Positions 1 through 64,000 are shown, counted from the first letter of the stretch. The stretch: 64,000 nt of DNA from an uncultured Chloroflexia bacterium (GCA_963720755.1 CAVRGP010000002.1:192001-256000); one strand, 5' to 3'. Program-made: numbers and translations. Notes: generated from the sequence alone by a model not told the origin.

Positions 1-449
1 TGCTGCTCACCGCCGGACAGCGTCCCACCCTTCTGGCCGGACCGCTCATCCAGTCGCGGGAACAGTCCGAAGACATGCTCGATGTTCTTGGCCACATCCT
101 TGCTGGACTGCGTGTAGCCGCCCATCTGGAGGTTCTCCAGGACGGTCAGCCGGGAGAAGATCCGGCGACCCTCCGGCGCGTGCGAGATCCCGTCGCGAAC
201 CAGGACATGGGGGGCCGTCTTCGAGACGTCCTTGCCCTGGAAATGGACGCTGCCCGAGCGCGGATGGAGAAGCCCGCTGATCGTCTTGAGGGTGGTCGTC
301 TTGCCGGCACCGTTCGATCCGATCAGGGTCACGATCTCGCCGTCGCGGACCACGACGTCGATCCCCTGCAAGGCATGGATCTTGCCGTAGTAGGTCTGGA
401 CGTCGCGCAATTCGAGAACGACATCGCCGATCGTCCGTTCAGCGGTCAC
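1..449 (-). CDS. livF: Branched-chain amino acid ABC transporter ATP-binding subunit (3' end outside window)
   Basis: Manual translation from GTG at 449 (GTGA overlap with livG stop): VLELRDVQTYYGKIHALQGID...GSNGAGKTT...PEGRRIF...GGTLSGGEQ. Confidence 0.9.
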   Translation of the reverse strand, partial: MTAERTIGDVVLELRDVQTYYGKIHALQGIDVVVRDGEIVTLIGSNGAGKTTTLKTISGLLHPRSGSVHFQGKDVSKTAPHVLVRDGISHAPEGRRIFSRLTVLENLQMGGYTQSSKDVAKNIEHVFGLFPRLDERSGQKGGTLSGGEQ

Positions 450-1489
450 GACGCACCCGTCCCGAGATAGGCCTCGATGACCCGCGGGTCGCGACGGACT
501 TCCTCGGGGCTGCCCTCGGAGATCCGTTCTCCGTGATCCATTACGAGGATGTGATCGCTGATGCCCATGACCACCCGCATGTCGTGTTCGATGAGCAGGA
601 TGCTGAGACCCATGTCGCGACGGAGGCGACCGATCAATTCGGTCATCTCGCCGGTCTCGTTCGGGTTCATGCCTGCGGTCGGCTCATCGAGCAGGAGCAG
701 CGCAGGCTTGTTGCCGAGGGCGCGCGCGAGCTCGAGACGGCGCTGGTCGCCGTAGGGGAGGTTCTTGGCCAATTCATTCTCGCGTCCGGCAAGGCCCACC
801 AGCGCAAGCAGCTCGGCGGCTCTCGCGGTCGAGGCATCCTCTTCCCGCTGCTGGCGCCGCGAGGCGAGCACGTGATCGACCATGTTCGAACGCAACTGGA
901 GGTGCATCCCGACCAGGATGTTCTCGAGCACGGTCATGTTCTGGAAGAGGCGGATGTTCTGGAACGTCCGACCCATCCCGGCAGCGACGACGTCGTTCGG
1001 TCGGGCACTGCGCAGGATCCCGAGCCGGTCGAGCAGGCCCACGTACCAGCCCGGCCGGATCGTGGCCACCACGAGCGTCGCCACCAACGCCCCGACGACC
1101 GCCGAGGCGGTCAGGACCAGGCCGTCCTCACCGGAATCGCCGGCGCCCAGCGCGAGCGCGAGCGCGGCGACGAGGATCGCCGGCACGATCCACAGAACGG
1201 ATTCGAGCCAGACGCGGCGGGGCCGGCTGATGAGGGTCTGGCCCTTGAACGAGACCGTTCCGGCCGTCGGGTCGATGATCCCGGCGATGACATTGAAGAA
1301 AGTCGTCTTGCCGGCGCCGTTCGGGCCGATGATGCTGACGATCCCGCCTTCGGGGATGTCGAGATTGACATCGCGGACGGCGACCAGCCCGCCGAACTGC
1401 TTCGTCACTGCCCGGGCCTCGAGGATCGGCGCGCCGGTCGTCGTCGGCTGGTCGACAGGGGTGGCCCCAGGGACCTTCGTCTCACTCAT
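446..1489 (-). CDS. livG: Branched-chain amino acid ABC transporter ATP-binding subunit with hydrophobic insertion
   Basis: GPNGAGKTT, RTFQNIRLF, LPYGDQRRLE, LLLDEP, VIEAYLG. Confidence 0.92.
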   Translation of the reverse strand: MSETKVPGATPVDQPTTTGAPILEARAVTKQFGGLVAVRDVNLDIPEGGIVSIIGPNGAGKTTFFNVIAGIIDPTAGTVSFKGQTLISRPRRVWLESVLWIVPAILVAALALALGAGDSGEDGLVLTASAVVGALVATLVVATIRPGWYVGLLDRLGILRSARPNDVVAAGMGRTFQNIRLFQNMTVLENILVGMHLQLRSNMVDHVLASRRQQREEDASTARAAELLALVGLAGRENELAKNLPYGDQRRLELARALGNKPALLLLDEPTAGMNPNETGEMTELIGRLRRDMGLSILLIEHDMRVVMGISDHILVMDHGERISEGSPEEVRRDPRVIEAYLGTGAS

Positions 1490-2652
1490 TCCGGATCCGC
1501 GCCCATCACGTCGCCTTGCTCGCCGAACGCCGCATCTTCCTCGGTATGCAGCTCGCGTTTGCGGCGTTGACTCGGGAAGAGTCCTTCCGGTCGCAACAGC
1601 ATCATCGCGACCAGGGCGATGCCATAGAGCAGGAACTGGTACTGGAGGAAGTCCACGTCGCTCAGGATCGGGACGTGGACGTTGTCGAAGAAGATGTTCA
1701 TCTGCTTGAGCAGGACGCTCTGGATCATGAAGATGATGAACGCCCCGACCGCGACGCCCCAGATGTTGCCCATCCCGCCGAGGACGACCATGGCCAGGAC
1801 GGTGAACGAGACGTCGAAGCGGAACAGGTTCGGGGTGACCGTCTGCAGCTTGGCGGCGAGGAAGACCCCGGCCAGCCCCGCGGTCGACGCACCCAAGGCG
1901 AAGGCGAGCAGCTTGGTGGTCACCGTGTTGATGCCGTTGGCCGACGCCGCCAGCTCATCCTCCCGGATCGCCATCCAGGATCGACCGAGACGGGAATCCT
2001 GGAGCCGATAGATGAGGATCATCGAGATGATGATCAGACCCAGCATCACCAGGTAGTACGGCCATGGGTTCCCGGTGGTCGGGAAGACGAAGTCGCCGAT
2101 GCTCGGGGCGGTGATGCCGCCGATGCCGTTCGGCCCCTCCGTGTAGTTGCTCAGGTTCAGGATCGTGATCGGGACGATCTCGCCGAAACCAAGGGTGACG
2201 ATGGCGAGATAGTCGCCGCGGAGGCGCAACGTCGGCGCTCCGAGCATGATCCCGAAGACCGCAGCGATCACCGCACCGACGATCAACATCGGCCAGAACG
2301 AGACCTGGACCCCGCTGAACGGTGAGGCCGCGAGGGCGTACGTGTAGGCGCCGATCGCGAAGAACGCGGCATAGCCGAGGTCGAGCAACCCGGACATGCC
2401 GACCACGATGTTCAGACCGAGGGCAAGGAGGATATAGATCCCCGCGATCGTGAAGCCGTCCATCCAGACGCCCTGACCGCTGAAGCTGTTGAACGGCGGG
2501 AACAGGACGATGACCGGCAGCGCCAGGGCGAATGCCCCGACGCCCAAGAACACGCTGGCCGACCGATGGCGGTCGCTGAACGTGCGGATCCGATCGCGCA
2601 GTCCGCTCGGACGGCGCGTCGATGGCGCGGGTGCCGCGACGTTGGTCGTCAT
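1486..2652 (-). CDS. livM: Branched-chain amino acid ABC permease
   Basis: LGLNIVVG.GLLDLGYAAF, LRLRGDYLAIVTLGFGEI, multiple TM segments. Confidence 0.93.
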   Translation of the reverse strand: MTTNVAAPAPSTRRPSGLRDRIRTFSDRHRSASVFLGVGAFALALPVIVLFPPFNSFSGQGVWMDGFTIAGIYILLALGLNIVVGMSGLLDLGYAAFFAIGAYTYALAASPFSGVQVSFWPMLIVGAVIAAVFGIMLGAPTLRLRGDYLAIVTLGFGEIVPITILNLSNYTEGPNGIGGITAPSIGDFVFPTTGNPWPYYLVMLGLIIISMILIYRLQDSRLGRSWMAIREDELAASANGINTVTTKLLAFALGASTAGLAGVFLAAKLQTVTPNLFRFDVSFTVLAMVVLGGMGNIWGVAVGAFIIFMIQSVLLKQMNIFFDNVHVPILSDVDFLQYQFLLYGIALVAMMLLRPEGLFPSQRRKRELHTEEDAAFGEQGDVMGADPE

Positions 2653-3680
2653 GCTCGCTCACCGAGTTGCTGGCCGAACAGACCGGCAGGCCGGAACACC
2701 AGGGTGATGATCAGGATCATGAAGACCGCGGCCTGGGCCCACACGAAGTAGCCGAAGTTGGCCGCCGTGACTTCGACGAACCCGATCATGAACCCGCCGA
2801 TCGCCGCGCCCGTGATGTTGCCGATCCCGCCGAGCACCGCGGCCGTGAAGGCCTTGAGGCCGGATTGGAACCCGAGCGATGAGGTGATGTTGCCGAAGTA
2901 CAGCCCCTGGACGACGCCCGCGGCGCCCGCAAGCGCCGACCCGATCAGGAAGGTGACAGCGATCGTCCGGTTGATGTCGACCCCCATCAGCGAGGCCGCC
3001 TCCCGGTCGGACGCCGTGGAGCGCATCGCGCGTCCGATCTTGGTGCGCGACACGAACAGCTGCAGCCCGATCATCAGGGCGAGGGCGGTGACGATGATGA
3101 AGACGTTGACCCAGCCGATGGTGATCCCGCCAACGTCGATCCTGGCCGTCGGGGGGATGATCTGGGGGGTATTGATCGGCGACGGCCCGTAGATCAGCTG
3201 GACGATGTTCTGCAGGATGAACGAGATGCCGATGGCGGTGATCAACGGGGCCAGGCGCGGTGCGTTGCGCAGGGGACGATAGGCGAACCGCTCGATGAAC
3301 ACTCCGAGCAATCCGACGACCGTCATCGTCAAAACGAAGGTGACCGTCAGTTGGAAGATCATCGTTGGCAGATCGGGCGCCGGTCCGGTCGCGCCAAGGA
3401 TGTTGGTGAGAACGAACAATGAGACGAACGAGCCGACCATGAACACGTCGCCGTGGGCGAAGTTGATGAGCTCGATGATGCCGTAGACCATCGTGTAGCC
3501 GAGGGCCACCAGGGCATAGATGGCGCCGATGGTCAGCGCGTTGACGAACTGCTTCGGACCCAGGATGAAGTACATCAGGATCGTCAGCGCGATGATGAAC
3601 GCGTACGGTCCGGCGCCGCTTCGTTGGGCGACCATGAACGGGTTGGGTCGCGCCTGGGCTTTAACCGTGGAGCTCGTCAT
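2649..3680 (-). CDS. livH: Branched-chain amino acid ABC permease
   Basis: YALVALGYTMVYGIIELINFAHG, GLKAFTAAVLGGIG. Confidence 0.93.
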   Translation of the reverse strand: MTSSTVKAQARPNPFMVAQRSGAGPYAFIIALTILMYFILGPKQFVNALTIGAIYALVALGYTMVYGIIELINFAHGDVFMVGSFVSLFVLTNILGATGPAPDLPTMIFQLTVTFVLTMTVVGLLGVFIERFAYRPLRNAPRLAPLITAIGISFILQNIVQLIYGPSPINTPQIIPPTARIDVGGITIGWVNVFIIVTALALMIGLQLFVSRTKIGRAMRSTASDREAASLMGVDINRTIAVTFLIGSALAGAAGVVQGLYFGNITSSLGFQSGLKAFTAAVLGGIGNITGAAIGGFMIGFVEVTAANFGYFVWAQAAVFMILIITLVFRPAGLFGQQLGERA

Positions 3681-3718
3681 GGGGACTCCCAGCGGGCTGG
3701 ATCCGGCGGCGATTCAGA

Positions 3719-3749
3719 ACGACCGGAGAGCGAGTTGCTCCCCGGTCGT
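3719..3749 (-). terminator. Intergenic stem-loop after the substrate-binding protein gene (mRNA stabiliser or partial terminator)
   Basis: 13-bp stem ACGACCGGGGAGC/GCTCTCCGGTCGT on the minus strand with one G-U pair. Confidence 0.55.
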
Positions 3750-3763
3750 CCCGTTGGTTCGGG

Positions 3764-5089
3764 TTACTGCCCGAAGGACTGCTGCTCCTTGAAGACCCAG
3801 TCGGCGCCGCCGGTGGCATTCACGTCGACGTCGTAGAAGGAGATGAACGGCGACGTGGTGTCACCATTCTGGTCGAACGAGATCGGCCCGAGGACCGTGT
3901 CGAACGAGTTGGCCGGGTCGCTCGCATAGGCGCGGACGCCCTCTCGGATCGCGGCCATGTCGGACGCTCCGCCATCGAGGGCTGCCTTGAGCGAGTCGAG
4001 CAGCACCACGGCGCAGGCGTTCGCCGGCCCCGAGTAGGCGCCCGGAGTCTTGAAGTCCGAGTCGTTCTTGAAGTGCTCGATGTAGGCCGCATCGAAGTCG
4101 GCCTTGCCCGGGAAGTCGCCGATGGCGGCGATGGTGCCGTAGGAATTCGCGGCCGCGTCGGCGCCGGCGATCTTGATCAGCGAACCGTCGTCATTGACGC
4201 TGCCGTTGACGATGCCGTCCGGGCCGGTGAACGGCACGGCCAGACCGGCCTGACGGAGCTGCTTGAGGAACAGGCCCGCGCCGGAGGTGACGACGCCGCC
4301 GTAGTAGACGCCGTCCGGTGGGTTCGAGGTCACCGCCTGGCTGCTGATGATCCCGTTGAAGTCGGTCGTGTCGGCCGGTGCGCCCTGGCGCAGGACGACC
4401 TTGCCGCCGAGCTCCTCGAACTTCGCCTGGAAGGCGTCGGCGACGCCCTTGCCGAAGGTCGTCACGTCATCGACGATCAGGAGGTTCCGGAGGCCCAGGG
4501 TGTTGTAGTCGTAGACCGCCATGGCCGGGCCCTGGAGGCTATCGGTGGCGGCCACGCGGATGTAGTTGATCCGCTCCGGGAAGTCCTTGCGGAGATCCAG
4601 GGCACCCTCTTCAGGTTTGGTCAGGCCGGTATTCGTGTTGGCCGGGCTGCACTGGGCAAGACCCGCGGAGTTGCTGATCGGGATCTGGACCTTCGCGACC
4701 GCGGAGTTGTACGGGCCGACGACGCCGAACACCGCGGTGTCAGCGACGAAGGTCTGCATGTCCTGGGCGGCCTGCTGCTCGTTGTACTTGCCGTTGACAG
4801 CATGGTCGAGCGGGAACAGCTTGATGGTGTACCCGCCGATGCCACCGGCTTCGTTGGCCTGGTCGACGGCCAGCTGCGCGCCCTTGAGCGTGGGCTGGCC
4901 GTCGGCCGCCGCACCACCCGACAGGGGCAGCGAGACGCCGAGCTTCAGCTCACCCATGGATGCGGGTGCGGACGGTGCGCCACTGGCGCCGCCAGCCGCG
5001 CTCGGGGCGGTCGTCGCCCCGCTCGAACTGCACGCCGCAAGGGCCAGCACGCTGACCCCCGCGAGCGCACCGATCTTGTGCAATCTCAT
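3764..5089 (-). CDS. livK: Branched-chain amino acid ABC substrate-binding lipoprotein
   Basis: Start MRLHKIG after GGAGGAG RBS; lipobox LAAC; Leu/Ile/Val-binding family motifs (GPYNS, SPANT, G.ISFDQNGD). Confidence 0.88.
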   Translation of the reverse strand: MRLHKIGALAGVSVLALAACSSSGATTAPSAAGGASGAPSAPASMGELKLGVSLPLSGGAAADGQPTLKGAQLAVDQANEAGGIGGYTIKLFPLDHAVNGKYNEQQAAQDMQTFVADTAVFGVVGPYNSAVAKVQIPISNSAGLAQCSPANTNTGLTKPEEGALDLRKDFPERINYIRVAATDSLQGPAMAVYDYNTLGLRNLLIVDDVTTFGKGVADAFQAKFEELGGKVVLRQGAPADTTDFNGIISSQAVTSNPPDGVYYGGVVTSGAGLFLKQLRQAGLAVPFTGPDGIVNGSVNDDGSLIKIAGADAAANSYGTIAAIGDFPGKADFDAAYIEHFKNDSDFKTPGAYSGPANACAVVLLDSLKAALDGGASDMAAIREGVRAYASDPANSFDTVLGPISFDQNGDTTSPFISFYDVDVNATGGADWVFKEQQSFGQ

Positions 5090-5286
5090 TCGGTTCTCCT
5101 CCAAGTTGCCGGTCGAACCCGACTGGCACGATCCGGACATGGATCCCACCCGTCGTTCGAGTGCCCTTCGCCCGTCGACGCCGACCCTCCCCCGGGAAGC
5201 GATCGCAGGCCATGGTGCACGCTCGGATGACCGCAGCTGGATCCCGCATCCGGACGGCGCACAAGTGGCCGCCGAAGCGATGCCGT

Positions 5287-5314
5287 ATATTACCCTTCGG
5301 CGTCCCGAATGCAA
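5287..5314 (-). promoter_or_regulatory. Putative sigma70-type promoter for the liv operon
   Basis: Minus strand TTGCAT-16 bp-TAATAT in an AT-richer patch. Confidence 0.4.
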
Positions 5315-5457
5315 GACCGGTCGGCCGCACCCTAGAGACGCGTCGCAAGCGAACGAACGCTCGGCGCGGAAGGGCGGATCGCGGGCCTCGGCCTTGCCTC
5401 GCTCGAACCCGATCGAGGTAGATGGACGCCTGACCCTGCGAGGTTGGACCCGTCGGC

Positions 5458-5922
5458 GTGGAGTATCTGGTCCGAGCAGCCCGTGTCACCGACATCGACC
5501 GAGTCGTCGCCCTGAGCGACACATCGGTGCAGACGGCCGGTGGCGAGAGCCCGCTCGAGGCCGCGGATCTGATGCGCCAGTTGGTCTACCTGCCGCAGGC
5601 GAGCATCATCGTCGCCGAGGCACAGCGCGTCGTCGTCGGCTGCGCGATCCTCGCGCTCCGACCGTCCGTCAAGGCCGGTGGGTATGTCGGCACGGTCGAC
5701 CTCCTCGTCGTGGACCCGGGCCACGACGCCGACCGGATCACCGCCGCGCTCCTGGAGGAGCTCGTCAGGTCTGCAAGCAACAAGGGGTGTACCGTCGTCG
5801 AAGCCGATCTGCCTCCGGCAGAAGCCCGCATCCGTTGGCAACGGATGGGTTTCGCCGAGACGGGCCCGCGAATCCAACGGATCGTGGCCGCTGCGGGTTC
5901 CGCCGCGCGCCGCCAGTCATGA
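5458..5922 (+). CDS. GNAT family N-acetyltransferase
   Basis: LVRAARVTD start, LVVDPGH..., LLEELVRSASNKGC, WQRMGF. Confidence 0.75.
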   Translation: MEYLVRAARVTDIDRVVALSDTSVQTAGGESPLEAADLMRQLVYLPQASIIVAEAQRVVVGCAILALRPSVKAGGYVGTVDLLVVDPGHDADRITAALLEELVRSASNKGCTVVEADLPPAEARIRWQRMGFAETGPRIQRIVAAAGSAARRQS

Positions 5923-5985
5923 ACGTCCGGACCGAGCTGCGCCAGTGCGCGCCGGGCGGGCAAATCCCTCAATCAAGGAGCGAAT

Positions 5986-7857
5986 GTGAGTAAGAACGTC
6001 GCCGTCTTCGTTGACGTCGCGAACATCTTCTATGCGGCCAAGGCCGCCGGGGTCGACATCGACTACGTGACCCTGCTCAAGGCGGCGTCGGCTGGTCGAG
6101 ACCTCGTGCGCGCCTATGCCTACACGGGGCTGGACCCGGACAACGAGAACCAGCGCAACTTCCACGACTTCCTGCGCCGCAGCAACTACAAGGTCGTCAG
6201 CAAGGACATCCGCAAATACGGTGACGGCAAGGTCAAGGCGAACCTCGACATCGAACTCGTCGTCGACATGATGAAGACCGCTCGGAACCTGGACATCGCG
6301 ATCGTCGTGTCCGGCGACGGCGACTTCGCGCCGGCCATCCGTGCCGTCCAGGAGCAGGGCGTCCGCGTCGAGGTCATCAGCTTCCGCGGCAATACGAGTT
6401 CGGACCTTATCGAGGTCGCCGACCTGTTCACGGATATCGTCCAACTCGCCCGCGTCGAGAAGGGATCCCGATCCGGACGTCGGGTCGCCGATGACGACGC
6501 CGATCTGTCGATGACCGAGGTTCCCGACAAGCTGACCGAGGGGACCGGGGTCGGTCGTGGTCGAGGTCGCGGTCGTGGTCGTGGCCGCGACGCTGAGCCG
6601 GCCGCTCCTGCGGCCCGAGGACGGAGTCGTGCCCGGAGTGCCGGCGAGGTGCCGGCCGCCGCGGAAGCCCCGGTCGGTCTCGTGGCCCTCCCTGGCGAGC
6701 GCCTGTCTCACGCTGTCGGGACACTCACCGAGGCGGACCTGGCCAGGGCAGAGGTCTTCACCCTGGACGCCGCCGACGACGCCGTCACCGACGCGATCGA
6801 TGAACTCGATGAGCGAGGTCGCGACGAGGGTCCGCTCGAGGATGGGGCCGAACCCCGCCGACGGCGCCGACGTGGCGGTCGTGGACGTGGCCGTGGTCGC
6901 GGACGTGACGAGGACGCTCCGATCGATGCCGACGCCGCAGCGCCGACCCCGGCACCGCGGCCAGCGGCGCCAGCCGTGGACCGGATCCAGGACGAGGACG
7001 TCGACGAGCGGCCCGCTGCCCGGAGTCCCAAGGCCACGCCGTTCGGCTCCGTCTGGGATTCGCAACTCGGGACACCGACTGCATCGGCGGCTGCCTCCAC
7101 TGCCCCGATCCTCGATGACGAGGACTTCGACGAGCCGGAGATCCCGGAATACCTGATCGCCGAGCAGCGTCGCGGCGCCAACCGTGGCGGATCCGGAGGC
7201 GGACGGGGAGCTCGCGGTGGACGCTCCGCCTACCAATCTGCGATGGAGCGAGAGCGGTACGGGCGCGGCGGTGGGGGTGGCGGGATCAACCGCTACCCCG
7301 ACGTGAGTGGTCGGACGGCATCAACGGGACCGGCTCGAGACGACCGATCTCGCGGCCGCAGCACCCAGCAGGAGCCGTCACGGGCGCCCCGCGATCCGAA
7401 CGAGCCGTGGAGCGATGTCCCACCGGAGCTCGAGGCCATGCTCCGGGCGCAGGTCGCCCAGAAACCGGCCCCGAGTCGTCATCCGGTCGACACCGGTGCT
7501 GCAGCCGCTCAGGTCGTTGACGGGTCGGAGGACGTGACCACCGCCCCGAAGCCGCGATCGACGCGTAAGCCGGCCGCCGCCAAGCCGGCCGCCGCCAAAC
7601 CGGCCTCGACCAAGGCGCCGACCAAGCCGCGAGCCAGTCGTGCGTCGGCCAAGCCGGTCGCCGAGGTGGCCGTGGAGCCGGCCGACGCAGGAACCGGGAC
7701 CGCGACGGCGGCACCGAAGCCGAGGGCTGCGCGAAAGCCCAAGGCAGCGGCAGCGTCCGACGCTCCGGTTTCGACCAACGAGACCGGGGAGGCGGCGCCA
7801 AAGGCACCGGCCAAGCGCCGGACGACGCGCAAGGCGGCCCCCGCCGAGACCGACTGA
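5986..7857 (+). CDS. NYN (LabA/DUF88, PIN-like) domain protein with long low-complexity C-terminus
   Basis: VFVDVANIFY, KANLDIELVVD, VSGDGDFAP, SSDLIEVADLF; tail rich in RG, acidic and AKP repeats; AAGGAG RBS. Confidence 0.85.
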   Translation: MSKNVAVFVDVANIFYAAKAAGVDIDYVTLLKAASAGRDLVRAYAYTGLDPDNENQRNFHDFLRRSNYKVVSKDIRKYGDGKVKANLDIELVVDMMKTARNLDIAIVVSGDGDFAPAIRAVQEQGVRVEVISFRGNTSSDLIEVADLFTDIVQLARVEKGSRSGRRVADDDADLSMTEVPDKLTEGTGVGRGRGRGRGRGRDAEPAAPAARGRSRARSAGEVPAAAEAPVGLVALPGERLSHAVGTLTEADLARAEVFTLDAADDAVTDAIDELDERGRDEGPLEDGAEPRRRRRRGGRGRGRGRGRDEDAPIDADAAAPTPAPRPAAPAVDRIQDEDVDERPAARSPKATPFGSVWDSQLGTPTASAAASTAPILDDEDFDEPEIPEYLIAEQRRGANRGGSGGGRGARGGRSAYQSAMERERYGRGGGGGGINRYPDVSGRTASTGPARDDRSRGRSTQQEPSRAPRDPNEPWSDVPPELEAMLRAQVAQKPAPSRHPVDTGAAAAQVVDGSEDVTTAPKPRSTRKPAAAKPAAAKPASTKAPTKPRASRASAKPVAEVAVEPADAGTGTATAAPKPRAARKPKAAAASDAPVSTNETGEAAPKAPAKRRTTRKAAPAETD

Positions 7858-7866
7858 CCCTCGCCG

Positions 7867-9066
7867 ATGGAGGGCGCCAGGACCCGCGGGCAGCCGGTCG
7901 CGCTTCGCGCGGTGACCTCGATGATCCGCGGTTCGGGACCGCATGCGGTGATGCTCGTCGGACCCGAAGGGATCGGGAAGACGACCCTCGCGCTCGATCT
8001 CGCCGCCGGTCTGCTGTGCACCGCGGACCACGCCGACCGGCCGTGCCGCCAGTGTCGAGCCTGCCGGCTGGTCGACCACGGGAGGCACCCCGACGTCCAC
8101 CGACTCGGACCGGTCGGTCCCGGTCGGCAAGTCGTGATCGGCGGTCCTGACGCGAGGTCCCGCGGGGTCAAGGATCTGATCGCCGACCTGACCCTCATGC
8201 CGGTGGAGGGTGGCGCCCGGGTCGCCATCATCGAAGCCGCGGACCGGATGAATGAGGACGCGCAGTCGGCCCTGCTCAAGACGCTCGAAGAGCCGCCGTC
8301 CGGTGTCACCATCGTCCTCTGCGCAGATCAGGAGGCGCGCCTGCTTCCGACGGTACGGTCCCGCTGCGCCCGCGTCAGGCTCGGGCTGGTCGGACCGCGG
8401 GACATCGAGGCGATCCTGGCCGATCACGGGTTGGCCGACCCACCGACCGCCGCCCGGCTCGGTCGCCTGGCCGGCGGCCGGCCAGGGATGGCGCTGGCCT
8501 ATGCCCGGGCGCCGGAGGCCGTGCTGATCCGGGCGGAACTGGCCAGGCTTCTGCTCGACCTCACCGATGCCGGCGCGGCGGTTCGCCTGGCGGCCGCCCG
8601 AGCGGCCGTACCCCGAGCCATCAGCCTGGTGATGGCGCTCGATGCTCCCGATCCGGCGGCGGGACCGGACGCTCCAGCTCCGCGTCGGCGCGGTGGCCGG
8701 GCGGTCGCGGCCGACGCGGATCGTGACGACACGGACGAGGCAAGTCCCGACGACGTCGATGGTGGCGTGACCAGGGTGCGCACCCCGGCGATCGAACGCC
8801 GACGGGGCGTCGAGATGCTCCTGGGCCTGTGGGCGGACGTGGCGCGCGACCTTCACCTGATCGCGGCCGGAGCCACCCGCTCGATCCACGACACGGTCCT
8901 CATCGACGAGCTCGCCGCGATCGCCGCGACGGTGGACGATGCGAGCGTCGTCAGCTTCCTGGGTCGGGCCGCCCGATCGGCCGAGTGGCTGGCCGGTAAC
9001 GTCTCGCCGGAACTCGTCCTCGACTCGCTCGTCCTTGCCTGGCCGCGTCGAGTGGCCGCCGCGTGA
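7867..9066 (+). CDS. holB: DNA polymerase III delta' subunit
   Basis: GPEGIGKTT, C..C..C zinc motif, HPDV, ADRMNEDAQSALLKTLEEPP, LLPTVRSRC. Confidence 0.9.
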   Translation: MEGARTRGQPVALRAVTSMIRGSGPHAVMLVGPEGIGKTTLALDLAAGLLCTADHADRPCRQCRACRLVDHGRHPDVHRLGPVGPGRQVVIGGPDARSRGVKDLIADLTLMPVEGGARVAIIEAADRMNEDAQSALLKTLEEPPSGVTIVLCADQEARLLPTVRSRCARVRLGLVGPRDIEAILADHGLADPPTAARLGRLAGGRPGMALAYARAPEAVLIRAELARLLLDLTDAGAAVRLAAARAAVPRAISLVMALDAPDPAAGPDAPAPRRRGGRAVAADADRDDTDEASPDDVDGGVTRVRTPAIERRRGVEMLLGLWADVARDLHLIAAGATRSIHDTVLIDELAAIAATVDDASVVSFLGRAARSAEWLAGNVSPELVLDSLVLAWPRRVAAA

Positions 9067-9073
9067 TCCGGTC

Positions 9074-9382
9074 GTGTCCGCCGATCTGAGCATCCGGCGG
9101 GTGGACGCGGTGGTGGCCGGTCGAGTCCAGGGGGTGGGCTTCCGCTACTTCGTCCTGCGCGAGGCCACAGCATTGGGGCTCACCGGCTGGGTGGCCAATA
9201 CGTCGGACGGCGCGGTGCGCTGCGTCGCCGAAGGCCCCGAACCCGAACTCCGATCCCTCGTGACCAGGCTCCACGAGGGCCCGCCGGCGGCGGGAGTCGA
9301 TGGTGTCAGCGTGGCCTGGATGCCGGCGACCGGATCGCTCGGGACGTTCAGCGTGCGAAGCGGCGGGCACCTGGGCGATTGA
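9074..9382 (+). CDS. acyP: Acylphosphatase
   Basis: GRVQGVGFRY, GLTGWVAN, GPPAA. Confidence 0.92.
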   Translation: MSADLSIRRVDAVVAGRVQGVGFRYFVLREATALGLTGWVANTSDGAVRCVAEGPEPELRSLVTRLHEGPPAAGVDGVSVAWMPATGSLGTFSVRSGGHLGD

Positions 9383-9472
9383 CCTTCGCCAGATGCGGTC
9401 GGACCTTCGGCGGTCGTGCCGGGAACGGGTGGGCTATTCCAGCCCGACCGCCTTGACGTCATCCTTGGGACG

Positions 9473-9730
9473 ATGGAGCCGAATACCGCTGCCACGAAAC
9501 TTCCGGGGCTCTACCGCGACGTCCTCGATCGCGTCGGTGAGCTGTCGGCGTCCGGTCACCGCGACCATGCCAACCAGGTCCGGGCCGAGGCGGTGAAGAT
9601 CTACTCACGCGCGTGGGACGAGCGTGCCCGGCGTGAGCTCCAGGCCCTGCTGGATCGGAACCTGGACGTGGTGGCAAGCCACCCCGTACCCGATCACGGC
9701 CTGCTGCGGCGGTTCATCCGCGCGACCTGA
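9473..9730 (+). CDS. Hypothetical protein
   Basis: Helical ORF with GC3-biased codons, operon position. Confidence 0.6.
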   Translation: MEPNTAATKLPGLYRDVLDRVGELSASGHRDHANQVRAEAVKIYSRAWDERARRELQALLDRNLDVVASHPVPDHGLLRRFIRAT

Positions 9731-9765
9731 ATATCGGGGTTCCGCCGGGAGCGTAGGCTAGTCGC

Positions 9766-10068
9766 GTGGCTGGCGAGACGTACGGCGAACTGATCGAGCG
9801 GGCCCTTGTCGCATATACGGAGCTCGCCGAGCTCGGCGAGACGGTCGAGGACGAGTGGTCGTACGTGAACGACCTGGCCGACGCCTGGCGAACCCGCCTG
9901 GACATCCTGATCGAGCATCGCGGCCACGCCGACGCTCTCGATGAAGCCAGCGAAGCCACGGATCGGGCGATCGAGGAGATCGGTCGGATCGACGACCCGC
10001 ACCGAGCGATCGATTGGTTGTCGACGTTCCCGCAGGTCCTGCTCATCGCTCTCGGGGAGCGGCCGTGA
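9766..10068 (+). CDS. Hypothetical acidic protein
   Basis: GC3 bias; GTGA overlap with the next gene. Confidence 0.7.
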   Translation: MAGETYGELIERALVAYTELAELGETVEDEWSYVNDLADAWRTRLDILIEHRGHADALDEASEATDRAIEEIGRIDDPHRAIDWLSTFPQVLLIALGERP

Positions 10069-10745
10069 GGTTCCAGGATGCGGCGCCGGACGCGCGGGCG
10101 GTCGTGTATGCCGGGATCCAGGCCGATCCGCTGGTCGTCCGGGCGGCGACGCTCCTGGCGACGGCGACGCAAGGGCAGCGCATCCTCGCCCGGGCGGTCA
10201 TGAACGGCGAGTCGACCGAGCCGGGTCACTGGCGCGCCATGTTCCCGACGCTGTTCGGCTCGACCCCGGGCGATGACGGACCGGCATCCGAGCATTCGGA
10301 GGCGATCCTCGCGGCGTCGCTCGCGGTGGCCGACCGCGGCGAGCAGGTCCGCAGCCAGGTCCGTGGGGCGTTGGTCGAAGAGCTGACCGCGCAGCTCCTG
10401 GCACGCCGCGTGGCGACGACCGCCGTCAAGCGGGAGCGGCGCATCCTGTTCGATGGCGTCAGGGCGGAGATCCACCCATACGACGTCACCGTCGAGCTGG
10501 AGGGCGCGGCCGAGGCATACGACTGCAAATGGGGTGCCCGCGGGATCAACAGCGATGTCCTGCACCAACTCGACGATGCTCGCAGCAACGCCGTCGACGA
10601 AGATGAACGACTGGCCACCGCCCTCGTCATCTTCGATGCCCGGCGTTCGTGCGAGGTCAGGCTTGCTCACCAGAGCGCACCGCACGAGTCGACGCGACTC
10701 TTCACCATCGGGAACATCGACGAGCTGGCCGAGTCGCCTTCGTGA
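10065..10745 (+). CDS. Hypothetical protein, possible PD-(D/E)xK nuclease fold
   Basis: RGALVEEL...PYDV...AYDCKWG spacing; overlaps both neighbours. Confidence 0.6.
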   Translation: MRFQDAAPDARAVVYAGIQADPLVVRAATLLATATQGQRILARAVMNGESTEPGHWRAMFPTLFGSTPGDDGPASEHSEAILAASLAVADRGEQVRSQVRGALVEELTAQLLARRVATTAVKRERRILFDGVRAEIHPYDVTVELEGAAEAYDCKWGARGINSDVLHQLDDARSNAVDEDERLATALVIFDARRSCEVRLAHQSAPHESTRLFTIGNIDELAESPS

Positions 10746-11488
10746 CCGACCGCCCGCCGGAAATCTGCTCCGCGCCGTATCGCGTGAAGTTCGATGAAGG
10801 CTCGCCGGATGGCCTGATCCGGACCTCGGTCCTGCTGCGCTATACGCAGGACCTGGCCGGCCGCCACTCGACGGCCTATGGGTTCGATCGGGCGTGGTAC
10901 CGCCAACGCGGGATCACCTGGCTGGTTCGCGCCGCCGAGGTCGCCGTCGTGGACCGGATCCCGATCGACTTGGAGCTGATCGGGACGACCCGGGTCGTTG
11001 GCAGCCGACGGGTCTGGGCGCGACGACGGACGGACTTCGTCGATGCCGCCGGGACCGCGGTCGCCTGGGTCAACATCGACTGGGTGTTACTCGACCGGCG
11101 CGGTGCGCCGACCCGGATCCCACCCGAGGTCGACGCGGCCTTCGGGATGTCCCCGGCGGCGGTCACGCTGGCCCGGGTCGACCTTGGCGAACCCCCGGGC
11201 CATGCCCAGCGCGGAAGCCTGACCGTCCGACCCCAGGAACTCGATCCGATGGGCCACGTCAACAACGCGGTCTACGCCGATTGGGTGGATGAGTCGGTGA
11301 TCGCCGCCGGTGACCCGACATCCGTCCGCTCCATCCCACGGCTCCTTCGACTCGAGTACGCCCGAGCGGCGGAGGCGGGCGCGCAGGTGCACACGGTCGC
11401 GTGGTCTGATGACAAGGGCGGATGGTCGTGCCGGGTGGCCGACGGCACGGGTCCGGAACTCATCCGCGCGCGACTCGAACCCCTGTGA
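10742..11488 (+). CDS. Acyl-ACP thioesterase (double hotdog)
   Basis: ELDPMGHVNNAVYADW; N-terminal LLRYTQD.A..HS. Confidence 0.85.
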   Translation: MTDRPPEICSAPYRVKFDEGSPDGLIRTSVLLRYTQDLAGRHSTAYGFDRAWYRQRGITWLVRAAEVAVVDRIPIDLELIGTTRVVGSRRVWARRRTDFVDAAGTAVAWVNIDWVLLDRRGAPTRIPPEVDAAFGMSPAAVTLARVDLGEPPGHAQRGSLTVRPQELDPMGHVNNAVYADWVDESVIAAGDPTSVRSIPRLLRLEYARAAEAGAQVHTVAWSDDKGGWSCRVADGTGPELIRARLEPL

Positions 11489-12672
11489 CCGCGACCCGCG
11501 ACGTCGTCATCGTCGGCGGTGGCGCGATCGGCGGGTCGGTCGCCTGGTTCCTGGCCAGCGACCCCGGTTTCGACGGCAGTATCACCGTGCTCGAGCGCGA
11601 TCCGACGTACGCGCAGGCGTCCTCGACCCGGTCCGCTGCGTCGATCCGGCAGCAATTCTCGACCCCCGAGAACATCCGGATGTCGAGCTTCTCGTACGGC
11701 TGGCTGCGGGACGCCGGACGACATCTGGCCGTCGACGATGGCGGCCTGCCGGTGGATCTCGGGTTCCACGAGGGCGGCTACCTCTACCTCGCGACCCGCG
11801 GATCGGCGGCGGACCTTCGCCGGAACCATGCCGTCCAGCGGGCGGAGGGCGCCGCCGTCGATCTCCTCACGACCGGCGAGCTGGCCGAGCGCTACCCATT
11901 CCTGGCCGTCGGCGACCTGGAGGTCGGGTCGTTGGGTCGCGCCGGTGAGGGCTGGTTCGACGGTCACGCCCTCGTGACGGGCCTGCGTCGGGCGGCCACG
12001 TCCCTGGGTGTCGAATACCAGGCCGCCGAGGCCGTTGGTGTCCGTCGATCGAGCCGGCGGATCGAGGCGGTCGTCCTCGCCGATGGTTCGACCATCGCCT
12101 GCGGCACGTTGGTCGATGCGGCCGGTCCATGGGCCCGCGACGTCGCCCGGGCCGCCGGGGTCGACCTACCGGTCGAGGCGCGACGTCGATGCGTCTGGGG
12201 GTTCGAGGCCGCCGATCCGATCCCGGACTGTCCGCTGGTCGTCGACCCCTCGGGTGCCTGGTTCCGGCCGGAGGGTCGCGGGTTCATCGGGTCGATCCCG
12301 CCGGACGCCAGCGAGGACGTCGACGGTCTGCCGCTCGATGTCGACGCGCGGTTGTTCGAGGATCGCCTCTGGCCGGCGCTGGCCGCGCGAGTCCCGGCTT
12401 TCGACGCGATCCGCCAGACGGGCGCGTGGGCCGGCTATTACGAGGTCAACACGTTCGATCACAACGCGATCCTCGGGCGCCATCCCGATCTTGGCAACCT
12501 GCTCTTCGCGAACGGATCCTCCGGTCACGGGATCCAGCACGCTCCCGCCATCGGTCGCGCTCTATCGGAGCTGATCGTCCACGCGCGATACGTCACGCTC
12601 GACCTGACCGTCCTCGGCTTCGAGCGACTCACCGGTGGACGGCCGGTGATGGAGCGCAACGTCATCGGCTGA
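11485..12672 (+). CDS. FAD-dependent oxidoreductase (DAO/sarcosine oxidase beta-like)
   Basis: GGGAIG, IRQQFS, WAGYYE, G.SGHGIQHAPA. Confidence 0.88.
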   Translation: MTATRDVVIVGGGAIGGSVAWFLASDPGFDGSITVLERDPTYAQASSTRSAASIRQQFSTPENIRMSSFSYGWLRDAGRHLAVDDGGLPVDLGFHEGGYLYLATRGSAADLRRNHAVQRAEGAAVDLLTTGELAERYPFLAVGDLEVGSLGRAGEGWFDGHALVTGLRRAATSLGVEYQAAEAVGVRRSSRRIEAVVLADGSTIACGTLVDAAGPWARDVARAAGVDLPVEARRRCVWGFEAADPIPDCPLVVDPSGAWFRPEGRGFIGSIPPDASEDVDGLPLDVDARLFEDRLWPALAARVPAFDAIRQTGAWAGYYEVNTFDHNAILGRHPDLGNLLFANGSSGHGIQHAPAIGRALSELIVHARYVTLDLTVLGFERLTGGRPVMERNVIG

Positions 12673-12677
12673 GCGGA

Positions 12678-13943
12678 TCAGGCCCCCGAACCGCGCTGGA
12701 TCATCCCGGCCGCGACCGTTCTGTTCGTCCCTTCGTCGACCAGGACGAAGGCACCGGTCTGGCGGTTCGTCTGATAGGCGTCGACGAACAGCGGCTGGGT
12801 CACCCGAAGCTGGATCCGGCCGATCTCGTTGAGGGCCAGCTCCGTCGCGTCTTCCACCCGGTGCAGGGTGTTGACGTCGATCCGATAGGAAAGCTCCTTG
12901 ACGACGGCCCGGGCCCATCGCGTCGTGTGCTTGATCGCGTACCGACGGCCCACCATCAGCGACGCACTCTCGTCCATCCAGCAGACCTGGGCGTCGACAT
13001 CCTGGACGACCGTCGGCAGGTTGTGGGGACGGCAGATCATGTCGCCCCGACCGATGTCGATGTCATCTGCCAGGGTGATGGTGACGGCCATCGGCGGGAA
13101 CGCCTCCTCGACCGGACCGTCGGCCGTGTCGATGCTCGCGATCGTCGATTCGAGGCCGCTGGGCAGGGCCATGATCCGATCTCCCGGTCGCAGGACGCCC
13201 GAAGCGACGGTGCCGGCATATCCGCGGTAATCGATGACCTCGGTCGATTGCGGCCGCAGGATGTACTGGACCGGGAAGCGGACGTCGACGAGGTTCCGGT
13301 CGCTCGCGACGTGCAATCGCTCGAGGTGGCTCAGGAGCGTGGCGCCCTCGTACCACGGCGTGTTCGGGGACCGGGTGACGACGTTGTCGCCGAGCAGGGC
13401 CGAAACCGGGATGAAGGTCATGTCGCGGACGCGAAGGCGGGTGGCGAACTCGCCGAACTCGGCCCGGATGGATTCGAACACCGATTCGGAGAAGTCCACC
13501 AGGTCCATCTTGTTGACGCACACGACGAGATGCGGCACGCCGAGCAGGGTGGAGATGAAGGCGTGGCGGCGGCTCTGCTCGGTGATCCCCCGGCGCGCAT
13601 CGAGCAGGATGACGGCGACATCCGCGGTCGACGCCCCCGTGACCATGTTGCGCGTGTACTGGATATGCCCGGGCGTGTCGGCGACGATGAATTTGCGTCG
13701 AGGCGTCGCGAAGTAGCGGTAGGCGACGTCGATGGTGATGCCCTGCTCCCGCTCCGCACGGAGGCCGTCGGTGATCAGGGCGAGGTCGGTGTAGTCATTA
13801 CCCCGGTCGCGGCTGACTCGCTCGACCGCGTCCAGCTGGTCCGTGAACAGCGACTTGGAATCGAACAACAGGCGACCGATGAGGGTGCTCTTGCCATCGT
13901 CGACGGATCCGGCGGTCGCGAATCGCAGCAGTTCCTGGGACAT
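12678..13943 (-). CDS. cysN: Sulfate adenylyltransferase subunit 1 (GTPase), no APS-kinase domain
   Basis: GSVDDGKSTLIGRLL, REQGITIDVAYRYF, DTPGH, NKMD; TGATG overlap with cysD. Confidence 0.95.
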   Translation of the reverse strand: MSQELLRFATAGSVDDGKSTLIGRLLFDSKSLFTDQLDAVERVSRDRGNDYTDLALITDGLRAEREQGITIDVAYRYFATPRRKFIVADTPGHIQYTRNMVTGASTADVAVILLDARRGITEQSRRHAFISTLLGVPHLVVCVNKMDLVDFSESVFESIRAEFGEFATRLRVRDMTFIPVSALLGDNVVTRSPNTPWYEGATLLSHLERLHVASDRNLVDVRFPVQYILRPQSTEVIDYRGYAGTVASGVLRPGDRIMALPSGLESTIASIDTADGPVEEAFPPMAVTITLADDIDIGRGDMICRPHNLPTVVQDVDAQVCWMDESASLMVGRRYAIKHTTRWARAVVKELSYRIDVNTLHRVEDATELALNEIGRIQLRVTQPLFVDAYQTNRQTGAFVLVDEGTNRTVAAGMIQRGSGA

Positions 13944-14845
13944 CAGAAGTAGCCCTCGCGCTTGCGATCTTCCATCGCAGCCTCGCTGACCTTGTCGTCG
14001 CCGCGGGTCGCCCCGCGCTCGGTGATCCGCACGGCGGCGATCTCCTCCACGATCAACTCGACCGTGTGTGCGTTCGACTCGACGGCGGCCGTCAGGTTGG
14101 CGTCGCCGATCGTGCGGTATCGGACGCGCCGGACCTGCGTGAGCTCGCCTGCCCGCAGCGGGATGAACTCGTTGACCGCGTAGAGCATCCCGTCGCGTTC
14201 GACGACCTCCCGATCGGCCGCGAGATACAGCTCGGGGATGGCGATCCGCTCGGACGCGATGTACGTCCAGACGTCCAGTTCCGTCCAGTTGGACAAGGGG
14301 AAGACCCGGATCGACTCGCCGGGGAAGACCCGGCCGTTGTAGAGATTCCAGATCTCCGGACGCTGGTTGCGCGGATCCCATTGGCCGAATTCGTCACGGA
14401 ACGAGAAGACGCGTTCCTTCGCGCGCGCCTTCTCCTCGTCGCGTCGGCCACCGCCGAACAGGGCGTCGAACTTGTAGCGCTCCACGGCCTCGAGCAGGAC
14501 GCCCGTCTGGATCCGGTTCCTCGATCCGTTGGGCTCCTCCCGCACCAGCCCTCGCTCGATCGCATCCTGGACCGACGCCACCACCAGCTGCAGGCCGAGC
14601 TCCTCGATCCATTTGTCGCGGAAGGTCAGGACCTCCGGGAAGTTGAGCCCGGTATCGATGTGCATGATCGGGAACGGGATGCGCGCGGGAGCGAACGCCT
14701 TGCGAGCGATGTTGAGCATCACGATCGAGTCCTTGCCACCGGAGAAGAGGAGGCAGGGCCGCTCCATCTCGGCGGCGACCTCGCGGAAGATATGGATGCT
14801 TTCCGCTTCGAGACTTCGCAGTTGGGTCAGGACGTGCGTGTTCAT
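13943..14845 (-). CDS. cysD: Sulfate adenylyltransferase subunit 2
   Basis: FSGGKDS, RRDEEKARAKER, WDPRNQRPE, MEDRKREGYF. Confidence 0.96.
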   Translation of the reverse strand: MNTHVLTQLRSLEAESIHIFREVAAEMERPCLLFSGGKDSIVMLNIARKAFAPARIPFPIMHIDTGLNFPEVLTFRDKWIEELGLQLVVASVQDAIERGLVREEPNGSRNRIQTGVLLEAVERYKFDALFGGGRRDEEKARAKERVFSFRDEFGQWDPRNQRPEIWNLYNGRVFPGESIRVFPLSNWTELDVWTYIASERIAIPELYLAADREVVERDGMLYAVNEFIPLRAGELTQVRRVRYRTIGDANLTAAVESNAHTVELIVEEIAAVRITERGATRGDDKVSEAAMEDRKREGYF

Positions 14846-15660
14846 CGGCGTGCGTCACGCACGTCATCGAGTCCGACCGCCGCGAGCAGCCGAGTCAGGA
14901 ACGGGCCGACCGCGGGCTCGCAGACCAGCAGGTCCGGGCTCCACGGGTCGGCCTGGTTGAACTCGAGCATCGTCCCATCCACACGCGTGGCGATCAATCC
15001 TGCGGCCCGCGCGACTGCGACCGGAGCAGCGGAATCCCACTCCCATTGACCACCGGCGTGGACATAGGCGTCCACGGTCCCATCGACCACCGCCATCGTT
15101 TTGACCCCGGCCGAGCCCATCGGCACGAGTTCGACGGCGGTGATGGCGGCGAGCCGGTCGACGATGGCCGGCGGGCGGCTGCGGCTCACGGCGAGACGAA
15201 GCGGACGACGTCCCGCCGCGACAGCCTCCCGATCCGGTCGCGTCCCGGCCGTGTCACCGGATGAGTGGACCCGGTCTCGGGCCGGCAGCGCCACCGCCGC
15301 ATCGGTCAGGCCCCGGCCGCGTTGCCACAGGGCGAGATGGACGGCGAAGTCATCCCGCCAACCGCCGTCCTCGGTGCGCTCGGCGAATTCGCGCGTGCCG
15401 TCGAGTGGATCGATGATCCAGACCCGCTCCGCATCGAGCCGCCGGCGATCGTCGACCGCCTCCTCCGACAGGATCGGATCGCCCGGTCGAGCCGCCGCAA
15501 GGGCCGCCGCAAGGAAGCGTTGGGCGCTGGCATCCCCGGCGGCCCGGAGTTCCGCCACCGGCCCGCTGAAACGACCGGACTCCACCTGGGCTCGGACGTC
15601 CAGCAGGATCTGGCCCGCGCCGACCGCCAGATCGACGGCCAGTCGGGTGTCATCGGTCAT
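14842..15660 (-). CDS. cysQ: 3'(2'),5'-bisphosphate nucleotidase (PAP phosphatase)
   Basis: ILSEE, WIIDPLDGTREF, MGSAG.K, WEWDSAAP. Confidence 0.9.
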   Translation of the reverse strand: MTDDTRLAVDLAVGAGQILLDVRAQVESGRFSGPVAELRAAGDASAQRFLAAALAAARPGDPILSEEAVDDRRRLDAERVWIIDPLDGTREFAERTEDGGWRDDFAVHLALWQRGRGLTDAAVALPARDRVHSSGDTAGTRPDREAVAAGRRPLRLAVSRSRPPAIVDRLAAITAVELVPMGSAGVKTMAVVDGTVDAYVHAGGQWEWDSAAPVAVARAAGLIATRVDGTMLEFNQADPWSPDLLVCEPAVGPFLTRLLAAVGLDDVRDARR

Positions 15661-15862
15661 CGGCAGGTCGACCTGGGCGTGGTCGATCACGAGCGCTCGG
15701 ACGTCTGGTTCACGGGCGGATACCTTGCTGCGGAGTCTGTCGGGAGTCTGTAGTTTGAACGAACGACGTGATCTGGGCACACAGCCGTCCATATAAGCGT
15801 CGCAGGTATCATCGCCGCATGCCAGCCACGCCATCACGCGGCCCGATCCGACTGCCCCCGGC

Positions 15863-16813
15863 ATGACCTTCGATGCCCCGTTGGCGGCGGCGGGCCTCCT
15901 CATCGGCATCGTCGTTGGTCTGACCGGGATGGGCGGCGGAGCGTTGATGACGCCCGTCCTGGTGTTCTTCTTCAAGATCGACCCTCTGACGGCGATCTCC
16001 AGCGATATCGTCGTCAGCCTGTTCATGAAACCAGCCGCCGCGGTCGTCCATCTTCGGCGCGGCACGGTCAATCTCGAGCTTGTCGGCTGGCTCTGCCTCG
16101 GGTCCGTTCCGGCCGCATTCCTCGGTGCCTGGTTCATCAGCTTCGTCGCACTCGATGAAGGGTCGAGCACGCTCATCAAGCAGGTGCTCGGGGTGGCGCT
16201 GCTGGTCGCGACCGCTGGCCTGATCGTGCGCAGCCTGCTTCAGATGTGGCGCAAACGACTGCCGCTCGGCGAGGGTCCGGCCGTCGTCGTCCGGCCGCCG
16301 ATCGTCAAGATCCGGCGGGTCCCGACGGTGGCCCTTGGGGCGCTCGGTGGCTTCATGGTCGGGGTGACCTCGGTCGGTGCCGGCTCCATCATCATCGTCA
16401 TCCTGCTGATGATCTACCCGACCCTGAAGGCATCCTCGCTGGTCGGAACGGACCTCACCCAGGCCATCCCGCTGGTCGCCGCCGCGGCGGCCGGCCACCT
16501 GCTCTTCGGCAGCTTCTCGGCGATGGTTGCGGCCTCATTGCTCGTCGGCGCGGTGCCGGGCGCCTGGGTCGGGGCGCAGATCAGCAGCCGCGCTCCAGGC
16601 GGGATCATCCGGCGCGTCCTGGCGGTCCTCCTGCTGGCGACCGGCCTGAAGCTGCTCGGGGTCGACACGATCTGGGTCATCGCGGCGGCGATCATGGCGA
16701 TCTTCCTCGGGACGGTCATCTGGGCGCTGATCCGGTCGCGGGTCGTGCCCAAGCCCGGCCTGGCGCGGAACACGGAGGCGGCGCTTCCCGGCGCTGACGG
16801 CGGGCCACGGTGA
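15863..16813 (+). CDS. TauE/SafE (TSUP) family sulfite/sulfate transporter
   Basis: [13 protein letters not shown] and GVTSVGAGS internal repeats, LVGTDL. Confidence 0.88.
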
Positions 16814-18141
16814 GCGCGAGCGATAGCGCCGACGACCTGACGCCCTTCGCCGATACCCCACGCCTCGTCCTCGACGGCGACGGCCTCGACGTCCTCGAAC
16901 TCGCGCTCGGCGGTGCCATCCCCGGGCTCCCGGCGTCGGTCGGCGTCACGTCGGATGGGGAGTGGGTGCTGACCGATCGGGAGAACTCGCCGCTGGCCCA
17001 TCTTCGCGTCGACCCCGCCGGCGACTCGACCTTGCGTCCGCTCCGTCCGATGCCCACCGGCGTCGGACCGCGATGGGATCCGGCGGTGCGGCGACCGGCC
17101 CGGGACGTGCGGGGCGAGCTACGCGACCTGATCGGATCCGGTCCGGTCGTCGGCTTCGTGGTGGACGAGCTCCCGACGGTGTCGGATCTGCAGGCGGTCC
17201 TCGAACGCGTACGGGCCAGCGACGCTGCGGCTGTTCTGTGGGCCGTGCCGGTCGCTCGTCACGGAGATGGGCCGGGTCCCGTCAGTGGCGCCGCACTGGC
17301 GCGGGCGAGTCGGTCATTGGCGGAGACCCTCGCATCCGACCTCGCCGGCCCGCCGGTGATCCCGTTGATCGTGCCCTGGCCGGGGCGCGGGCGCGACGGC
17401 CAGCTCGACGTCATCCCCATCGACGAGGTGATAGCGGCCTACGGCGCGACGGAGACTCGGCACGTGCGCGATCTGCGCAGCCCGGCGACCGACCGGCGCC
17501 TGGCGGGCCTGGACGACGCCTTCGAGCGAGACGTAAGCGCCATCTATCCGCCGGCTTCCGCGGCCGAATTCATCGCCGCCCGCGAGCGCCGCGTCCGCAG
17601 CGTCCGCAGCGGTGCCGTCATCTTCTTCACCGGGCTGTCTGGCTCCGGCAAGTCGACCATCGCCCGGGCGCTCAGCGACGCCCTGAGGGATCGAGGGTCG
17701 CGGGTCACGTTGCTCGACGGAGACGAGGTTCGCCAGCACCTGTCGGCCGAGCTCGGCTTCGACGCGGCATCGCGCGAACGCAATATCGACCGGATCGCCT
17801 TCGTGGCCTCACTCGTTGCCGCGCATGGTGGCATCGCCGTGGCGGCGCCGATCGCGCCATTCGCGGCCGGCCGCCAGGCGGCTCGAACCATGGCCGAGAA
17901 CGAAGGCGTGTTCCTGCTCGTGTACGTCGACACACCACTGGCCGTGTGCGAGGCCAGGGATCGCAAGGGCCTGTATGCCGAGGCTCGGGCCGGTCGCATC
18001 CCCGACTTCACGGGGATCAGTTCGCCGTACGAGCACCCGGACGATGCGGATGTCGTGATCGACACGTCCACGACGTCCGTTGAGGAGGCGGTCGCGGTCA
18101 TCATCGAGGCGCTGGAGCGAGCTGCCGGTCCGGGGCGGTAG
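16810..18141 (+). CDS. cysC: Adenylyl-sulfate kinase fused to a degenerate ATP-sulfurylase-like N-terminus
   Basis: [41 protein letters not shown]. Confidence 0.9.
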
Positions 18142-18147
18142 GCCCCG

Positions 18148-19395
18148 TCAGCTGCGGTCGCGACGACGGCCGAGTCGTGTCAATCGGCGGCGGAGACCAT
18201 GGGCTCGGCGTCCGATGGCCGTTCGGATCCGGACCCACAGGACCACCGCGACCTGGATCGTGGGGATCCCCACGAGCTCCGCGGGCTCACCCGGCACGCG
18301 CGAAGCCGACGAGCCTGATGACGTGGATGTGCGCGCAAGTCCACTCGCAACGACCACGCCCATGGCGGTCGCTGCGGCGGTCCGAGGTGAGATGTGCAGC
18401 TCTGCTGCGGCGGCCCCTGACGTTGATGCGGGCGGTAGTCGGGTCAGGTTCTCATGGTCGCCGACGATCCGGACGCCTGAGGCGACGATCGCGTCGACCA
18501 TCTCCCGGCCGACCGCCCCGGCTCGCTCGAGGGCCCATCGCGGTGTCTCCAACCGAGGCTCGCCCGTGGCGGCGGGGTGGGACTTGACGTAGCTCGCGGC
18601 CCCGAAGCGCATCACGGTGGTATGGAGCGGCCGGCTCAGGCCCGCATCGAAGAACTGCGCGTTGAAGGCGCGGACGATCTCGATCTCGGGCAGCGTCATC
18701 GATCGATTGCTGACGTCGTCCTCGGCGGCGAGGGTTCCCACCCGCAGTCCGAGCAGCTGCTCGAACACCCGCAGGACCATGTCGTGATCCTGATCGTCGA
18801 GGGCGACGACGGTGACGTTGTCCGGCCCGACGACCTCGGTCCAACGGGCGACGAGCTGATCGTGGCGGTGTCGACGCCAAAAGACCGGTTTCAGCCTCGA
18901 CGGGTCGTTGAAGACCGCGTCCAGCCAGTCATCGAACGGCCTTCGCTCGCCGCTCTGCACGAATTGTTGCCACTGGGAGGAGAGGATCCGGCTGAGCGGC
19001 CGCAGCGTCACCACGATATGGACCCGTTCGCCACCCAGGTCCTCGACGATCGTCCGGATGGTGTCCGGTTTGGCCTCGGACAGGAACTCGCTGCTGATGA
19101 CCACCCGCGGCTCGCGCGCGCGTCGCACCTCTCCGACCAGGTGCCGCCACCAGCGCATCGATGGGACCTTGCCGGTGCTCGGGCTCGCATTGCCGACGAT
19201 CGCCTGCACCGCCGCCACGGGTTGGCGGGTGGGGCCGGCATAGTGGACACCCTGGGCGGAGACAGCCTCGCGGTTGCCGTGGAAGGCGCCCTGCAGGTAC
19301 GTCGTCCCGGTCTTGGGTGGGCCGATGTGGATGAGCCGGGTGCCCGCGGGCAGGAGCAGGTCGTCCGATCCGTCCGGTCCGGCAGTGGCGGTCAT
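18148..19395 (-). CDS. Sulfotransferase-like protein, array copy 6 (most divergent, unique C-terminus)
   Basis: 5'-PSB-like IHIGPPKTGTT, SSE, 3'-PB-like RPLSRILSSQWQQ; ATGA overlap with copy 5. Confidence 0.75.
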   Translation of the reverse strand: MTATAGPDGSDDLLLPAGTRLIHIGPPKTGTTYLQGAFHGNREAVSAQGVHYAGPTRQPVAAVQAIVGNASPSTGKVPSMRWWRHLVGEVRRAREPRVVISSEFLSEAKPDTIRTIVEDLGGERVHIVVTLRPLSRILSSQWQQFVQSGERRPFDDWLDAVFNDPSRLKPVFWRRHRHDQLVARWTEVVGPDNVTVVALDDQDHDMVLRVFEQLLGLRVGTLAAEDDVSNRSMTLPEIEIVRAFNAQFFDAGLSRPLHTTVMRFGAASYVKSHPAATGEPRLETPRWALERAGAVGREMVDAIVASGVRIVGDHENLTRLPPASTSGAAAAELHISPRTAAATAMGVVVASGLARTSTSSGSSASRVPGEPAELVGIPTIQVAVVLWVRIRTAIGRRAHGLRRRLTRLGRRRDRS

Positions 19396-20606
19396 CGGGA
19401 CCGTCCGACCAGGCGGCGGGTGCGCCGCCCGGCGGCGGTGACGATCCGCCGTCCGACGATGCCGACCATGTCGAGGGTCGAGACCCTGGCCAGGGCGATC
19501 GGTTCGACCGATGTGCGGGTGACCTGACCATCGGGATCGGGGACGAGGCCACTGGCCCGCAGGACGCTCATCGCCACGGTCGCCGCAAGGTCCGGGCTGA
19601 TCTCGGGGTCGGGCTGCACGCCGTCGACGAGCCGGCTGGTCAGGACCGGTCGGAGGTGCTCGGGATCGCCGACGATCCGAACACCCGACGCGGTGATCGC
19701 ATCGACCATCTCCCGGGCGATCCCGGCGGTCCGGTCGAGCGCCCACTGGGGGGTCTCGATCCGGGCCTCGCCGGGACCCGGCTCGCGGGCCTTCATCCGG
19801 GTGGCTGCGCCAAAGGCCATGACCTTCGTATGGAGCGGACGACTCAGGCCCGCGGCGAAGAACTGCTCGTTGAACGCTCGGACGATCTCGATCTCGGCCC
19901 AGGTCATCGACCGGTTCGTCCGGTCGCCATCGGCCACCAGCGTGCCTGCCCGCAGCCCGAGCAGCCGCTCGAACACCCGCAGGACCATGTCGTGGTCCCG
20001 CTCATCGAGGGCGATGACCGTGACGTTCTGTGGCCCGACCACCTCGGCCCAGCGGGCGATCAGCTGATCGTGGCGATGGGGATACCAGAACCACTTCGTG
20101 TGTCGTTCCTCTTGATCCCCGAAGATCTGCTCGAGGAACTGGTCGAACGACGTCCGCAGGCCGGCCTGGACCGTCTGTTGCCATTGAGACGGGATCGACT
20201 TGGCCAGCGGCCGGAGGGTCACCGCGACATGGACACGATCCGGACCCAGGTCATCGACGATCGTTCGGATGGTCTCGGGTTTGGCTCGAGCCAGGCGCTC
20301 GCTGCTGAGCAGGACCCGTCGCTCACCGGCGTTGCGGATCTCGTCGACCAGATCGCGCCACTTCGCGATCGGTGGCACCTCGCCGGTCCTGGTGTTCGAC
20401 AGGCCGAGGATGCTGAGGACCGCCGCCACGGGTTGGCGGGTGGGGCCGGCATAGTGGACACCCTGGGCGGAGACAGCCTGGCGGTTGCCGTGGAAGGCGC
20501 CCTGCAGGTACGTCGTCCCGGTCTTGGGTGGGCCGATGTGGATGAGCCGGGTGCCCGCAGGCAGGAGCAGGTCGTCCGATCCGTCCGGTCCGGCAGTGGC
20601 GGTCAT
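19392..20606 (-). CDS. Sulfotransferase-like protein, array copy 5
   Basis: Starts MTATAGPDGSDD; same PAPS-binding motifs; 404 aa. Confidence 0.78.
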   Translation of the reverse strand: MTATAGPDGSDDLLLPAGTRLIHIGPPKTGTTYLQGAFHGNRQAVSAQGVHYAGPTRQPVAAVLSILGLSNTRTGEVPPIAKWRDLVDEIRNAGERRVLLSSERLARAKPETIRTIVDDLGPDRVHVAVTLRPLAKSIPSQWQQTVQAGLRTSFDQFLEQIFGDQEERHTKWFWYPHRHDQLIARWAEVVGPQNVTVIALDERDHDMVLRVFERLLGLRAGTLVADGDRTNRSMTWAEIEIVRAFNEQFFAAGLSRPLHTKVMAFGAATRMKAREPGPGEARIETPQWALDRTAGIAREMVDAITASGVRIVGDPEHLRPVLTSRLVDGVQPDPEISPDLAATVAMSVLRASGLVPDPDGQVTRTSVEPIALARVSTLDMVGIVGRRIVTAAGRRTRRLVGRSR

Positions 20607-21835
20607 CGGGACCGTCCGACCAGGCGGCGGGTGCGCCGCCCCGCGGCGGTGACGATCCGCCGTCCGACGATGCCGACCATGTCGAGGGTCGAGACCCTGG
20701 CCAGGGCGATCGGTTCGACCGATGTGCGGGTGACCTGACCATCGGGATCGGGGACGAGGCCACTTGCCCGCAGGACGCTCATCGCCACGGTCGCCGCAAG
20801 GTCCGGGCTGATCTCGGGGTCGGGCTGCACGCCGTCGACGAGCCGGCTGGTCAGGACCGGTCGGAGGTGCTCGGGATCGCCGACGATCCGGACGCCCGAG
20901 GCGGTGATCGCATCGACCATCTCCCGGGCGATCCCGGCGGTCCGGTCGAGCGCCCACTGCGGCGTCTCGATCCGGGCCTCATCGGGACCCGGCTCACGAG
21001 CCTTCATCCAGGCGGCCGTCCCGAAGCGCATGAACCTGGTGCTCATGACCCTGGTGTGCACGGCTCGGTCCAGGCCCTCGGCGAAGAACTGCGCGTTGAA
21101 CGCGCGGACGATCTCGATCTCGGCCCAGGTCATCGACCGGTTCGTCCGGTCGCCATCGGCCACCAGCGTGCCTGCCCGCAGCCCGAGCAGCTGCTCGAAC
21201 ACCCGCAGGACCATGTCGTGGTCCCGCTCGTCGAGGGCGATGACCGTGACGTTCTGTGGCCCGACCACCTCGGCCCACCGGGCGATCAGCTGATCATGGC
21301 GATGCCGCCGCCAGAAGAGAGATCTGGAGCTGTCGCTGTCCGGGTCCCCGAAGATCTGCTCGAGGAACTGGTCGAACGACGTCTGCAGTCCCGTCTGGAC
21401 ATGTTGCTGCCATTGCGACGGCAGGATCTTGCTGAGTGGTCGGAGGGTCACCACGACGTGCACCGCATCCGGACCCAGGTCCTCGACGATCGTCCGGATG
21501 GTTTCCGGCTGCGCGTGGGCCAGGCGTTCATTGCTGAGCAGGACCCGTCGGTCACCGGCGGCGCGGATCTCGTCGACGAGATCCTGCCACTTCGCGATCG
21601 GTGGGACCTCGCCGGTCACCGGGTTCCGCATCCCCATGACGGCCTGGACCGCCGCGACGGGTTGGCGGGTGGACCCTGCATAGTGGACACCCTGGGCGGA
21701 GACGGTCGCCTGCCCCGAACGAAAGGCGCCCTGCAAGGTCGTCGTCCCGGTCTTGGGTGGGCCGATGTGGATGAGCCGGGTGCCCGCGGGCAGGAGCAGG
21801 TCGTCCGATCCGTCCGGTCCGGCAGTGGCGGTCAT
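20603..21835 (-). CDS. Sulfotransferase-like protein, array copy 4
   Basis: Same motifs; 410 aa. Confidence 0.78.
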   Translation of the reverse strand: MTATAGPDGSDDLLLPAGTRLIHIGPPKTGTTTLQGAFRSGQATVSAQGVHYAGSTRQPVAAVQAVMGMRNPVTGEVPPIAKWQDLVDEIRAAGDRRVLLSNERLAHAQPETIRTIVEDLGPDAVHVVVTLRPLSKILPSQWQQHVQTGLQTSFDQFLEQIFGDPDSDSSRSLFWRRHRHDQLIARWAEVVGPQNVTVIALDERDHDMVLRVFEQLLGLRAGTLVADGDRTNRSMTWAEIEIVRAFNAQFFAEGLDRAVHTRVMSTRFMRFGTAAWMKAREPGPDEARIETPQWALDRTAGIAREMVDAITASGVRIVGDPEHLRPVLTSRLVDGVQPDPEISPDLAATVAMSVLRASGLVPDPDGQVTRTSVEPIALARVSTLDMVGIVGRRIVTAAGRRTRRLVGRSR

Positions 21836-23064
21836 CGGGACCGTCCGACCAGGCGGCGGGTGCGCCGCCCCGCGGCGGTGACGATCCGCCGTCCGACGAT
21901 GCCGACCATGTCGAGGGTGGAGACCCTGGCCAGGGCGATCGGTTCGACCGATGTGCGGGTGACCTGACCATCGGGATCGGGGACGAGGCCACTTGCCCGC
22001 AGGACGCTCATCGCCACGGTCGCCGCAAGGTCCGGGCTGATCTCGGGGTCGGGCTGCACGCCGTCGACGAGCCGGCTGGTCAGGACCGGTCGGAGGTGCT
22101 CGGGATCGCCGACGATCCGGACGCCCGACGCGGTGATCGCATCGACCATCTCCCGGGCGATCCCGGCGGTCCGGTCGAGCGCCCACTGCGGCGTCTCGAT
22201 CCGGGCCTCGCCGGGACCCGGCTCGCGAGCCTTCATCCGGGTGGCCATGCCAAAGGCCATCACCCCATGATGCATGACCTTCGTATGGAGCGGACGGCTC
22301 AGGCCCTCGGCGAAGAACTGCGCGTTGAACGCCCGGACGATCTCGATCTCGGCCCAGGTCATCGACCGGTTCGTCCGGTCGCCATCGGCCACCAGCGTTC
22401 CCGTTCGAAGCCCGAGCAGCTGCTCGAACACCCGCAGGACCATGTCGTGATCCCGCTCGTCGAGGGCGATGACCGTGACGTTCTGCGGCCCGACCACCTC
22501 GGCCCACCGGGCGATCAGCTCATCATGCTGCTGGCGGAACCAGAAGAGTCGCCTCGATCGGTCGCTGTCCGGGTCCCCGAAGATCTGCTCGAGGAACTGG
22601 CTGAACGACGTCTGCAGTCCCGTCTGGACGTGCTGTTGCCATTGCGACGGCAGGATCTTGGCTAGTGGCCGAAGGGTCACCGCGACGTGGACCCGATCCG
22701 GACCCAGGTCCTCGACGATCGTCCGGATGGTCTCCGGCTGCGCGTGGGCGAACCGTTCGCTGCTGAGCAGGACCCGCCGGTCACCGGCGCCATGGATCTC
22801 CTCGACGAGATCCCGCCACTTCGCGATGGATGGGATCTCGCCGGTCCGTGGACTGGGACGACCGAGCGCGGCCAGGACGGCCTCGATCGGTTGGCGGGTG
22901 GGGCCGGCATAGTGGACACCCTGGGCGGAGACAGCCTCGCGGTTGCCGTGGAAGGCGCCCTGCAAGGTCGTCGTCCCGGTCTTGGGTGGGCCGATGTGGA
23001 TGAGCCGGGTGCCCGCGGGCAGGAGCAGGTCGTCCGATCCGTCCGGTCCGGCAGTGGCGGTCAT
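21832..23064 (-). CDS. Sulfotransferase-like protein, array copy 3
   Basis: Same motifs; 410 aa. Confidence 0.78.
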   Translation of the reverse strand: MTATAGPDGSDDLLLPAGTRLIHIGPPKTGTTTLQGAFHGNREAVSAQGVHYAGPTRQPIEAVLAALGRPSPRTGEIPSIAKWRDLVEEIHGAGDRRVLLSSERFAHAQPETIRTIVEDLGPDRVHVAVTLRPLAKILPSQWQQHVQTGLQTSFSQFLEQIFGDPDSDRSRRLFWFRQQHDELIARWAEVVGPQNVTVIALDERDHDMVLRVFEQLLGLRTGTLVADGDRTNRSMTWAEIEIVRAFNAQFFAEGLSRPLHTKVMHHGVMAFGMATRMKAREPGPGEARIETPQWALDRTAGIAREMVDAITASGVRIVGDPEHLRPVLTSRLVDGVQPDPEISPDLAATVAMSVLRASGLVPDPDGQVTRTSVEPIALARVSTLDMVGIVGRRIVTAAGRRTRRLVGRSR

Positions 23065-24295
23065 CGGGACCGTCCGACCAGGCGGCGGGTGCGCCGCCCG
23101 GCGGCGGCGACGATCCGCCGTCCGACGATGCCGACCATGTCGAGGGTCGAGACCCTGGCCAGGGCGATCGGTTCGACCGATGTGCGGGTGACCTGACCAT
23201 CGGGATCGGGGACGAGGCCACTTGCCCGCAGGACGCTCATCGCCACGGTCGCCGCAAGGTCCGGGCTGATCTCGGGGTCGGGCTGCACGCCGTCGACCAG
23301 CCGGCTGGTCAGGACCGGTCGGAGGTGCTCGGGATCGCCGACGATCCGAACACCCGACGCGGTGATCGCATCGACCATCTCGCGGGCGATCCCGGCGGTC
23401 CGGTCGAGCGCCCACTGCGGCGTTTCGATCCGGGCCTCGTCCGGGACCCGGCTCGCGAGCCTTCACATACGTCGCGACACCGAAGTATGCCCGCACGCCG
23501 TGGTGCATGACCCTGGTATGCACGGCTCGGTCCAGGCCCTCGGCGAAGAACTGCGCGTTGAACGCGCGGACGATCTCGATCTCGGCCCAGGTCATCGACC
23601 GGTTCGTCCGGTCGCCATCGGCCACCAGCGTGCCCGTTCGAAGCCCGAGCAGCTGCTCGAACACCCGCAGGACCATGTCGTGGTCCCGCTCGTCGAGGGC
23701 GATGACCGTGACGGTCCGGTCCGACCACCTCGGCCCACCGGGCGATCAGCTCGTCATGCTGCTGGCGGAACCAGAACGGCGACATCGATATATCGCCATC
23801 CCGATCCTCGAAGAGCTGCTCGAGGAACGGTCCCAGGGGTGTCCTCGCGCCCGATTGGACCGCCTGCTGCCATTGCGACGGCAGGATCTTGCTGAGTGGG
23901 CGAAGGGTCACCGCGACGTGGACCCGATCCGGACCCAGGTCATCGACGATCGTCCGGATGGTTTCGGGTTTGGCGAGCGATATGCGCTCGTTGCTGAGCA
24001 GGACTCGCCGGTCACCGGCGCCGCGGATCTCGTCGACCAGATCCCGCCACTTCGCGATGGAAGGGATCTCGCCGGTCATGGGAGCAGGCATTCCCAGGAC
24101 GGCCTGGATCCCGGTCACCCGCCGATGGGACAAACCGGCATAGTGGACACCCTGGGCGGAGACGGCCTCGCGGTTGCCGTGGAAGGCGCCCTGCAGGTAC
24201 GTCGTCCCGGTCTTGGGTGGGCCGATGTGGATGAGCCGGGTGCCCGCGGGCAGGAGCAGGTCGTCCGATCCGTCCGGTCCGGCAGTGGCGGTCAT
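23061..24295 (-). pseudogene. Sulfotransferase-like protein, array copy 2, two frameshifts
   Basis: 1235 nt; relative to sister copies, a 2-nt deletion near 23714 and a 1-nt insertion near 23440. Confidence 0.7.
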
Positions 24296-25536
24296 CGGGA
24301 CCGTCCGACCAGGCGGCGGGTGCGCCGCCCGGCGGCGGTCACGATCCGCCGTCCGACGATGCCGACCATGTCGAGGGTCGAGACCCTGGCCAGGGCGATC
24401 GGTTCGACCGATGTGCGGGTGACCTGACCATCGGGATCGGGGACGAGGCCACTTGCCCGCAGGACGCTCATCGCCACGGTCGCCGCAAGGTCCGGGCTGA
24501 TCTCGGGGTCGGGCTGCACGCCGTCGACCAGCCGGCTGGTCAGGACCGGTCGGAGGTGCTCGGGATCGCCGACGATCCGGACACCCGACGCGGTGATCGC
24601 ATCGACCATCTCCCGGGCGATCCCGGCGGTCCGGTCGAGCGCCCACTGGGGGGTCTCGATCCGGGCCTCGCCGGGACCCGGCTCGCGGGCCTTCATCCGG
24701 GTCGCTGCGCCAAAGGCCATGACCTTCGTATGGAGCGGACGGTCGAGGCCCTCGGCGAAGAACTGCGCGTTGAACGCTCGGACGATCTCGATCTCGGCCC
24801 AGGTCATCGACCGGTTCGTCCGGTCGCCATCGGCCACCAGCGTTCCCGTCCGAAGCCCGAGCAGCTGCTCGAACACCCGCAGGACCATGTCGTGATCGCG
24901 CTCGTCGAGGGCGATGACCGTGACGTTCTGTGGCCCGACCACCTCGGCCCAGCGGGCGATCAGTTGATCGTGGCGATGGGGATACCAGAACAGTCGCCTC
25001 GATCGGTCGCTGTCCGGGTCCTCGAAGATCTGTTCAAGGAATGTCTCAAACGGCGTCTTCACGCCCGATTGGACCGCCTGCTGCCATTGCGACGGCAGGA
25101 TCTTGCTGAGTGGGCGCAGGGTCACCGCGACGTGGACCCGATCCGGACCCAGGTCATCGACGATCGTCCGGATGGTCTCGGGTCGTGCGTGCGTCAGCCA
25201 CTCATTGCTGAGCAGGACCCGTCGGTCACCGGCGCCGCGGATCTCGTCGACCAGATCCCGCCACTTCGCGATCGGCGGGATCTCGCCGGTCCTTCGGCTC
25301 CGCATCCCCATGATCGCCTGGACCGCCGCAACGGGTTGGCGGGTGGGACCGGCATAGTGGACACCCTGAGCGGAGACAGCTTCGCGGTTGCCGTGGAAGG
25401 CCCCCTGCAAGGTCGTCGTCCCGGTCTTGGGTGGGCCGATGTGGATGAGCCGGGTGCCCTCGGGTAGGAGAAGGGCCGCAGGTCTCGAACCTGACGGGGA
25501 TACGTCGATCGTCTGCGTGACGCTGCTGTCCACCAC
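24292..25536 (-). CDS. Sulfotransferase-like protein, array copy 1 (unique N-terminus)
   Basis: IHIGPPKTGTT, SNE, RPLSKILPSQWQQ; 414 aa. Confidence 0.78.
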   Translation of the reverse strand: MVDSSVTQTIDVSPSGSRPAALLLPEGTRLIHIGPPKTGTTTLQGAFHGNREAVSAQGVHYAGPTRQPVAAVQAIMGMRSRRTGEIPPIAKWRDLVDEIRGAGDRRVLLSNEWLTHARPETIRTIVDDLGPDRVHVAVTLRPLSKILPSQWQQAVQSGVKTPFETFLEQIFEDPDSDRSRRLFWYPHRHDQLIARWAEVVGPQNVTVIALDERDHDMVLRVFEQLLGLRTGTLVADGDRTNRSMTWAEIEIVRAFNAQFFAEGLDRPLHTKVMAFGAATRMKAREPGPGEARIETPQWALDRTAGIAREMVDAITASGVRIVGDPEHLRPVLTSRLVDGVQPDPEISPDLAATVAMSVLRASGLVPDPDGQVTRTSVEPIALARVSTLDMVGIVGRRIVTAAGRRTRRLVGRSR

Positions 25537-25591
25537 CGGCCCGAGGATACCGGAGATGCGCCCAGCGCCGCGGTCTCAGGTCACGGGAATC

Positions 25592-25622
25592 AAAAAGCGG
25601 CCCGACCGGTCGGTCGGGCCGC
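25592..25622 (-). terminator. Rho-independent terminator of the cold-shock gene
   Basis: 11-bp perfect stem GCGGCCCGACC/GGTCGGGCCGC followed by TTTTT on the minus strand. Confidence 0.85.
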
Positions 25623-25630
25623 TCAGAGGG

Positions 25631-25834
25631 TCAGGCGGCGCGGACGTTCCCGGCGCGCGGCCCCTTCGGGCTCTGCTCGATCTCGAATTCCACTCTCTCG
25701 CCGCCGCTGAGACGGTCGAAATCGAGTGAACTGTCCATCCCGGCGCGATGGAAGAAGTATTCCTTCTCATCCTCGCCGACGATGAATCCGAAGCCGCGGT
25801 CGCTGACGACCTTCTTGATGGTACCGGTGGCCAT
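25631..25834 (-). CDS. Cold-shock domain protein
   Basis: MATGTIKKVVSDRGFGFI...YFFH...GPRAGNV; GGAGG RBS. Confidence 0.93.
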   Translation of the reverse strand: MATGTIKKVVSDRGFGFIVGEDEKEYFFHRAGMDSSLDFDRLSGGERVEFEIEQSPKGPRAGNVRAA

Positions 25835-25849
25835 GATGACCTCCAACAC

Positions 25850-25945
25850 TTTCCGAACACAGATTGCAGATCGCACGGTCTGTTCGAAAAGGGGGTCGAC
25901 CAGGCGGAGTGTCGTCGCACAGTGCGGCGAGCAACAACAGTAGCA
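25850..25945 (-). promoter_or_regulatory. Extended -10 promoter and structured 5' UTR of the cold-shock gene
   Basis: TGCTACTGT at 25937-25945; stem TTTTCGAACA/TGTTCGGAAA next to the RBS. Confidence 0.5.
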
Positions 25946-26009
25946 CGGATGTTCGGGGTCCCTCGCCTGTGACGGGAGGCTACCGACTGGCGCTTGTATC
26001 GATGCGCCC

Positions 26010-27224
26010 GTGGATCTCACCCTCCAGGAGCTTGCGCGTCAGAGCCAGTCGGATGTCGCGTTCGTCGAGCGCCTGATCCGCCTCGGTGTGGTCACGGAGT
26101 CACCGGACGGGTTCGTGCCCGGCGACATCTGGAAGGTCCGCACCCTCCGAGCGATCGAAGCCGGTGGCGGGACGGCGGAGGCGGTCGCGGAGGCGGTCCG
26201 TGCGGGACGGGTCAACCTTGACTTCCTCGGCTCGCTCTTGCCGGAGCCAGGCCCGCTCAGCGCTCGAACCTTCCGGGAGTTCATCGCGGCGCAGGGTCCG
26301 AGGGGCGACCTGGTAGGCCCGATCCTCGAGATGCTGGGACTGCCACTACCACCCCTCGACCTGCCGATGCGGGCCGACGACGACGCGATGTTGACGCGCT
26401 TCCTCGATCAGTGGGCCCAGAGTCCAGAGATCGCGCTGCGCGCGGCCCGCCTGATGGGTCAGACGACGCGCGCGACGACCGAAGGATGGACCGGCCTGCA
26501 CTACGAGCTGTTCCGCGGCCTGGGCGGTCCGGATCGCGCCGCCTGGACGCCGGAGTTCCGGGCGCACGAGGAGGAGGTCGCTCGCGACGCGATCGCCCTG
26601 GCCGCCGCCATGCCAGGCTGGCTCATGCACCATCTCGTCGAGCGGATCCTGGCGGCCGATGTCGTGGAGAACCTCGAGATGGGCACGGATCCCTTCGCCG
26701 AACGGCGGCAGGACCTTCCTCCGGGTGCGCGGGTCCCCGCCATCGCGTTCGTCGACGTATCGGGCTTCACCGCACTGACCGAGGAGGCCGGCGACCGGGC
26801 CGCCTCCGACTCGACGACGGTCTTCGAGGAGGTCGTGACGCGGGCAGCGGCGGCGCATGGCGGTCGAGTCGTGAAGCTGCTCGGTGACGGCGCGCTCCTC
26901 CACTTCGTGGATGCGACCGTCGCGATCGATGCGATCCTCGTCGTGCGGGACGCGCTCCGCCCCCGCGGGTTGCAGTCGCACGCCGGGATCGATTGCGGGC
27001 CGATCGTTGAGCGCGATGGCGACGTGTTCGGTCGAACGGTCAATCGAGCCGCACGCCTGGCGGCGTTGGCCCGACCGGGGGAGATCGTCGTCAGTGAGGC
27101 GGTCGCCCTGGTCTCGCCTCGAGCGCGTCCGGCGCTGGAGGCGATGGGCCCGCAGGAACTGAAGGGCATCGACCTGCCGCTGGCCGCCTATCGGCTGGCG
27201 GGCGACCGCTCGCCCGATCGGTGA
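26010..27224 (+). CDS. Class III adenylate/guanylate cyclase with N-terminal regulatory domain
   Basis: AFVDVSGFT, VKLLGDG, DVFGRTVNRAARL. Confidence 0.88.
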   Translation: MDLTLQELARQSQSDVAFVERLIRLGVVTESPDGFVPGDIWKVRTLRAIEAGGGTAEAVAEAVRAGRVNLDFLGSLLPEPGPLSARTFREFIAAQGPRGDLVGPILEMLGLPLPPLDLPMRADDDAMLTRFLDQWAQSPEIALRAARLMGQTTRATTEGWTGLHYELFRGLGGPDRAAWTPEFRAHEEEVARDAIALAAAMPGWLMHHLVERILAADVVENLEMGTDPFAERRQDLPPGARVPAIAFVDVSGFTALTEEAGDRAASDSTTVFEEVVTRAAAAHGGRVVKLLGDGALLHFVDATVAIDAILVVRDALRPRGLQSHAGIDCGPIVERDGDVFGRTVNRAARLAALARPGEIVVSEAVALVSPRARPALEAMGPQELKGIDLPLAAYRLAGDRSPDR

Positions 27225-27244
27225 GGGCGGCTCGGCGGTCGTGA

Positions 27245-28116
27245 TCAGGTCGCCGAGCTTCCGCCCCGATCCAGCGAAACGGCCGTTCCGCTGACCCGGA
27301 TCCCGCCAGTCGTCGTCCGGGACCTCGACCTCGATCACTGCTCGGTCGACCCATCTCGACGCCCTGGCTGATCGTGAACCGGGCGGGTGGCACCAACTCG
27401 CCGCGCCACCGCAGATAGGCACCGAACGCAGCCGCCGCGGCACCGGTGGCGGGATCCTCGACGACGTTGCCGACGGGGAACGGATCGCGCGCACGGAAGT
27501 GGTCGGCGGTCTCGCGCCAGACGAGTTGGACCGTGGTCAGGTCCGCACCCAGCATGATCGAGCGCAGTCGCTCGAAATCGTAGGCGAGCGACGCGAGCCG
27601 GGCGTAGTCGGCCGCGGCAAGGATCAGGTGCTCCGCTCCGGCATAGCTCACCGCCGGCGGCAGCGCCGGATCCAGCTCGCCACGGCCCCATCCGAGGGCA
27701 GCCAGCGCCTCGCTCAGCAGCTCTGCCTCGGCCTCGCGCGTCCGGGGCGGGACGGACGTCAGCGTCGCCCGGACATGTCCGTCCGGACCCACGCTCCGTA
27801 TCGAGCGTCACCAAGCCGTCATTCGTCGTCAGGACGAAGTGGCCGATCCCCGACCGCTCGGCCAGGGCGACCCCGGCCGCGATCGTGGCGTGGCCGCAGA
27901 ACGGGACTTCCGCGGCCGGGCTGAAGTAGCGGACCCGATAGGCGGTGGCCCGCCACTCCCGTCGAGGGCGAGGAAGGCCGTCTCGGAGTACCCGACCTCG
28001 GTCGCGATCCGCTGCATGTCGGTCGGGTCGGGCAGTTCGTTCCCGATCCAGACCCCGGCCGGGTTGCCACCGGTCGGATCGAGCGTGAACGCGGCAAGGC
28101 GGAGCAGCTCGGCCAT
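27245..28116 (-). pseudogene. PhzF-family isomerase/epimerase broken by about four frameshifts
   Basis: AFT..GGNPAGV, GYSETAF, YFSPAAEVPFCGHAT, EDPATGAAA, QGVEMGRPS and IRVSGTA lie in different frames (shifts near 27945, 27790, 27340, 27310). Confidence 0.8.
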
Positions 28117-28193
28117 GTCGCGATCCTAGCCGATGGCAGCGGTGCGTCGTGTGACCGCGCTCAGATCGCCGGTTTGAAGACTACGATCTGTCG

Positions 28194-29775
28194 ATGCCAT
28201 CGACGTTGCGCCTGCTCGATCGCCGTCGGGGACTTCGGCTGCTTGTCGTGACGATCCCGTCCCTGGCGGTCGCCACGTTGGTGGTTGGCGCGCTGGAGAC
28301 CTGGCTGGGCGTACCGAACGCGTCGATCGTCTACCTGGCGGCCGTCGTCCTGAGTGCGATCCTGGCCGGCACCTCGGGCGCCATCTTCGCAGCCATCGGG
28401 TCGGTCATCCTGTACGACTTCCTGTTCACCGGCCCCGAGTACACCCTTCGGATCAGCGATCCGGATGAGTGGCTGAGCGTGATCCTGTTGCTCTTCGTCG
28501 GCGTGGTGGTCGGTCAGCTGGCGGCGCTCCAGCGGTCGCGCACCGATGAAGCCAGGTCGCGGGAGCGGGAGGCGAGGGCGCTCTTCCGGGTTAGCCGCGC
28601 CCTGGCAACGCGTACGTCGACCTCGGCAGCGCTCGAGACGATCGCCGACGTGCTCGTCGGTGAGACGGAGATGTCACGAGTCTGGGTCGTCCTCGACACG
28701 GATGGGTCAGAGCGCACCGTCGTGGATACCGATGGTGGTCCGCGGCCCGCGTTGTCCGCCGTTCAGCACGTGCTTCAGCGGATGCCAGGAGACGAGCCGG
28801 CGCACTGGCAGCGCGTCCACCAGCCCGCGCGCCCGGCGACTCGCGCCACGAATGACGCTGGCCTCCCTGCCTATCGCATCAGGATCGAGACGGCCGACAT
28901 GGTCCTCGGGTCGATCTGGTGCACCCGCGATCGCGCTGCATGGCGACCCGGACCAGACCGAAACGCGGCTGCTGGCGGCCGCCGCTGACCAGACCGGACA
29001 GGTGATCGCGCATGATCGGCTGGCGGCAGAAGCCCGCGCACTCGAGGTCATCCGCCAGGGCAACGAGATCAAGGCGGCGCTCCTGCAGTCGGTGTCCCAC
29101 GACCTGCGGACGCCCTTGGCGACCATCCGAGCCGCCGCAGGAACGATGCGACCGGGCCGCCACGCGCGGCCCGAGGATCTGGAGGAGAGCGTCGACCAGA
29201 TCGACCGCGAGGTCGACTACCTCAATCGCCTCGTCACCAATCTTCTCGACCTCAGCCGGATCGACGCCGGTGCGCTTCGCGTCGACCGAGACGTGTTCGA
29301 ACTCGACGACATCGTCCGGCGAAACCTCGATCGCATCGCCCCGCGCCTGAACACGCGGCGGGTCGACGTGGACCTGCTCGCGCCGCCGGTGGCCGTCGAC
29401 CCGGCCCTGTTCGACCAGGTGGTGGCGAACGTGCTCGACAATGCCATCAAGTACACGGGTGACACGACGCTGGTGCGGCTGCGGGCCTCGTCGCTTGACG
29501 GTGAGCCGTTCGTGCGTCTGACGATCGAGGACGCAGGACCGGGCGTTCCCGAGGACGCCATCCCGAACGTCTTTGACAAGTTCTACCAGGTCCCCGGCGT
29601 CGCGACCGGCTCGCGGTCCGGGACCGGGATCGGTCTCGCCGTCGTTCGCGGCCTCATGGTCGCGATGGGCGGACGGGTCGTCGCACGCCGGAGCGACCTC
29701 GGTGGCCTTGCCATCGACCTCGATGTCCCCGTCGCCACGGTCCCTGCCGAGCTCGAACCATCGGGGATGGGTTGA
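28194..29775 (+). pseudogene. kdpD: KdpD-like sensor histidine kinase (DUF4118-GAF-HisKA-HATPase), frameshift near 28935
   Basis: DUF4118-type TM segment LYDFLFT.P.YTL; VSHDLRTPL; NVLDNAIKY; GTGIGL. Lacks the N-terminal KdpD/Usp domains. Confidence 0.78.
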
Positions 29776-30506
29776 ACGCGCCGAACGCCGCCGACGGCCC
29801 GTCCATCCTTGTCGTCGAGGATGATGAAGAGACGCGGCGTGCGCTCGTTCGCGAGCTGCAGCTCCGGGGTTACCGGATCGACCAGGCGGCCGATGGACGG
29901 TCGGCCATGAGCCGGTGGGAGCTCCACCGGCCCGACGTCGTGCTCCTCGACCTCGGCCTCCCCGATGTGGACGGACTCGATGTCATCCGGCGCATCCGGC
30001 GCGACGCGGCCACGCCGATCGTCATCCTGTCCGGCAGATATGAGGAGCGCGAGAAGGTCGCTGCCCTCGAGGGCGGCGCCGACGATTACGTGGTCAAGCC
30101 GTTCAGTGTCGATGAATTGCACGCCAGGCTTCGGGTCGCGCTTCGCCATGCGGCTGGTCCGGTCGGCGGGGCGACCGGACGCATCACAGCCGGGACCCTC
30201 GTCCTCGATACGGCCCGTCACGAAGTCCGGGTCGGCGCGCAGCTTGTGGAGCTGACGCCGCGCGAGTTCGAGATCCTGCGGGTCTTCCTGACCCACGCCG
30301 GGCGTCTCGTGACGAAGGGCCGTCTCCTGCGGGCCGTCTGGGGGGAGGCCTACCAGCGCGAGGACAGCTACGTCTATGTCTACGTCCACCACCTGCGCCG
30401 GAAGCTCGCTGCCGCCGATCCGAGCGGGGACCTGCGGGACCTGATCGTGACCGAGCCCGGTGTGGGGTATCGGATCCGCGAGCTCGGTGACCCTGGGCAA
30501 TTCTAG
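29772..30506 (+). CDS. kdpE: OmpR-family response regulator, KdpE-like
   Basis: LLDLGLPDVDG, KVAALEGGADDYVVKPF, TEPGVGYR. Confidence 0.88.
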   Translation: MNAPNAADGPSILVVEDDEETRRALVRELQLRGYRIDQAADGRSAMSRWELHRPDVVLLDLGLPDVDGLDVIRRIRRDAATPIVILSGRYEEREKVAALEGGADDYVVKPFSVDELHARLRVALRHAAGPVGGATGRITAGTLVLDTARHEVRVGAQLVELTPREFEILRVFLTHAGRLVTKGRLLRAVWGEAYQREDSYVYVYVHHLRRKLAAADPSGDLRDLIVTEPGVGYRIRELGDPGQF

Positions 30507-30573
30507 AGGCGCTTAAGACCGCCGGAGCGCTCGAGCGGACGGCCCTCTTGGGACCGTCCCGCACGCTGGGTTC

Positions 30574-30828
30574 ATGAACGAGGTCAGCGACCGGACGGCC
30601 GCCACCGCATCCGCACCCATCGATCACGAATTGCTGCTCATCAAGGAGGCGATCCTCATGGTCGCCTCAGGCCACTCGCCCCGCGTCATCCTGGCGGGCA
30701 TCCACTTCGGCGAGGCGCTGCTCGATCCTGGTCGGCGACTGGCACACGACGCCGGCGTCCAATTGATCCCTCTCCGGAGGGTGGACAACGCCCGTTCCGA
30801 CCTCGCGATCGAACGACTCGAGCGTTGA
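30574..30828 (+). CDS. Small hypothetical protein
   Basis: 84-aa ORF overlapping the start of the permease remnant. Confidence 0.55.
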   Translation: MNEVSDRTAATASAPIDHELLLIKEAILMVASGHSPRVILAGIHFGEALLDPGRRLAHDAGVQLIPLRRVDNARSDLAIERLER

Positions 30829-32068
30829 TCGGCGGTCGTCGCCTCCTGGCCGGCCGGAAGGTCGCCGATCGGCGGTCCGCCTCGAACGGCCACACACCCG
30901 CTACTTCCGCTACGCCGGGCCACGCACACTCGTCGCAAAGCCCGAGGCATCGGCGCCTCGAACGCCGTTCGGGCGGACGCTCGCGCGTGGGAAGGCGGTG
31001 CTGTTCGGTCGCCCATTGTCGATCCACGAGGAGATCAGTCAGCGCCTGAATGTCTTCACGAGCCTGTCGATCTTCGCGTCGGACAACATCAGCTCCTCGA
31101 CCTACGTGACCGAGGAGATCATGCGGGTCTCATCGTCGCCGGCGCGGGCGCCCTCGCGCTCTCCATGCCGATCACGACAGGCATCGTCATCGTGCTCGCG
31201 ATCGTGGTCACGAGTTACCGGCAGACGATCGCTGCCTATCCATCCGGCGGCGGCTCGTACATCGTCGCGAGCGACAACCTCGTGCAAGTCTCGACGGCGG
31301 TCCTGCTCGTCCTCGCTGCGAACACCTCGTTCGCCGACTTCCCTCGCCTGTCCAGCATCCTCGCGCGCGACGGGTTCCTGCCGCGGGTCTTCCAATACCG
31401 CGGCGATCGGCTGGCGCAGACGGCTCGCGATCAACGGGATCGGCGCGGTCACGACGGGAGTCGTTGCGGTGGAAGTTGCGTTCTCGAAGTTCCTGCTCGG
31501 CGCGTGGGTCGTCCTCATCCTCATCCCGATCCTCATCGCGATGATGCTGTTCATCCACCGGCAGTACAGCTCGTCTGCGGCCAAGCTGACCGTTCGGGCC
31601 GACATCCCGATCCCGGCGCCCCGTCGCGAAGAACGTGTCGTCGTGCCCGTCCCGGGCATCGATCGGGCGGTCATCCAGGCCATCAATGTCGGGCGTTCGA
31701 TCGCCGGCGATGTCCAAGCCGTCCTGGTGTCGGACGATCCGGATGTCGCCGCGCACGTCCGGGAGCGGTGGCAGGTCCAGCTCGCGGAGGTGCCACTGGT
31801 CGTGGTCGAGTCGCCGTATCGGGCGCTCGTGGGGCCGCTGCTCGCCTATCTGGACGTGCTCGATGACTCCTGGCCACCAGACAAGGAGGCGCCGATCACG
31901 TTCGTGGTGATCCCGGAATACGTCGCCCGAAGCTGGTGGGAGCGGATCCTCTACAACCAGTCGGCGCGGCGGTTGCGGGGCGCGTTGCTCGGTCGTCGTC
32001 ACACGGTGGTCGTCAACGTTCCGTACCGCCCCGAGGACGTGGATCCGACCAACTCGGCCGCGGCGTAG
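30825..32068 (+). pseudogene. KimA/YdaO-like APC permease remnant with large internal deletions and frameshifts
   Basis: LFGRPL, FASDNISSSTY.TEEI, SYRQTIAAYPSGGGSYIVASDNL joined directly to AANTSFADFPRLSSILARDGFLP; C-terminal ESPYR.LV.P and IPEYV...WWE domain. Confidence 0.8.
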
Positions 32069-32239
32069 GACGCGTCGCCTGCGAAGGTCCTCGGAATCAT
32101 GCCGGACGACCCACCCCTTCGATGCCGGACGACCCTGTGCGTGATCCGTCGCCGACGCTAGAACGTCCTTGCGCTGGATGGCACCCGTCGCGCGCGTGCC
32201 CGTCGATGGTGCCGCGCTCACGCGAAGGAGTGGGGTGAC

Positions 32240-33175
32240 ATGACGGCCATCGTCGTCGAGGGGCTGGTCAAGGACTACGGAAGCGTTCGCGCGGTCGACG
32301 GGGTCTCGTTCACTGTCGAAACGGGCGAGATCTTCGCCCTGCTCGGCCCGAACGGTGCCGGCAAGACGACGACCGTCGAGATCCTGGAAGGCCATCGCCA
32401 TCGGACGGCCGGCACCGTGTCGGTGCTCGGCGAGGATCCGGGGACGGCCAGCCGCGGGCTGCGCGAGCGGATCGGCATCGTCCTGCAGGAGGTCGGGTTC
32501 GACGAGGATTTCAGCCCGCTCGAGCTCGTCACCCTGTACGGGCGCATGTACCCGCGCCACCTGGATGCCGGCGATGTCCTTGACCTCGTTGGCCTCGCGG
32601 ACAAGCGCGCTGCGCGGGTGAAGACCCTGTCGGGTGGCCAGCGTCGCCGCCTCGACCTCGCACTCGGCCTGGTCGGTGACCCCGAGATGCTCTTCCTGGA
32701 CGAGCCCACGACCGGATTCGACCCTGGTGCCCGCAGGAAGGCGTGGGAATTGGTCGGGAACCTGCGCGCGCTCAATAAGACGGTGCTGCTGACGACGCAC
32801 TACATGGACGAGGCGGAACACCTCGCCGACCGGGTCGCCGTGATCGTCCGTGGACACCTCGTTGCCATCGGGACGCCCGAGGAGCTCCAGGCGGCCGACA
32901 AGGCAACGTCCGTCCTGTCGTTCCGACTTCCGACCGGCGTCGAGATCAGCGAGCTTCCCGCGCTCGACGGTGCCGTTGTCCACGACGGCCTCCAGTGGCG
33001 ACTCTCGACAGCGAACCCGACCCAGTCGCTCAACACGCTGACGTCGTGGGCGGTCGCGCGCGGCGTCGAGGTGCCATCGCTGGCGGTCAACCGCCCGTCG
33101 CTCGAAGACACTTATCTCGGGCTGGTCGCCGATTCCGGAGCGGACGAGTCTGCGGGCACGGCGGTGCCGCGATGA
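32240..33175 (+). CDS. ABC-2 type exporter ATP-binding protein
   Basis: GPNGAGKTT, LSGGQ, LDEPTTG, TTHYM. Confidence 0.92.
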   Translation: MTAIVVEGLVKDYGSVRAVDGVSFTVETGEIFALLGPNGAGKTTTVEILEGHRHRTAGTVSVLGEDPGTASRGLRERIGIVLQEVGFDEDFSPLELVTLYGRMYPRHLDAGDVLDLVGLADKRAARVKTLSGGQRRRLDLALGLVGDPEMLFLDEPTTGFDPGARRKAWELVGNLRALNKTVLLTTHYMDEAEHLADRVAVIVRGHLVAIGTPEELQAADKATSVLSFRLPTGVEISELPALDGAVVHDGLQWRLSTANPTQSLNTLTSWAVARGVEVPSLAVNRPSLEDTYLGLVADSGADESAGTAVPR

Positions 33176-34980
33176 GCACAGCCGCGACGCTCCACACTCC
33201 TCCCGTGCTTGCCGCCGGCCGGCCCGGCCCGGAGCGCCTGCTGCTCGACCAGTCGGTCTACGCGGGTCGGGAGCTGTGGCGGTCGCGTCTCGCCCTGATC
33301 TTCACGTTCGGGCTTCCGCTGATCTGGCTCACGCTGATCGGGATCATGGCCGGGAACGACGCCGTCGACGAGACGAGCGGTGTTCGCGTCATGCAATTCG
33401 TCACGCCGACGGCCGCGGTCATCGGCATGATGTTCGCGGCCTATCCACCCGTCGCCTACGGCCTGGGCCAGGCTCGCGAACAGGGGATCCTCAGGCGACT
33501 CGCGGGGACGCCGCTGCCGTCCTGGGCGTACCTCGCCGGGCGAGCAGTCGCGGCATTCGTGCTTGCCCTCAGCGCCGTGGCGGTCATGCTGCTGGTCGGC
33601 GTGCTCGCCTACGACGTCCAGATCATCTGGCGGACGTTCCCGGCAACCATCGTCACCGTCACCTTCGGGATCGTCTCGTTCACCCTGCTTGGACTGGCGG
33701 TCGGCGCCGTCGCTCGGTCGGCGTCGGGCGCGCAGAGCATCGCGACGGGCACGGCTGTTGCCGCCGCATTCGTGTCGGGGCTGTTCACGATCGGCCTGCA
33801 GCTGCCCGCGACGCTCGAATCCGTGGCGAGCTTCCTGCCGGTGCAACCCCTCGCCATCGCCCTGAGGAACCAGTTCAACCCGTTCATGGAAGGGAATGGT
33901 TGGGATGTACGAGCGCTGGTCGTGCTGGCCGTCTGGGGGATCGCAGGCCTCCTCGTCGCCGTGTGGGCGCTTCGCCGGACACCCGTGACCGCACGATCCG
34001 TTGCCTCCGCGCCAACTCCGGCCGCAGCCGCCCGAAGCGTGTCGACTCGCCCGGCCGGCGCCGGTCCGCTCGGGATGCTCCTCGACCAGATCTCGTGGGC
34101 CTCCCGCGGCTCGCTGCGCGACGCCGGCGTGGTCTTCTTCGCCGTGGCGATGCCGGTGGGGCTCTACGCGCTCATGGCGGCGTCGTATCCGAGCGAAGGT
34201 CTCGATGGGGCCGGCAGACTGTTCAACTTCGTCTTCGCCTGCTCGATGGCGGTGTATGGGATCGCTGTCGTCGGGTTCATCAACAACCCCGAATCGGTGG
34301 CGACGGCTCGGGAACGACGGGTGCTGAAGCGATTGCGCGGCACGCCCCTTGCGTCATGGCAGTATCTCGCGGGCCGGACCGCGGCCGTGATCTGGATCGG
34401 AGCGCTCACCGCGGTCCTCGTCTTCGGCGTCGGGATCACGTTCTTCGGCGTGCACCTCGCCGGACCCGCAGGGCTGGTGACCGCGGCGCTCGTACTCCTG
34501 CTCGGGACGTTGACGCTCGCCGCCTGTGGCTATGCCCTGGTGGCGCTCACAACGAGCCGGCGGGCGGTCGCGACGGTCGGGCTCGGCATCTTGCTCCCGC
34601 TCGCCTTCTTCTCCGACATCTTCGTCGTCGGGAATGTCCCAGACTGGATGGCCACCGTCGGGTCGCTCTTCCCGCTTCGTCACTTCGTCCACGCCCTGAT
34701 GGACTCGCTCGACCCTGCTGGAACGTCGGTCAACGGGTCGGACCTCGCCGTTATGGCGGCCTGGCTCGTCGGCGCCTCCGTGGTTGCGATCCGTCGGTTC
34801 CGTTGGGAGCCCGAAGGGGGAGGCACGGTCGGGGCCGCCGCCCTCGATGGCGGACCCCGCCATGGGATCCGCTCGCGGTTGGCTGGGCGTCGACGCCACC
34901 GGCTCCGAGACCACCTGCGCGGGATGCGACCCAAGTCGGAAGCCTTGGACGATCAGCCGGAGACGCGCGCGGGTCCCTGA
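33172..34980 (+). CDS. ABC-2 permease with two fused permease domains
   Basis: Repeated RE..(I/V)L(R/K)RL.GTPL.SW.YLAGR motif; ATGA overlap. Confidence 0.85.
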   Translation: MSTAATLHTPPVLAAGRPGPERLLLDQSVYAGRELWRSRLALIFTFGLPLIWLTLIGIMAGNDAVDETSGVRVMQFVTPTAAVIGMMFAAYPPVAYGLGQAREQGILRRLAGTPLPSWAYLAGRAVAAFVLALSAVAVMLLVGVLAYDVQIIWRTFPATIVTVTFGIVSFTLLGLAVGAVARSASGAQSIATGTAVAAAFVSGLFTIGLQLPATLESVASFLPVQPLAIALRNQFNPFMEGNGWDVRALVVLAVWGIAGLLVAVWALRRTPVTARSVASAPTPAAAARSVSTRPAGAGPLGMLLDQISWASRGSLRDAGVVFFAVAMPVGLYALMAASYPSEGLDGAGRLFNFVFACSMAVYGIAVVGFINNPESVATARERRVLKRLRGTPLASWQYLAGRTAAVIWIGALTAVLVFGVGITFFGVHLAGPAGLVTAALVLLLGTLTLAACGYALVALTTSRRAVATVGLGILLPLAFFSDIFVVGNVPDWMATVGSLFPLRHFVHALMDSLDPAGTSVNGSDLAVMAAWLVGASVVAIRRFRWEPEGGGTVGAAALDGGPRHGIRSRLAGRRRHRLRDHLRGMRPKSEALDDQPETRAGP

Positions 34981-35130
34981 GTCGTCAAGCCACCGCGTGA
35001 CCATCCATGGCCGATCTCGTAACGTTCTCGGGACGATGCATCGGGAGGATAGCGGATACTCACAGGAGCCCTGACGGCACGGCGGCGCGGCCCACTGTCG
35101 GTCCTGGTGCGCCGTCGTGAAGTCCTGCGA

Positions 35131-35634
35131 TCAGAGTTCCGTGGGAGCCGCCCCCAGGAGAAGATCCCACGCGTTCTGGGTGCCCACGATGATGTTGACC
35201 AGCGCCGCGGCGGCGACCAGCCAGAGGGCCGGCTCCCGATCGAGCGCAAGGCCGACGGCAGCCGCCGCCAGCACCCCCATCGCGACCGTCGGGACCACGA
35301 AACGGAAGATGATCCCGCGCGTGCTGTGCCGCCTCCGACGTGCGGCGGCGAAGGCTCCGATGGTGGACCAGCTCCCGAAGACCGCGATCGCCAGGAGCAA
35401 GCCGGCCTGGGTCGTCGGCCGACCCTCAGGGATGAGCATCGTCAGCGAGATCAGCAAGGGATAGAACAGGCTCGTGCCCGCCTCGACCGAGAGTGCCCGA
35501 ACCGGGACCTCGCCGCGCGCCCGCTCGAAATGGATCGACAGGCCGACGAACACGAGCCCGAGGAGTACGGCAGCAGCGCCAGCCAGTGCGACATAGAACT
35601 CGCTCCACTCGGCGAGCGCCTCCGCGGTGGTCAC
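35131..35634 (-). CDS. Hypothetical membrane protein
   Basis: WSEFYVALAGAAAVLLGLVFVGLSI...NAWDLL; GTGA overlap. Confidence 0.7.
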   Translation of the reverse strand: MTTAEALAEWSEFYVALAGAAAVLLGLVFVGLSIHFERARGEVPVRALSVEAGTSLFYPLLISLTMLIPEGRPTTQAGLLLAIAVFGSWSTIGAFAAARRRRHSTRGIIFRFVVPTVAMGVLAAAAVGLALDREPALWLVAAAALVNIIVGTQNAWDLLLGAAPTEL

Positions 35635-36371
35635 GAGGCGGGGCGGCCGACGACGGGGCTGGCGTTCCGGATCATCCGAACTGCCGCATCGATCCCATCG
35701 ACCCAAGGCTCCCCGTGTCCCGGCAACACGAGGCCCGCATCGAGGCCCACAAGACGCGACAACGATGCGACGGCCTGGGCCGGATCGGCCGTGAACGGCG
35801 CGATCCGCGGACCGCGATCACCGGTCGTGACCGCGTAGGTCGCCAAGGCATCCCCGACGAAGAGTGCGCCGAGGCGGGGTACGTGGAGCGCCGCGCTGCC
35901 CGGCGTGTGGCCCGGAACCAGCACGACGCGTGGGCTGCCGGGAACGTCCAGCGTCGCTTCGTCGCCGAAAGTGGACACCTCGGTGATGACCGGACGCCGG
36001 AGCCCGCCCCGGAGCAGCGAGAACCACAGGAAACCCATCAGCGGCCGCAGCCGGGTGGCGCCCATGCCCTTCGAAGGGTTCGGAACTTCTCCACGTGCCA
36101 GAGCGGCATCCGCTTCCTCGATCCAGACCGGGACTCGGTGCTCGCGTCGAAGCCGTTCGGCGAATCCGATGTGATCGCTGTGACCGTGGGTCAGGACGAG
36201 TGCCCGAACGTCGCCGATCGAGCGGCCCATGGATGCGAGCTCGGCCTCCAGTTGCCCGTAATAGCCGGGCACACCGGCGTCGATGATCGTGACCTCGCCC
36301 GCATCGTCGATGACGTAGGAGTTGACGATGCTGTCGCTTCCGATCCTGTTGATGCCTGGTGCGATCTTCAT
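35631..36371 (-). CDS. MBL-fold metallo-hydrolase
   Basis: THGHSDH, PGHTPG, GDA, PGHG. Confidence 0.92.
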   Translation of the reverse strand: MKIAPGINRIGSDSIVNSYVIDDAGEVTIIDAGVPGYYGQLEAELASMGRSIGDVRALVLTHGHSDHIGFAERLRREHRVPVWIEEADAALARGEVPNPSKGMGATRLRPLMGFLWFSLLRGGLRRPVITEVSTFGDEATLDVPGSPRVVLVPGHTPGSAALHVPRLGALFVGDALATYAVTTGDRGPRIAPFTADPAQAVASLSRLVGLDAGLVLPGHGEPWVDGIDAAVRMIRNASPVVGRPAS

Positions 36372-36469
36372 CGGCTGGTTCCGGACGCGTCCATGCCGCT
36401 AGCATGACGAACGTTCGGTACTGTCGTCGGGATGGCCCAGTTCGGTGTGGTCCCGCACGTCCGGTTGGT

Positions 36470-36790
36470 TCAGTTCCAGACGACCACGAGCGCCACGGCA
36501 GAAACATACAGTCCGATCCCATAGACCGTGTGGGTGGCGAGATTCCGTAGGTGTGTCGCTCGAGGATCGGGCGTCCCAGACGGCGCGATGCCAGCGCCCA
36601 TCCCCGGCTGCAGCACGAACCAAGGGGGACGATCGTGCCCAGACCGATCGCCAACGCCGGCCAGATCGTTGGGGTTCTGGCCCAATCGAGGCTCCAGACC
36701 CCGAGCAACAGGAAGGCGAGCGTGACGCCGATCGCATAGTGGGCAAGCCACCCGAGGGCACGCTCTCCCGCGACCGGCCCTATGGACGCT
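36470..36790 (-). pseudogene. DUF2938-like membrane protein, 3' fragment
   Basis: GWLAHYAIGV, PWFVLQPGMGAG and H.VYGIGLY spread across frames; no N-terminus. Confidence 0.6.
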
Positions 36791-36953
36791 CGAGCGTGTG
36801 CGGTCGTCGCTTGTTGCCTCCTATAGTCTATGGAACCCGAACCCGGTCCGTTCCGCGAGCGATGCCTCGCGAAGTCGCGACGAACCCGACGGGGTGACGG
36901 TCAAAAGGAGGCAGCGATCACGCGCTGCCCCACGAACAACGGAGGAACGTTCG

Positions 36954-37319
36954 ATGCTCACGCTCATGTCCGGCCTGCCAGATAGCGTGGTCGCCATCGA
37001 GGCTTCGGGCAAGGTCGAGGCCGATGACTACCGGACGGTGTTGGATCCCGCGGCGGCGGCGGCGATGAAGGCGCATGAGAAGGTGCGGCTCCTGTACGTG
37101 CTTGGCGATGCCTTCACGGGCTACAGCGCGGCGGCGATGTGGGAGGACACCAAGATCGGCTTTCACGACCTGTCCGCCTGGGAGCGCATCGCGGTCGTCA
37201 CCGACCACGGCGCCATGGCCGATGCCATCCGCGTCTTCGGGTGGCTGATCCCGGCCGAGGTCCGCACCTATCCGACCGGCCAGCTGACCGACGCCAAGGT
37301 CTGGGTCAGCGAGCCCTAG
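36954..37319 (+). CDS. STAS/SEC14 (SpoIIAA-like) protein
   Basis: GKVEADDY, AMWEDTK.G, WERIAVVTD, AKVW; GGAGG RBS. Confidence 0.85.
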   Translation: MLTLMSGLPDSVVAIEASGKVEADDYRTVLDPAAAAAMKAHEKVRLLYVLGDAFTGYSAAAMWEDTKIGFHDLSAWERIAVVTDHGAMADAIRVFGWLIPAEVRTYPTGQLTDAKVWVSEP

Positions 37320-37327
37320 CCCTGCGA

Positions 37328-38143
37328 ATGCCGCCGGACGAGCAGCACTCGAACGCCGAGAGCGCGGCGTACAACGACGCTTTTTGGCGTGACTATCTGA
37401 CCCACCCCAATTCGATGCTTCGGATCGGGCGACGGGTCTTCAGTCGCATCCCGAGCGACCCGCGATGCCATCAATGTGCTGCTCCGTTCACGGGCCCGGG
37501 GGCGCCGTTCATGCGCGCCCTCGGCAAAGGGCGATCCCCTGGCAACCCGAACATGTGCAGCACGTGCCATGACTTCATGATTCGCCATCACGGCGGCGCG
37601 GAGGTCGAGGCATCGCTCCTGTTCGCCGACGTCCGCGGCTCCACCACCCTGGCCGAATCGATGTCCGCAGGCGCGTTCCGCAACGCGATGGATCGGTTCT
37701 ACACGGCCGCATCCAGCGCGGTGTTTGCGCACGACGGCATCGTCGACAAGTTCGTGGGTGACGAATTGGTGGCCGTCTTTCCACCCAACCTGAGCGGTCG
37801 ACGCCACACCGCGCAGGCTCTCGAAACAGGACGGGCGCTCCTGCTGGCGACCGGCCATGCCGATCCGGGCGGCCCGTGGATCCCGGTCGGAGCCGCCGTC
37901 CATACCGGCCGGATGTGGTTCGGCGCCGTGGGCGACGGCGGGCACACCGAACTCACCGTCCTCGGCGACACCGTCAACACGACCGCACGCCTCGCCGCGG
38001 CTGCTGGCGCCGGCGAGATCCTGGTATCGGCAGAGGCGGCCACAGCAGCCGGACTCGATCCGAACCTTGAGCGCCGCTCGCTGGAACTGAAGGGCAAGGC
38101 CGAGGCCACGGAGGTCGTGTCGGTTCGGGTCGCGCCGGCGTGA
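37328..38143 (+). CDS. Class III adenylate/guanylate cyclase with N-terminal CxxC...CxxC module
   Basis: CHQC...CSTC, LFADVRGST, DKFVGD, GDTVNTTARL. Confidence 0.88.
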   Translation: MPPDEQHSNAESAAYNDAFWRDYLTHPNSMLRIGRRVFSRIPSDPRCHQCAAPFTGPGAPFMRALGKGRSPGNPNMCSTCHDFMIRHHGGAEVEASLLFADVRGSTTLAESMSAGAFRNAMDRFYTAASSAVFAHDGIVDKFVGDELVAVFPPNLSGRRHTAQALETGRALLLATGHADPGGPWIPVGAAVHTGRMWFGAVGDGGHTELTVLGDTVNTTARLAAAAGAGEILVSAEAATAAGLDPNLERRSLELKGKAEATEVVSVRVAPA

Positions 38144-38155
38144 GGCCGGCCTGGC

Positions 38156-38629
38156 TTAACCCACCGCTTTCTTCACGAGCTCGGTGATTCGTTCCTCGTT
38201 GGCCGTGGTCAGCTCGGTCAGCGCATAGGACGTCGGCCACATCGTCCCGTCGTCGAGGCTTGCGTGCTGGTCGAAGCCGAGCGTCGCGTATCGCTCCTTG
38301 AACTTCGACTTGGCCTTGAAGAAGAGGATGACCTTGCCGTCCCTGGAGTAGGCCGGCATCCCGTACCAGGTTCGTGGCACGAGGGACGGCGCGTTGGTCG
38401 TCACGATCGCGTGGATCCGCTCGGCCATGGCGCGATCGGGCTCGGGCATCTCGGCGATCTTCGCGAGCACGTCGCGCTCACCCTCGACGCGTTCGTCTCC
38501 ACCCTTGCGGCGCGACGCGGCCTTGCGCTCACGGGCGCTCTCCTGCATCGCGGCTCGCTCTTCGTCGGTCCAGACGTTGTCGGAAGTCGGAGTGGCGCTC
38601 TTCTTGACGGTCTGCTTTGAGTCGGTCAT
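38156..38629 (-). CDS. DUF1801 / iron-chaperone-like protein
   Basis: [26 protein letters not shown]. Confidence 0.85.
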
Positions 38630-38642
38630 GTGCGATCCCACC

Positions 38643-39074
38643 TCAGGCTGTCGCCTTCTGGGCGGCCTTGCCCTGCTGGAGGATCCGGATCGGGTTGCCG
38701 AACGGATCGCGAAGGCCCAGGTCCGTGCCGTAGAAGTGATCGGTGGGCTCCTGCGTGAAATCGGCCACACCACGCTCCTTGAGCGTCTCGTACAGGGCCC
38801 GGGCATCGTCGGTGATGAACACGAGGCCGCCCAGGGCTCCCTTGGTGATCAGCTCCCGCAGCTGCGCGGCGGTGGCTTCGTCGTGCAGGGGCGGACCTGG
38901 CCGCTCCAGCGAGACCTCGGTGCCCGGCTCGCCCGGGACCCGGACGGTGAGCCAGCGGTAGTCGCCCTGGCGGACGTCGTTGCCCTTCTCGAGTCCGAGT
39001 TTGTTGACGTAGAAGTCCAGCGCCTCGTCCTTATCGAGGACGTAGATCGAGGCGACATTGAGCCTGGTGATCAT
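38643..39074 (-). CDS. VOC (glyoxalase/bleomycin resistance) protein
   Basis: [21 protein letters not shown]. Confidence 0.88.
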
Positions 39075-39106
39075 CGTGTGCGGTCTCCCTGGTGTCGATT
39101 TGGACT

Positions 39107-39568
39107 TCACTCACCGTAGGGCGGCAGCGCCGCGGCCGCTTCTCCAAAACTGCTCGATTGCCTGGGTTCCGCGACGGCCGCCAGCGGCCGCATCGCCGCG
39201 AGCTGGACACAGTGCGGCGCGACGATCGGCCCATGGCCAAGGCGGTAGCCGGACGGCGTCTCGCCCACGATCTCCCGGAATGTTCGACTGAACGTCCCAA
39301 GGCTGGTGAAGCCGACATCGAAGCAGATGTCGGTCACGCTTCGATCCGTCTCGCGCAGGAGGAACATCGAGCGCTCGACCCGTCGCCGCTGCAGATAGCG
39401 GTGCGGCGTCTCGCCAAAGACGGCACGGAAGCTGCGGCTGAAATGCGCTTCGGATAGACACGCCACCGAGGCCACCGCCGCCACGTCCAGGGGATCAGCG
39501 TAGGCGCGGTCCATGGCGTCGCGTGCGCGCAGGAGACGCCGGTTCAGGTCTTCGATGTCTCGGCTCAC
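39107..39568 (-). CDS. AraC-family transcriptional regulator
   Basis: LLRARDAMDR, FGETPHRYL, VGFTSLGTFSRTF. Confidence 0.9.
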   Translation of the reverse strand: MSRDIEDLNRRLLRARDAMDRAYADPLDVAAVASVACLSEAHFSRSFRAVFGETPHRYLQRRRVERSMFLLRETDRSVTDICFDVGFTSLGTFSRTFREIVGETPSGYRLGHGPIVAPHCVQLAAMRPLAAVAEPRQSSSFGEAAAALPPYGE

Positions 39569-39651
39569 GCTGCAACGCTACGCCATCGACGGGGAAAGGC
39601 GCTCCGGTGGCGTTGGCGGCGCCATCGGTCGGTCGCCTCGGACGGGTCGAC

Positions 39652-40782
39652 CTAGCTCACTCTCGCCTCGCCGACCAGCGCCGGGGTTGTCGACCTGGTT
39701 CCGGCCTGTCGGCCGGCCAACCGCGTCGCGATCCCATCCACGATCTCGGCGGCGTCGGCACCGACGCCGCCCACAAGTGGAGACAGGAAGCCCGTTTGGA
39801 ACGGCAGCCCCACGAACGACAGTCCGGGTTCGCCCACGACCGCGCCTCGCTCGTGGCGCGGCAGCCCGCCCGGTCCGAGGATCGGCAGGTGGATCCAGTC
39901 GAAGGCGGGGCGGAACCCCGTGCACCAGATCACCGAGTCGATCTCGAGTACCCGTCCGTCGACCAGGACCGGCTGGCCATCCCGCAGACCTTCGACCCGC
40001 GCCACGCGCTCGACTCCGGCACGGTCCAGATCCGACGGCCGGACGCGGATGACCGGGGCGGAGCCGTGACTGCCCATCCGGTCACGCATCCGGCGCCCGA
40101 TCGGCGTGTTGAGCGTGAGCGCCCGCCGCGCGAAGGCGAAGAACGGGGCCCCGCCCCGGATGCGGGCGATCCGCGGCAGGAAGGTGCTAGGGCCGGCGAG
40201 ACTGACCCGACGACCGGCCTGGGCCAGCTCGAGGGCGATCTCCACGCCCGAGTTGCCGCCACCGACGACGAGGACCGAGGCGCCGGGCGCCGACCCTGGG
40301 TCGCGGTAGGCGAGACTGTGAAGCTGCCGGATGCCCGGGTCCAGCGTATCGGCGAACGGCGGCACGAAAGCCGCCGACAGGAAGCCGGTCGCCACAACCA
40401 CCTCGCTCGCCTCGAACCGTCGGTCGCCGGCGGCGAGCGCGAACGAGCCTGCGGAGCGGTCAAGGCTGTCGACCCGCACGCCAAGCGAGATCGGAGCCTG
40501 ATTGTGCGTGGCGTACGCGAGGAGGTAGTCGGCCATCTGGTCCTTGGTCGGCAAGCCCGCCGCGGGGAGCGGGAACGGCATCCCAGGCAATCCGTCGATC
40601 CCGGCCGGCGTGAAGAGACGCAGCGAGTCCCAGCGGTCACGCCACGTGTCGCCGACCTGGGCGCCGGCATCGAGGACCACGTGCTCGATGCCCGTCCTCG
40701 TCAGGTGGTGGGACGTCGCGAGGCCCGCCTGTCCGCCGCCGATCACGACCACGTCGTGCTGCTCCGTCATCGTCGACGTCAT
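39652..40782 (-). CDS. Flavin-containing monooxygenase (CzcO-like)
   Basis: GGGQAG, RWDSLRLFTP, GGGNSG, IWCTGF. Confidence 0.87.
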   Translation of the reverse strand: MTSTMTEQHDVVVIGGGQAGLATSHHLTRTGIEHVVLDAGAQVGDTWRDRWDSLRLFTPAGIDGLPGMPFPLPAAGLPTKDQMADYLLAYATHNQAPISLGVRVDSLDRSAGSFALAAGDRRFEASEVVVATGFLSAAFVPPFADTLDPGIRQLHSLAYRDPGSAPGASVLVVGGGNSGVEIALELAQAGRRVSLAGPSTFLPRIARIRGGAPFFAFARRALTLNTPIGRRMRDRMGSHGSAPVIRVRPSDLDRAGVERVARVEGLRDGQPVLVDGRVLEIDSVIWCTGFRPAFDWIHLPILGPGGLPRHERGAVVGEPGLSFVGLPFQTGFLSPLVGGVGADAAEIVDGIATRLAGRQAGTRSTTPALVGEARVS

Positions 40783-40783
40783 G

Positions 40784-41221
40784 TCAGTCGCCCTCCTTCG
40801 TCGCCGGTGCGTAGCCCAGTTGCTGGAACATCCCGAGCTGGTCGGCCACGCCCCAGTGCTCGGCGACGCGTCCGTCCTCGATCCGCGCCAGGTCGAACAC
40901 GTCGACCGACACACGCTGCCCGGTCGGGGCGAGACCGTTCACCGGCCCGGTGTTCGTGCCGGTCACCAGCATCCGCAGCCACACGCGGTCGCCCACCACG
41001 GCGAGGTCCTCGATCCGGAACTCGAGGTCGGACAGCCAGCCGTGGAGTCTGGACACGAACTCGTGAACGCCCGCGACGCCCTGCCCGTGGCCGCGCTGGT
41101 GCTCGATGCAGTCCGGGGCGATCAGTTCGTCGATGATCGTCCGATCGTTGTGGGCGAACCCCACCTCGATCAGCCGGTGCATCCGTTCCGCGACGTCGAT
41201 GGTGGTCGGTGGCTCGAGCAT
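40784..41221 (-). CDS. Ester cyclase / SnoaL-like protein
   Basis: GTNTG...PTG, EDGRVAEHWGVAD. Confidence 0.85.
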   Translation of the reverse strand: MLEPPTTIDVAERMHRLIEVGFAHNDRTIIDELIAPDCIEHQRGHGQGVAGVHEFVSRLHGWLSDLEFRIEDLAVVGDRVWLRMLVTGTNTGPVNGLAPTGQRVSVDVFDLARIEDGRVAEHWGVADQLGMFQQLGYAPATKEGD

Positions 41222-41257
41222 CTGGCACACTCCGTTCTGGGGTCCGTCTCCACATGA

Positions 41258-41293
41258 TAGAGTTCAACTCTAATCTAATAGAGCGGTACTATA
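41258..41293. promoter_or_regulatory. TetR operator palindromes in a divergent promoter
   Basis: Perfect TAGAGTT-C-AACTCTA (41258-41272) and degenerate TAGAGCGGTACTATA (41279-41293). Confidence 0.7.
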
Positions 41294-41298
41294 GCGAC

Positions 41299-41922
41299 AT
41301 GCCAGAGTCTGTCAACCCGAGGCCGTCACTTCGCGCCGAGCAGGCCGCGCTCACACGACGACGCATCGCGGACGCCGCTCGCCTGCTGTTCGTCCGCGAC
41401 GGCTACGGCGCGACCACCCTCCAGGCGATCGCCGACGAGGCCGGGGTCGCCGTGCAGACGGTGTACGCCGTGTTTCGCTCAAAGCCCGGCATCATGCGCG
41501 AATTGCGGGACTCGATCGTCTTCCAACCCGAAGCCGACGAGCGCTTCCGGGAGTCGATGGCGATCGGCGCGTCCGGCGACGCCGGAGCCGCCCTCGACGC
41601 GTTCGCGGCGTCGATCCGGATCCGCTGGGAGGTCGGGGCCGACGTCGTCCTGGTCGGTCGGGAGGCAGGATCGACCGACCCTGGGCTGCATGCCGAGGGG
41701 AACCAGCCGTACGAGCGACGACGCGGCGGCCTGCGCGCCCTGGTCGGGGCGATCGAGCCGAGTCTGCGGCCCGGCCTTGAGGCCGATGACGCGATAGCCG
41801 CGCTCGATGCGCTGACGCTGCCCGACGTGTATGTCGAGCTGGTCCGCGGGCTCGATTGGTCACCGGACGCCTACGAGGCCTGGCTCGCTCGTTCGCTCCG
41901 CCGATTGCTGCTGGCAGGCTAG
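41299..41922 (+). CDS. TetR-family regulator
   Basis: GYGATTLQAIADEAGVAVQTVYAVF.SK. Confidence 0.9.
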   Translation: MPESVNPRPSLRAEQAALTRRRIADAARLLFVRDGYGATTLQAIADEAGVAVQTVYAVFRSKPGIMRELRDSIVFQPEADERFRESMAIGASGDAGAALDAFAASIRIRWEVGADVVLVGREAGSTDPGLHAEGNQPYERRRGGLRALVGAIEPSLRPGLEADDAIAALDALTLPDVYVELVRGLDWSPDAYEAWLARSLRRLLLAG

Positions 41923-41941
41923 GGTCTGCCGCCCAGCGGCG

Positions 41942-42172
41942 CTAGTCGCTACTCGGCGGAACGCGAAACTCCACATGCCCGCAGGACGAGCAGGCGCGAA
42001 CCTCGAGGTCGAGCATCCCCTCCCCAAGCTCCGCCCACTCGCCGAACAGCAGCTTCCAGCCGCCGCTCGTCCCGCCAACGCGGAACGCCTCGATCCCCAT
42101 GGATCGGAGTGGACCGGCGCAGCGGAGACAGGCGTCCGCACCTGGCTGCTCGGCGGGTCCTGGTCCGCTCAT
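41942..42172 (-). CDS. Small zinc-ribbon-like hypothetical protein
   Basis: CLRC...CSSCGHVEF; GGAGG RBS. Confidence 0.65.
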   Translation of the reverse strand: MSGPGPAEQPGADACLRCAGPLRSMGIEAFRVGGTSGGWKLLFGEWAELGEGMLDLEVRACSSCGHVEFRVPPSSD

Positions 42173-42264
42173 ATCGCCTCCTTGGGCTCCTGGCCCTTCC
42201 ATCGGCCCCGATCACTGATCGGTGACGCAGCCTGCGGACTCGGACTAAGGTAGTCGAGCGCTGC

Positions 42265-42561
42265 GTGAGGACCAAGGATCAAATGCGGATGGCAGACCTC
42301 AAGCCCGGCTGGATGGTGGTCGGAAACGACGGGCATCGCGTGGGCACGGTCCGCGAGGTGGGTCAGAACTACCTCCTGGTCTCGACCGGGTTCATGAGCA
42401 ACATCTACGTTCCCGCGTCGGTCATCGCCAACGTCGAGCATGAGGTCGTGCACCTCTCGGTCGAGCAGGGCGTGGTGGCCGAGATGGGATGGGAACAGCC
42501 GCCGCGAGACGACGACGCCCCGGCGACGTCCCCTGAGACCGACCTGCATCGGCACGTCTGA
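42265..42561 (+). CDS. DUF2171/PRC-barrel-like protein
   Basis: VVGNDGHRVGTV, YVPASVI. Confidence 0.7.
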   Translation: MRTKDQMRMADLKPGWMVVGNDGHRVGTVREVGQNYLLVSTGFMSNIYVPASVIANVEHEVVHLSVEQGVVAEMGWEQPPRDDDAPATSPETDLHRHV

Positions 42562-42603
42562 CCCCTCGTCCTCGACGGATCCGGAGAGCACCTCCAGAAT
42601 GTC

Positions 42604-43686
42604 GTGGTGCGACCCGAGATCTCGTTCGCGACCTCCGCAGACGGCACGCGGATCGCATGGTCGCGTCACGGACATGGCCCCCTGCTTGTTCGCGTCGGGA
42701 CCTGGCTGACCAATCTCGAGCACGATTGGGCGAGCCCGGTCTGGAAGCATTGGCTCACCACGTTGGGCGAGCGCTTCACGGTCGTCCGCTATGACGACCG
42801 GGGGAGTGGCCTGTCCGACCGCTCGCCGGCCGACATCTCGTTCGACGCCTGGCTCGCCGACCTCGAGGCGGTGGTGGATGCCGCCAGACTCGATCGTTTC
42901 TCGCTGTTCGGCATGTCACAGGCGGGAGCCATTGCGATCGCATACGCACATGCGCATCCGGAACGGGTCGACAACGTGATCGTCCTCGGCGGCTACAGCC
43001 GCGGGGTTTTCGCCCGCGATCCGACCGAGAAGGACCGCGACGAGACAGAGCTGGCTTGGCAGATGATCAAGGTCGGGTGGGGCCGGGCCGACCCGGTCTA
43101 TCGTCGCGTCTTCACGACCGCATTCATCCCCGGGGCGACCGAGGCTCAGATGCGATCGTTCGACGAGTTACAGCGGCGGTCGATGACGCCGGACATGGCG
43201 CTCGCGAGCAGCCGCGCTCGCTCGACGGTCGACGTCACCTCCGCCGCGCTGGCGTTGACCGCCCGAACCCTCGTCCTTCATGCCGATGGCGACATGGCCG
43301 TTCCGTTCGAAGAAGGACGCGTCCTCGCCGGGCAGATCCCGGGCGCCCGATTTGTCCCGCTCCATGGCCGGAATCACATCCTGCTCGCGGACGAGCCGGC
43401 CTGGTTCGAGTTCTTGGACGAGTTGACGGCGTTCGTTGGCGAGGTTGCGCCAGCAGATCAGCTGCGGGCCACGGCCCCGCTCACGACGCGCGAGCTCGAC
43501 GTGCTGCGACTCGTCGCCGACGGGTGCAGCAATGACGAGATCGCGACGCGACTTACCGTCAGCACGAGGACCGTGGAGCGTCATCTCTCGAACATCTACG
43601 TCAAGCTCTCGCTGTCGGGCAAGTCCGCCCGGGCAGGAGCTGCAGCTCGGCTCCCGGAGCTCGCGTACCCGCGCGGCCTGAGCTGA
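42604..43686 (+). CDS. Alpha/beta hydrolase - LuxR HTH fusion regulator
   Basis: YDDRGSGLS, GMSQAG, LTTRELDVL...TVERHLSNIY.KL. Confidence 0.88.
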   Translation: MVRPEISFATSADGTRIAWSRHGHGPLLVRVGTWLTNLEHDWASPVWKHWLTTLGERFTVVRYDDRGSGLSDRSPADISFDAWLADLEAVVDAARLDRFSLFGMSQAGAIAIAYAHAHPERVDNVIVLGGYSRGVFARDPTEKDRDETELAWQMIKVGWGRADPVYRRVFTTAFIPGATEAQMRSFDELQRRSMTPDMALASSRARSTVDVTSAALALTARTLVLHADGDMAVPFEEGRVLAGQIPGARFVPLHGRNHILLADEPAWFEFLDELTAFVGEVAPADQLRATAPLTTRELDVLRLVADGCSNDEIATRLTVSTRTVERHLSNIYVKLSLSGKSARAGAAARLPELAYPRGLS

Positions 43687-43830
43687 CGTCCGCCTTCTCC
43701 GTATGGGTGGCACCCGGCATGAGACGGTCACCGCGGCACAACCCTCCTGCGCGTTACCACGGATGCGGGCCGGCGCTCGTGGACCGTACGGTGATGGCCT
43801 AACCAACCCGTCCCAGGAAGGAACCACCAC

Positions 43831-44061
43831 ATGCCGTTCATCAACGTCAAGATCATCGAGGGCGTGTTCACGCCGCCCCAGAAGCAGGAGATCATCCGCA
43901 AGCTGACCGACACGATGGTCGGGATCGAGGGCGAGAACATGCGCCCGGTCACCGTCTGCGTGGTCGAAGAAGTCGCCAGCGGCGACTGGGGCATCGGCGG
44001 GCAGCCCTACACGACGGAAGACGTCCTCGAACTCGCTCGTCGAGCGCCTGTCGTCGCGTAA
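43831..44061 (+). CDS. 4-oxalocrotonate tautomerase family protein
   Basis: N-terminal Pro (MPFINVK), WGIGG. Confidence 0.88.
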   Translation: MPFINVKIIEGVFTPPQKQEIIRKLTDTMVGIEGENMRPVTVCVVEEVASGDWGIGGQPYTTEDVLELARRAPVVA

Positions 44062-44189
44062 TCTGCGGCGAGAACGGCGGAGGCGAGACCGAAGCGCTCG
44101 CCAGCCAATGAATGTTGCGCTCGTGCTGTCTCAGCGCGGGCGCAACGTCGCGACGCTCCACGACCCAGATGTACCGGAAGGAACCTCCC

Positions 44190-45128
44190 ATGCCAGGTGG
44201 CGCGCCCAGCACATCGGCCACGGGATATCGAGCGGTCGAGTTCACGTCGGATGGGGCTACCTTGCGGGGACGGCTGTATCCGCCTGGCGATCGCCCAGCC
44301 CCTGTCGTTGTCATGGCGCACGGCTTCTCGGCGACGATCCCGATGAGCATGGACAAATATGCCGAGCGCTTCCAGGAGCAGGGTCTGACTGTGCTCGCCT
44401 TCGACCATCGGGGTCACGGGATGAGCGACGGCGATCCGCGGGGCGAGATCAATGTCTGGGTGCAGGCGCGTGGGTATATGGATGCCATCGGATTCCTGCG
44501 CGCATCCGGGACGATCGGGAAGTCTCCGATCGCGCTGTGGAGCGACAGCCTCAGCGCGAGAGCCGCGCTTGGTGTTGCCGCGCTCGACGATCGGGTCGAC
44601 GCCCTCGTCTGCCAGGTGCCGGCGTTCGGAGACGAAGTTCGCGCCGGCGATTCGGACACCACTCGCCTCGACGCGATGCGCGGATTCCTGACGGCCGGTC
44701 ATACCCGCCGTCCGGTTGAAACGTGGGTGGCGTCGTCGGTCGTCTCGCCGGATCAGGCGGCGAGCCCGTCCGCCCTCGAGCCGCTGAGCGCGTATCGGTG
44801 GTTCATCGAATACGGCGGCCGCTACGGGAGCGGATGGACGAACCGTGTGGTCTTCACCGCACCGAGCGAGTCACCGGACTTCGATCCCTTCGCCTGCGCC
44901 CCTCGGGTGCGCGTTCCGACTCTGTTCGCGATGTCGCCGGATGACGAGATGCCAGGAGCGAATAGCGACGTGGCGCGAGCGGTGTTCGCGTGCCTATCAG
45001 GTCCCAAGGAACTGGTCGACGTGGACGGAGGACACTTCGGCATCATCGAGCACCCGAGCGTCGCGTTCGAGCGGGCCAGCGATGCCCAGGCTGCCTGGCT
45101 GGCGGGGACGCTTGGAGCGGGCTCGTGA
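44190..45128 (+). CDS. Alpha/beta fold hydrolase
   Basis: MAHGFS, FDHRGHGMSDG, nucleophile elbow WSDSLS, GGHF. Confidence 0.8.
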   Translation: MPGGAPSTSATGYRAVEFTSDGATLRGRLYPPGDRPAPVVVMAHGFSATIPMSMDKYAERFQEQGLTVLAFDHRGHGMSDGDPRGEINVWVQARGYMDAIGFLRASGTIGKSPIALWSDSLSARAALGVAALDDRVDALVCQVPAFGDEVRAGDSDTTRLDAMRGFLTAGHTRRPVETWVASSVVSPDQAASPSALEPLSAYRWFIEYGGRYGSGWTNRVVFTAPSESPDFDPFACAPRVRVPTLFAMSPDDEMPGANSDVARAVFACLSGPKELVDVDGGHFGIIEHPSVAFERASDAQAAWLAGTLGAGS

Positions 45129-46360
45129 CCCGGTCCATGGAGCAGGTCGAGACATTGGTCGTCGGAGGTGGACAAGCGGGCTTGGCGGTGAGTCATGAGC
45201 TCGCCCGCCACGGCGTCGAGCACCTCGTTGTCGAACGAGGCCAGGTCGGCCAATCCTGGCGCGACCGATGGGACAGTTTCTGCCTCGTGACACCGAACTG
45301 GTCGGTCCAGCTGCCGGACGGCGCGTACGACGGGAACGATCCGGATGGCTACATGCCCCGGGATGAGATCGTGGAGTACCTCCGGCGCTACGCGTCCCGA
45401 TCCGGCCTCCCGATCCGGGAGGGGGTGGACGTCGGGTCGCTCGAGGCGTTGCCAGCTGGAGACTTCGCCGCCCGGACCTCGGCCGGTGACCTGCGTGCGC
45501 GTCGCGTCGTCGTGGCCACCGGCGCCTACCAGCGCTCATATCGACCCGCGGGTTCCGAGTCCCTTCCCGCGACCCTCCTGCGGATCGATCTGCGCGACTA
45601 CCACACGCCGGCTGCCCTCCCCCCTGGGCGCGTCCTGATCGTCGGCAGCGGCCAATCCGGCTGCCAGTTGGCGGAGGAGTTGCACCAGGCCGGTCGTGAG
45701 GTCGTCCTCGCGTGCGGCAAGGCTCCGTGGGCGCCGCGGATGATCGGCGGCCGCGACATGTACTGGTGGGCCGAGAAGTCGGGTTTCCTGGACGGCACGG
45801 TCGCGTCGCTGCCATCCCCCAACGCCCGCCTTGGCGCGAACGTCCTGGCCACCGGCCACGGCGAGCCTCACGACCTGGACCTTCGGACGCTTCGCGCCCT
45901 CGGGATCACGCTCGTGGGTCATTTCCTGGGATCCGATGACGAGGAGGCGCGGTTCGCCCCGGATCTCGCGGAATCGGTGGCCTGGGGCGATGCCCGGTAC
46001 CGCGAGCTCGCGCAGATCTTCCGCAAGACGGCGACGGAGATCGGACTGCCGCAACCCGTGTTGCCCGACCCTCAGCCGTTCGACGGGCAGGCCCCCGAAG
46101 TGGTCTCACTGGCGGGGTTCGGCGTTGTCATCTTCGCGGGCGGCTTCCGACCTGACTACCGCTCCTGGATGCCGTGGCCGGCCGCCTTCGACGAGCTCGG
46201 GTTCCCTGTCCAGGTCGATGGCGCCAGCACGGTCGTCGACGGGCTCTACTTCGTGGGCGTCCCGTTCATGCGGACGCGCAAGTCGCCGCTCCTCCTCGGC
46301 GTCGCCGACGATGCAGCGGTCGTGGCCCGAGCGATCGCCGGCCACGCGACCGGGCGGTAG
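45125..46360 (+). CDS. Flavin-containing monooxygenase / NAD(P)/FAD oxidoreductase
   Basis: GGGQAG, RWDSFCLVTPNW, GSGQSGCQLAEEL. Confidence 0.87.
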   Translation: MTRSMEQVETLVVGGGQAGLAVSHELARHGVEHLVVERGQVGQSWRDRWDSFCLVTPNWSVQLPDGAYDGNDPDGYMPRDEIVEYLRRYASRSGLPIREGVDVGSLEALPAGDFAARTSAGDLRARRVVVATGAYQRSYRPAGSESLPATLLRIDLRDYHTPAALPPGRVLIVGSGQSGCQLAEELHQAGREVVLACGKAPWAPRMIGGRDMYWWAEKSGFLDGTVASLPSPNARLGANVLATGHGEPHDLDLRTLRALGITLVGHFLGSDDEEARFAPDLAESVAWGDARYRELAQIFRKTATEIGLPQPVLPDPQPFDGQAPEVVSLAGFGVVIFAGGFRPDYRSWMPWPAAFDELGFPVQVDGASTVVDGLYFVGVPFMRTRKSPLLLGVADDAAVVARAIAGHATGR

Positions 46361-46406
46361 GCGCCGGCGCGGAGGGATGGCTCGTGGTCGCGGGGCTTGA
46401 GCCGCA

Positions 46407-47081
46407 CTAAGGACTTTGGGACCCACGCACCCTCTCGAGCGCGTCGAGGATCAGGTCGAGCCCGTACCCGAATTCGTTGCCGAAGTCATAGCCGGGCTGC
46501 ATGGCGTGCTCGATCATCGCCACGAGGTTCGGGAAGGCGCCGGGCTCGAACGGCCGGACCATGCTCTGCGCGACAGCCGCAGCCTCGTCCGCGGTCCCGA
46601 ACGGCATGTTCATGTGCGTGAGCGCGAAGCCGTAGATGTAGCCGTCCAGGAGCGCGTATGCGTGGGCGGCCATGGTCATGTCGAAGCCCCCCGCCAGAAG
46701 GCTGCCGATCACCGCATCGTGGTGCCGCAGGTTCGCCGGACCTGGATTGCCCCGCGACTCCATCATGCCGATCGCCCATCGGTGACGGGCCATGGCGTCG
46801 CGGACCGAGACCGCCCGCCGGCGCATCGCCGTCTTCCAGTCGGAGCCGGCCGCTGGCAGGTCGATCTCGCCGAAAACGCGATCGACCATGCCATCGAGGA
46901 CCCGTTCCTTGTTGGCGAAGTGGTAGTAGATGGCCATCGCCTCGACCCCGAGTTCGAGGCCGAGCTTGCGCATGCTGAGTGACTCGAGCCCACCCTGATC
47001 GGCGAGCTTGATGGCGGCGCCCAGCACCCGCTCCCGGGTCAGGGGTTCGCGCTGCGCCCGCTCGGTCGACTCCGTAGTCAT
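46407..47081 (-). CDS. TetR-family regulator (TetR_C type)
   Basis: LSMRKLG.ELGVEAMAIYYHF.NK, LLDGYIYGF, FGYGLDLIL. Confidence 0.9.
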   Translation of the reverse strand: MTTESTERAQREPLTRERVLGAAIKLADQGGLESLSMRKLGLELGVEAMAIYYHFANKERVLDGMVDRVFGEIDLPAAGSDWKTAMRRRAVSVRDAMARHRWAIGMMESRGNPGPANLRHHDAVIGSLLAGGFDMTMAAHAYALLDGYIYGFALTHMNMPFGTADEAAAVAQSMVRPFEPGAFPNLVAMIEHAMQPGYDFGNEFGYGLDLILDALERVRGSQSP

Positions 47082-47118
47082 TGGCTCCTCTCTGCCTCGG
47101 TGGGACGTGCCACCGGGG

Positions 47119-47174
47119 TTGACACTGCGCACTTTACATCGTACAGTCCCGCTAGCAACTTTACACCGTATAGT
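47119..47174 (+). promoter_or_regulatory. Sigma70 promoter with two overlapping TetR operators
   Basis: TTGACA(47119)-17 bp-TACAGT(47142); ACTnTACnnnGTAnAGT at 47131-47147 and 47158-47174. Confidence 0.75.
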
Positions 47175-47193
47175 CGCAACAGGAGATCCACCG

Positions 47194-48213
47194 ATGAAAG
47201 CGATCGTTCAGGACCGGTATGGCGCAGCAGAGGTCCTGGACCTCGCCGACATCGACAAGCCCGAGATCGGGGACAGTGAGGTCCTGGTCCGCGTTCACGC
47301 GGCGTCGATCCATGTCGGTGACCTGGTCGTCATGATGGGCTCGCCGTACCTCATGCGGATGGTGACCGGACTTCGCCGACCGAAATACCGCGTTCCGGGG
47401 ACGGATATCGCGGGGACGGTCGAGGCGGTCGGCAAGGACGTCAAGGGGCTGCAGATCGGTGACGACGTGTTCGGGTGGTGCACGGGTGCCTTTGCCGAGT
47501 ACGTGACGGCAAGCGAGGACCAGTTCGTCCGCAAGCCAGCCAGCCTCACCTTCGAGCAGGCTGCCGCCATCGGAGTGTCCGCCACCGCTGCCCTCCAGCT
47601 CCTGCGCGACGACGGACACCTCCAGTCCGGGCAGAAGGTCCTCATCAACGGGGCGTCCGGCGGCGTGGGCACGTTCGCGGTGCAGATCGCCAAGGCGTTC
47701 GGCGCCGAGGTGACCGGCGTATGCAGCACGAAGAACGTGGAACTGGTCCGGTCGATCGGGGCCGACCACGTCATCGACTACACCAGGGATGACTTCAGGA
47801 GTGGTGGACCGCGCTACGATCTCATCCTCGACAACGTGGGCGACCACTCGATGTCGGTGACGAGGCGAGCGCTCACCGCCGATGGGACGCTGCTCTCCAA
47901 CGGCGGCGCACACTCGGGCGGCAAGCTCGGGCGCGTGATCCGGACCGGCATCGTTTCCATGTTCGTTCGCCAGCAGGGAAAACCGACCGTCAAGTTCCAG
48001 AACCGAGCCGACCTCGTCGCCCTGAAGGAGCTCGTCGAAGCCGGGAAGGTCACGCCCGTCCTCGACGCGACATACCCACTGTCTGAGACCCCCGAAGCGA
48101 TGGGCCATGTCGGAGCGGGGCATGCCCGGGGCACGGTCGTCGTTTCCGTCGCCCGGCCATCCGATGATGTCGTTGCACCAGCGAGCACGACGGCGCCGGC
48201 GATCGCGTCATGA
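47194..48213 (+). CDS. NAD(P)-dependent MDR oxidoreductase (zinc-independent type)
   Basis: MKAIVQDRYG, NGASGGVG, GADHVIDY; GGAG RBS. Confidence 0.9.
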   Translation: MKAIVQDRYGAAEVLDLADIDKPEIGDSEVLVRVHAASIHVGDLVVMMGSPYLMRMVTGLRRPKYRVPGTDIAGTVEAVGKDVKGLQIGDDVFGWCTGAFAEYVTASEDQFVRKPASLTFEQAAAIGVSATAALQLLRDDGHLQSGQKVLINGASGGVGTFAVQIAKAFGAEVTGVCSTKNVELVRSIGADHVIDYTRDDFRSGGPRYDLILDNVGDHSMSVTRRALTADGTLLSNGGAHSGGKLGRVIRTGIVSMFVRQQGKPTVKFQNRADLVALKELVEAGKVTPVLDATYPLSETPEAMGHVGAGHARGTVVVSVARPSDDVVAPASTTAPAIAS

Positions 48214-48242
48214 GGGGCAACAAGTCCGGGGAGGATCCATCC

Positions 48243-48407
48243 GTGCGCGACAAGCGATTGAGCCAGGGGGCGTGCATCGCCCTCGGTGCTGGGATCGGCG
48301 CCGCAATCGGGAACGCTATTGGCAACGTCGGCGTTGGCATCGCCGTGGGTATCGCCCTCGGTGCTGCCATCGGAGCCAAGTTGCCGACGTCAGGAGGCGG
48401 CAGCTAG
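48243..48407 (+). CDS. Glycine-zipper membrane microprotein, copy 1
   Basis: GGAGGA RBS then GTG; GxxxG repeats; near-identical paralog at 54345. Confidence 0.65.
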   Translation: MRDKRLSQGACIALGAGIGAAIGNAIGNVGVGIAVGIALGAAIGAKLPTSGGGS

Positions 48408-48451
48408 CGGCGTGCCGCACGACGTGATGGCCGGATAGGTCGCTCGCTGGA

Positions 48452-48531
48452 CGGGCCGGCGCTGGTGGCTACGGTCTTCGGCTCAGTGTCGGGCCGGCGC
48501 TGGTGGCTACGGTCTTCGGCTCAGTCGGGCC
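48452..48531. repeat. 38-bp-period tandem duplication
   Basis: CGGGCCGGCGCTGGTGGCTACGGTCTTCGGCTCAGT at 48452 and 48490. Confidence 0.9.
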
Positions 48532-49417
48532 TGACGCTGATCACGACGTTGCCCTTCTTGTGGCCCCGCTCGACGTACTCGTGCGCTTCGCGAATGGCCT
48601 CGAGCGGGTAGGTCCGATCGATCACGGCTCGTAGCGAATGCGCCTCGAGGAGATCCCGGATGTACCAGAGGTCGGCCAGGTTCTCGGTGGTGCTTGAGCG
48701 AACCGATACGAAGCGACCCCCTGGAGCGAGCAGGCGCTTGGCGCGACCCGCCGGCCCCTTGCCGACGGCATCGACGATCACGTCGAACCGGCCAGCGTCC
48801 GCGGCAACATCGTCATGTGTGTAGTCGATCACTCGCTCCGCCCCTAGCGACCGCACCAGTTCCACGTTGGCGGTGCTGGACACGCCGGTGACGCGGGCGC
48901 CGAGCTGCGCGCCGAGTTGAACCGCATAACTGCCGACGCTTCCGGACGCTCCGTAGACGAGTATCCGCCGTCCCGCACCCTCGTCGGCGCCGCCACGACG
49001 GAGCAAGGTCAGCGCGGTCAACGACCCGATCGGGATCGGCGCGACTTCCTCGTAACGCAAGCCATTCGGGATCTCGGCGATGACCCCATCCCCCGGAACG
49101 CAGATGGCCTCGGCGTACGCCCCGGATGTCAGTCCCGTCGTCGTGCCGAAGACTCGGTCGCCGGGCCGGTAGTGGGATTCGTTCGCGCCGATGGCCGCGA
49201 CGACCCCGGCGTACTCGTGGCCCAGCACGCGCTTACGACGGATCCCGAACAGGCGCGCGAGTAATGTCGGCAGCTTGCGCAGAACGACGTCGCCCTGGGT
49301 CACTGTCGTCGCGTGGATTCGAACGAGCAACTCGCCCGGCTCCGGCGTCGGGTCCGGCACGTCGCGGAGGACCAGCCCACTCGTGGGGCCGGTTCGCTCA
49401 AGCACAACTGCTCGCAC
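48521..49417 (-). CDS. NAD(P)-dependent MDR oxidoreductase
   Basis: LGHEYAG, YGASGSVG, VIDRTYPL, GHKKGNVVI. Confidence 0.88.
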   Translation of the reverse strand: MRAVVLERTGPTSGLVLRDVPDPTPEPGELLVRIHATTVTQGDVVLRKLPTLLARLFGIRRKRVLGHEYAGVVAAIGANESHYRPGDRVFGTTTGLTSGAYAEAICVPGDGVIAEIPNGLRYEEVAPIPIGSLTALTLLRRGGADEGAGRRILVYGASGSVGSYAVQLGAQLGARVTGVSSTANVELVRSLGAERVIDYTHDDVAADAGRFDVIVDAVGKGPAGRAKRLLAPGGRFVSVRSSTTENLADLWYIRDLLEAHSLRAVIDRTYPLEAIREAHEYVERGHKKGNVVISVRPD

Positions 49418-49614
49418 GATCAATAGCCCTGCGCGCGGGAGATGACATCGGGGGGCCTGTCGGTCGGCATCGCCGGGAGGACGACGGGCGCCAGGCGCTT
49501 GATCGGATATAGGCTCGAATGAGTAGGGGTATCCATGGACGCCTCCACCTCCTGCCGGCGTTGGAACGTGCTTGCACGGACCGCAACCGTGCCCAACGCG
49601 CTAGGTGGAGGTCG

Positions 49615-49630
49615 TCATCCCTTCGGGTGA
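49615..49630. promoter_or_regulatory. Palindromic operator, copy A
   Basis: TCATCCCTTCGGGTGA, 14/16 identical to 50526-50541. Confidence 0.55.
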
Positions 49631-49712
49631 TTCAGGTCAGCCTGGCGCTCGATCCTGGACTTCGATGGTGGCGGGGTGGACATCCCTGGCCGGTGTTCCT
49701 ACCCTTGTATAG

Positions 49713-50462
49713 GTGTTCGTCCCCACCGTCCGCGTGGTCAGATCAGCCACAGCGCGCGCGATAGCTCGCCTGGCAAGCGCGTCCCCTCAGGCCCGCAGCC
49801 TGCGCTTCGGTTTCCCGGTTGCCGCGGCGTTGGCGTCCGTGGGTCTTGTCGATTCGACGGCGGATGTCCTGCCCGGCGGCGGCGCCTTTCTCCTGCTCCT
49901 CCTGCCGGTCATGGCCGTAGCGCTCGGCCTCGGCTTCTCAGCTGGCCTGCTCACACTGGGTCTCTGCGCGCTCGGCGCGGGGCTCCTCGTGCCGTTACGC
50001 GGACACCCGTGGCTATCCAGCCCTACGGACCTCATCCGATTGGCCCTGTACCTCGTCGAAGGGGCACTTGTGGCGATCCTGGCGTTTGGACTCCGAGCGC
50101 CCGCGAGGGAGGCGAGCAGGAGGCCTCGGCTATCGGATGACTCCGGACTCGACCCGATGACGACCCGTGAACTCGAGGTGCTGACCCTGGCGGCAGCCGG
50201 CCTCAAGACGGATGAGATCGCCCGGAAGATCTTTGTGTCCAGGAACACGGTCAAGACGCACCTCGCCCACACGTACGCGAAGCTCGGCGCCCAGAACCGC
50301 GCCGAGGCCGTCGCCACCGCACTTCGGATCGGCGTCATCGAACTCGTCCCCGGCGCGCCGACGCGAGAGCCAGGCCCGTCGGACGTTCTCGGGGGCGACC
50401 GTCAAGAGCCTCCGGTGTCGATCCGACAAGTCGATCCAGCGACTCGAGGGCCGAAGGTCTAA
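49713..50462 (+). CDS. Membrane-anchored (DUF4118-like) LuxR-HTH one-component regulator; start uncertain
   Basis: About four hydrophobic segments, then MTTRELEVL...TVKTHLAHTYAKLG. Confidence 0.72.
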   Translation: MFVPTVRVVRSATARAIARLASASPQARSLRFGFPVAAALASVGLVDSTADVLPGGGAFLLLLLPVMAVALGLGFSAGLLTLGLCALGAGLLVPLRGHPWLSSPTDLIRLALYLVEGALVAILAFGLRAPAREASRRPRLSDDSGLDPMTTRELEVLTLAAAGLKTDEIARKIFVSRNTVKTHLAHTYAKLGAQNRAEAVATALRIGVIELVPGAPTREPGPSDVLGGDRQEPPVSIRQVDPATRGPKV

Positions 50463-50525
50463 AGCGCTCGTCGGTTCGATTTCCGAGCGCCGGAAGGCTC
50501 GACTCCGCGCGTCGTGATCGCCAAA

Positions 50526-50541
50526 TCACCCGTTCGGGTGA
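50526..50541. promoter_or_regulatory. Palindromic operator, copy B
   Basis: Perfect TCACCCG-TT-CGGGTGA. Confidence 0.6.
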
Positions 50542-50684
50542 CGCCCGTCTGGATCACCGGCTGGCAGGGTGGGACTCTTCCAACCCGCCGATGCCTAAAT
50601 CGTCGCGCTGCGGATCGCTCGGCAGGCGAGTACTCACGCACCGCAGCGATCGGCCGCGGTCCAACGAATAGGAAGGGCGTCCCG

Positions 50685-51434
50685 ATGCAATCACCCAGGA
50701 CACTCGCCCGCGTCGCAGGGCTCGCCTATCTCATGGTGGCCGTTGCGGCAGGCGTCGCAGGCTACGCGCGCAGCACCATCGTGGTGTCGGGAGACGCCGC
50801 GGCGACGGCGGCCAACATCCGCGCATCGGAGACGTTGTTCCGCGTTGGCATCGTTGCCGACTTGCTCCAGGCGACATTCTTCATGCTGACCGCCATCGCC
50901 CTGTATGCCCTGCTCCACCACGTTCACCGGCTGGCGGCGTTCGCCATGGTGACCTTCGTCGCGGTCAGCGTTGCGATGCAGGCGCTGAACCTGGTCCTCC
51001 TGGTCGCCGCGCTGTCGATCGCGACCGGCGCCGGGTTCACGACCGCGTTCGGTCCAGCCGGTTCAGATGCCCTTGCGATGCTGTTCACCGACCTGCAGCA
51101 CGACGGCTTCGTCCTCTCCCAGATGTTCTTTGCCTTGTGGCTCCTGCCGCTTGGCTACCTTGTCGTGAAATCCGGGTACTTCCCCAAGGTTCTGGGCTAT
51201 CTATTGGTGCTCGCCTGCTTCGGATACCTCGCGGACATGTTCGCGTACCTTCTCGTGCCCGAATTCGAACCGGCCTTCCTGCCCGTCTCGGCCGTTCTGG
51301 GCGTGCTTGGTGAGGTGACGTTCATCGCGTGGCTGTTGGTGAAGGGGGTCAGGACGCGACCCGTGGAGGCATCCGTCATCGCCGACGGCCGAGCGGGCGC
51401 GCCTGCCGGCCGGAGCGCAGAGGCGTGGCGATGA
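50685..51434 (+). CDS. DUF4386-family membrane protein
   Basis: ARVAGLAYL, DAAATAANI, FFALWLLPLGYLV.KSGYFPK.LG, WLLVKG. Confidence 0.82.
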   Translation: MQSPRTLARVAGLAYLMVAVAAGVAGYARSTIVVSGDAAATAANIRASETLFRVGIVADLLQATFFMLTAIALYALLHHVHRLAAFAMVTFVAVSVAMQALNLVLLVAALSIATGAGFTTAFGPAGSDALAMLFTDLQHDGFVLSQMFFALWLLPLGYLVVKSGYFPKVLGYLLVLACFGYLADMFAYLLVPEFEPAFLPVSAVLGVLGEVTFIAWLLVKGVRTRPVEASVIADGRAGAPAGRSAEAWR

Positions 51435-51468
51435 AGGCCGTGGTGTACCGCGTTTACCAGGGCCGAGC

Positions 51469-52383
51469 ATGAATGTCGTCGAAGTCAGCGAACTCAGAAA
51501 GCAGTACGGCAGTCACGTGGCGGTCGACGGCGTGTCCTTCGCTGTCGCCGACGGCGAGATCTTCGGCATCCTCGGCCCGAACGGCGCGGGCAAGACGACG
51601 ACCGTCGAAACGATCGCCGGTTTGCGCAAGCCCGACGGCGGGACGATCCGTGTGCTCGGCCTCGACCCGCAGAAGGATCGTGACCGGCTGCGCCCACTCG
51701 TCGGCGTTCAGCTCCAGGAGAGCGAGCTGCCCGACCGCATGACCGCGGCCGAGGCGGTCGAGATGTTCGCGTCGTTCTATGCCGACCCGGAGGATCCGAC
51801 AAGGCTGATGGGCGACCTTGGACTGACCGAGAAGCGCCAGACGGAATACCGCAATCTGTCTGGCGGTCAGAAGCAGCGCCTCTCGATCGCACTGGCCCTC
51901 GTCGGCAAGCCGAAGGTCGCGATCCTCGATGAGCTGACGACGGGCCTCGACCCGCAGGCGCGCCGCGAGACGTGGCAGGTCATCGAGTCGATCCGCGAAC
52001 GGGGCGTCACCGTGCTCCTCGTCACGCACTTCATGGAGGAGGCGGAGCACCTCGCGGATCGCGTCGCGATCATCGACAGTGGCCGGATCGTCGCGATCGA
52101 CACGCCCGCCGGGATCATCTCGCGTCTCGACGCCGAGCAGACGCTCCGCTTCCGCCCGTCGGTGCCGATCGAGGATCGGCTGCTGACCGACCTTCCGGAG
52201 GTGAATGAGGTCAAGCGGGCAGGCCCCGTCGTCGCGGTCACCGGTACCGGCAACCTCATCCACGCCGTGACATCGGTCCTGGCTCAACACGGGGTCGTGG
52301 CCAACGACCTCCGGGTCGAGCAGGCCAACCTGGACGATGCGTACCTCGCCCTGACGGCCCGCACCGCAAAGGAGCTGGCATGA
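51469..52383 (+). CDS. ABC exporter ATP-binding protein
   Basis: GPNGAGKTT, LSGGQKQRL, LDELTTG. Confidence 0.92.
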   Translation: MNVVEVSELRKQYGSHVAVDGVSFAVADGEIFGILGPNGAGKTTTVETIAGLRKPDGGTIRVLGLDPQKDRDRLRPLVGVQLQESELPDRMTAAEAVEMFASFYADPEDPTRLMGDLGLTEKRQTEYRNLSGGQKQRLSIALALVGKPKVAILDELTTGLDPQARRETWQVIESIRERGVTVLLVTHFMEEAEHLADRVAIIDSGRIVAIDTPAGIISRLDAEQTLRFRPSVPIEDRLLTDLPEVNEVKRAGPVVAVTGTGNLIHAVTSVLAQHGVVANDLRVEQANLDDAYLALTARTAKELA

Positions 52384-53114
52384 ACGAGATGCGCGCCCTC
52401 ATCGTTGCCGAGACAAGGCTCCTCCTGCGCGAGCCGATCAGCTGGATCCTGTCGATCTTCCTTCCCACGACGATCCTGTTGGTCTTCGGCGTGATCCTCG
52501 CGCCTCACCGCCCGGATCCGATGTTCGGGGGCCTGCGGTTCATCGACGTGTTCGCCCCGTCGCTGGTCGTGATCGCCATGGCGATCCTCGCCCTCCAGAT
52601 CCTGCCGGTTCGCCTGACGACCTACCGTGAGCGGGGCATCCTGCGTCGCTTCTCGACGACGCCGGTCCACCCCAGGCGGCTGTTAGTCGCCCAGCTCGTC
52701 GTTTACTCGGTGACGGCGACCCTCGGCGTGGTCCTGCTGATCGTCGTCGGCAACCTCGCGTTCGACATCCGGATCCCGGCAGATCCGATCGGCTTCGTGG
52801 CCGCGTTCGGCGTCGGGATGGCGGGCCTCCTGGCGGTCGGGCTGCTGCTGGCCGCGGTCGCGCCGTCGACCGGCGTCGCCACGGCCGTCGGGGTCCTGAC
52901 GTTCATGGTCGTGCTTCTGCTGGGCGGCGTCTACGTCCCCCGGGCGATCCTGCCCGAGACGCTCATCAGGATCGGCGAGTTCACGCCACCAGGCGTCCAG
53001 GGGCTCCAGGACGCATGGGTGGGTGCGTCTCCGCAGCTCCTGCCGCTGGCCGTGCTGGCTGTTCTGGCCGTCGTCCTTGGCGCGATCGCCAGCCGCACGT
53101 TCCGCTGGGAGTGA
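52380..53114 (+). CDS. ABC-2 permease
   Basis: YRERGILRR, C-terminal FRWE. Confidence 0.88.
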   Translation: MNEMRALIVAETRLLLREPISWILSIFLPTTILLVFGVILAPHRPDPMFGGLRFIDVFAPSLVVIAMAILALQILPVRLTTYRERGILRRFSTTPVHPRRLLVAQLVVYSVTATLGVVLLIVVGNLAFDIRIPADPIGFVAAFGVGMAGLLAVGLLLAAVAPSTGVATAVGVLTFMVVLLLGGVYVPRAILPETLIRIGEFTPPGVQGLQDAWVGASPQLLPLAVLAVLAVVLGAIASRTFRWE

Positions 53115-53264
53115 CCGCTCGCATCGGCGCGAATGGACGCAGGCCCGGCGCCACGAGCGAATAGGCGTCCATCACCCTCTCCCGGCTCAGGGACACCGTT
53201 ACACCGTCCAGACGCAGGGGTCCGGGATCGCTCGGGCCGACCAGCAGGAAGCAAGGAGAAGCCT

Positions 53265-54278
53265 ATGACCGCCACGGTGACAGACCAGATCACGATGAAG
53301 GCGATCGTCCAGGATCGGTACGGCTCGGCAGATGTCCTGGAGCTGCGCGACGTCGAAAAGCCCGGGATCGGCGACGACGAGGTGCTCGTCCGGGTTCACG
53401 CAGCCGGCGTCCACGCCGGCGACTGGCACCTCATGGCGGGGCTGCCGTACCTCATCCGCATGGGGTTCGGGCTGCGCGCGCCCAAGCAACCTGTCCGGGG
53501 CACGGACGTCGCAGGGACGGTCGAGGCGGTCGGCAAGGACGTGACCAGGTTCCAGCCCGGTGATGCGGTCTTCGGCATCGGGGCCGGCGCGTTCGCCGAA
53601 TTCACGATCGCTCGACAGGACAAGCTCGCGCCGATGCCCGCCAACGTCAGCTTCGATGCGGCCGCGACGGTCCCCACCTCCGGGTCGACGGCGCTGCAGG
53701 GGCTTCGCGACGTGGGAAAGCTGCAGCCGGGGCAGAAGGCACTGATCATCGGCGCGGCGGGAGGCGTGGGATCGTTCGCCGTGCAGATCGCCAAGGCTCT
53801 CGGAGCCCACGTCACCGGCGTCTGCAGCACGACGAAGGTGGACCTGGTCCGGTCGATCGGCGCGGATGAGGTCATCGACTACACGCAAGAGGATCTTGTC
53901 GAGGGCGGGCAGCGCTTCGACCTCATCTTCGATACCGCCGGAGGCCGTTCCCTCTCCCAGCTGCGGCGTGCCCTGGCGCCAAAGGGGACGCTCGTGATCG
54001 TGGGAGCCGAAGGGGGCGACCGGTGGATCGGTGGGATCGATCGACAGCTCCGGGCCACGATATTGTCGCCGTTCGTAGGCCAGAAGCTGGGTACGTTCTT
54101 GTCGAAGGAGAACAACGAGGACCTGCACGTCCTGAAGGCATTGATCGAGTCGGGAAAGGTCACGCCGGTCATCGATCGGATCTACCCGCTGGACGAGGTT
54201 CCCGAGGCCATCCGGTACCTGCACGAGGGCCACGCGCGGGGCAAGATCGTGATCGGCCTTGACCGTGCGACGGCCTGA
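53265..54278 (+). CDS. NAD(P)-dependent MDR oxidoreductase
   Basis: AAGGAG RBS; MKAIVQDRYG, GAAGGVG, GHARGKIVI. Confidence 0.9.
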   Translation: MTATVTDQITMKAIVQDRYGSADVLELRDVEKPGIGDDEVLVRVHAAGVHAGDWHLMAGLPYLIRMGFGLRAPKQPVRGTDVAGTVEAVGKDVTRFQPGDAVFGIGAGAFAEFTIARQDKLAPMPANVSFDAAATVPTSGSTALQGLRDVGKLQPGQKALIIGAAGGVGSFAVQIAKALGAHVTGVCSTTKVDLVRSIGADEVIDYTQEDLVEGGQRFDLIFDTAGGRSLSQLRRALAPKGTLVIVGAEGGDRWIGGIDRQLRATILSPFVGQKLGTFLSKENNEDLHVLKALIESGKVTPVIDRIYPLDEVPEAIRYLHEGHARGKIVIGLDRATA

Positions 54279-54344
54279 CGAGGTGGACGCCGTGGCCCTT
54301 CGACCGGTCGTTGCGCAGGCGAGGAACTCAGGGAGGATGGACAC

Positions 54345-54503
54345 GTGCAGAAGAAGCGATTGAACCAGGGGGCGTGCATCGCCCTCGGTGCTGGGATCGG
54401 CGCCGCAATCGGGAACGCTATCGGCAACGTCGGCGTTGGCATCGCCGTGGGTATCGCCATCGGTGCTGCCATCGGAGCCAAGTTGCCGGGCGCTGAGGGC
54501 TAG
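54345..54503 (+). CDS. Glycine-zipper membrane microprotein, copy 2 (52 aa, not in ORF track)
   Basis: GGAGGA RBS; MQKKRLNQGACIALGAGIGAAIGNAIGNVGVGIAVGIAIGAAIGAKLPGAEG. Confidence 0.65.
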   Translation: MQKKRLNQGACIALGAGIGAAIGNAIGNVGVGIAVGIAIGAAIGAKLPGAEG

Positions 54504-55477
54504 ATGAAAGCGATCCGCCGGGACAGGTACGGCCCGCCCGACATCCTGGAACTCGACGAAATCGAGAAGCCCGTCCCGGGGGCCGACGAGGTCCTGGTCC
54601 GTGTCCGGGCGTCATCCCTGAACCAGGCCGACCTGGATTACCTCCTGGGCAAGCCATTCCTGACGCGGATGGGCACCGGGCTCCGGACGCCCAGGAACCT
54701 TGGCCTGGGTCTGGATGTGGCCGGGCAGGTCGAGGCGGTCGGCCCCGACGTGACCGCGTTTCAGCCGGGTGACGAGGTGTTCGGGGACCTGACCGCGTTC
54801 GGCTATGGGGCCTTCGCCGAGTACGCGTGCGCCCCGGAGCACGCCTGGGCACGGATGCCCGCCAGCCTGACTTTCGAGGAAGCGGCGACCATCCCGCAGG
54901 CGGCAATCCTGGCCATCCAGGGTCTGAAGCGAGGGGAACAGATCGGGCCGGGAACCAGGGTGCTCGTCAACGGTGCGTCGGGCAACGTGGGGCCGTTCGC
55001 CGTCCAGATCGCGAAGGCCTTCGGGGCCCACGTGACGGGGGTCTGCAGCACCGCCAAGATGGACATGGTGCGAGGACTCGGCGCCGATGAGGTGATCGAC
55101 TACACGCGCGAGGACTACACCAGAAGTGGGCAGCGGTACGACTGGATCGTCGATGTCGCGGGCAACCGATCCATCCTGGATTGCCGGCGCGCGCTGAAGC
55201 CCGGGGGCGTCTACGCCATGGTCGGCGGTCCCACGAGCCGCATCTTTGGGGCGCTGGTTCTCGGGCCGCTGATCTCGCTGGCCGGCCGCAGGAAGATGGG
55301 TCTGATGATGTGGTGGAAGGTCTTCAAGAAGGAGGATGTCGCCCTTCTGGAAACGCTCATCGAAGCGGGCCAGATCAGGCCGGTCATCGACCGGCGGTAT
55401 CCGCTGGCGGGCGTTCCTGAAGCGCTCCGGTACCTGCAGGACGGCCAGGCCGCGGGAAGGTCGTCATCACAGGGTGA
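54504..55477 (+). CDS. NAD(P)-dependent MDR oxidoreductase with a 1-nt deletion near its 3' end
   Basis: MKAIRRDRYG...VIDRRYPL; the expected terminal GKVVITG* is in another frame (TGA 55475-55477). Confidence 0.8.
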
Positions 55478-56130
55478 CGCGTCTTGCCCCGCCGACCATC
55501 GCCGGGCGGGTCGACGTGGGACGGGTCGATGGCGACAGGAAGCCTGTCCTGGATCCAAATCGAGCGCGGGGCGGAACCCGACCGACGCCGAGCTCCGAGC
55601 AGTGGGGCACAGGCCGTACGAGCGACGACGCGGCCGCCTGCATGCCCTGGTAGAGCCGCCCGTTCTCGATGGCCGTGGCCGCTTCGAAGGTGAGCGTCCG
55701 GGCGAGGAGGAGGTCGAAGAGTCGCCGCACCTCCACTCGCTCTGTCGCCTCATCCGGGCGTGCAGAGGCAGCTCCTTCGTCCTCTCGCCGGGTCGCGGGG
55801 TCCGTGTCGCCCACGTCTACTCGCAGCCCCGGCACCTTGCTCCGATCCTCGTTCATCGATTTCCGGGAGGAGCCGCTCGAAGATGGCCGCTCAGATGGGC
55901 AGCGTGGTCATGCCGGGCAAACCGGTCCACGGTGATGATCGGTCACTGGTCGATCAACGTCATGACCGAGCGTCATCTGCCCGCGGGCTCAGGGCCTCAT
56001 CGCATGACGAACCGTCATGACGTGGCGCCGCCCGGGGTGCCTACTGCAAACAGCGCACTGGCTGGCGAGTCGCCCGGCGGTTGTCATCAGACCCCGCTTC
56101 ACCGGATGCCGCAGGTAAGGGAGAAACGCC

Positions 56131-56550
56131 ATGGCCATCGATCAAGTCGACCAGAAGGTCGTCACCACCCAGGAACCCACGGTCTCGGGCCAGGAAACGG
56201 TGCAGACGGACAGCCGCCGCACCACCACGGCAGGCCCCGGGGGCGCCGAGCTCGCCAGCCGCATCGTGGTCCTCGTGTTCGGGCTGATCCAGATCGTCAT
56301 CGGGGCGCGTATCGTCCTGCTCCTGCTCGACGCGAGAGAGTCCAACGCCCTCGTTTCGGCAGTCCTCGATATCAGCCAGGTGTTCGTGGCGCCGTTCGAA
56401 GGGATCCTGCGAACGGACTCCCTCCATTCGGCGGGCTCCGTCCTCGACGTCACCGCCATCGTGGCTTTCGTCGGCTGGACGATCCTCGAACTGATCGTGC
56501 TCTGGGTCATCGGGATCTTCGCCCGCCGATCGACCGTAGCAACCGTCTGA
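56131..56550 (+). CDS. YGGT-like membrane protein
   Basis: RIVLLLL.A...N, FVAPFEGI; GGGAG RBS. Confidence 0.72.
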   Translation: MAIDQVDQKVVTTQEPTVSGQETVQTDSRRTTTAGPGGAELASRIVVLVFGLIQIVIGARIVLLLLDARESNALVSAVLDISQVFVAPFEGILRTDSLHSAGSVLDVTAIVAFVGWTILELIVLWVIGIFARRSTVATV

Positions 56551-56625
56551 CCGCAGCGGACCGGTGATCCTCCGCCATCTATGCGGCCCGTCCCGGACGG
56601 GCGCGACACGAAAGGAACAACTCCC

Positions 56626-56892
56626 ATGGGAATCATCGCCTGGATCGTCCTCGGCGCGCTCGCCGGGTTTATCGCCAATCTCATCATGGGCGGAGGCGAG
56701 GGCCTCATCATGATGATCATCCTCGGCATCGTCGGTGCCGTGGTCGGCGGCTTCATCGCAGGGTCCCTGCTCGGCATCGCCGACATCACGGGCTTAAACA
56801 TCGAGAGCCTTCTTGTCGCCGTGTTCGGCGCCATCGTCGTCATCTTCGTCGCGCGGCTCGTGCTCACGCGCGGCGCGAGCAGAGCCCTCTGA
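56626..56892 (+). CDS. GlsB/YeaQ/YmgE stress-response membrane protein
   Basis: MGIIAWIVLG.LAG.IA..IM, ILGIVGAVVGG. Confidence 0.88.
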   Translation: MGIIAWIVLGALAGFIANLIMGGGEGLIMMIILGIVGAVVGGFIAGSLLGIADITGLNIESLLVAVFGAIVVIFVARLVLTRGASRAL

Positions 56893-57074
56893 TGCCCGAC
56901 CAGCACGTCAAGGGTGCCGTCAATACCGTCAAGGGCACTGTCAACGAAGACGTCGGCAAGCTGACCGACGACAGGAAGCTCGAGGCGAAGGGCAAGGTGC
57001 AAAAGGTCGAGGGCAAGGCCCAGGGCAAGTTGGGCGACGTCCAGGACGCCATCCACAAGGACGACCACGACTGA
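56892..57074 (+). CDS. csbD: CsbD-family stress protein
   Basis: KGTVNEDVGKLTDDRKLEAKGK...GKAQ. Confidence 0.85.
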   Translation: MPDQHVKGAVNTVKGTVNEDVGKLTDDRKLEAKGKVQKVEGKAQGKLGDVQDAIHKDDHD

Positions 57075-57246
57075 ACGCTTGCGCGTCGCCGAGCCCTGCG
57101 CCGGGTCGGGCTCTTCCCGTAACGCGCGACCCGCGGCCACAAGGCGCAGTCGCAAGACCATGCGTGCGTATCCTCATCCGTGTCGGGTGTCGTAACGCTA
57201 GAACGCCGCGCACCGTGAGCGCGCTACCTGCGGGGAGTCTTCTGAG

Positions 57247-58140
57247 ATGACGTTCAACAAGGGCGCAAGGCTCGATCCATCGCAGGTGGAAGACGTCCGC
57301 GGGTCGCGGATCGGCGGGCGTGGCTTGATGGTCGGCGGCGGCGGCGGGATCGGGATCGTCATCGCCCTCATGTGGGTGCCCTGGTGGCAGCCTGCAGACC
57401 GGCGAGACGGACGCGGCCTGGTCGACCAGACGATCGGCGGTGGCGTCGAGCAGCCTGGTCCTGCCGGCAGCGCCCTGGCGGCCGAGTGCCAGACGGGGGC
57501 CGACGCGAACGCCATCGAGGATTGCCGGATCGTCGGCTACGTCAACAGCATCCAGGCGTACTGGACCGATGAGTTCGCTGCCTCTGGGCGGCGATACGAT
57601 CTGGCCAGGACGCGCTTCTTCACCGACCAGATCAGCACCGGCTGCGGCATCGCGTCGTCCGCCAGCGGCCCGTTCTACTGTCCGCCCGACAAGTACGTCT
57701 ACATCGATCTCGGGTTCTTCGACGAGCTCCGCTCCACCTTCGGCGCCCAGGGGGGCCCGTTCGCCCAGGCGTACATCCTTGCCCACGAATACGGGCACCA
57801 CGTCCAGGATCTCCTTGGAACGCTATCGGGCGGGACGGGCCAGCAGGGAGCGACCGGGCAGTCGGTCCGGATCGAGCTCCAGGCCGACTGCTACGCCGGC
57901 GTCTGGGCGGGCAATGCGGCTGCCACAGGTTTCCTTGTGCCACTCACCGACGCCGAGATCGCCGATGCCCTCGATGCCGCGTCGGCCGTTGGCGATGACC
58001 GGATCCAGCAGGAGATGCAGGGCCAGGTCAACCCCGAGACCTGGACCCACGGCTCGTCCGCCCAGCGCCAGAAGTGGTTCACGGCCGGCTACCAGGTGGG
58101 ATCGCCGGAAGGTTGCGACACGTTTACCGGCAACCCATGA
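57247..58140 (+). CDS. Neutral zinc metallopeptidase (YpfJ family)
   Basis: [40 protein letters not shown]. Confidence 0.9.
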
Positions 58141-58158
58141 TCTGGGGCGTGGACCGAT

Positions 58159-60114
58159 TTAGGTACTCGCCGTCCCCGGTTTCCAGGTGAAAGCGGGCGC
58201 CTCCTGCGTCGTCGGATCGGCCTCCTCCTCGTCGGCCTGTTCGGCGAACTGCGTTTCATACAGCTCGGCATACAGGCCGCCGGCAGCCAGCAATTCGGCG
58301 TGCCGGCCGCGCTCCACGATCCGCCCCTCCAGCAGGACCAGGATCTGGGCAGCTTCGCGAACCGTGGACAGCCGGTGTGCGATAACGAGTGACGTGCGGC
58401 CCACCAGCGCCGTCCGGAATGCCATCTGCACGGCGTGCTCAGACTCCGAATCCAGGTGGGCGGTCGCCTCATCGAGGACCACGATGTCCGGCGCCTTCAG
58501 GAGCAGGCGGGCGATGGCGATCCGCTGCTTCTCCCCGCCCGAGAACCTGAACCCACGGTCGCCCGCGATGGTGTTCAATCCATCGGGCAGCGAGTCGATG
58601 AGCGGCAGGATCTGCGCCGCCCGCAGGGCGCCCCTGATCTCCTCCTCGGTTGCATCGCTCTTCGCGTACATCAGGTTCTCGCGGATCGTCGTGTGGAACA
58701 GGTGCGCATCCTGGGTCACGACGCCGATCGCCTGTCGCAGCGACGGGAGGGTCGCGTCGCGGACGTCAACGTCGTTGATCCGGACCGCGCCGCCGGTCAC
58801 GTCGTAGAGGCGCGGCAACAGCGTGCTGATCGTCGTCTTGCCGGCTCCCGAGGGACCGACGAGCGCGATCATGTCGCCCGGTTGCGCAACGAAGCTGACG
58901 TCGTGCAGGACCTGCTGGGAGGGAGCCTGGTCGAGGATCGCAACCAATTCGAGCGACGCGAGGGAGATCTCGGCTGCTGACGGATAGCTGAAGTCAACGT
59001 GTTCGAATTCGACCTTCGCGGGGCCACGACGGATCGCCACCGCTTGGGGATTCTCCGTGACCATGGGCTTCAGGTCCAGGACCTCGAAGATCCGGTCGAA
59101 GGACACGAGGGCGGTGAGGATGTTGACCTGGACGTTCGAAAGCGCGGCAAGCGGTTGGTAGAGCCGACCGAGGTAGGCGCTGAGCGCCACCAGCGTTCCC
59201 AGCTGCAGCGTGCCCTGGGCCGCCAGGACGCCACCCCAGCCGTAGACGACCGCGGTGGTGAGCGACGCGGTCACCAGGAGTCCGGCGCCGAAGAACGCCA
59301 TGTACATCGCCCGGACCACGTTGATATCGCGGACCCGCCCGGCCTTCTCGTCGAACAGGCGGGTTTCCATGTCCGGCTGGCCGAACAGCTTGACCAGCAG
59401 CGCTCCGGCCACGTTGAAGCGCTCGCTCATCATCGACGTCATGTCCGAGTTCAGGTTGTAGCTCTCGAGCGTCAGCGCCTGGATGCGCTTGCCCATCCAC
59501 CGGACCGGGAGGAGGAAGAGCGGGAAGATCACGAGGGCCACGACCGTGATCTGCCAATTCAGCAGCAGCATCGCTATGAGGGTCACGATCACGGTGATCA
59601 CGTTGCCCACCACGGATGACAGCACGTTGGTGAACGCACCCTGGGCGTCCGACACGTCGTTGTTCAGGCGGCTGATAAGAGCCCCCGTCTGGGTGCGGCT
59701 GAAGAAGGCCAGCGGCATCGTCTGGAAATGCGCGAAGACCTTCGTGCGCATGTCGAACACGAGGCCCTGGCTGATCCGCGATGCGATCCACCGTTCGGTC
59801 AGCAGCAGGAGCGCGTCCATCACGGCGAACATGGCCAACACCACCGCCAGCGCGATCACGACCTGCGAATCCCCCGGGATGATGCCTTGGTCGATGATCC
59901 CTTTGTAGATGAGCGGCGTGAGCGCACCGATCCCCGCATCGATGCCGACCAGGATCAGAAACACCAGCAGCTTCCATCTGTACCGCGCGCCAAACGTGGC
60001 GATCCGACGGATGAGCCCGGGCGAGAGCTCCATGCTGGTCGGCGGGCCGTCGCGCCGAGGTTTGGCGCGCATGGACTTGAATCCGCCGCCCCGGAACCCG
60101 CCGGGCAGGCTCAC
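58159..60114 (-). CDS. ABC transporter fused permease/ATPase (MsbA/MDR-like)
   Basis: TM domain, GPSGAGKTT, FSGGEKQR, LDEATAHLD. Confidence 0.92.
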   Translation of the reverse strand: MSLPGGFRGGGFKSMRAKPRRDGPPTSMELSPGLIRRIATFGARYRWKLLVFLILVGIDAGIGALTPLIYKGIIDQGIIPGDSQVVIALAVVLAMFAVMDALLLLTERWIASRISQGLVFDMRTKVFAHFQTMPLAFFSRTQTGALISRLNNDVSDAQGAFTNVLSSVVGNVITVIVTLIAMLLLNWQITVVALVIFPLFLLPVRWMGKRIQALTLESYNLNSDMTSMMSERFNVAGALLVKLFGQPDMETRLFDEKAGRVRDINVVRAMYMAFFGAGLLVTASLTTAVVYGWGGVLAAQGTLQLGTLVALSAYLGRLYQPLAALSNVQVNILTALVSFDRIFEVLDLKPMVTENPQAVAIRRGPAKVEFEHVDFSYPSAAEISLASLELVAILDQAPSQQVLHDVSFVAQPGDMIALVGPSGAGKTTISTLLPRLYDVTGGAVRINDVDVRDATLPSLRQAIGVVTQDAHLFHTTIRENLMYAKSDATEEEIRGALRAAQILPLIDSLPDGLNTIAGDRGFRFSGGEKQRIAIARLLLKAPDIVVLDEATAHLDSESEHAVQMAFRTALVGRTSLVIAHRLSTVREAAQILVLLEGRIVERGRHAELLAAGGLYAELYETQFAEQADEEEADPTTQEAPAFTWKPGTAST

Positions 60115-60437
60115 CGTCGGTCCCCGCCGCGATCCGCCCGTCGCCGAGTTGTGCCATGGGATGGGTCGGCCGGATCCGTCGCAAAGTCCAGCGAGGAGTC
60201 GGCCCCCGAGCGTGTGATGTTCATGACTCTTTCGTGCTGCACGTCCGCCGAGATCACCGAAGGACCGGCCGCGATGATACAGAGGTTGACGCGATGGGTG
60301 GGTTGGGCGCCACGCTGCCGATAGTCATCGGCCGGGACAGCATGATCTGCGCAGTCAAAGCTCAGGGATCGAAACCCGGCTGCCCGAGAAGGCCCTGACC
60401 GCGGCTTCCGCAGGTGTGAGCCGCTGACAGTCGGGCG

Positions 60438-61337
60438 TCAGTCAGCCGGCATCGCGAACAGGGCCGGGTCGCGCTGGTAGGCGCGTAGGAACGTGAAGAT
60501 GAAGCCCATCCGCTCCCGGTAGTCCTCCCAGTCCGGCGCGTCGCTGTCTGCGGCAGACGAAGGATCCTGCCCGAACCTGGCAGCCAGCCCACGGAGATCC
60601 GGGTCGTCCAGAACGACCAACTCCGGCGGGAACTGCGCACCGCCCAGATATGCCGGCGGGGGAACGTCGCGATCGAGCGCCAGCGACGCGTCCGGCAAGT
60701 GGATCCCCAGGTGGGCCGTCGCGATGACAGCTACGATCGATTTCCCCGGGATCGCGGCCTTGACGAAGGGGTCAGCCACCACCTGTTCGGCCGCCCCGAC
60801 CGACACGTTCGCGACGAGCATCCGCTGGGCTCGCCTCGCTGTCGAGTCCGGAGATGTGCTCCGGATCAGCAGCACGTCGGCGTACGCGGCGAATGCCTGC
60901 CTCAGGTCATCGCTGTCGCGCAGCTCGGGAGCGTCGGAAAGGGCCTCGAGGATCGCAGCCGCTTCGATCGGGTCGTGCCGGGCCGACGGATGATCGCGAA
61001 AGGCGACGATGAACCGGGCGAACGGCCGGCCGACGTCACCGAACACCGCGGCGTTACCACCGGCCACCGCCCGCTCGATCTCACGACCCAGGAACGGACG
61101 CGCAAGCCCGGGGATCGATTCGCCGCGGATCGCGCGGCCCGCCTCCGCGCTGGCCCATTGGCCGAACGTGAGCCAGTTTGCATCGGTGCGCCCGAGCAGC
61201 GTCGCGACCGCCTCGGAAAGCGCGTGGTACCCGCGGGTGATCGCGCGGTTCCGCTCGACGATGTCGGCCATCGCCACCACTCGCCCGATGGTGTCGAGAT
61301 CGAGGAACGGGTCATGCAGTGGATCGGCGCCCGGCAC
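60438..61337 (-). CDS. Conserved hypothetical protein
   Basis: RN..IT.GY..LS, ANW.TF..WAS, GN..VF, DW....RM.FI pattern; GGAGG RBS. Confidence 0.65.
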   Translation of the reverse strand: MPGADPLHDPFLDLDTIGRVVAMADIVERNRAITRGYHALSEAVATLLGRTDANWLTFGQWASAEAGRAIRGESIPGLARPFLGREIERAVAGGNAAVFGDVGRPFARFIVAFRDHPSARHDPIEAAAILEALSDAPELRDSDDLRQAFAAYADVLLIRSTSPDSTARRAQRMLVANVSVGAAEQVVADPFVKAAIPGKSIVAVIATAHLGIHLPDASLALDRDVPPPAYLGGAQFPPELVVLDDPDLRGLAARFGQDPSSAADSDAPDWEDYRERMGFIFTFLRAYQRDPALFAMPAD

Positions 61338-61774
61338 CTCGCCTCCCGTCGTCTGCGTGTCGGATCCAACGGCCCCAAGCATACGTCCCGCTCGGCGCGC
61401 CCGAGGTCCTCGGCCGGGTGAGCCCAGCGCCGGTCACCACCCGGTTAGACGGGTTGTACCTGCCGGGCGCGCTCCCGTTGACAGCGACCACGGTGACCGA
61501 CGCGCACGGACCGGGGCTGGAGCTGCCCATTGACCCGGCATTTCCACGCCGCGGATCGTCCTGTCCGTATGGATCGTCGGGCCCCTCAGGCGAGCAGCGT
61601 GATCATCAGGCTCAAGGGGTTCGGTCGTCACCTGTTCGACCTTGGCGACGAGGCACTCGCGACGATGCCACGCGGTAGTCTATGGCTTCGCGGCAGCATC
61701 GGTCGAGCCACGGGGCACCCTCCGTCGGAGGCACGCTTGCGGCCGAGGCCTACCAGCCGCAGAGTGAGCGGGTC

Positions 61775-64000
61775 GTGGACACCGTGATCGGCCGCTCCGC
61801 GGAGCTTGCCGCCCTGGACTCAATGCTCGGCCACCTCGAAGCGGGGGTGGCCGGCCTCTGGCTGGAGGGCGAGGCCGGGATCGGCACTTCCACCGTCTGG
61901 CGGGAGGGCGTCCGACGGGCGAGCGAGCGCGGCTTCGGCGTGCTGCTCGCACGACCGACCGCGGCCGAGGTCACATACGCCTTCGCCGGCCTCGGCGACC
62001 TGCTCGGGGGTCTGTACGACCAGGTGAGGGCTGCGATCCCGGACCCGCAGCGGTGCGCATTGGACGCGGCCCTGCTCATCACGGATGCACCCGAGGACGG
62101 GATCGATGAGCGTGCGATCGGAGCTGGCCTGCTCTCGCTGCTGCGCGCCCTTGCGCAAGATCGGCCGCAGGTGATCGCCGTGGACGACGTCCAGTGGCTC
62201 GATCTGCCGACTCGACGGGCGCTCGCCTTTGCGGCGCGCCGGCTGCGGAGCGAGCGGGTCGGGTTCCTGCTCACGTCGCACAGCGGGGGCAGGTCGGATC
62301 CGTCGCTCGACCGCACCCTGCCTCCAGAGGCGGTGGAGCGACTCGAGCTCGGCCCTCTCAGCGCCGGGGCGCTCCACGCCCTGTTCAAGGAGCACCTCGG
62401 ACGGTCGTTCTCGCTGCCGGTGCTCGGCCGCATCGCCCAGGCGTGCCGCGGCAACCCGCTGTACGCGCTCGAGGTCGCCCGCGAGCTGGAACGGGACCCA
62501 AAGGCGAGCCCGGGTCTGCCGGTCCCGGCGGCGCTCGGAGCGCTGGTCGACGCACGGGTAGCACGGCTCCCGGGTGCGACTAGGGCGTCACTTCTTGCGG
62601 CCGCCAGCCTCGCGCGCCCGACGGTGGAGCGAGTCGGGCCAGCCGACTTCACTCCGGCGGTGCGCGCTGGAATCGTCCGGATCGAGGACGGCGAGATCCG
62701 TTTCACGCACCCCCTGTACGCCTCAGCCGTCTACCGCTCGGCTAGCGATCGAGCGCGGCAGGCGATGCACCGAAAGCTGGCCACCGGCGCGACCGAGCCG
62801 GAGGACCGGGCCCGCCATCTCGCCCTCAGCTCGCCCGCGCCCGACGCCGGGGTGGCCTCGCTGCTCGATGAGGCCGCGGAACGAGCGATGGCGCGCGGTG
62901 CCCCATCGACGTCGATCGAGCTCCTCGAGCTGGCGTTGCGGCTGACACCGGCCGAGGATGATGAATTGGCGCTCAGGCGGACTGTTGCGTTGACTCGAGG
63001 CCTCTTCGATACCGGCGACGGCGCCCGCGCGGAAGCGATCCTCGACCGAACGCTGGAGACCACGCCGCCCGGACCTCTTCGGAGGGAGGCGATGGTGCAG
63101 CTCGGCTGGTGGCTCACCGAGCGCGGCGACTGGGCGGCCGGGGTGGGCATGATGGAGATGGCGCTCACCGACGAGAACGACCCACGAGCCGCAGGCCGGA
63201 CCGAGGTCATGCTCGCGGAGGCGTATCGCCTGAACCTGCCGCTCACGAGGCAACATGCCGGACGCGCCTTGGAGCTCCTCGATCCGGGCACAGACCCCGG
63301 GCTGTACTCGAAGGCGCTGCAGCTGGAGGTCGAGGCGCGCCTTTTGGTCGGCGACGGCGCCGACAGCGAGGGGATGGCACAAAGCTTGGCCCTCCAGGAG
63401 CGGGCGAGCGGGACCTGGGAGGTCAGCCAGTTCGCGGCTGGCTGGGCCCGCGGGATGGACGATCTCTACGCGGCCCGCGAGCGCTTCAGCCGGTTGATCG
63501 ACGTGTACGAAGAGCAGGGGTTGGACAGTGAGCTGCCGGGCACGCTCGGCCACCTCGCGACGGTCGAGCTCTGGAGCGGGCGATGGCAGCGGGCCGAGTC
63601 CCTCGCGCGGCGGGCACGCGAGCTCGCCGACCAGACCGAGTATCCCGTGTCCGCGTGCCTGGCCCGCTATGCCCTCGGTCTGGTGCTCGTCCAGCGCGGC
63701 GAGCTAGACGAGGCGAGGTCGGCGGCGAATCTCACGCTCGAGGTGTTCGCGGACCGGCCCGCGCCGATCCTCGAGACGCAGGCCCGGATCCTGCTGGGAG
63801 AAGCTGACCTGTCCGCCGGGGACGCGATGGGAGCGCTCCACCACTTCGAACGCGCCGACGAGCTCCTGGCATCGATCGGCTGGCGCGAACCGTTCCACTT
63901 CCGGTATCACGGGGACCAGATCGAAGCCCTAGTTCAAGTCGGGCGCCTCGATGACGCCGCGACTCTCGTAACGCGCCTCGAGGAGAGCTCGGCGAGGATC
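61775..64000 (+). CDS. LAL (large ATP-binding LuxR) / STAND ATPase regulator, 3' end outside window
   Basis: Manual translation: IGR.AEL, GEAGIGTST, VIAVDDVQWLD, GNPLYALE, FTHPL, TPR-like helices. Confidence 0.82.
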   Translation, partial: MDTVIGRSAELAALDSMLGHLEAGVAGLWLEGEAGIGTSTVWREGVRRASERGFGVLLARPTAAEVTYAFAGLGDLLGGLYDQVRAAIPDPQRCALDAALLITDAPEDGIDERAIGAGLLSLLRALAQDRPQVIAVDDVQWLDLPTRRALAFAARRLRSERVGFLLTSHSGGRSDPSLDRTLPPEAVERLELGPLSAGALHALFKEHLGRSFSLPVLGRIAQACRGNPLYALEVARELERDPKASPGLPVPAALGALVDARVARLPGATRASLLAAASLARPTVERVGPADFTPAVRAGIVRIEDGEIRFTHPLYASAVYRSASDRARQAMHRKLATGATEPEDRARHLALSSPAPDAGVASLLDEAAERAMARGAPSTSIELLELALRLTPAEDDELALRRTVALTRGLFDTGDGARAEAILDRTLETTPPGPLRREAMVQLGWWLTERGDWAAGVGMMEMALTDENDPRAAGRTEVMLAEAYRLNLPLTRQHAGRALELLDPGTDPGLYSKALQLEVEARLLVGDGADSEGMAQSLALQERASGTWEVSQFAAGWARGMDDLYAARERFSRLIDVYEEQGLDSELPGTLGHLATVELWSGRWQRAESLARRARELADQTEYPVSACLARYALGLVLVQRGELDEARSAANLTLEVFADRPAPILETQARILLGEADLSAGDAMGALHHFERADELLASIGWREPFHFRYHGDQIEALVQVGRLDDAATLVTRLEESSARI

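Follow-up and report, generated by a model that had tools for sequence, protein, structure and literature searches.

Organization of the array

The window, that is, the whole stretch of 64,000 nucleotides analysed here, comes from an uncultured soil bacterium and carries on the minus strand, at 18148-25536, six head-to-tail paralogues (c1-c6) of sulfotransferase-like genes. At all five junctions the upstream gene ends in CGATGA and the ATG of the next gene overlaps the stop, and 6 bp separate the array from the end of the plus-strand cysC gene at 18141; this is the layout described in the original prediction. The features of the array are the following:

25595-25624, minus strand: terminator-like hairpin at the end of the cold-shock gene upstream
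25536-25549, minus strand: candidate leaderless promoter, TATCCT seven bases ahead of the c1 GTG
25536-24292, minus strand: c1, first gene of the array, sulfotransferase-like paralogue, 414 aa, GTG start
24295-23061, minus strand: c2, probable assembly frameshifts near 23711 and 23446; distinct V1 (SHRRVTG) and V4 insert (HHGVRAY)
23064-21832, minus strand: c3, paralogue of 410 aa
21835-20603, minus strand: c4, 410 aa; V4 insert STRFM in common with copy a1 of the syntenic locus L056
20606-19392, minus strand: c5, 404 aa; copy used for the model (pLDDT 91) and for dimer folding
20373-20450, minus strand: V1 block of c5 (aa 53-78), a variable loop-helix kept across species, each copy having its own version
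19395-19790, minus strand: C-terminal block of c5 (aa 273-404), homogenised to 97-99% identity across c1-c5, with the predicted dimer helix and the basic amphipathic tail
19395-18148, minus strand: c6, 415 aa, divergent paralogue of type B that ends the array

The expected length of about 405-415 aa holds for the intact copies (404-415 aa), but c2 is frameshifted and c6 is an outlier. Copies c1-c5 share 87-90% of their DNA and 84-90% of their protein sequence, whereas c6 shares 68-70% and 59-61% with them, respectively, and is orthologous to the last gene of the two-copy loci of relatives. The motifs IHIGPPKTGTT and RP-x6-SQWQQ are kept in all six copies, the spacing in the latter being six residues and not four as first given. 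A tblastn search of the whole 3.0-Mb assembly found no additional copy. The hairpin after the cold-shock gene separates that gene from the array. A sigma-70 promoter scan returned no sites. In 13 of 54 loci a leaderless-type pattern stands ahead of the first copy, and it turns up in 1.3% of windows drawn at random without matching, a difference that is suggestive only.

In c2, the window lacks 2 nt near 23711 and has 1 nt in excess near 23446. Short-read contigs of run X1 show compensating indels (+2 at 23711, depth 2.5; -1 at 23446, depth 5.6), as does run X3 (-1 at 23440), and the frameshifts are therefore probably assembly or read errors. Outside the array, the assembly differs from X1 by three further 1-nt indels. 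No X1 contig spanning the array was found. The X1 contig over the shared block has a depth of 37.1, compared with 4.5-8.9 for eight single-copy pieces, which fits five or six collapsed copies, although depth is not itself a copy number and X1 is only possibly the source sample. One X2 contig connects a c1-type V1 with a c4-type V2; it could reflect conversion at the strain level or a chimera of the assembly graph, the latter being possible because c1 and c4 have a 33-nt exact stretch in common there, as read from the alignment, and this contig is left out of the case for conversion.

Predicted fold and PAPS-binding motifs

The AF2 model of c5 (pLDDT 91.4) shows the sulfotransferase alpha/beta fold, with a central parallel sheet. 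Its best structural matches are NDST1, 3rnl and 3-OST (Z 15.5-16.0, 222-238 residues aligned, rmsd 3.4-4.0), followed by the next sulfotransferase at Z 11.0, the cytosolic SULTs at Z 10.5 or less and the highest-scoring kinase at Z 9.2. All nine Foldseek matches at E <= 0.001 are sulfotransferases; the top one, 3rnl, has no stated substrate. The 5'-PSB loop, K-[TS]-G-[TS]-[TS], reads KTGTT in the six copies, with K28 found in 84 and T31 in 85 of 85 homologues. The 3'-PB motif is defined by an Arg after strand 4 and a Ser eight residues later, and corresponds to R132, where strand 125-131 ends (85/85), and S140 (84/85). N-R-S 231-233 is likewise conserved (84-85 of 85), and the invariant acid is E103, within S-[SN]-E.

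The original prediction had assigned these genes to the P-loop sulfotransferases with PAPS-binding motifs and had proposed the predicted fold as a check; the c5 model and the conserved K28, R132 and S140 agree with that assignment. Of the profile and structure searches that were also proposed, the structure of c5 matches sulfotransferases, but none of the five copies searched reaches a Pfam sulfotransferase cut-off (PF00685, PF03567, PF13469, PF17784), the best copy scoring 15.6 bits against PF17784, with a cut-off of 22.8 (best E 0.015). Across 85 family members, seven give Pfam matches at E <= 0.1 (best E 0.0018). A two-domain homologue, P0124, passes a Pfam cut-off by its summed score. A sequence-profile search of the PDB gave no matches at E <= 10. 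In the ESM Atlas, the clusters are unnamed or automatically named 'sulfotransferase family', which serves as a lead only. The family comprises 1,569 representatives at E <= 1e-30 and is retained in genomes as small as about 1.1 Mb.

The missed family cut-offs, together with a fold common to nucleoside-monophosphate kinases (Z up to 9.2), would also suit P-loop kinases or some other transferase. We consider this very improbable in view of the KTGTT loop, the 3'-phosphate motif R-x7-S, the distinctly lower Z of the kinases and a strict co-occurrence with cysD. From the model and the motifs we infer a family of PAPS-dependent P-loop sulfotransferases with a core like that of the heparan sulfate sulfotransferases.

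A PAPS module adjoins the array

The genes next to the array belong to sulfate activation:

16810-18141, plus strand: cysC, APS kinase domain at aa 268-418; the N-terminal ~260 aa are without a Pfam family among those shown
15863-16813, plus strand: TauE/SafE-family membrane transporter, probable sulfate/anion uptake
14842-15735, minus strand: CysQ-like protein of the inositol-monophosphatase family, probable PAP phosphatase; start uncertain
13943-14845, minus strand: cysD, ATP sulfurylase small subunit, sole PF01507 match in the genome
12678-13943, minus strand: cysN, ATP sulfurylase GTPase subunit

In its own genus the sulfotransferase family is patchy, being present in 8 of 131 genomes (a DNA search matched 58, only 8 at gene length, the others being chance pieces of 22-69 bases). 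All eight positive genomes have cysD, compared with 2 of the 123 negatives, and across genomes cysD lies inside 42 of the 73 homologue loci examined. No PF01077 sulfite reductase was found in this genome, which is 93.6% complete, or in five of five others, and no second gene of the PAPS-reductase family was found in this genome. These observations support the proposal that the cysDNC genes are a PAPS module dedicated to the array. Judging from the protein families, the anion would be imported by TauE, PAPS would be made by CysDN and CysC, and the PAP product would be cleared by the CysQ-like enzyme.

Gene conversion and the variable blocks

The scaffold blocks of c1-c5 are 95-98% identical inside the genome, and their trees group them by genome, a grouping by type being rejected for the constant blocks. 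Among c1, c3, c4 and c5, dS is 0.07 in aa 273-404 and 0.5-1.1 in the variable (V) blocks. Comparison with L056 locates the difference: in aa 273-404, identity is 97-100% inside each genome and 84-85% between them, whereas in V1, the loop after the PAPS-binding strand, it is 58-83% inside the genome and up to 87% between. V1 pairs with copies of other species, and its grouping by genome is rejected (AU p 0.0005 for DNA; 1e-8 for protein, over three lineages). In the window/L056 DNA test, V2 and V4 were compatible with grouping by genome, V3 followed genome, and pooled V1+V2+V4 favoured neither grouping; the 'type' trees were drawn only after inspection of the V blocks. A tidy one-to-one orthologue tree over all V blocks was ruled out for this pair, as V4 rejects it and V3 follows genome.

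A similar picture is found in a separate clade (L059, L062 and L091), where identity inside the genome is 95-100% at aa 111-130 and 171-250 and 93-100% at aa 271-310, and the trees of V1, V3, V4 and the C-terminus sort the copies by type (AU p <= 0.001). Copies c1-c5 are mosaics: of 83 informative sites, no more than 24 can be accounted for by any one tree, and sites with equal splits are clustered (24 observed, 8.9 expected, 0 of 20000 permutations). Near-identical blocks are present in only 5 of 47 multi-copy loci, as judged on one pair per locus and with some loci redundant. In the homogenised tracts, paralogues are closer than orthologues, including at synonymous sites, and trees conflict along the gene, as in concerted evolution by interlocus gene conversion. 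Read from the alignments, the pattern is one of gene conversion sparing loops that probably face the acceptor; the V blocks would line the acceptor pocket, as indicated by spacing and strand order rather than coordinates.

Could the array, or its identical blocks, be an artefact of assembly or polishing, arising from a strain mixture or from consensus bleeding between repeats? The indel errors, and an array unspanned by any short-read contig, speak for it. Such an origin is hardly credible, however, given that the shared block is collapsed in the short-read contigs, with a depth of about 6x, that the homogenised blocks of L056, an independent syntenic genome, carry their own genome-specific substitutions, and that the three genomes of the separate clade share their tract boundaries, with the copies 3.3 kb apart in one of them.

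The V1 types are orthologous across three lineages, with residues such as H/C-RRV and QPIEAV. In single-copy type-A orthologues V1 and V2 are nearly invariant, and these sites are thus normally constrained. Positive selection with dN/dS > 1 was ruled out, the ratio lying below 1 everywhere; in the V blocks it is 0.13-0.52, with no sign of positive selection by point mutation. Ratios of this kind would also be expected of redundant copies produced by dosage amplification or neutral unequal crossing-over, in which divergence locally blocks recombination. Divergent tracts can resist gene conversion without selection, and the ATGA coupling suits bulk expression. Nevertheless, identical positions are left unconverted in the independent clade, the orthologous V1 types have lasted across three lineages with their specific residues, and the near invariance of V1 and V2 in single-copy orthologues likewise speaks against redundancy, which we therefore regard as quite improbable. 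Instead, the conflict of V1 with the constant-block trees (AU tests) and the retention of V1 types across species favour the diversified copies of the original prediction.

Diversification may have proceeded from an ancestor with two genes, type A and type B/c6, of which type A would have given rise to five copies in this lineage. Recurrent conversion between neighbours would then leave hardly any difference in scaffold, PAPS site or dimer interface, while the V1 loop-helix after strand 2, and partly V2 and V4, would escape homogenisation and last across species, as expected if selection maintains distinct acceptor or regio-specificities.

Predicted dimer and C-terminal tail

A c5 homodimer was predicted with a score of 0.76, against 0.00 for the best control, and pLDDT of at least 83; of 30 solved pairs, 20 attain the mark used for this score, as does 1 of 23 single chains, and contacts agree by at least 73% between runs. 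The predicted dimer helix (aa 333-355 of c5) lies inside the homogenised block, and of the 34 interface residues 30 are common to c1-c5, compared with 23 common to c6 and c5. Since the predicted interface falls in the homogenised part, mixed dimers of c1-c5 are possible.

The basic amphipathic tail noted at the outset is confirmed: the last 30 aa have a net charge of +7 to +11 and a hydrophobic moment of 0.67-0.77 (median 0.23-0.26), and the model places a helix at 377-403. No transmembrane segment is found in the protein, and the physics of the tail would fit the membrane tethering suggested in the original prediction.

The candidate acceptor

The TagF-like family PF04464 is found in 23 of 24 genomes with the sulfotransferase family and in 50 of 136 without it, these genomes being kin and not independent. 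The association is nested: 7/8 positives and 49/123 negatives in the own genus, 6/6 and 0/6 in other genera of the family, 9/9 and 1/7 in another family of the order, and 1/1 in the class. TagF-positive genomes of the own genus are mostly without the sulfotransferase family. In this genome, a tagF-ispD(tarI)-SDR(tarJ)-tagF cluster lies on contig C6; within the window no glycan gene adjoins the array, and array and tag/tar genes are unlinked there. Elsewhere, the family domain is fused to GT2 and the TarS linker in P0194 (a TarS-like glycosyltransferase), and in two Streptomyces loci (L125, L128) a homologue directly precedes IspD-SDR and a PF04464 gene. A neighbour scan of 19 loci, covering 79 of 162 called proteins plus 11 rescanned, found three with teichoic-type genes, five with other glycan genes and 11 without any. 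On the basis of the co-occurrence and the gene fusion, the acceptor would most likely be a teichoic-acid-like wall polymer.

A small molecule or lipid (sulfolipid, secondary metabolite or xenobiotic) seems an unlikely acceptor. The V loops would in that case set the substrate range, as in cytosolic SULT or UGT clusters, and the absence of glycan genes beside the array and from the 11 neighbourhoods, the top match 3rnl with no stated substrate and the patchiness of the module in the genus would all be accommodated. The nested TagF co-occurrence, the TarS-like fusion and the closer likeness to glycan sulfotransferases than to cytosolic SULTs argue against it. Another surface glycan, such as a Wzy-type exopolysaccharide, a protein O-glycan or a rhamnose polymer, with TagF merely marking glycan-rich lineages, would explain why some modules have GT2 and rml (L070), GT2/GT4 (L098, L119) or PMT (L113) as neighbours, why that of L026 lies near a Wzy_C (O-antigen ligase) protein and a sugar transferase, and the 19 GT2 matches in the genome. 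We think this improbable, as the fusion is specifically to the TarS linker and the Streptomyces homologues adjoin tarI, tarJ and tagF.

Taken together, gene structure, predicted fold, motifs, block-wise phylogenetic conflict and co-occurrence lead us to propose, with a probability of about 0.5, that the locus is a self-supplied sulfation module. Cytoplasmic, dimeric and probably membrane-associated PAPS-dependent sulfotransferases of differing specificity, on a conversion-homogenised scaffold, would act on a teichoic-acid-like acceptor, either a ribitol/glycerol polymer or its sugar side chains, while this is bound to its lipid carrier on the inner side of the membrane. More tentatively, and with considerable doubt, the enzymes may form a combinatorial bank for this sulfation, in which conversion equalises scaffold and interface while old loops are kept or reshuffled; five subunits would give up to 15 dimers, and strains would alter their sulfation code under phage or predator pressure, in an MHC-like design. 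The phage-receptor masking of the original prediction is likewise speculative.

Comparison with known systems

The array suggests a diversified toolkit for sulfating a cell-wall polymer; if this is true, sulfation of teichoic-acid-like polymers would be an undescribed wall modification. The family is large and Pfam-less, and bacterial sulfated surface polymers are rarely documented, being uncommon outside cyanobacteria according to PMC13390465. Among the freely accessible articles covered by our literature search, none deals with this family, with sulfation of teichoic acid or with a sulfotransferase in Limnocylindria; a term search of PMC13212565 finds neither sulfotransferase nor teichoic. 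As cultured actinomycetes carry homologues, the question of sulfation is testable. Moreover, five near-identical scaffolds with differing loops are a natural domain-swap experiment, and loop comparison would show which residues set acceptor and position specificity in a heparan-sulfate-sulfotransferase-like fold, which is relevant to enzymatic glycan sulfation.

NDST1 (1nst/9f6z), 3-OST (3bd9/7sce) and the uncharacterised Alicyclobacillus protein 3rnl have the same core fold as the array enzymes over residues 16-321. With these proteins the array enzymes share the 5'-PSB lysine loop and the 3'-PB Arg/Ser, and a polymer acceptor is plausible. Identity to them is only 11-16%, and the array enzymes differ in being cytoplasmic, with no transmembrane or Golgi type-II anchor, in an extra helical hairpin (236-273), in helices at the C-terminus (338-403) from which the predicted dimer and the tail are built, and in being encoded by tandem genes under gene conversion. 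In NDST1, Glu641 stands 27 residues after Lys614, as given in PMC3733922; applied from K28, this offset leads to the start of V1, where, unlike the catalytic acid after strand 2 of NDST/3-OST, no Glu is conserved.

The Helicobacter pylori fucosyltransferase paralogues futA and futB, which act on surface glycans, swap sequence within and between genes and so diversify the surface (PMC2583950). The array would resemble them as glycan-modifying paralogues exchanging sequence, but it has up to six tandem coupled genes of sulfotransferase type, with the scaffold homogenised, specificity blocks kept across species and no slipped-strand tract noticed, and is known here from sequence rather than phenotypic variation. 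In Actinoplanes wps-1 and cyanobacterial synechan, a heparan-sulfate-type sulfotransferase (WpsH in wps-1) has been proposed for a bacterial surface polymer, a role that is experimentally unverified (PMC13390465). Compared by description, these are Wzx/Wzy exopolysaccharide loci, whereas the array module stands alone and includes PAPS genes of its own, and its link is to teichoic-type polymers of the TagF/TarS kind. Finally, concerted evolution with retained specificity regions has parallels in flagellin and Neisseria lgt, and a study of bird MHC reportedly describes a homogenised framework whose variable regions are old and shared between species. The array shows the same combination as MHC and flagellin; those are receptors or antigens, however, whereas here it would be found in a cytoplasmic bank of biosynthetic enzymes in an uncultured soil bacterium.

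Array layout and assembly quality

The array is a genuine feature: on the minus strand, from 25536 to 18148, six sulfotransferase-like genes (c1-c6, c1 first; c1-c5 of type A, c6 of type B) run head to tail, with an ATGA stop/start overlap at all five junctions and 6 bp between the array end and the convergent cysC, as originally noted. In DNA, c1-c5 are 87-90% identical to one another, and c6 68-70%. Although all six claimed paralogues are present, only five are intact (404-415 aa), c2 being frameshifted in the assembly, where it lacks 2 nt at one point and has 1 nt too many at another compared with the other copies. Since independent short-read contigs of low depth (2.5-5.6) restore the frame (+2 at 23711, -1 at 23446/23440), and since contigs of short-read run X1 reveal three other 1-nt indels nearby (25999, 27309 and 27337), c2 is most likely undamaged in the living cell. 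The window assembly has frequent indel errors, as does that of L056, the locus of a syntenic relative. Other observations in this region are the following:

27091-28129, PhzF-like gene, apparently frameshift-split
28194-29775, KdpD-like gene, apparently frameshift-split
30574-32068, fragmentary APC-type transporter/KdpD-associated membrane gene, spread over several frames, likely a pseudogene or assembly damage
18744-18842, minus strand, 99-nt tRNA-Gly(gcc) called by ARAGORN within the c6 coding sequence, probably spurious

Regarding copy number, one short-read contig covering a shared block has a depth of 37, whereas single-copy pieces have 4.5-8.9; this would fit a collapse of five or six copies, though none of the short-read contigs bridges the whole array. 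The 3.0-Mb, 93.6%-complete assembly gave no further array copy, and the comparison with relatives gave no more than four copies in any of the 88 fetched homologue loci. A terminator ends the cold-shock gene upstream of the array, and TATCCT lies seven bases 5' of the c1 GTG, a candidate leaderless promoter geometry.

Gene conversion and spared blocks

The copies c1-c5 differ mainly in four protein blocks:

V1, aa 53-78, loop-helix after strand 2
V2, aa 99-112
V3, aa 135-178
V4, aa 250-272

Synonymous divergence is 0.5-1.1 in these blocks versus 0.07 in aa 273-404, with dN/dS below 1 along the whole gene. L056, from another species representative, has flanking genes 78-96% identical to those of the window, and its array comprises three type-A copies (a1-a3) and one c6-like copy. 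Residues 273-404 are 97-100% identical within either genome and 84-85% across genomes, whereas V1 is 58-83% identical within a genome and up to 87% across, the cross-genome pairs being a1/c4, a2/c2 and a3/c3; V4 insertions are common to a1/c4 and a2/c2. In AU tests on the DNA of both loci, the pair tree fails for the constant blocks and genome grouping fails for V1 (p 0.0005); V2, V4 and pooled V1+V2+V4 do not discriminate between the two, and V3 tracks the genome. When a third lineage (P0001, P0006) was added at the protein level, genome-wise clustering had support of 94-100 in the constant blocks, and type-wise clustering 79-95 in the variable ones, with AU values against genome grouping of p 1e-8 for V1 and 0.009 for V1+V2+V4, while V4 on its own favours neither grouping significantly. 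The copies c1-c5 are mosaics, for which no single tree fits more than 24 of the 83 informative sites and equal splits are clustered.

Near-identical blocks occur in 5 of 47 multi-copy loci. Three of these five (L059, L062 and L091) belong to a clade of their own, in which two types of paralogue occur: the tracts aa 111-130, 171-250 and 271-310 are near-identical, and V1, V3, V4 and the C-terminus are type-specific (AU p <= 0.001). Together, these patterns point to interlocus gene conversion that has repeatedly spared the same positions, and we give a gene-conversion patchwork in this array a probability of about 90%; the copies are predicted to be functionally distinct, which we regard as probable. 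Relatives with two copies have one gene of each type, A and B, with V1 and V2 nearly constant, so the ancestor would have had two such genes, of which type A then expanded. A contig of run X2 (25147-25432) joins a c4-type V2 to a c1-type V1, a combination for which copy a1 of L056 is the nearest match; the contig represents a variant strain or else a chimera of the assembly graph.

Predicted fold, acceptor side and dimer

No Pfam family reaches its cut-off for the array proteins or for 85 homologues, and a profile of the latter found no PDB chain by sequence. The AlphaFold model of c5 (pLDDT 91.4) matches the sulfotransferase domains of NDST1 and 3-OST and Alicyclobacillus 3rnl with Z 15.5-16.0 over 222-238 residues, compared to 11.0 for the next sulfotransferase and 9.2 for the best kinase, and Foldseek concurs. 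The 5'-PSB lysine loop (K28 in 84/85 homologues, T31 in 85/85), R132/S140 and N-R-S 231-233 (84-85/85) are retained, and E103 is invariant. Fold and PAPS motifs therefore agree with the original prediction, and the array proteins are very probably sulfotransferases. Beyond residue ~321, c5 lies outside the matched core and ends in the basic amphipathic helix anticipated from the sequence, without a transmembrane segment.

The offset to His716 of NDST1, counted from the serine number that we take to be the counterpart of S140, lands, when applied from S140, at the variable residue after QWQQ; the Lys614-Glu641 offset, applied from K28, lands at the start of V1. In NDST1, the ligand-binding Glu641 is 27 residues past the catalytic Lys614, and His716 comes after the 3'-PB helix (PMC3733922). 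By this residue spacing, V1-V3 probably face the acceptor.

Two-copy prediction of c5 gave a homodimer score of 0.76 (best control, 0.00; mark attained by 20 of 30 solved pairs and 1 of 23 single chains), with pLDDT of at least 83 and contact agreement of at least 73%; this score, a model confidence, supports a predicted homodimer. Its interface, residues 237-267 and 333-355, is identical across c1-c5 at 30 of 34 positions, and c6 has 23 of 34 in common with c5. The dimer helix has been homogenised in this lineage, unlike in the clade of L059, L062 and L091, so that mixed dimers among the co-translated c1-c5 may, tentatively, form. In a ~545-aa subfamily (P0063, P0074, P0083, P0106) the C-terminal helix pair is apparently doubled (two dimer-helix/EP-tail units).

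PAPS supply and acceptor

The array is flanked by cysN, cysD, a CysQ-like gene, tauE and cysC. As no second PAPS-reductase-family gene was found in the source genome, and no sulfite reductase either there or in five other family-positive genomes (5/5), PAPS is probably produced for transfer rather than for cysteine synthesis. The claimed dedicated module gains support from the genus, where 8 of 131 genomes have the homologue family and these 8 are all among the 10 with cysD; cysD is also present in 42 of the 73 genome loci fetched for homologues. In CysC, the N-terminal ~260 aa (16810-17600) have no match among the Pfam families shown, are conserved across most module-bearing loci and, we presume, might be a degenerate ATP-sulfurylase domain. 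The family comprises 1,569 representatives at E <= 1e-30. Relatives come from Chloroflexota (Limnocylindria among record titles) and Actinomycetota; genomes of ~1.1 Mb retain up to four paralogues despite streamlining, and an Rrf2-family regulator lies within their module (L026:10743-11189, L035:6954-7400).

PF04464 (TagF-like polymerase), present in 56 of the 131 genomes of the genus, accompanies the family (Table). Another contig of the source genome holds a teichoic-acid-like cluster, with GT2, GT4 and LCP genes nearby:

G000:C6:39400-43300 (L146:11409-15308), two PF04464 genes (tagF) flanking IspD-like (ispD/tarI-like) and SDR (tarJ-like) genes

Table. PF04464 in family-positive and family-negative genomes. 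Related genomes are not independent observations; sets other than the genus were hand-picked from listed genomes.
Set; positive; negative
Genus; 7/8; 49/123
Family of ~1.1-Mb genomes; 9/9; 1/7
Other genera; 6/6; 0/6
Another order of the class; present in the one checked; -
Pooled; 23/24; 50/136

Of 33 long homologues scanned, one is fused to GT2 and a TarS linker, and 19 partly scanned neighbourhoods adjoin teichoic-type genes in 3 cases, other glycan genes in 5 and neither in 11. From this co-occurrence, cluster, fusion and neighbourhoods, a teichoic-acid-like polymer is the best supported acceptor, with a probability slightly above one half; the acceptor may also be a different glycan or a small molecule. 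That phages drive the diversity of the array seems rather unlikely. A literature search found no papers focused on teichoic-acid genes in this Chloroflexota class. The source genome also carries an unrelated Sulfotransfer_3 gene (~610 aa) twice (G000:C2:39009-39602, G000:C9:21632-22225), with GT2 neighbours that are alike on C2, C9 and C10; the pair may be a further consumer of PAPS, or may reflect a glycan locus that is duplicated or split between strains.

Comparison with known systems

Literature searches found no published work on this sulfotransferase-like family or on sulfated teichoic acid; for an actinomycete exopolysaccharide, one report proposes a heparan-sulfate-sulfotransferase-like gene, without biochemical proof (PMC13390465). 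The array proteins are predicted to act like heparan-sulfate-type glycan sulfotransferases, yet fall in no described family. The new element here is the mode of copy evolution, conversion with spared variable blocks: the exchange between paralogues resembles that of Helicobacter pylori futA/futB (PMC2583950), and the retention of variable blocks resembles that of specificity regions in the MHC.
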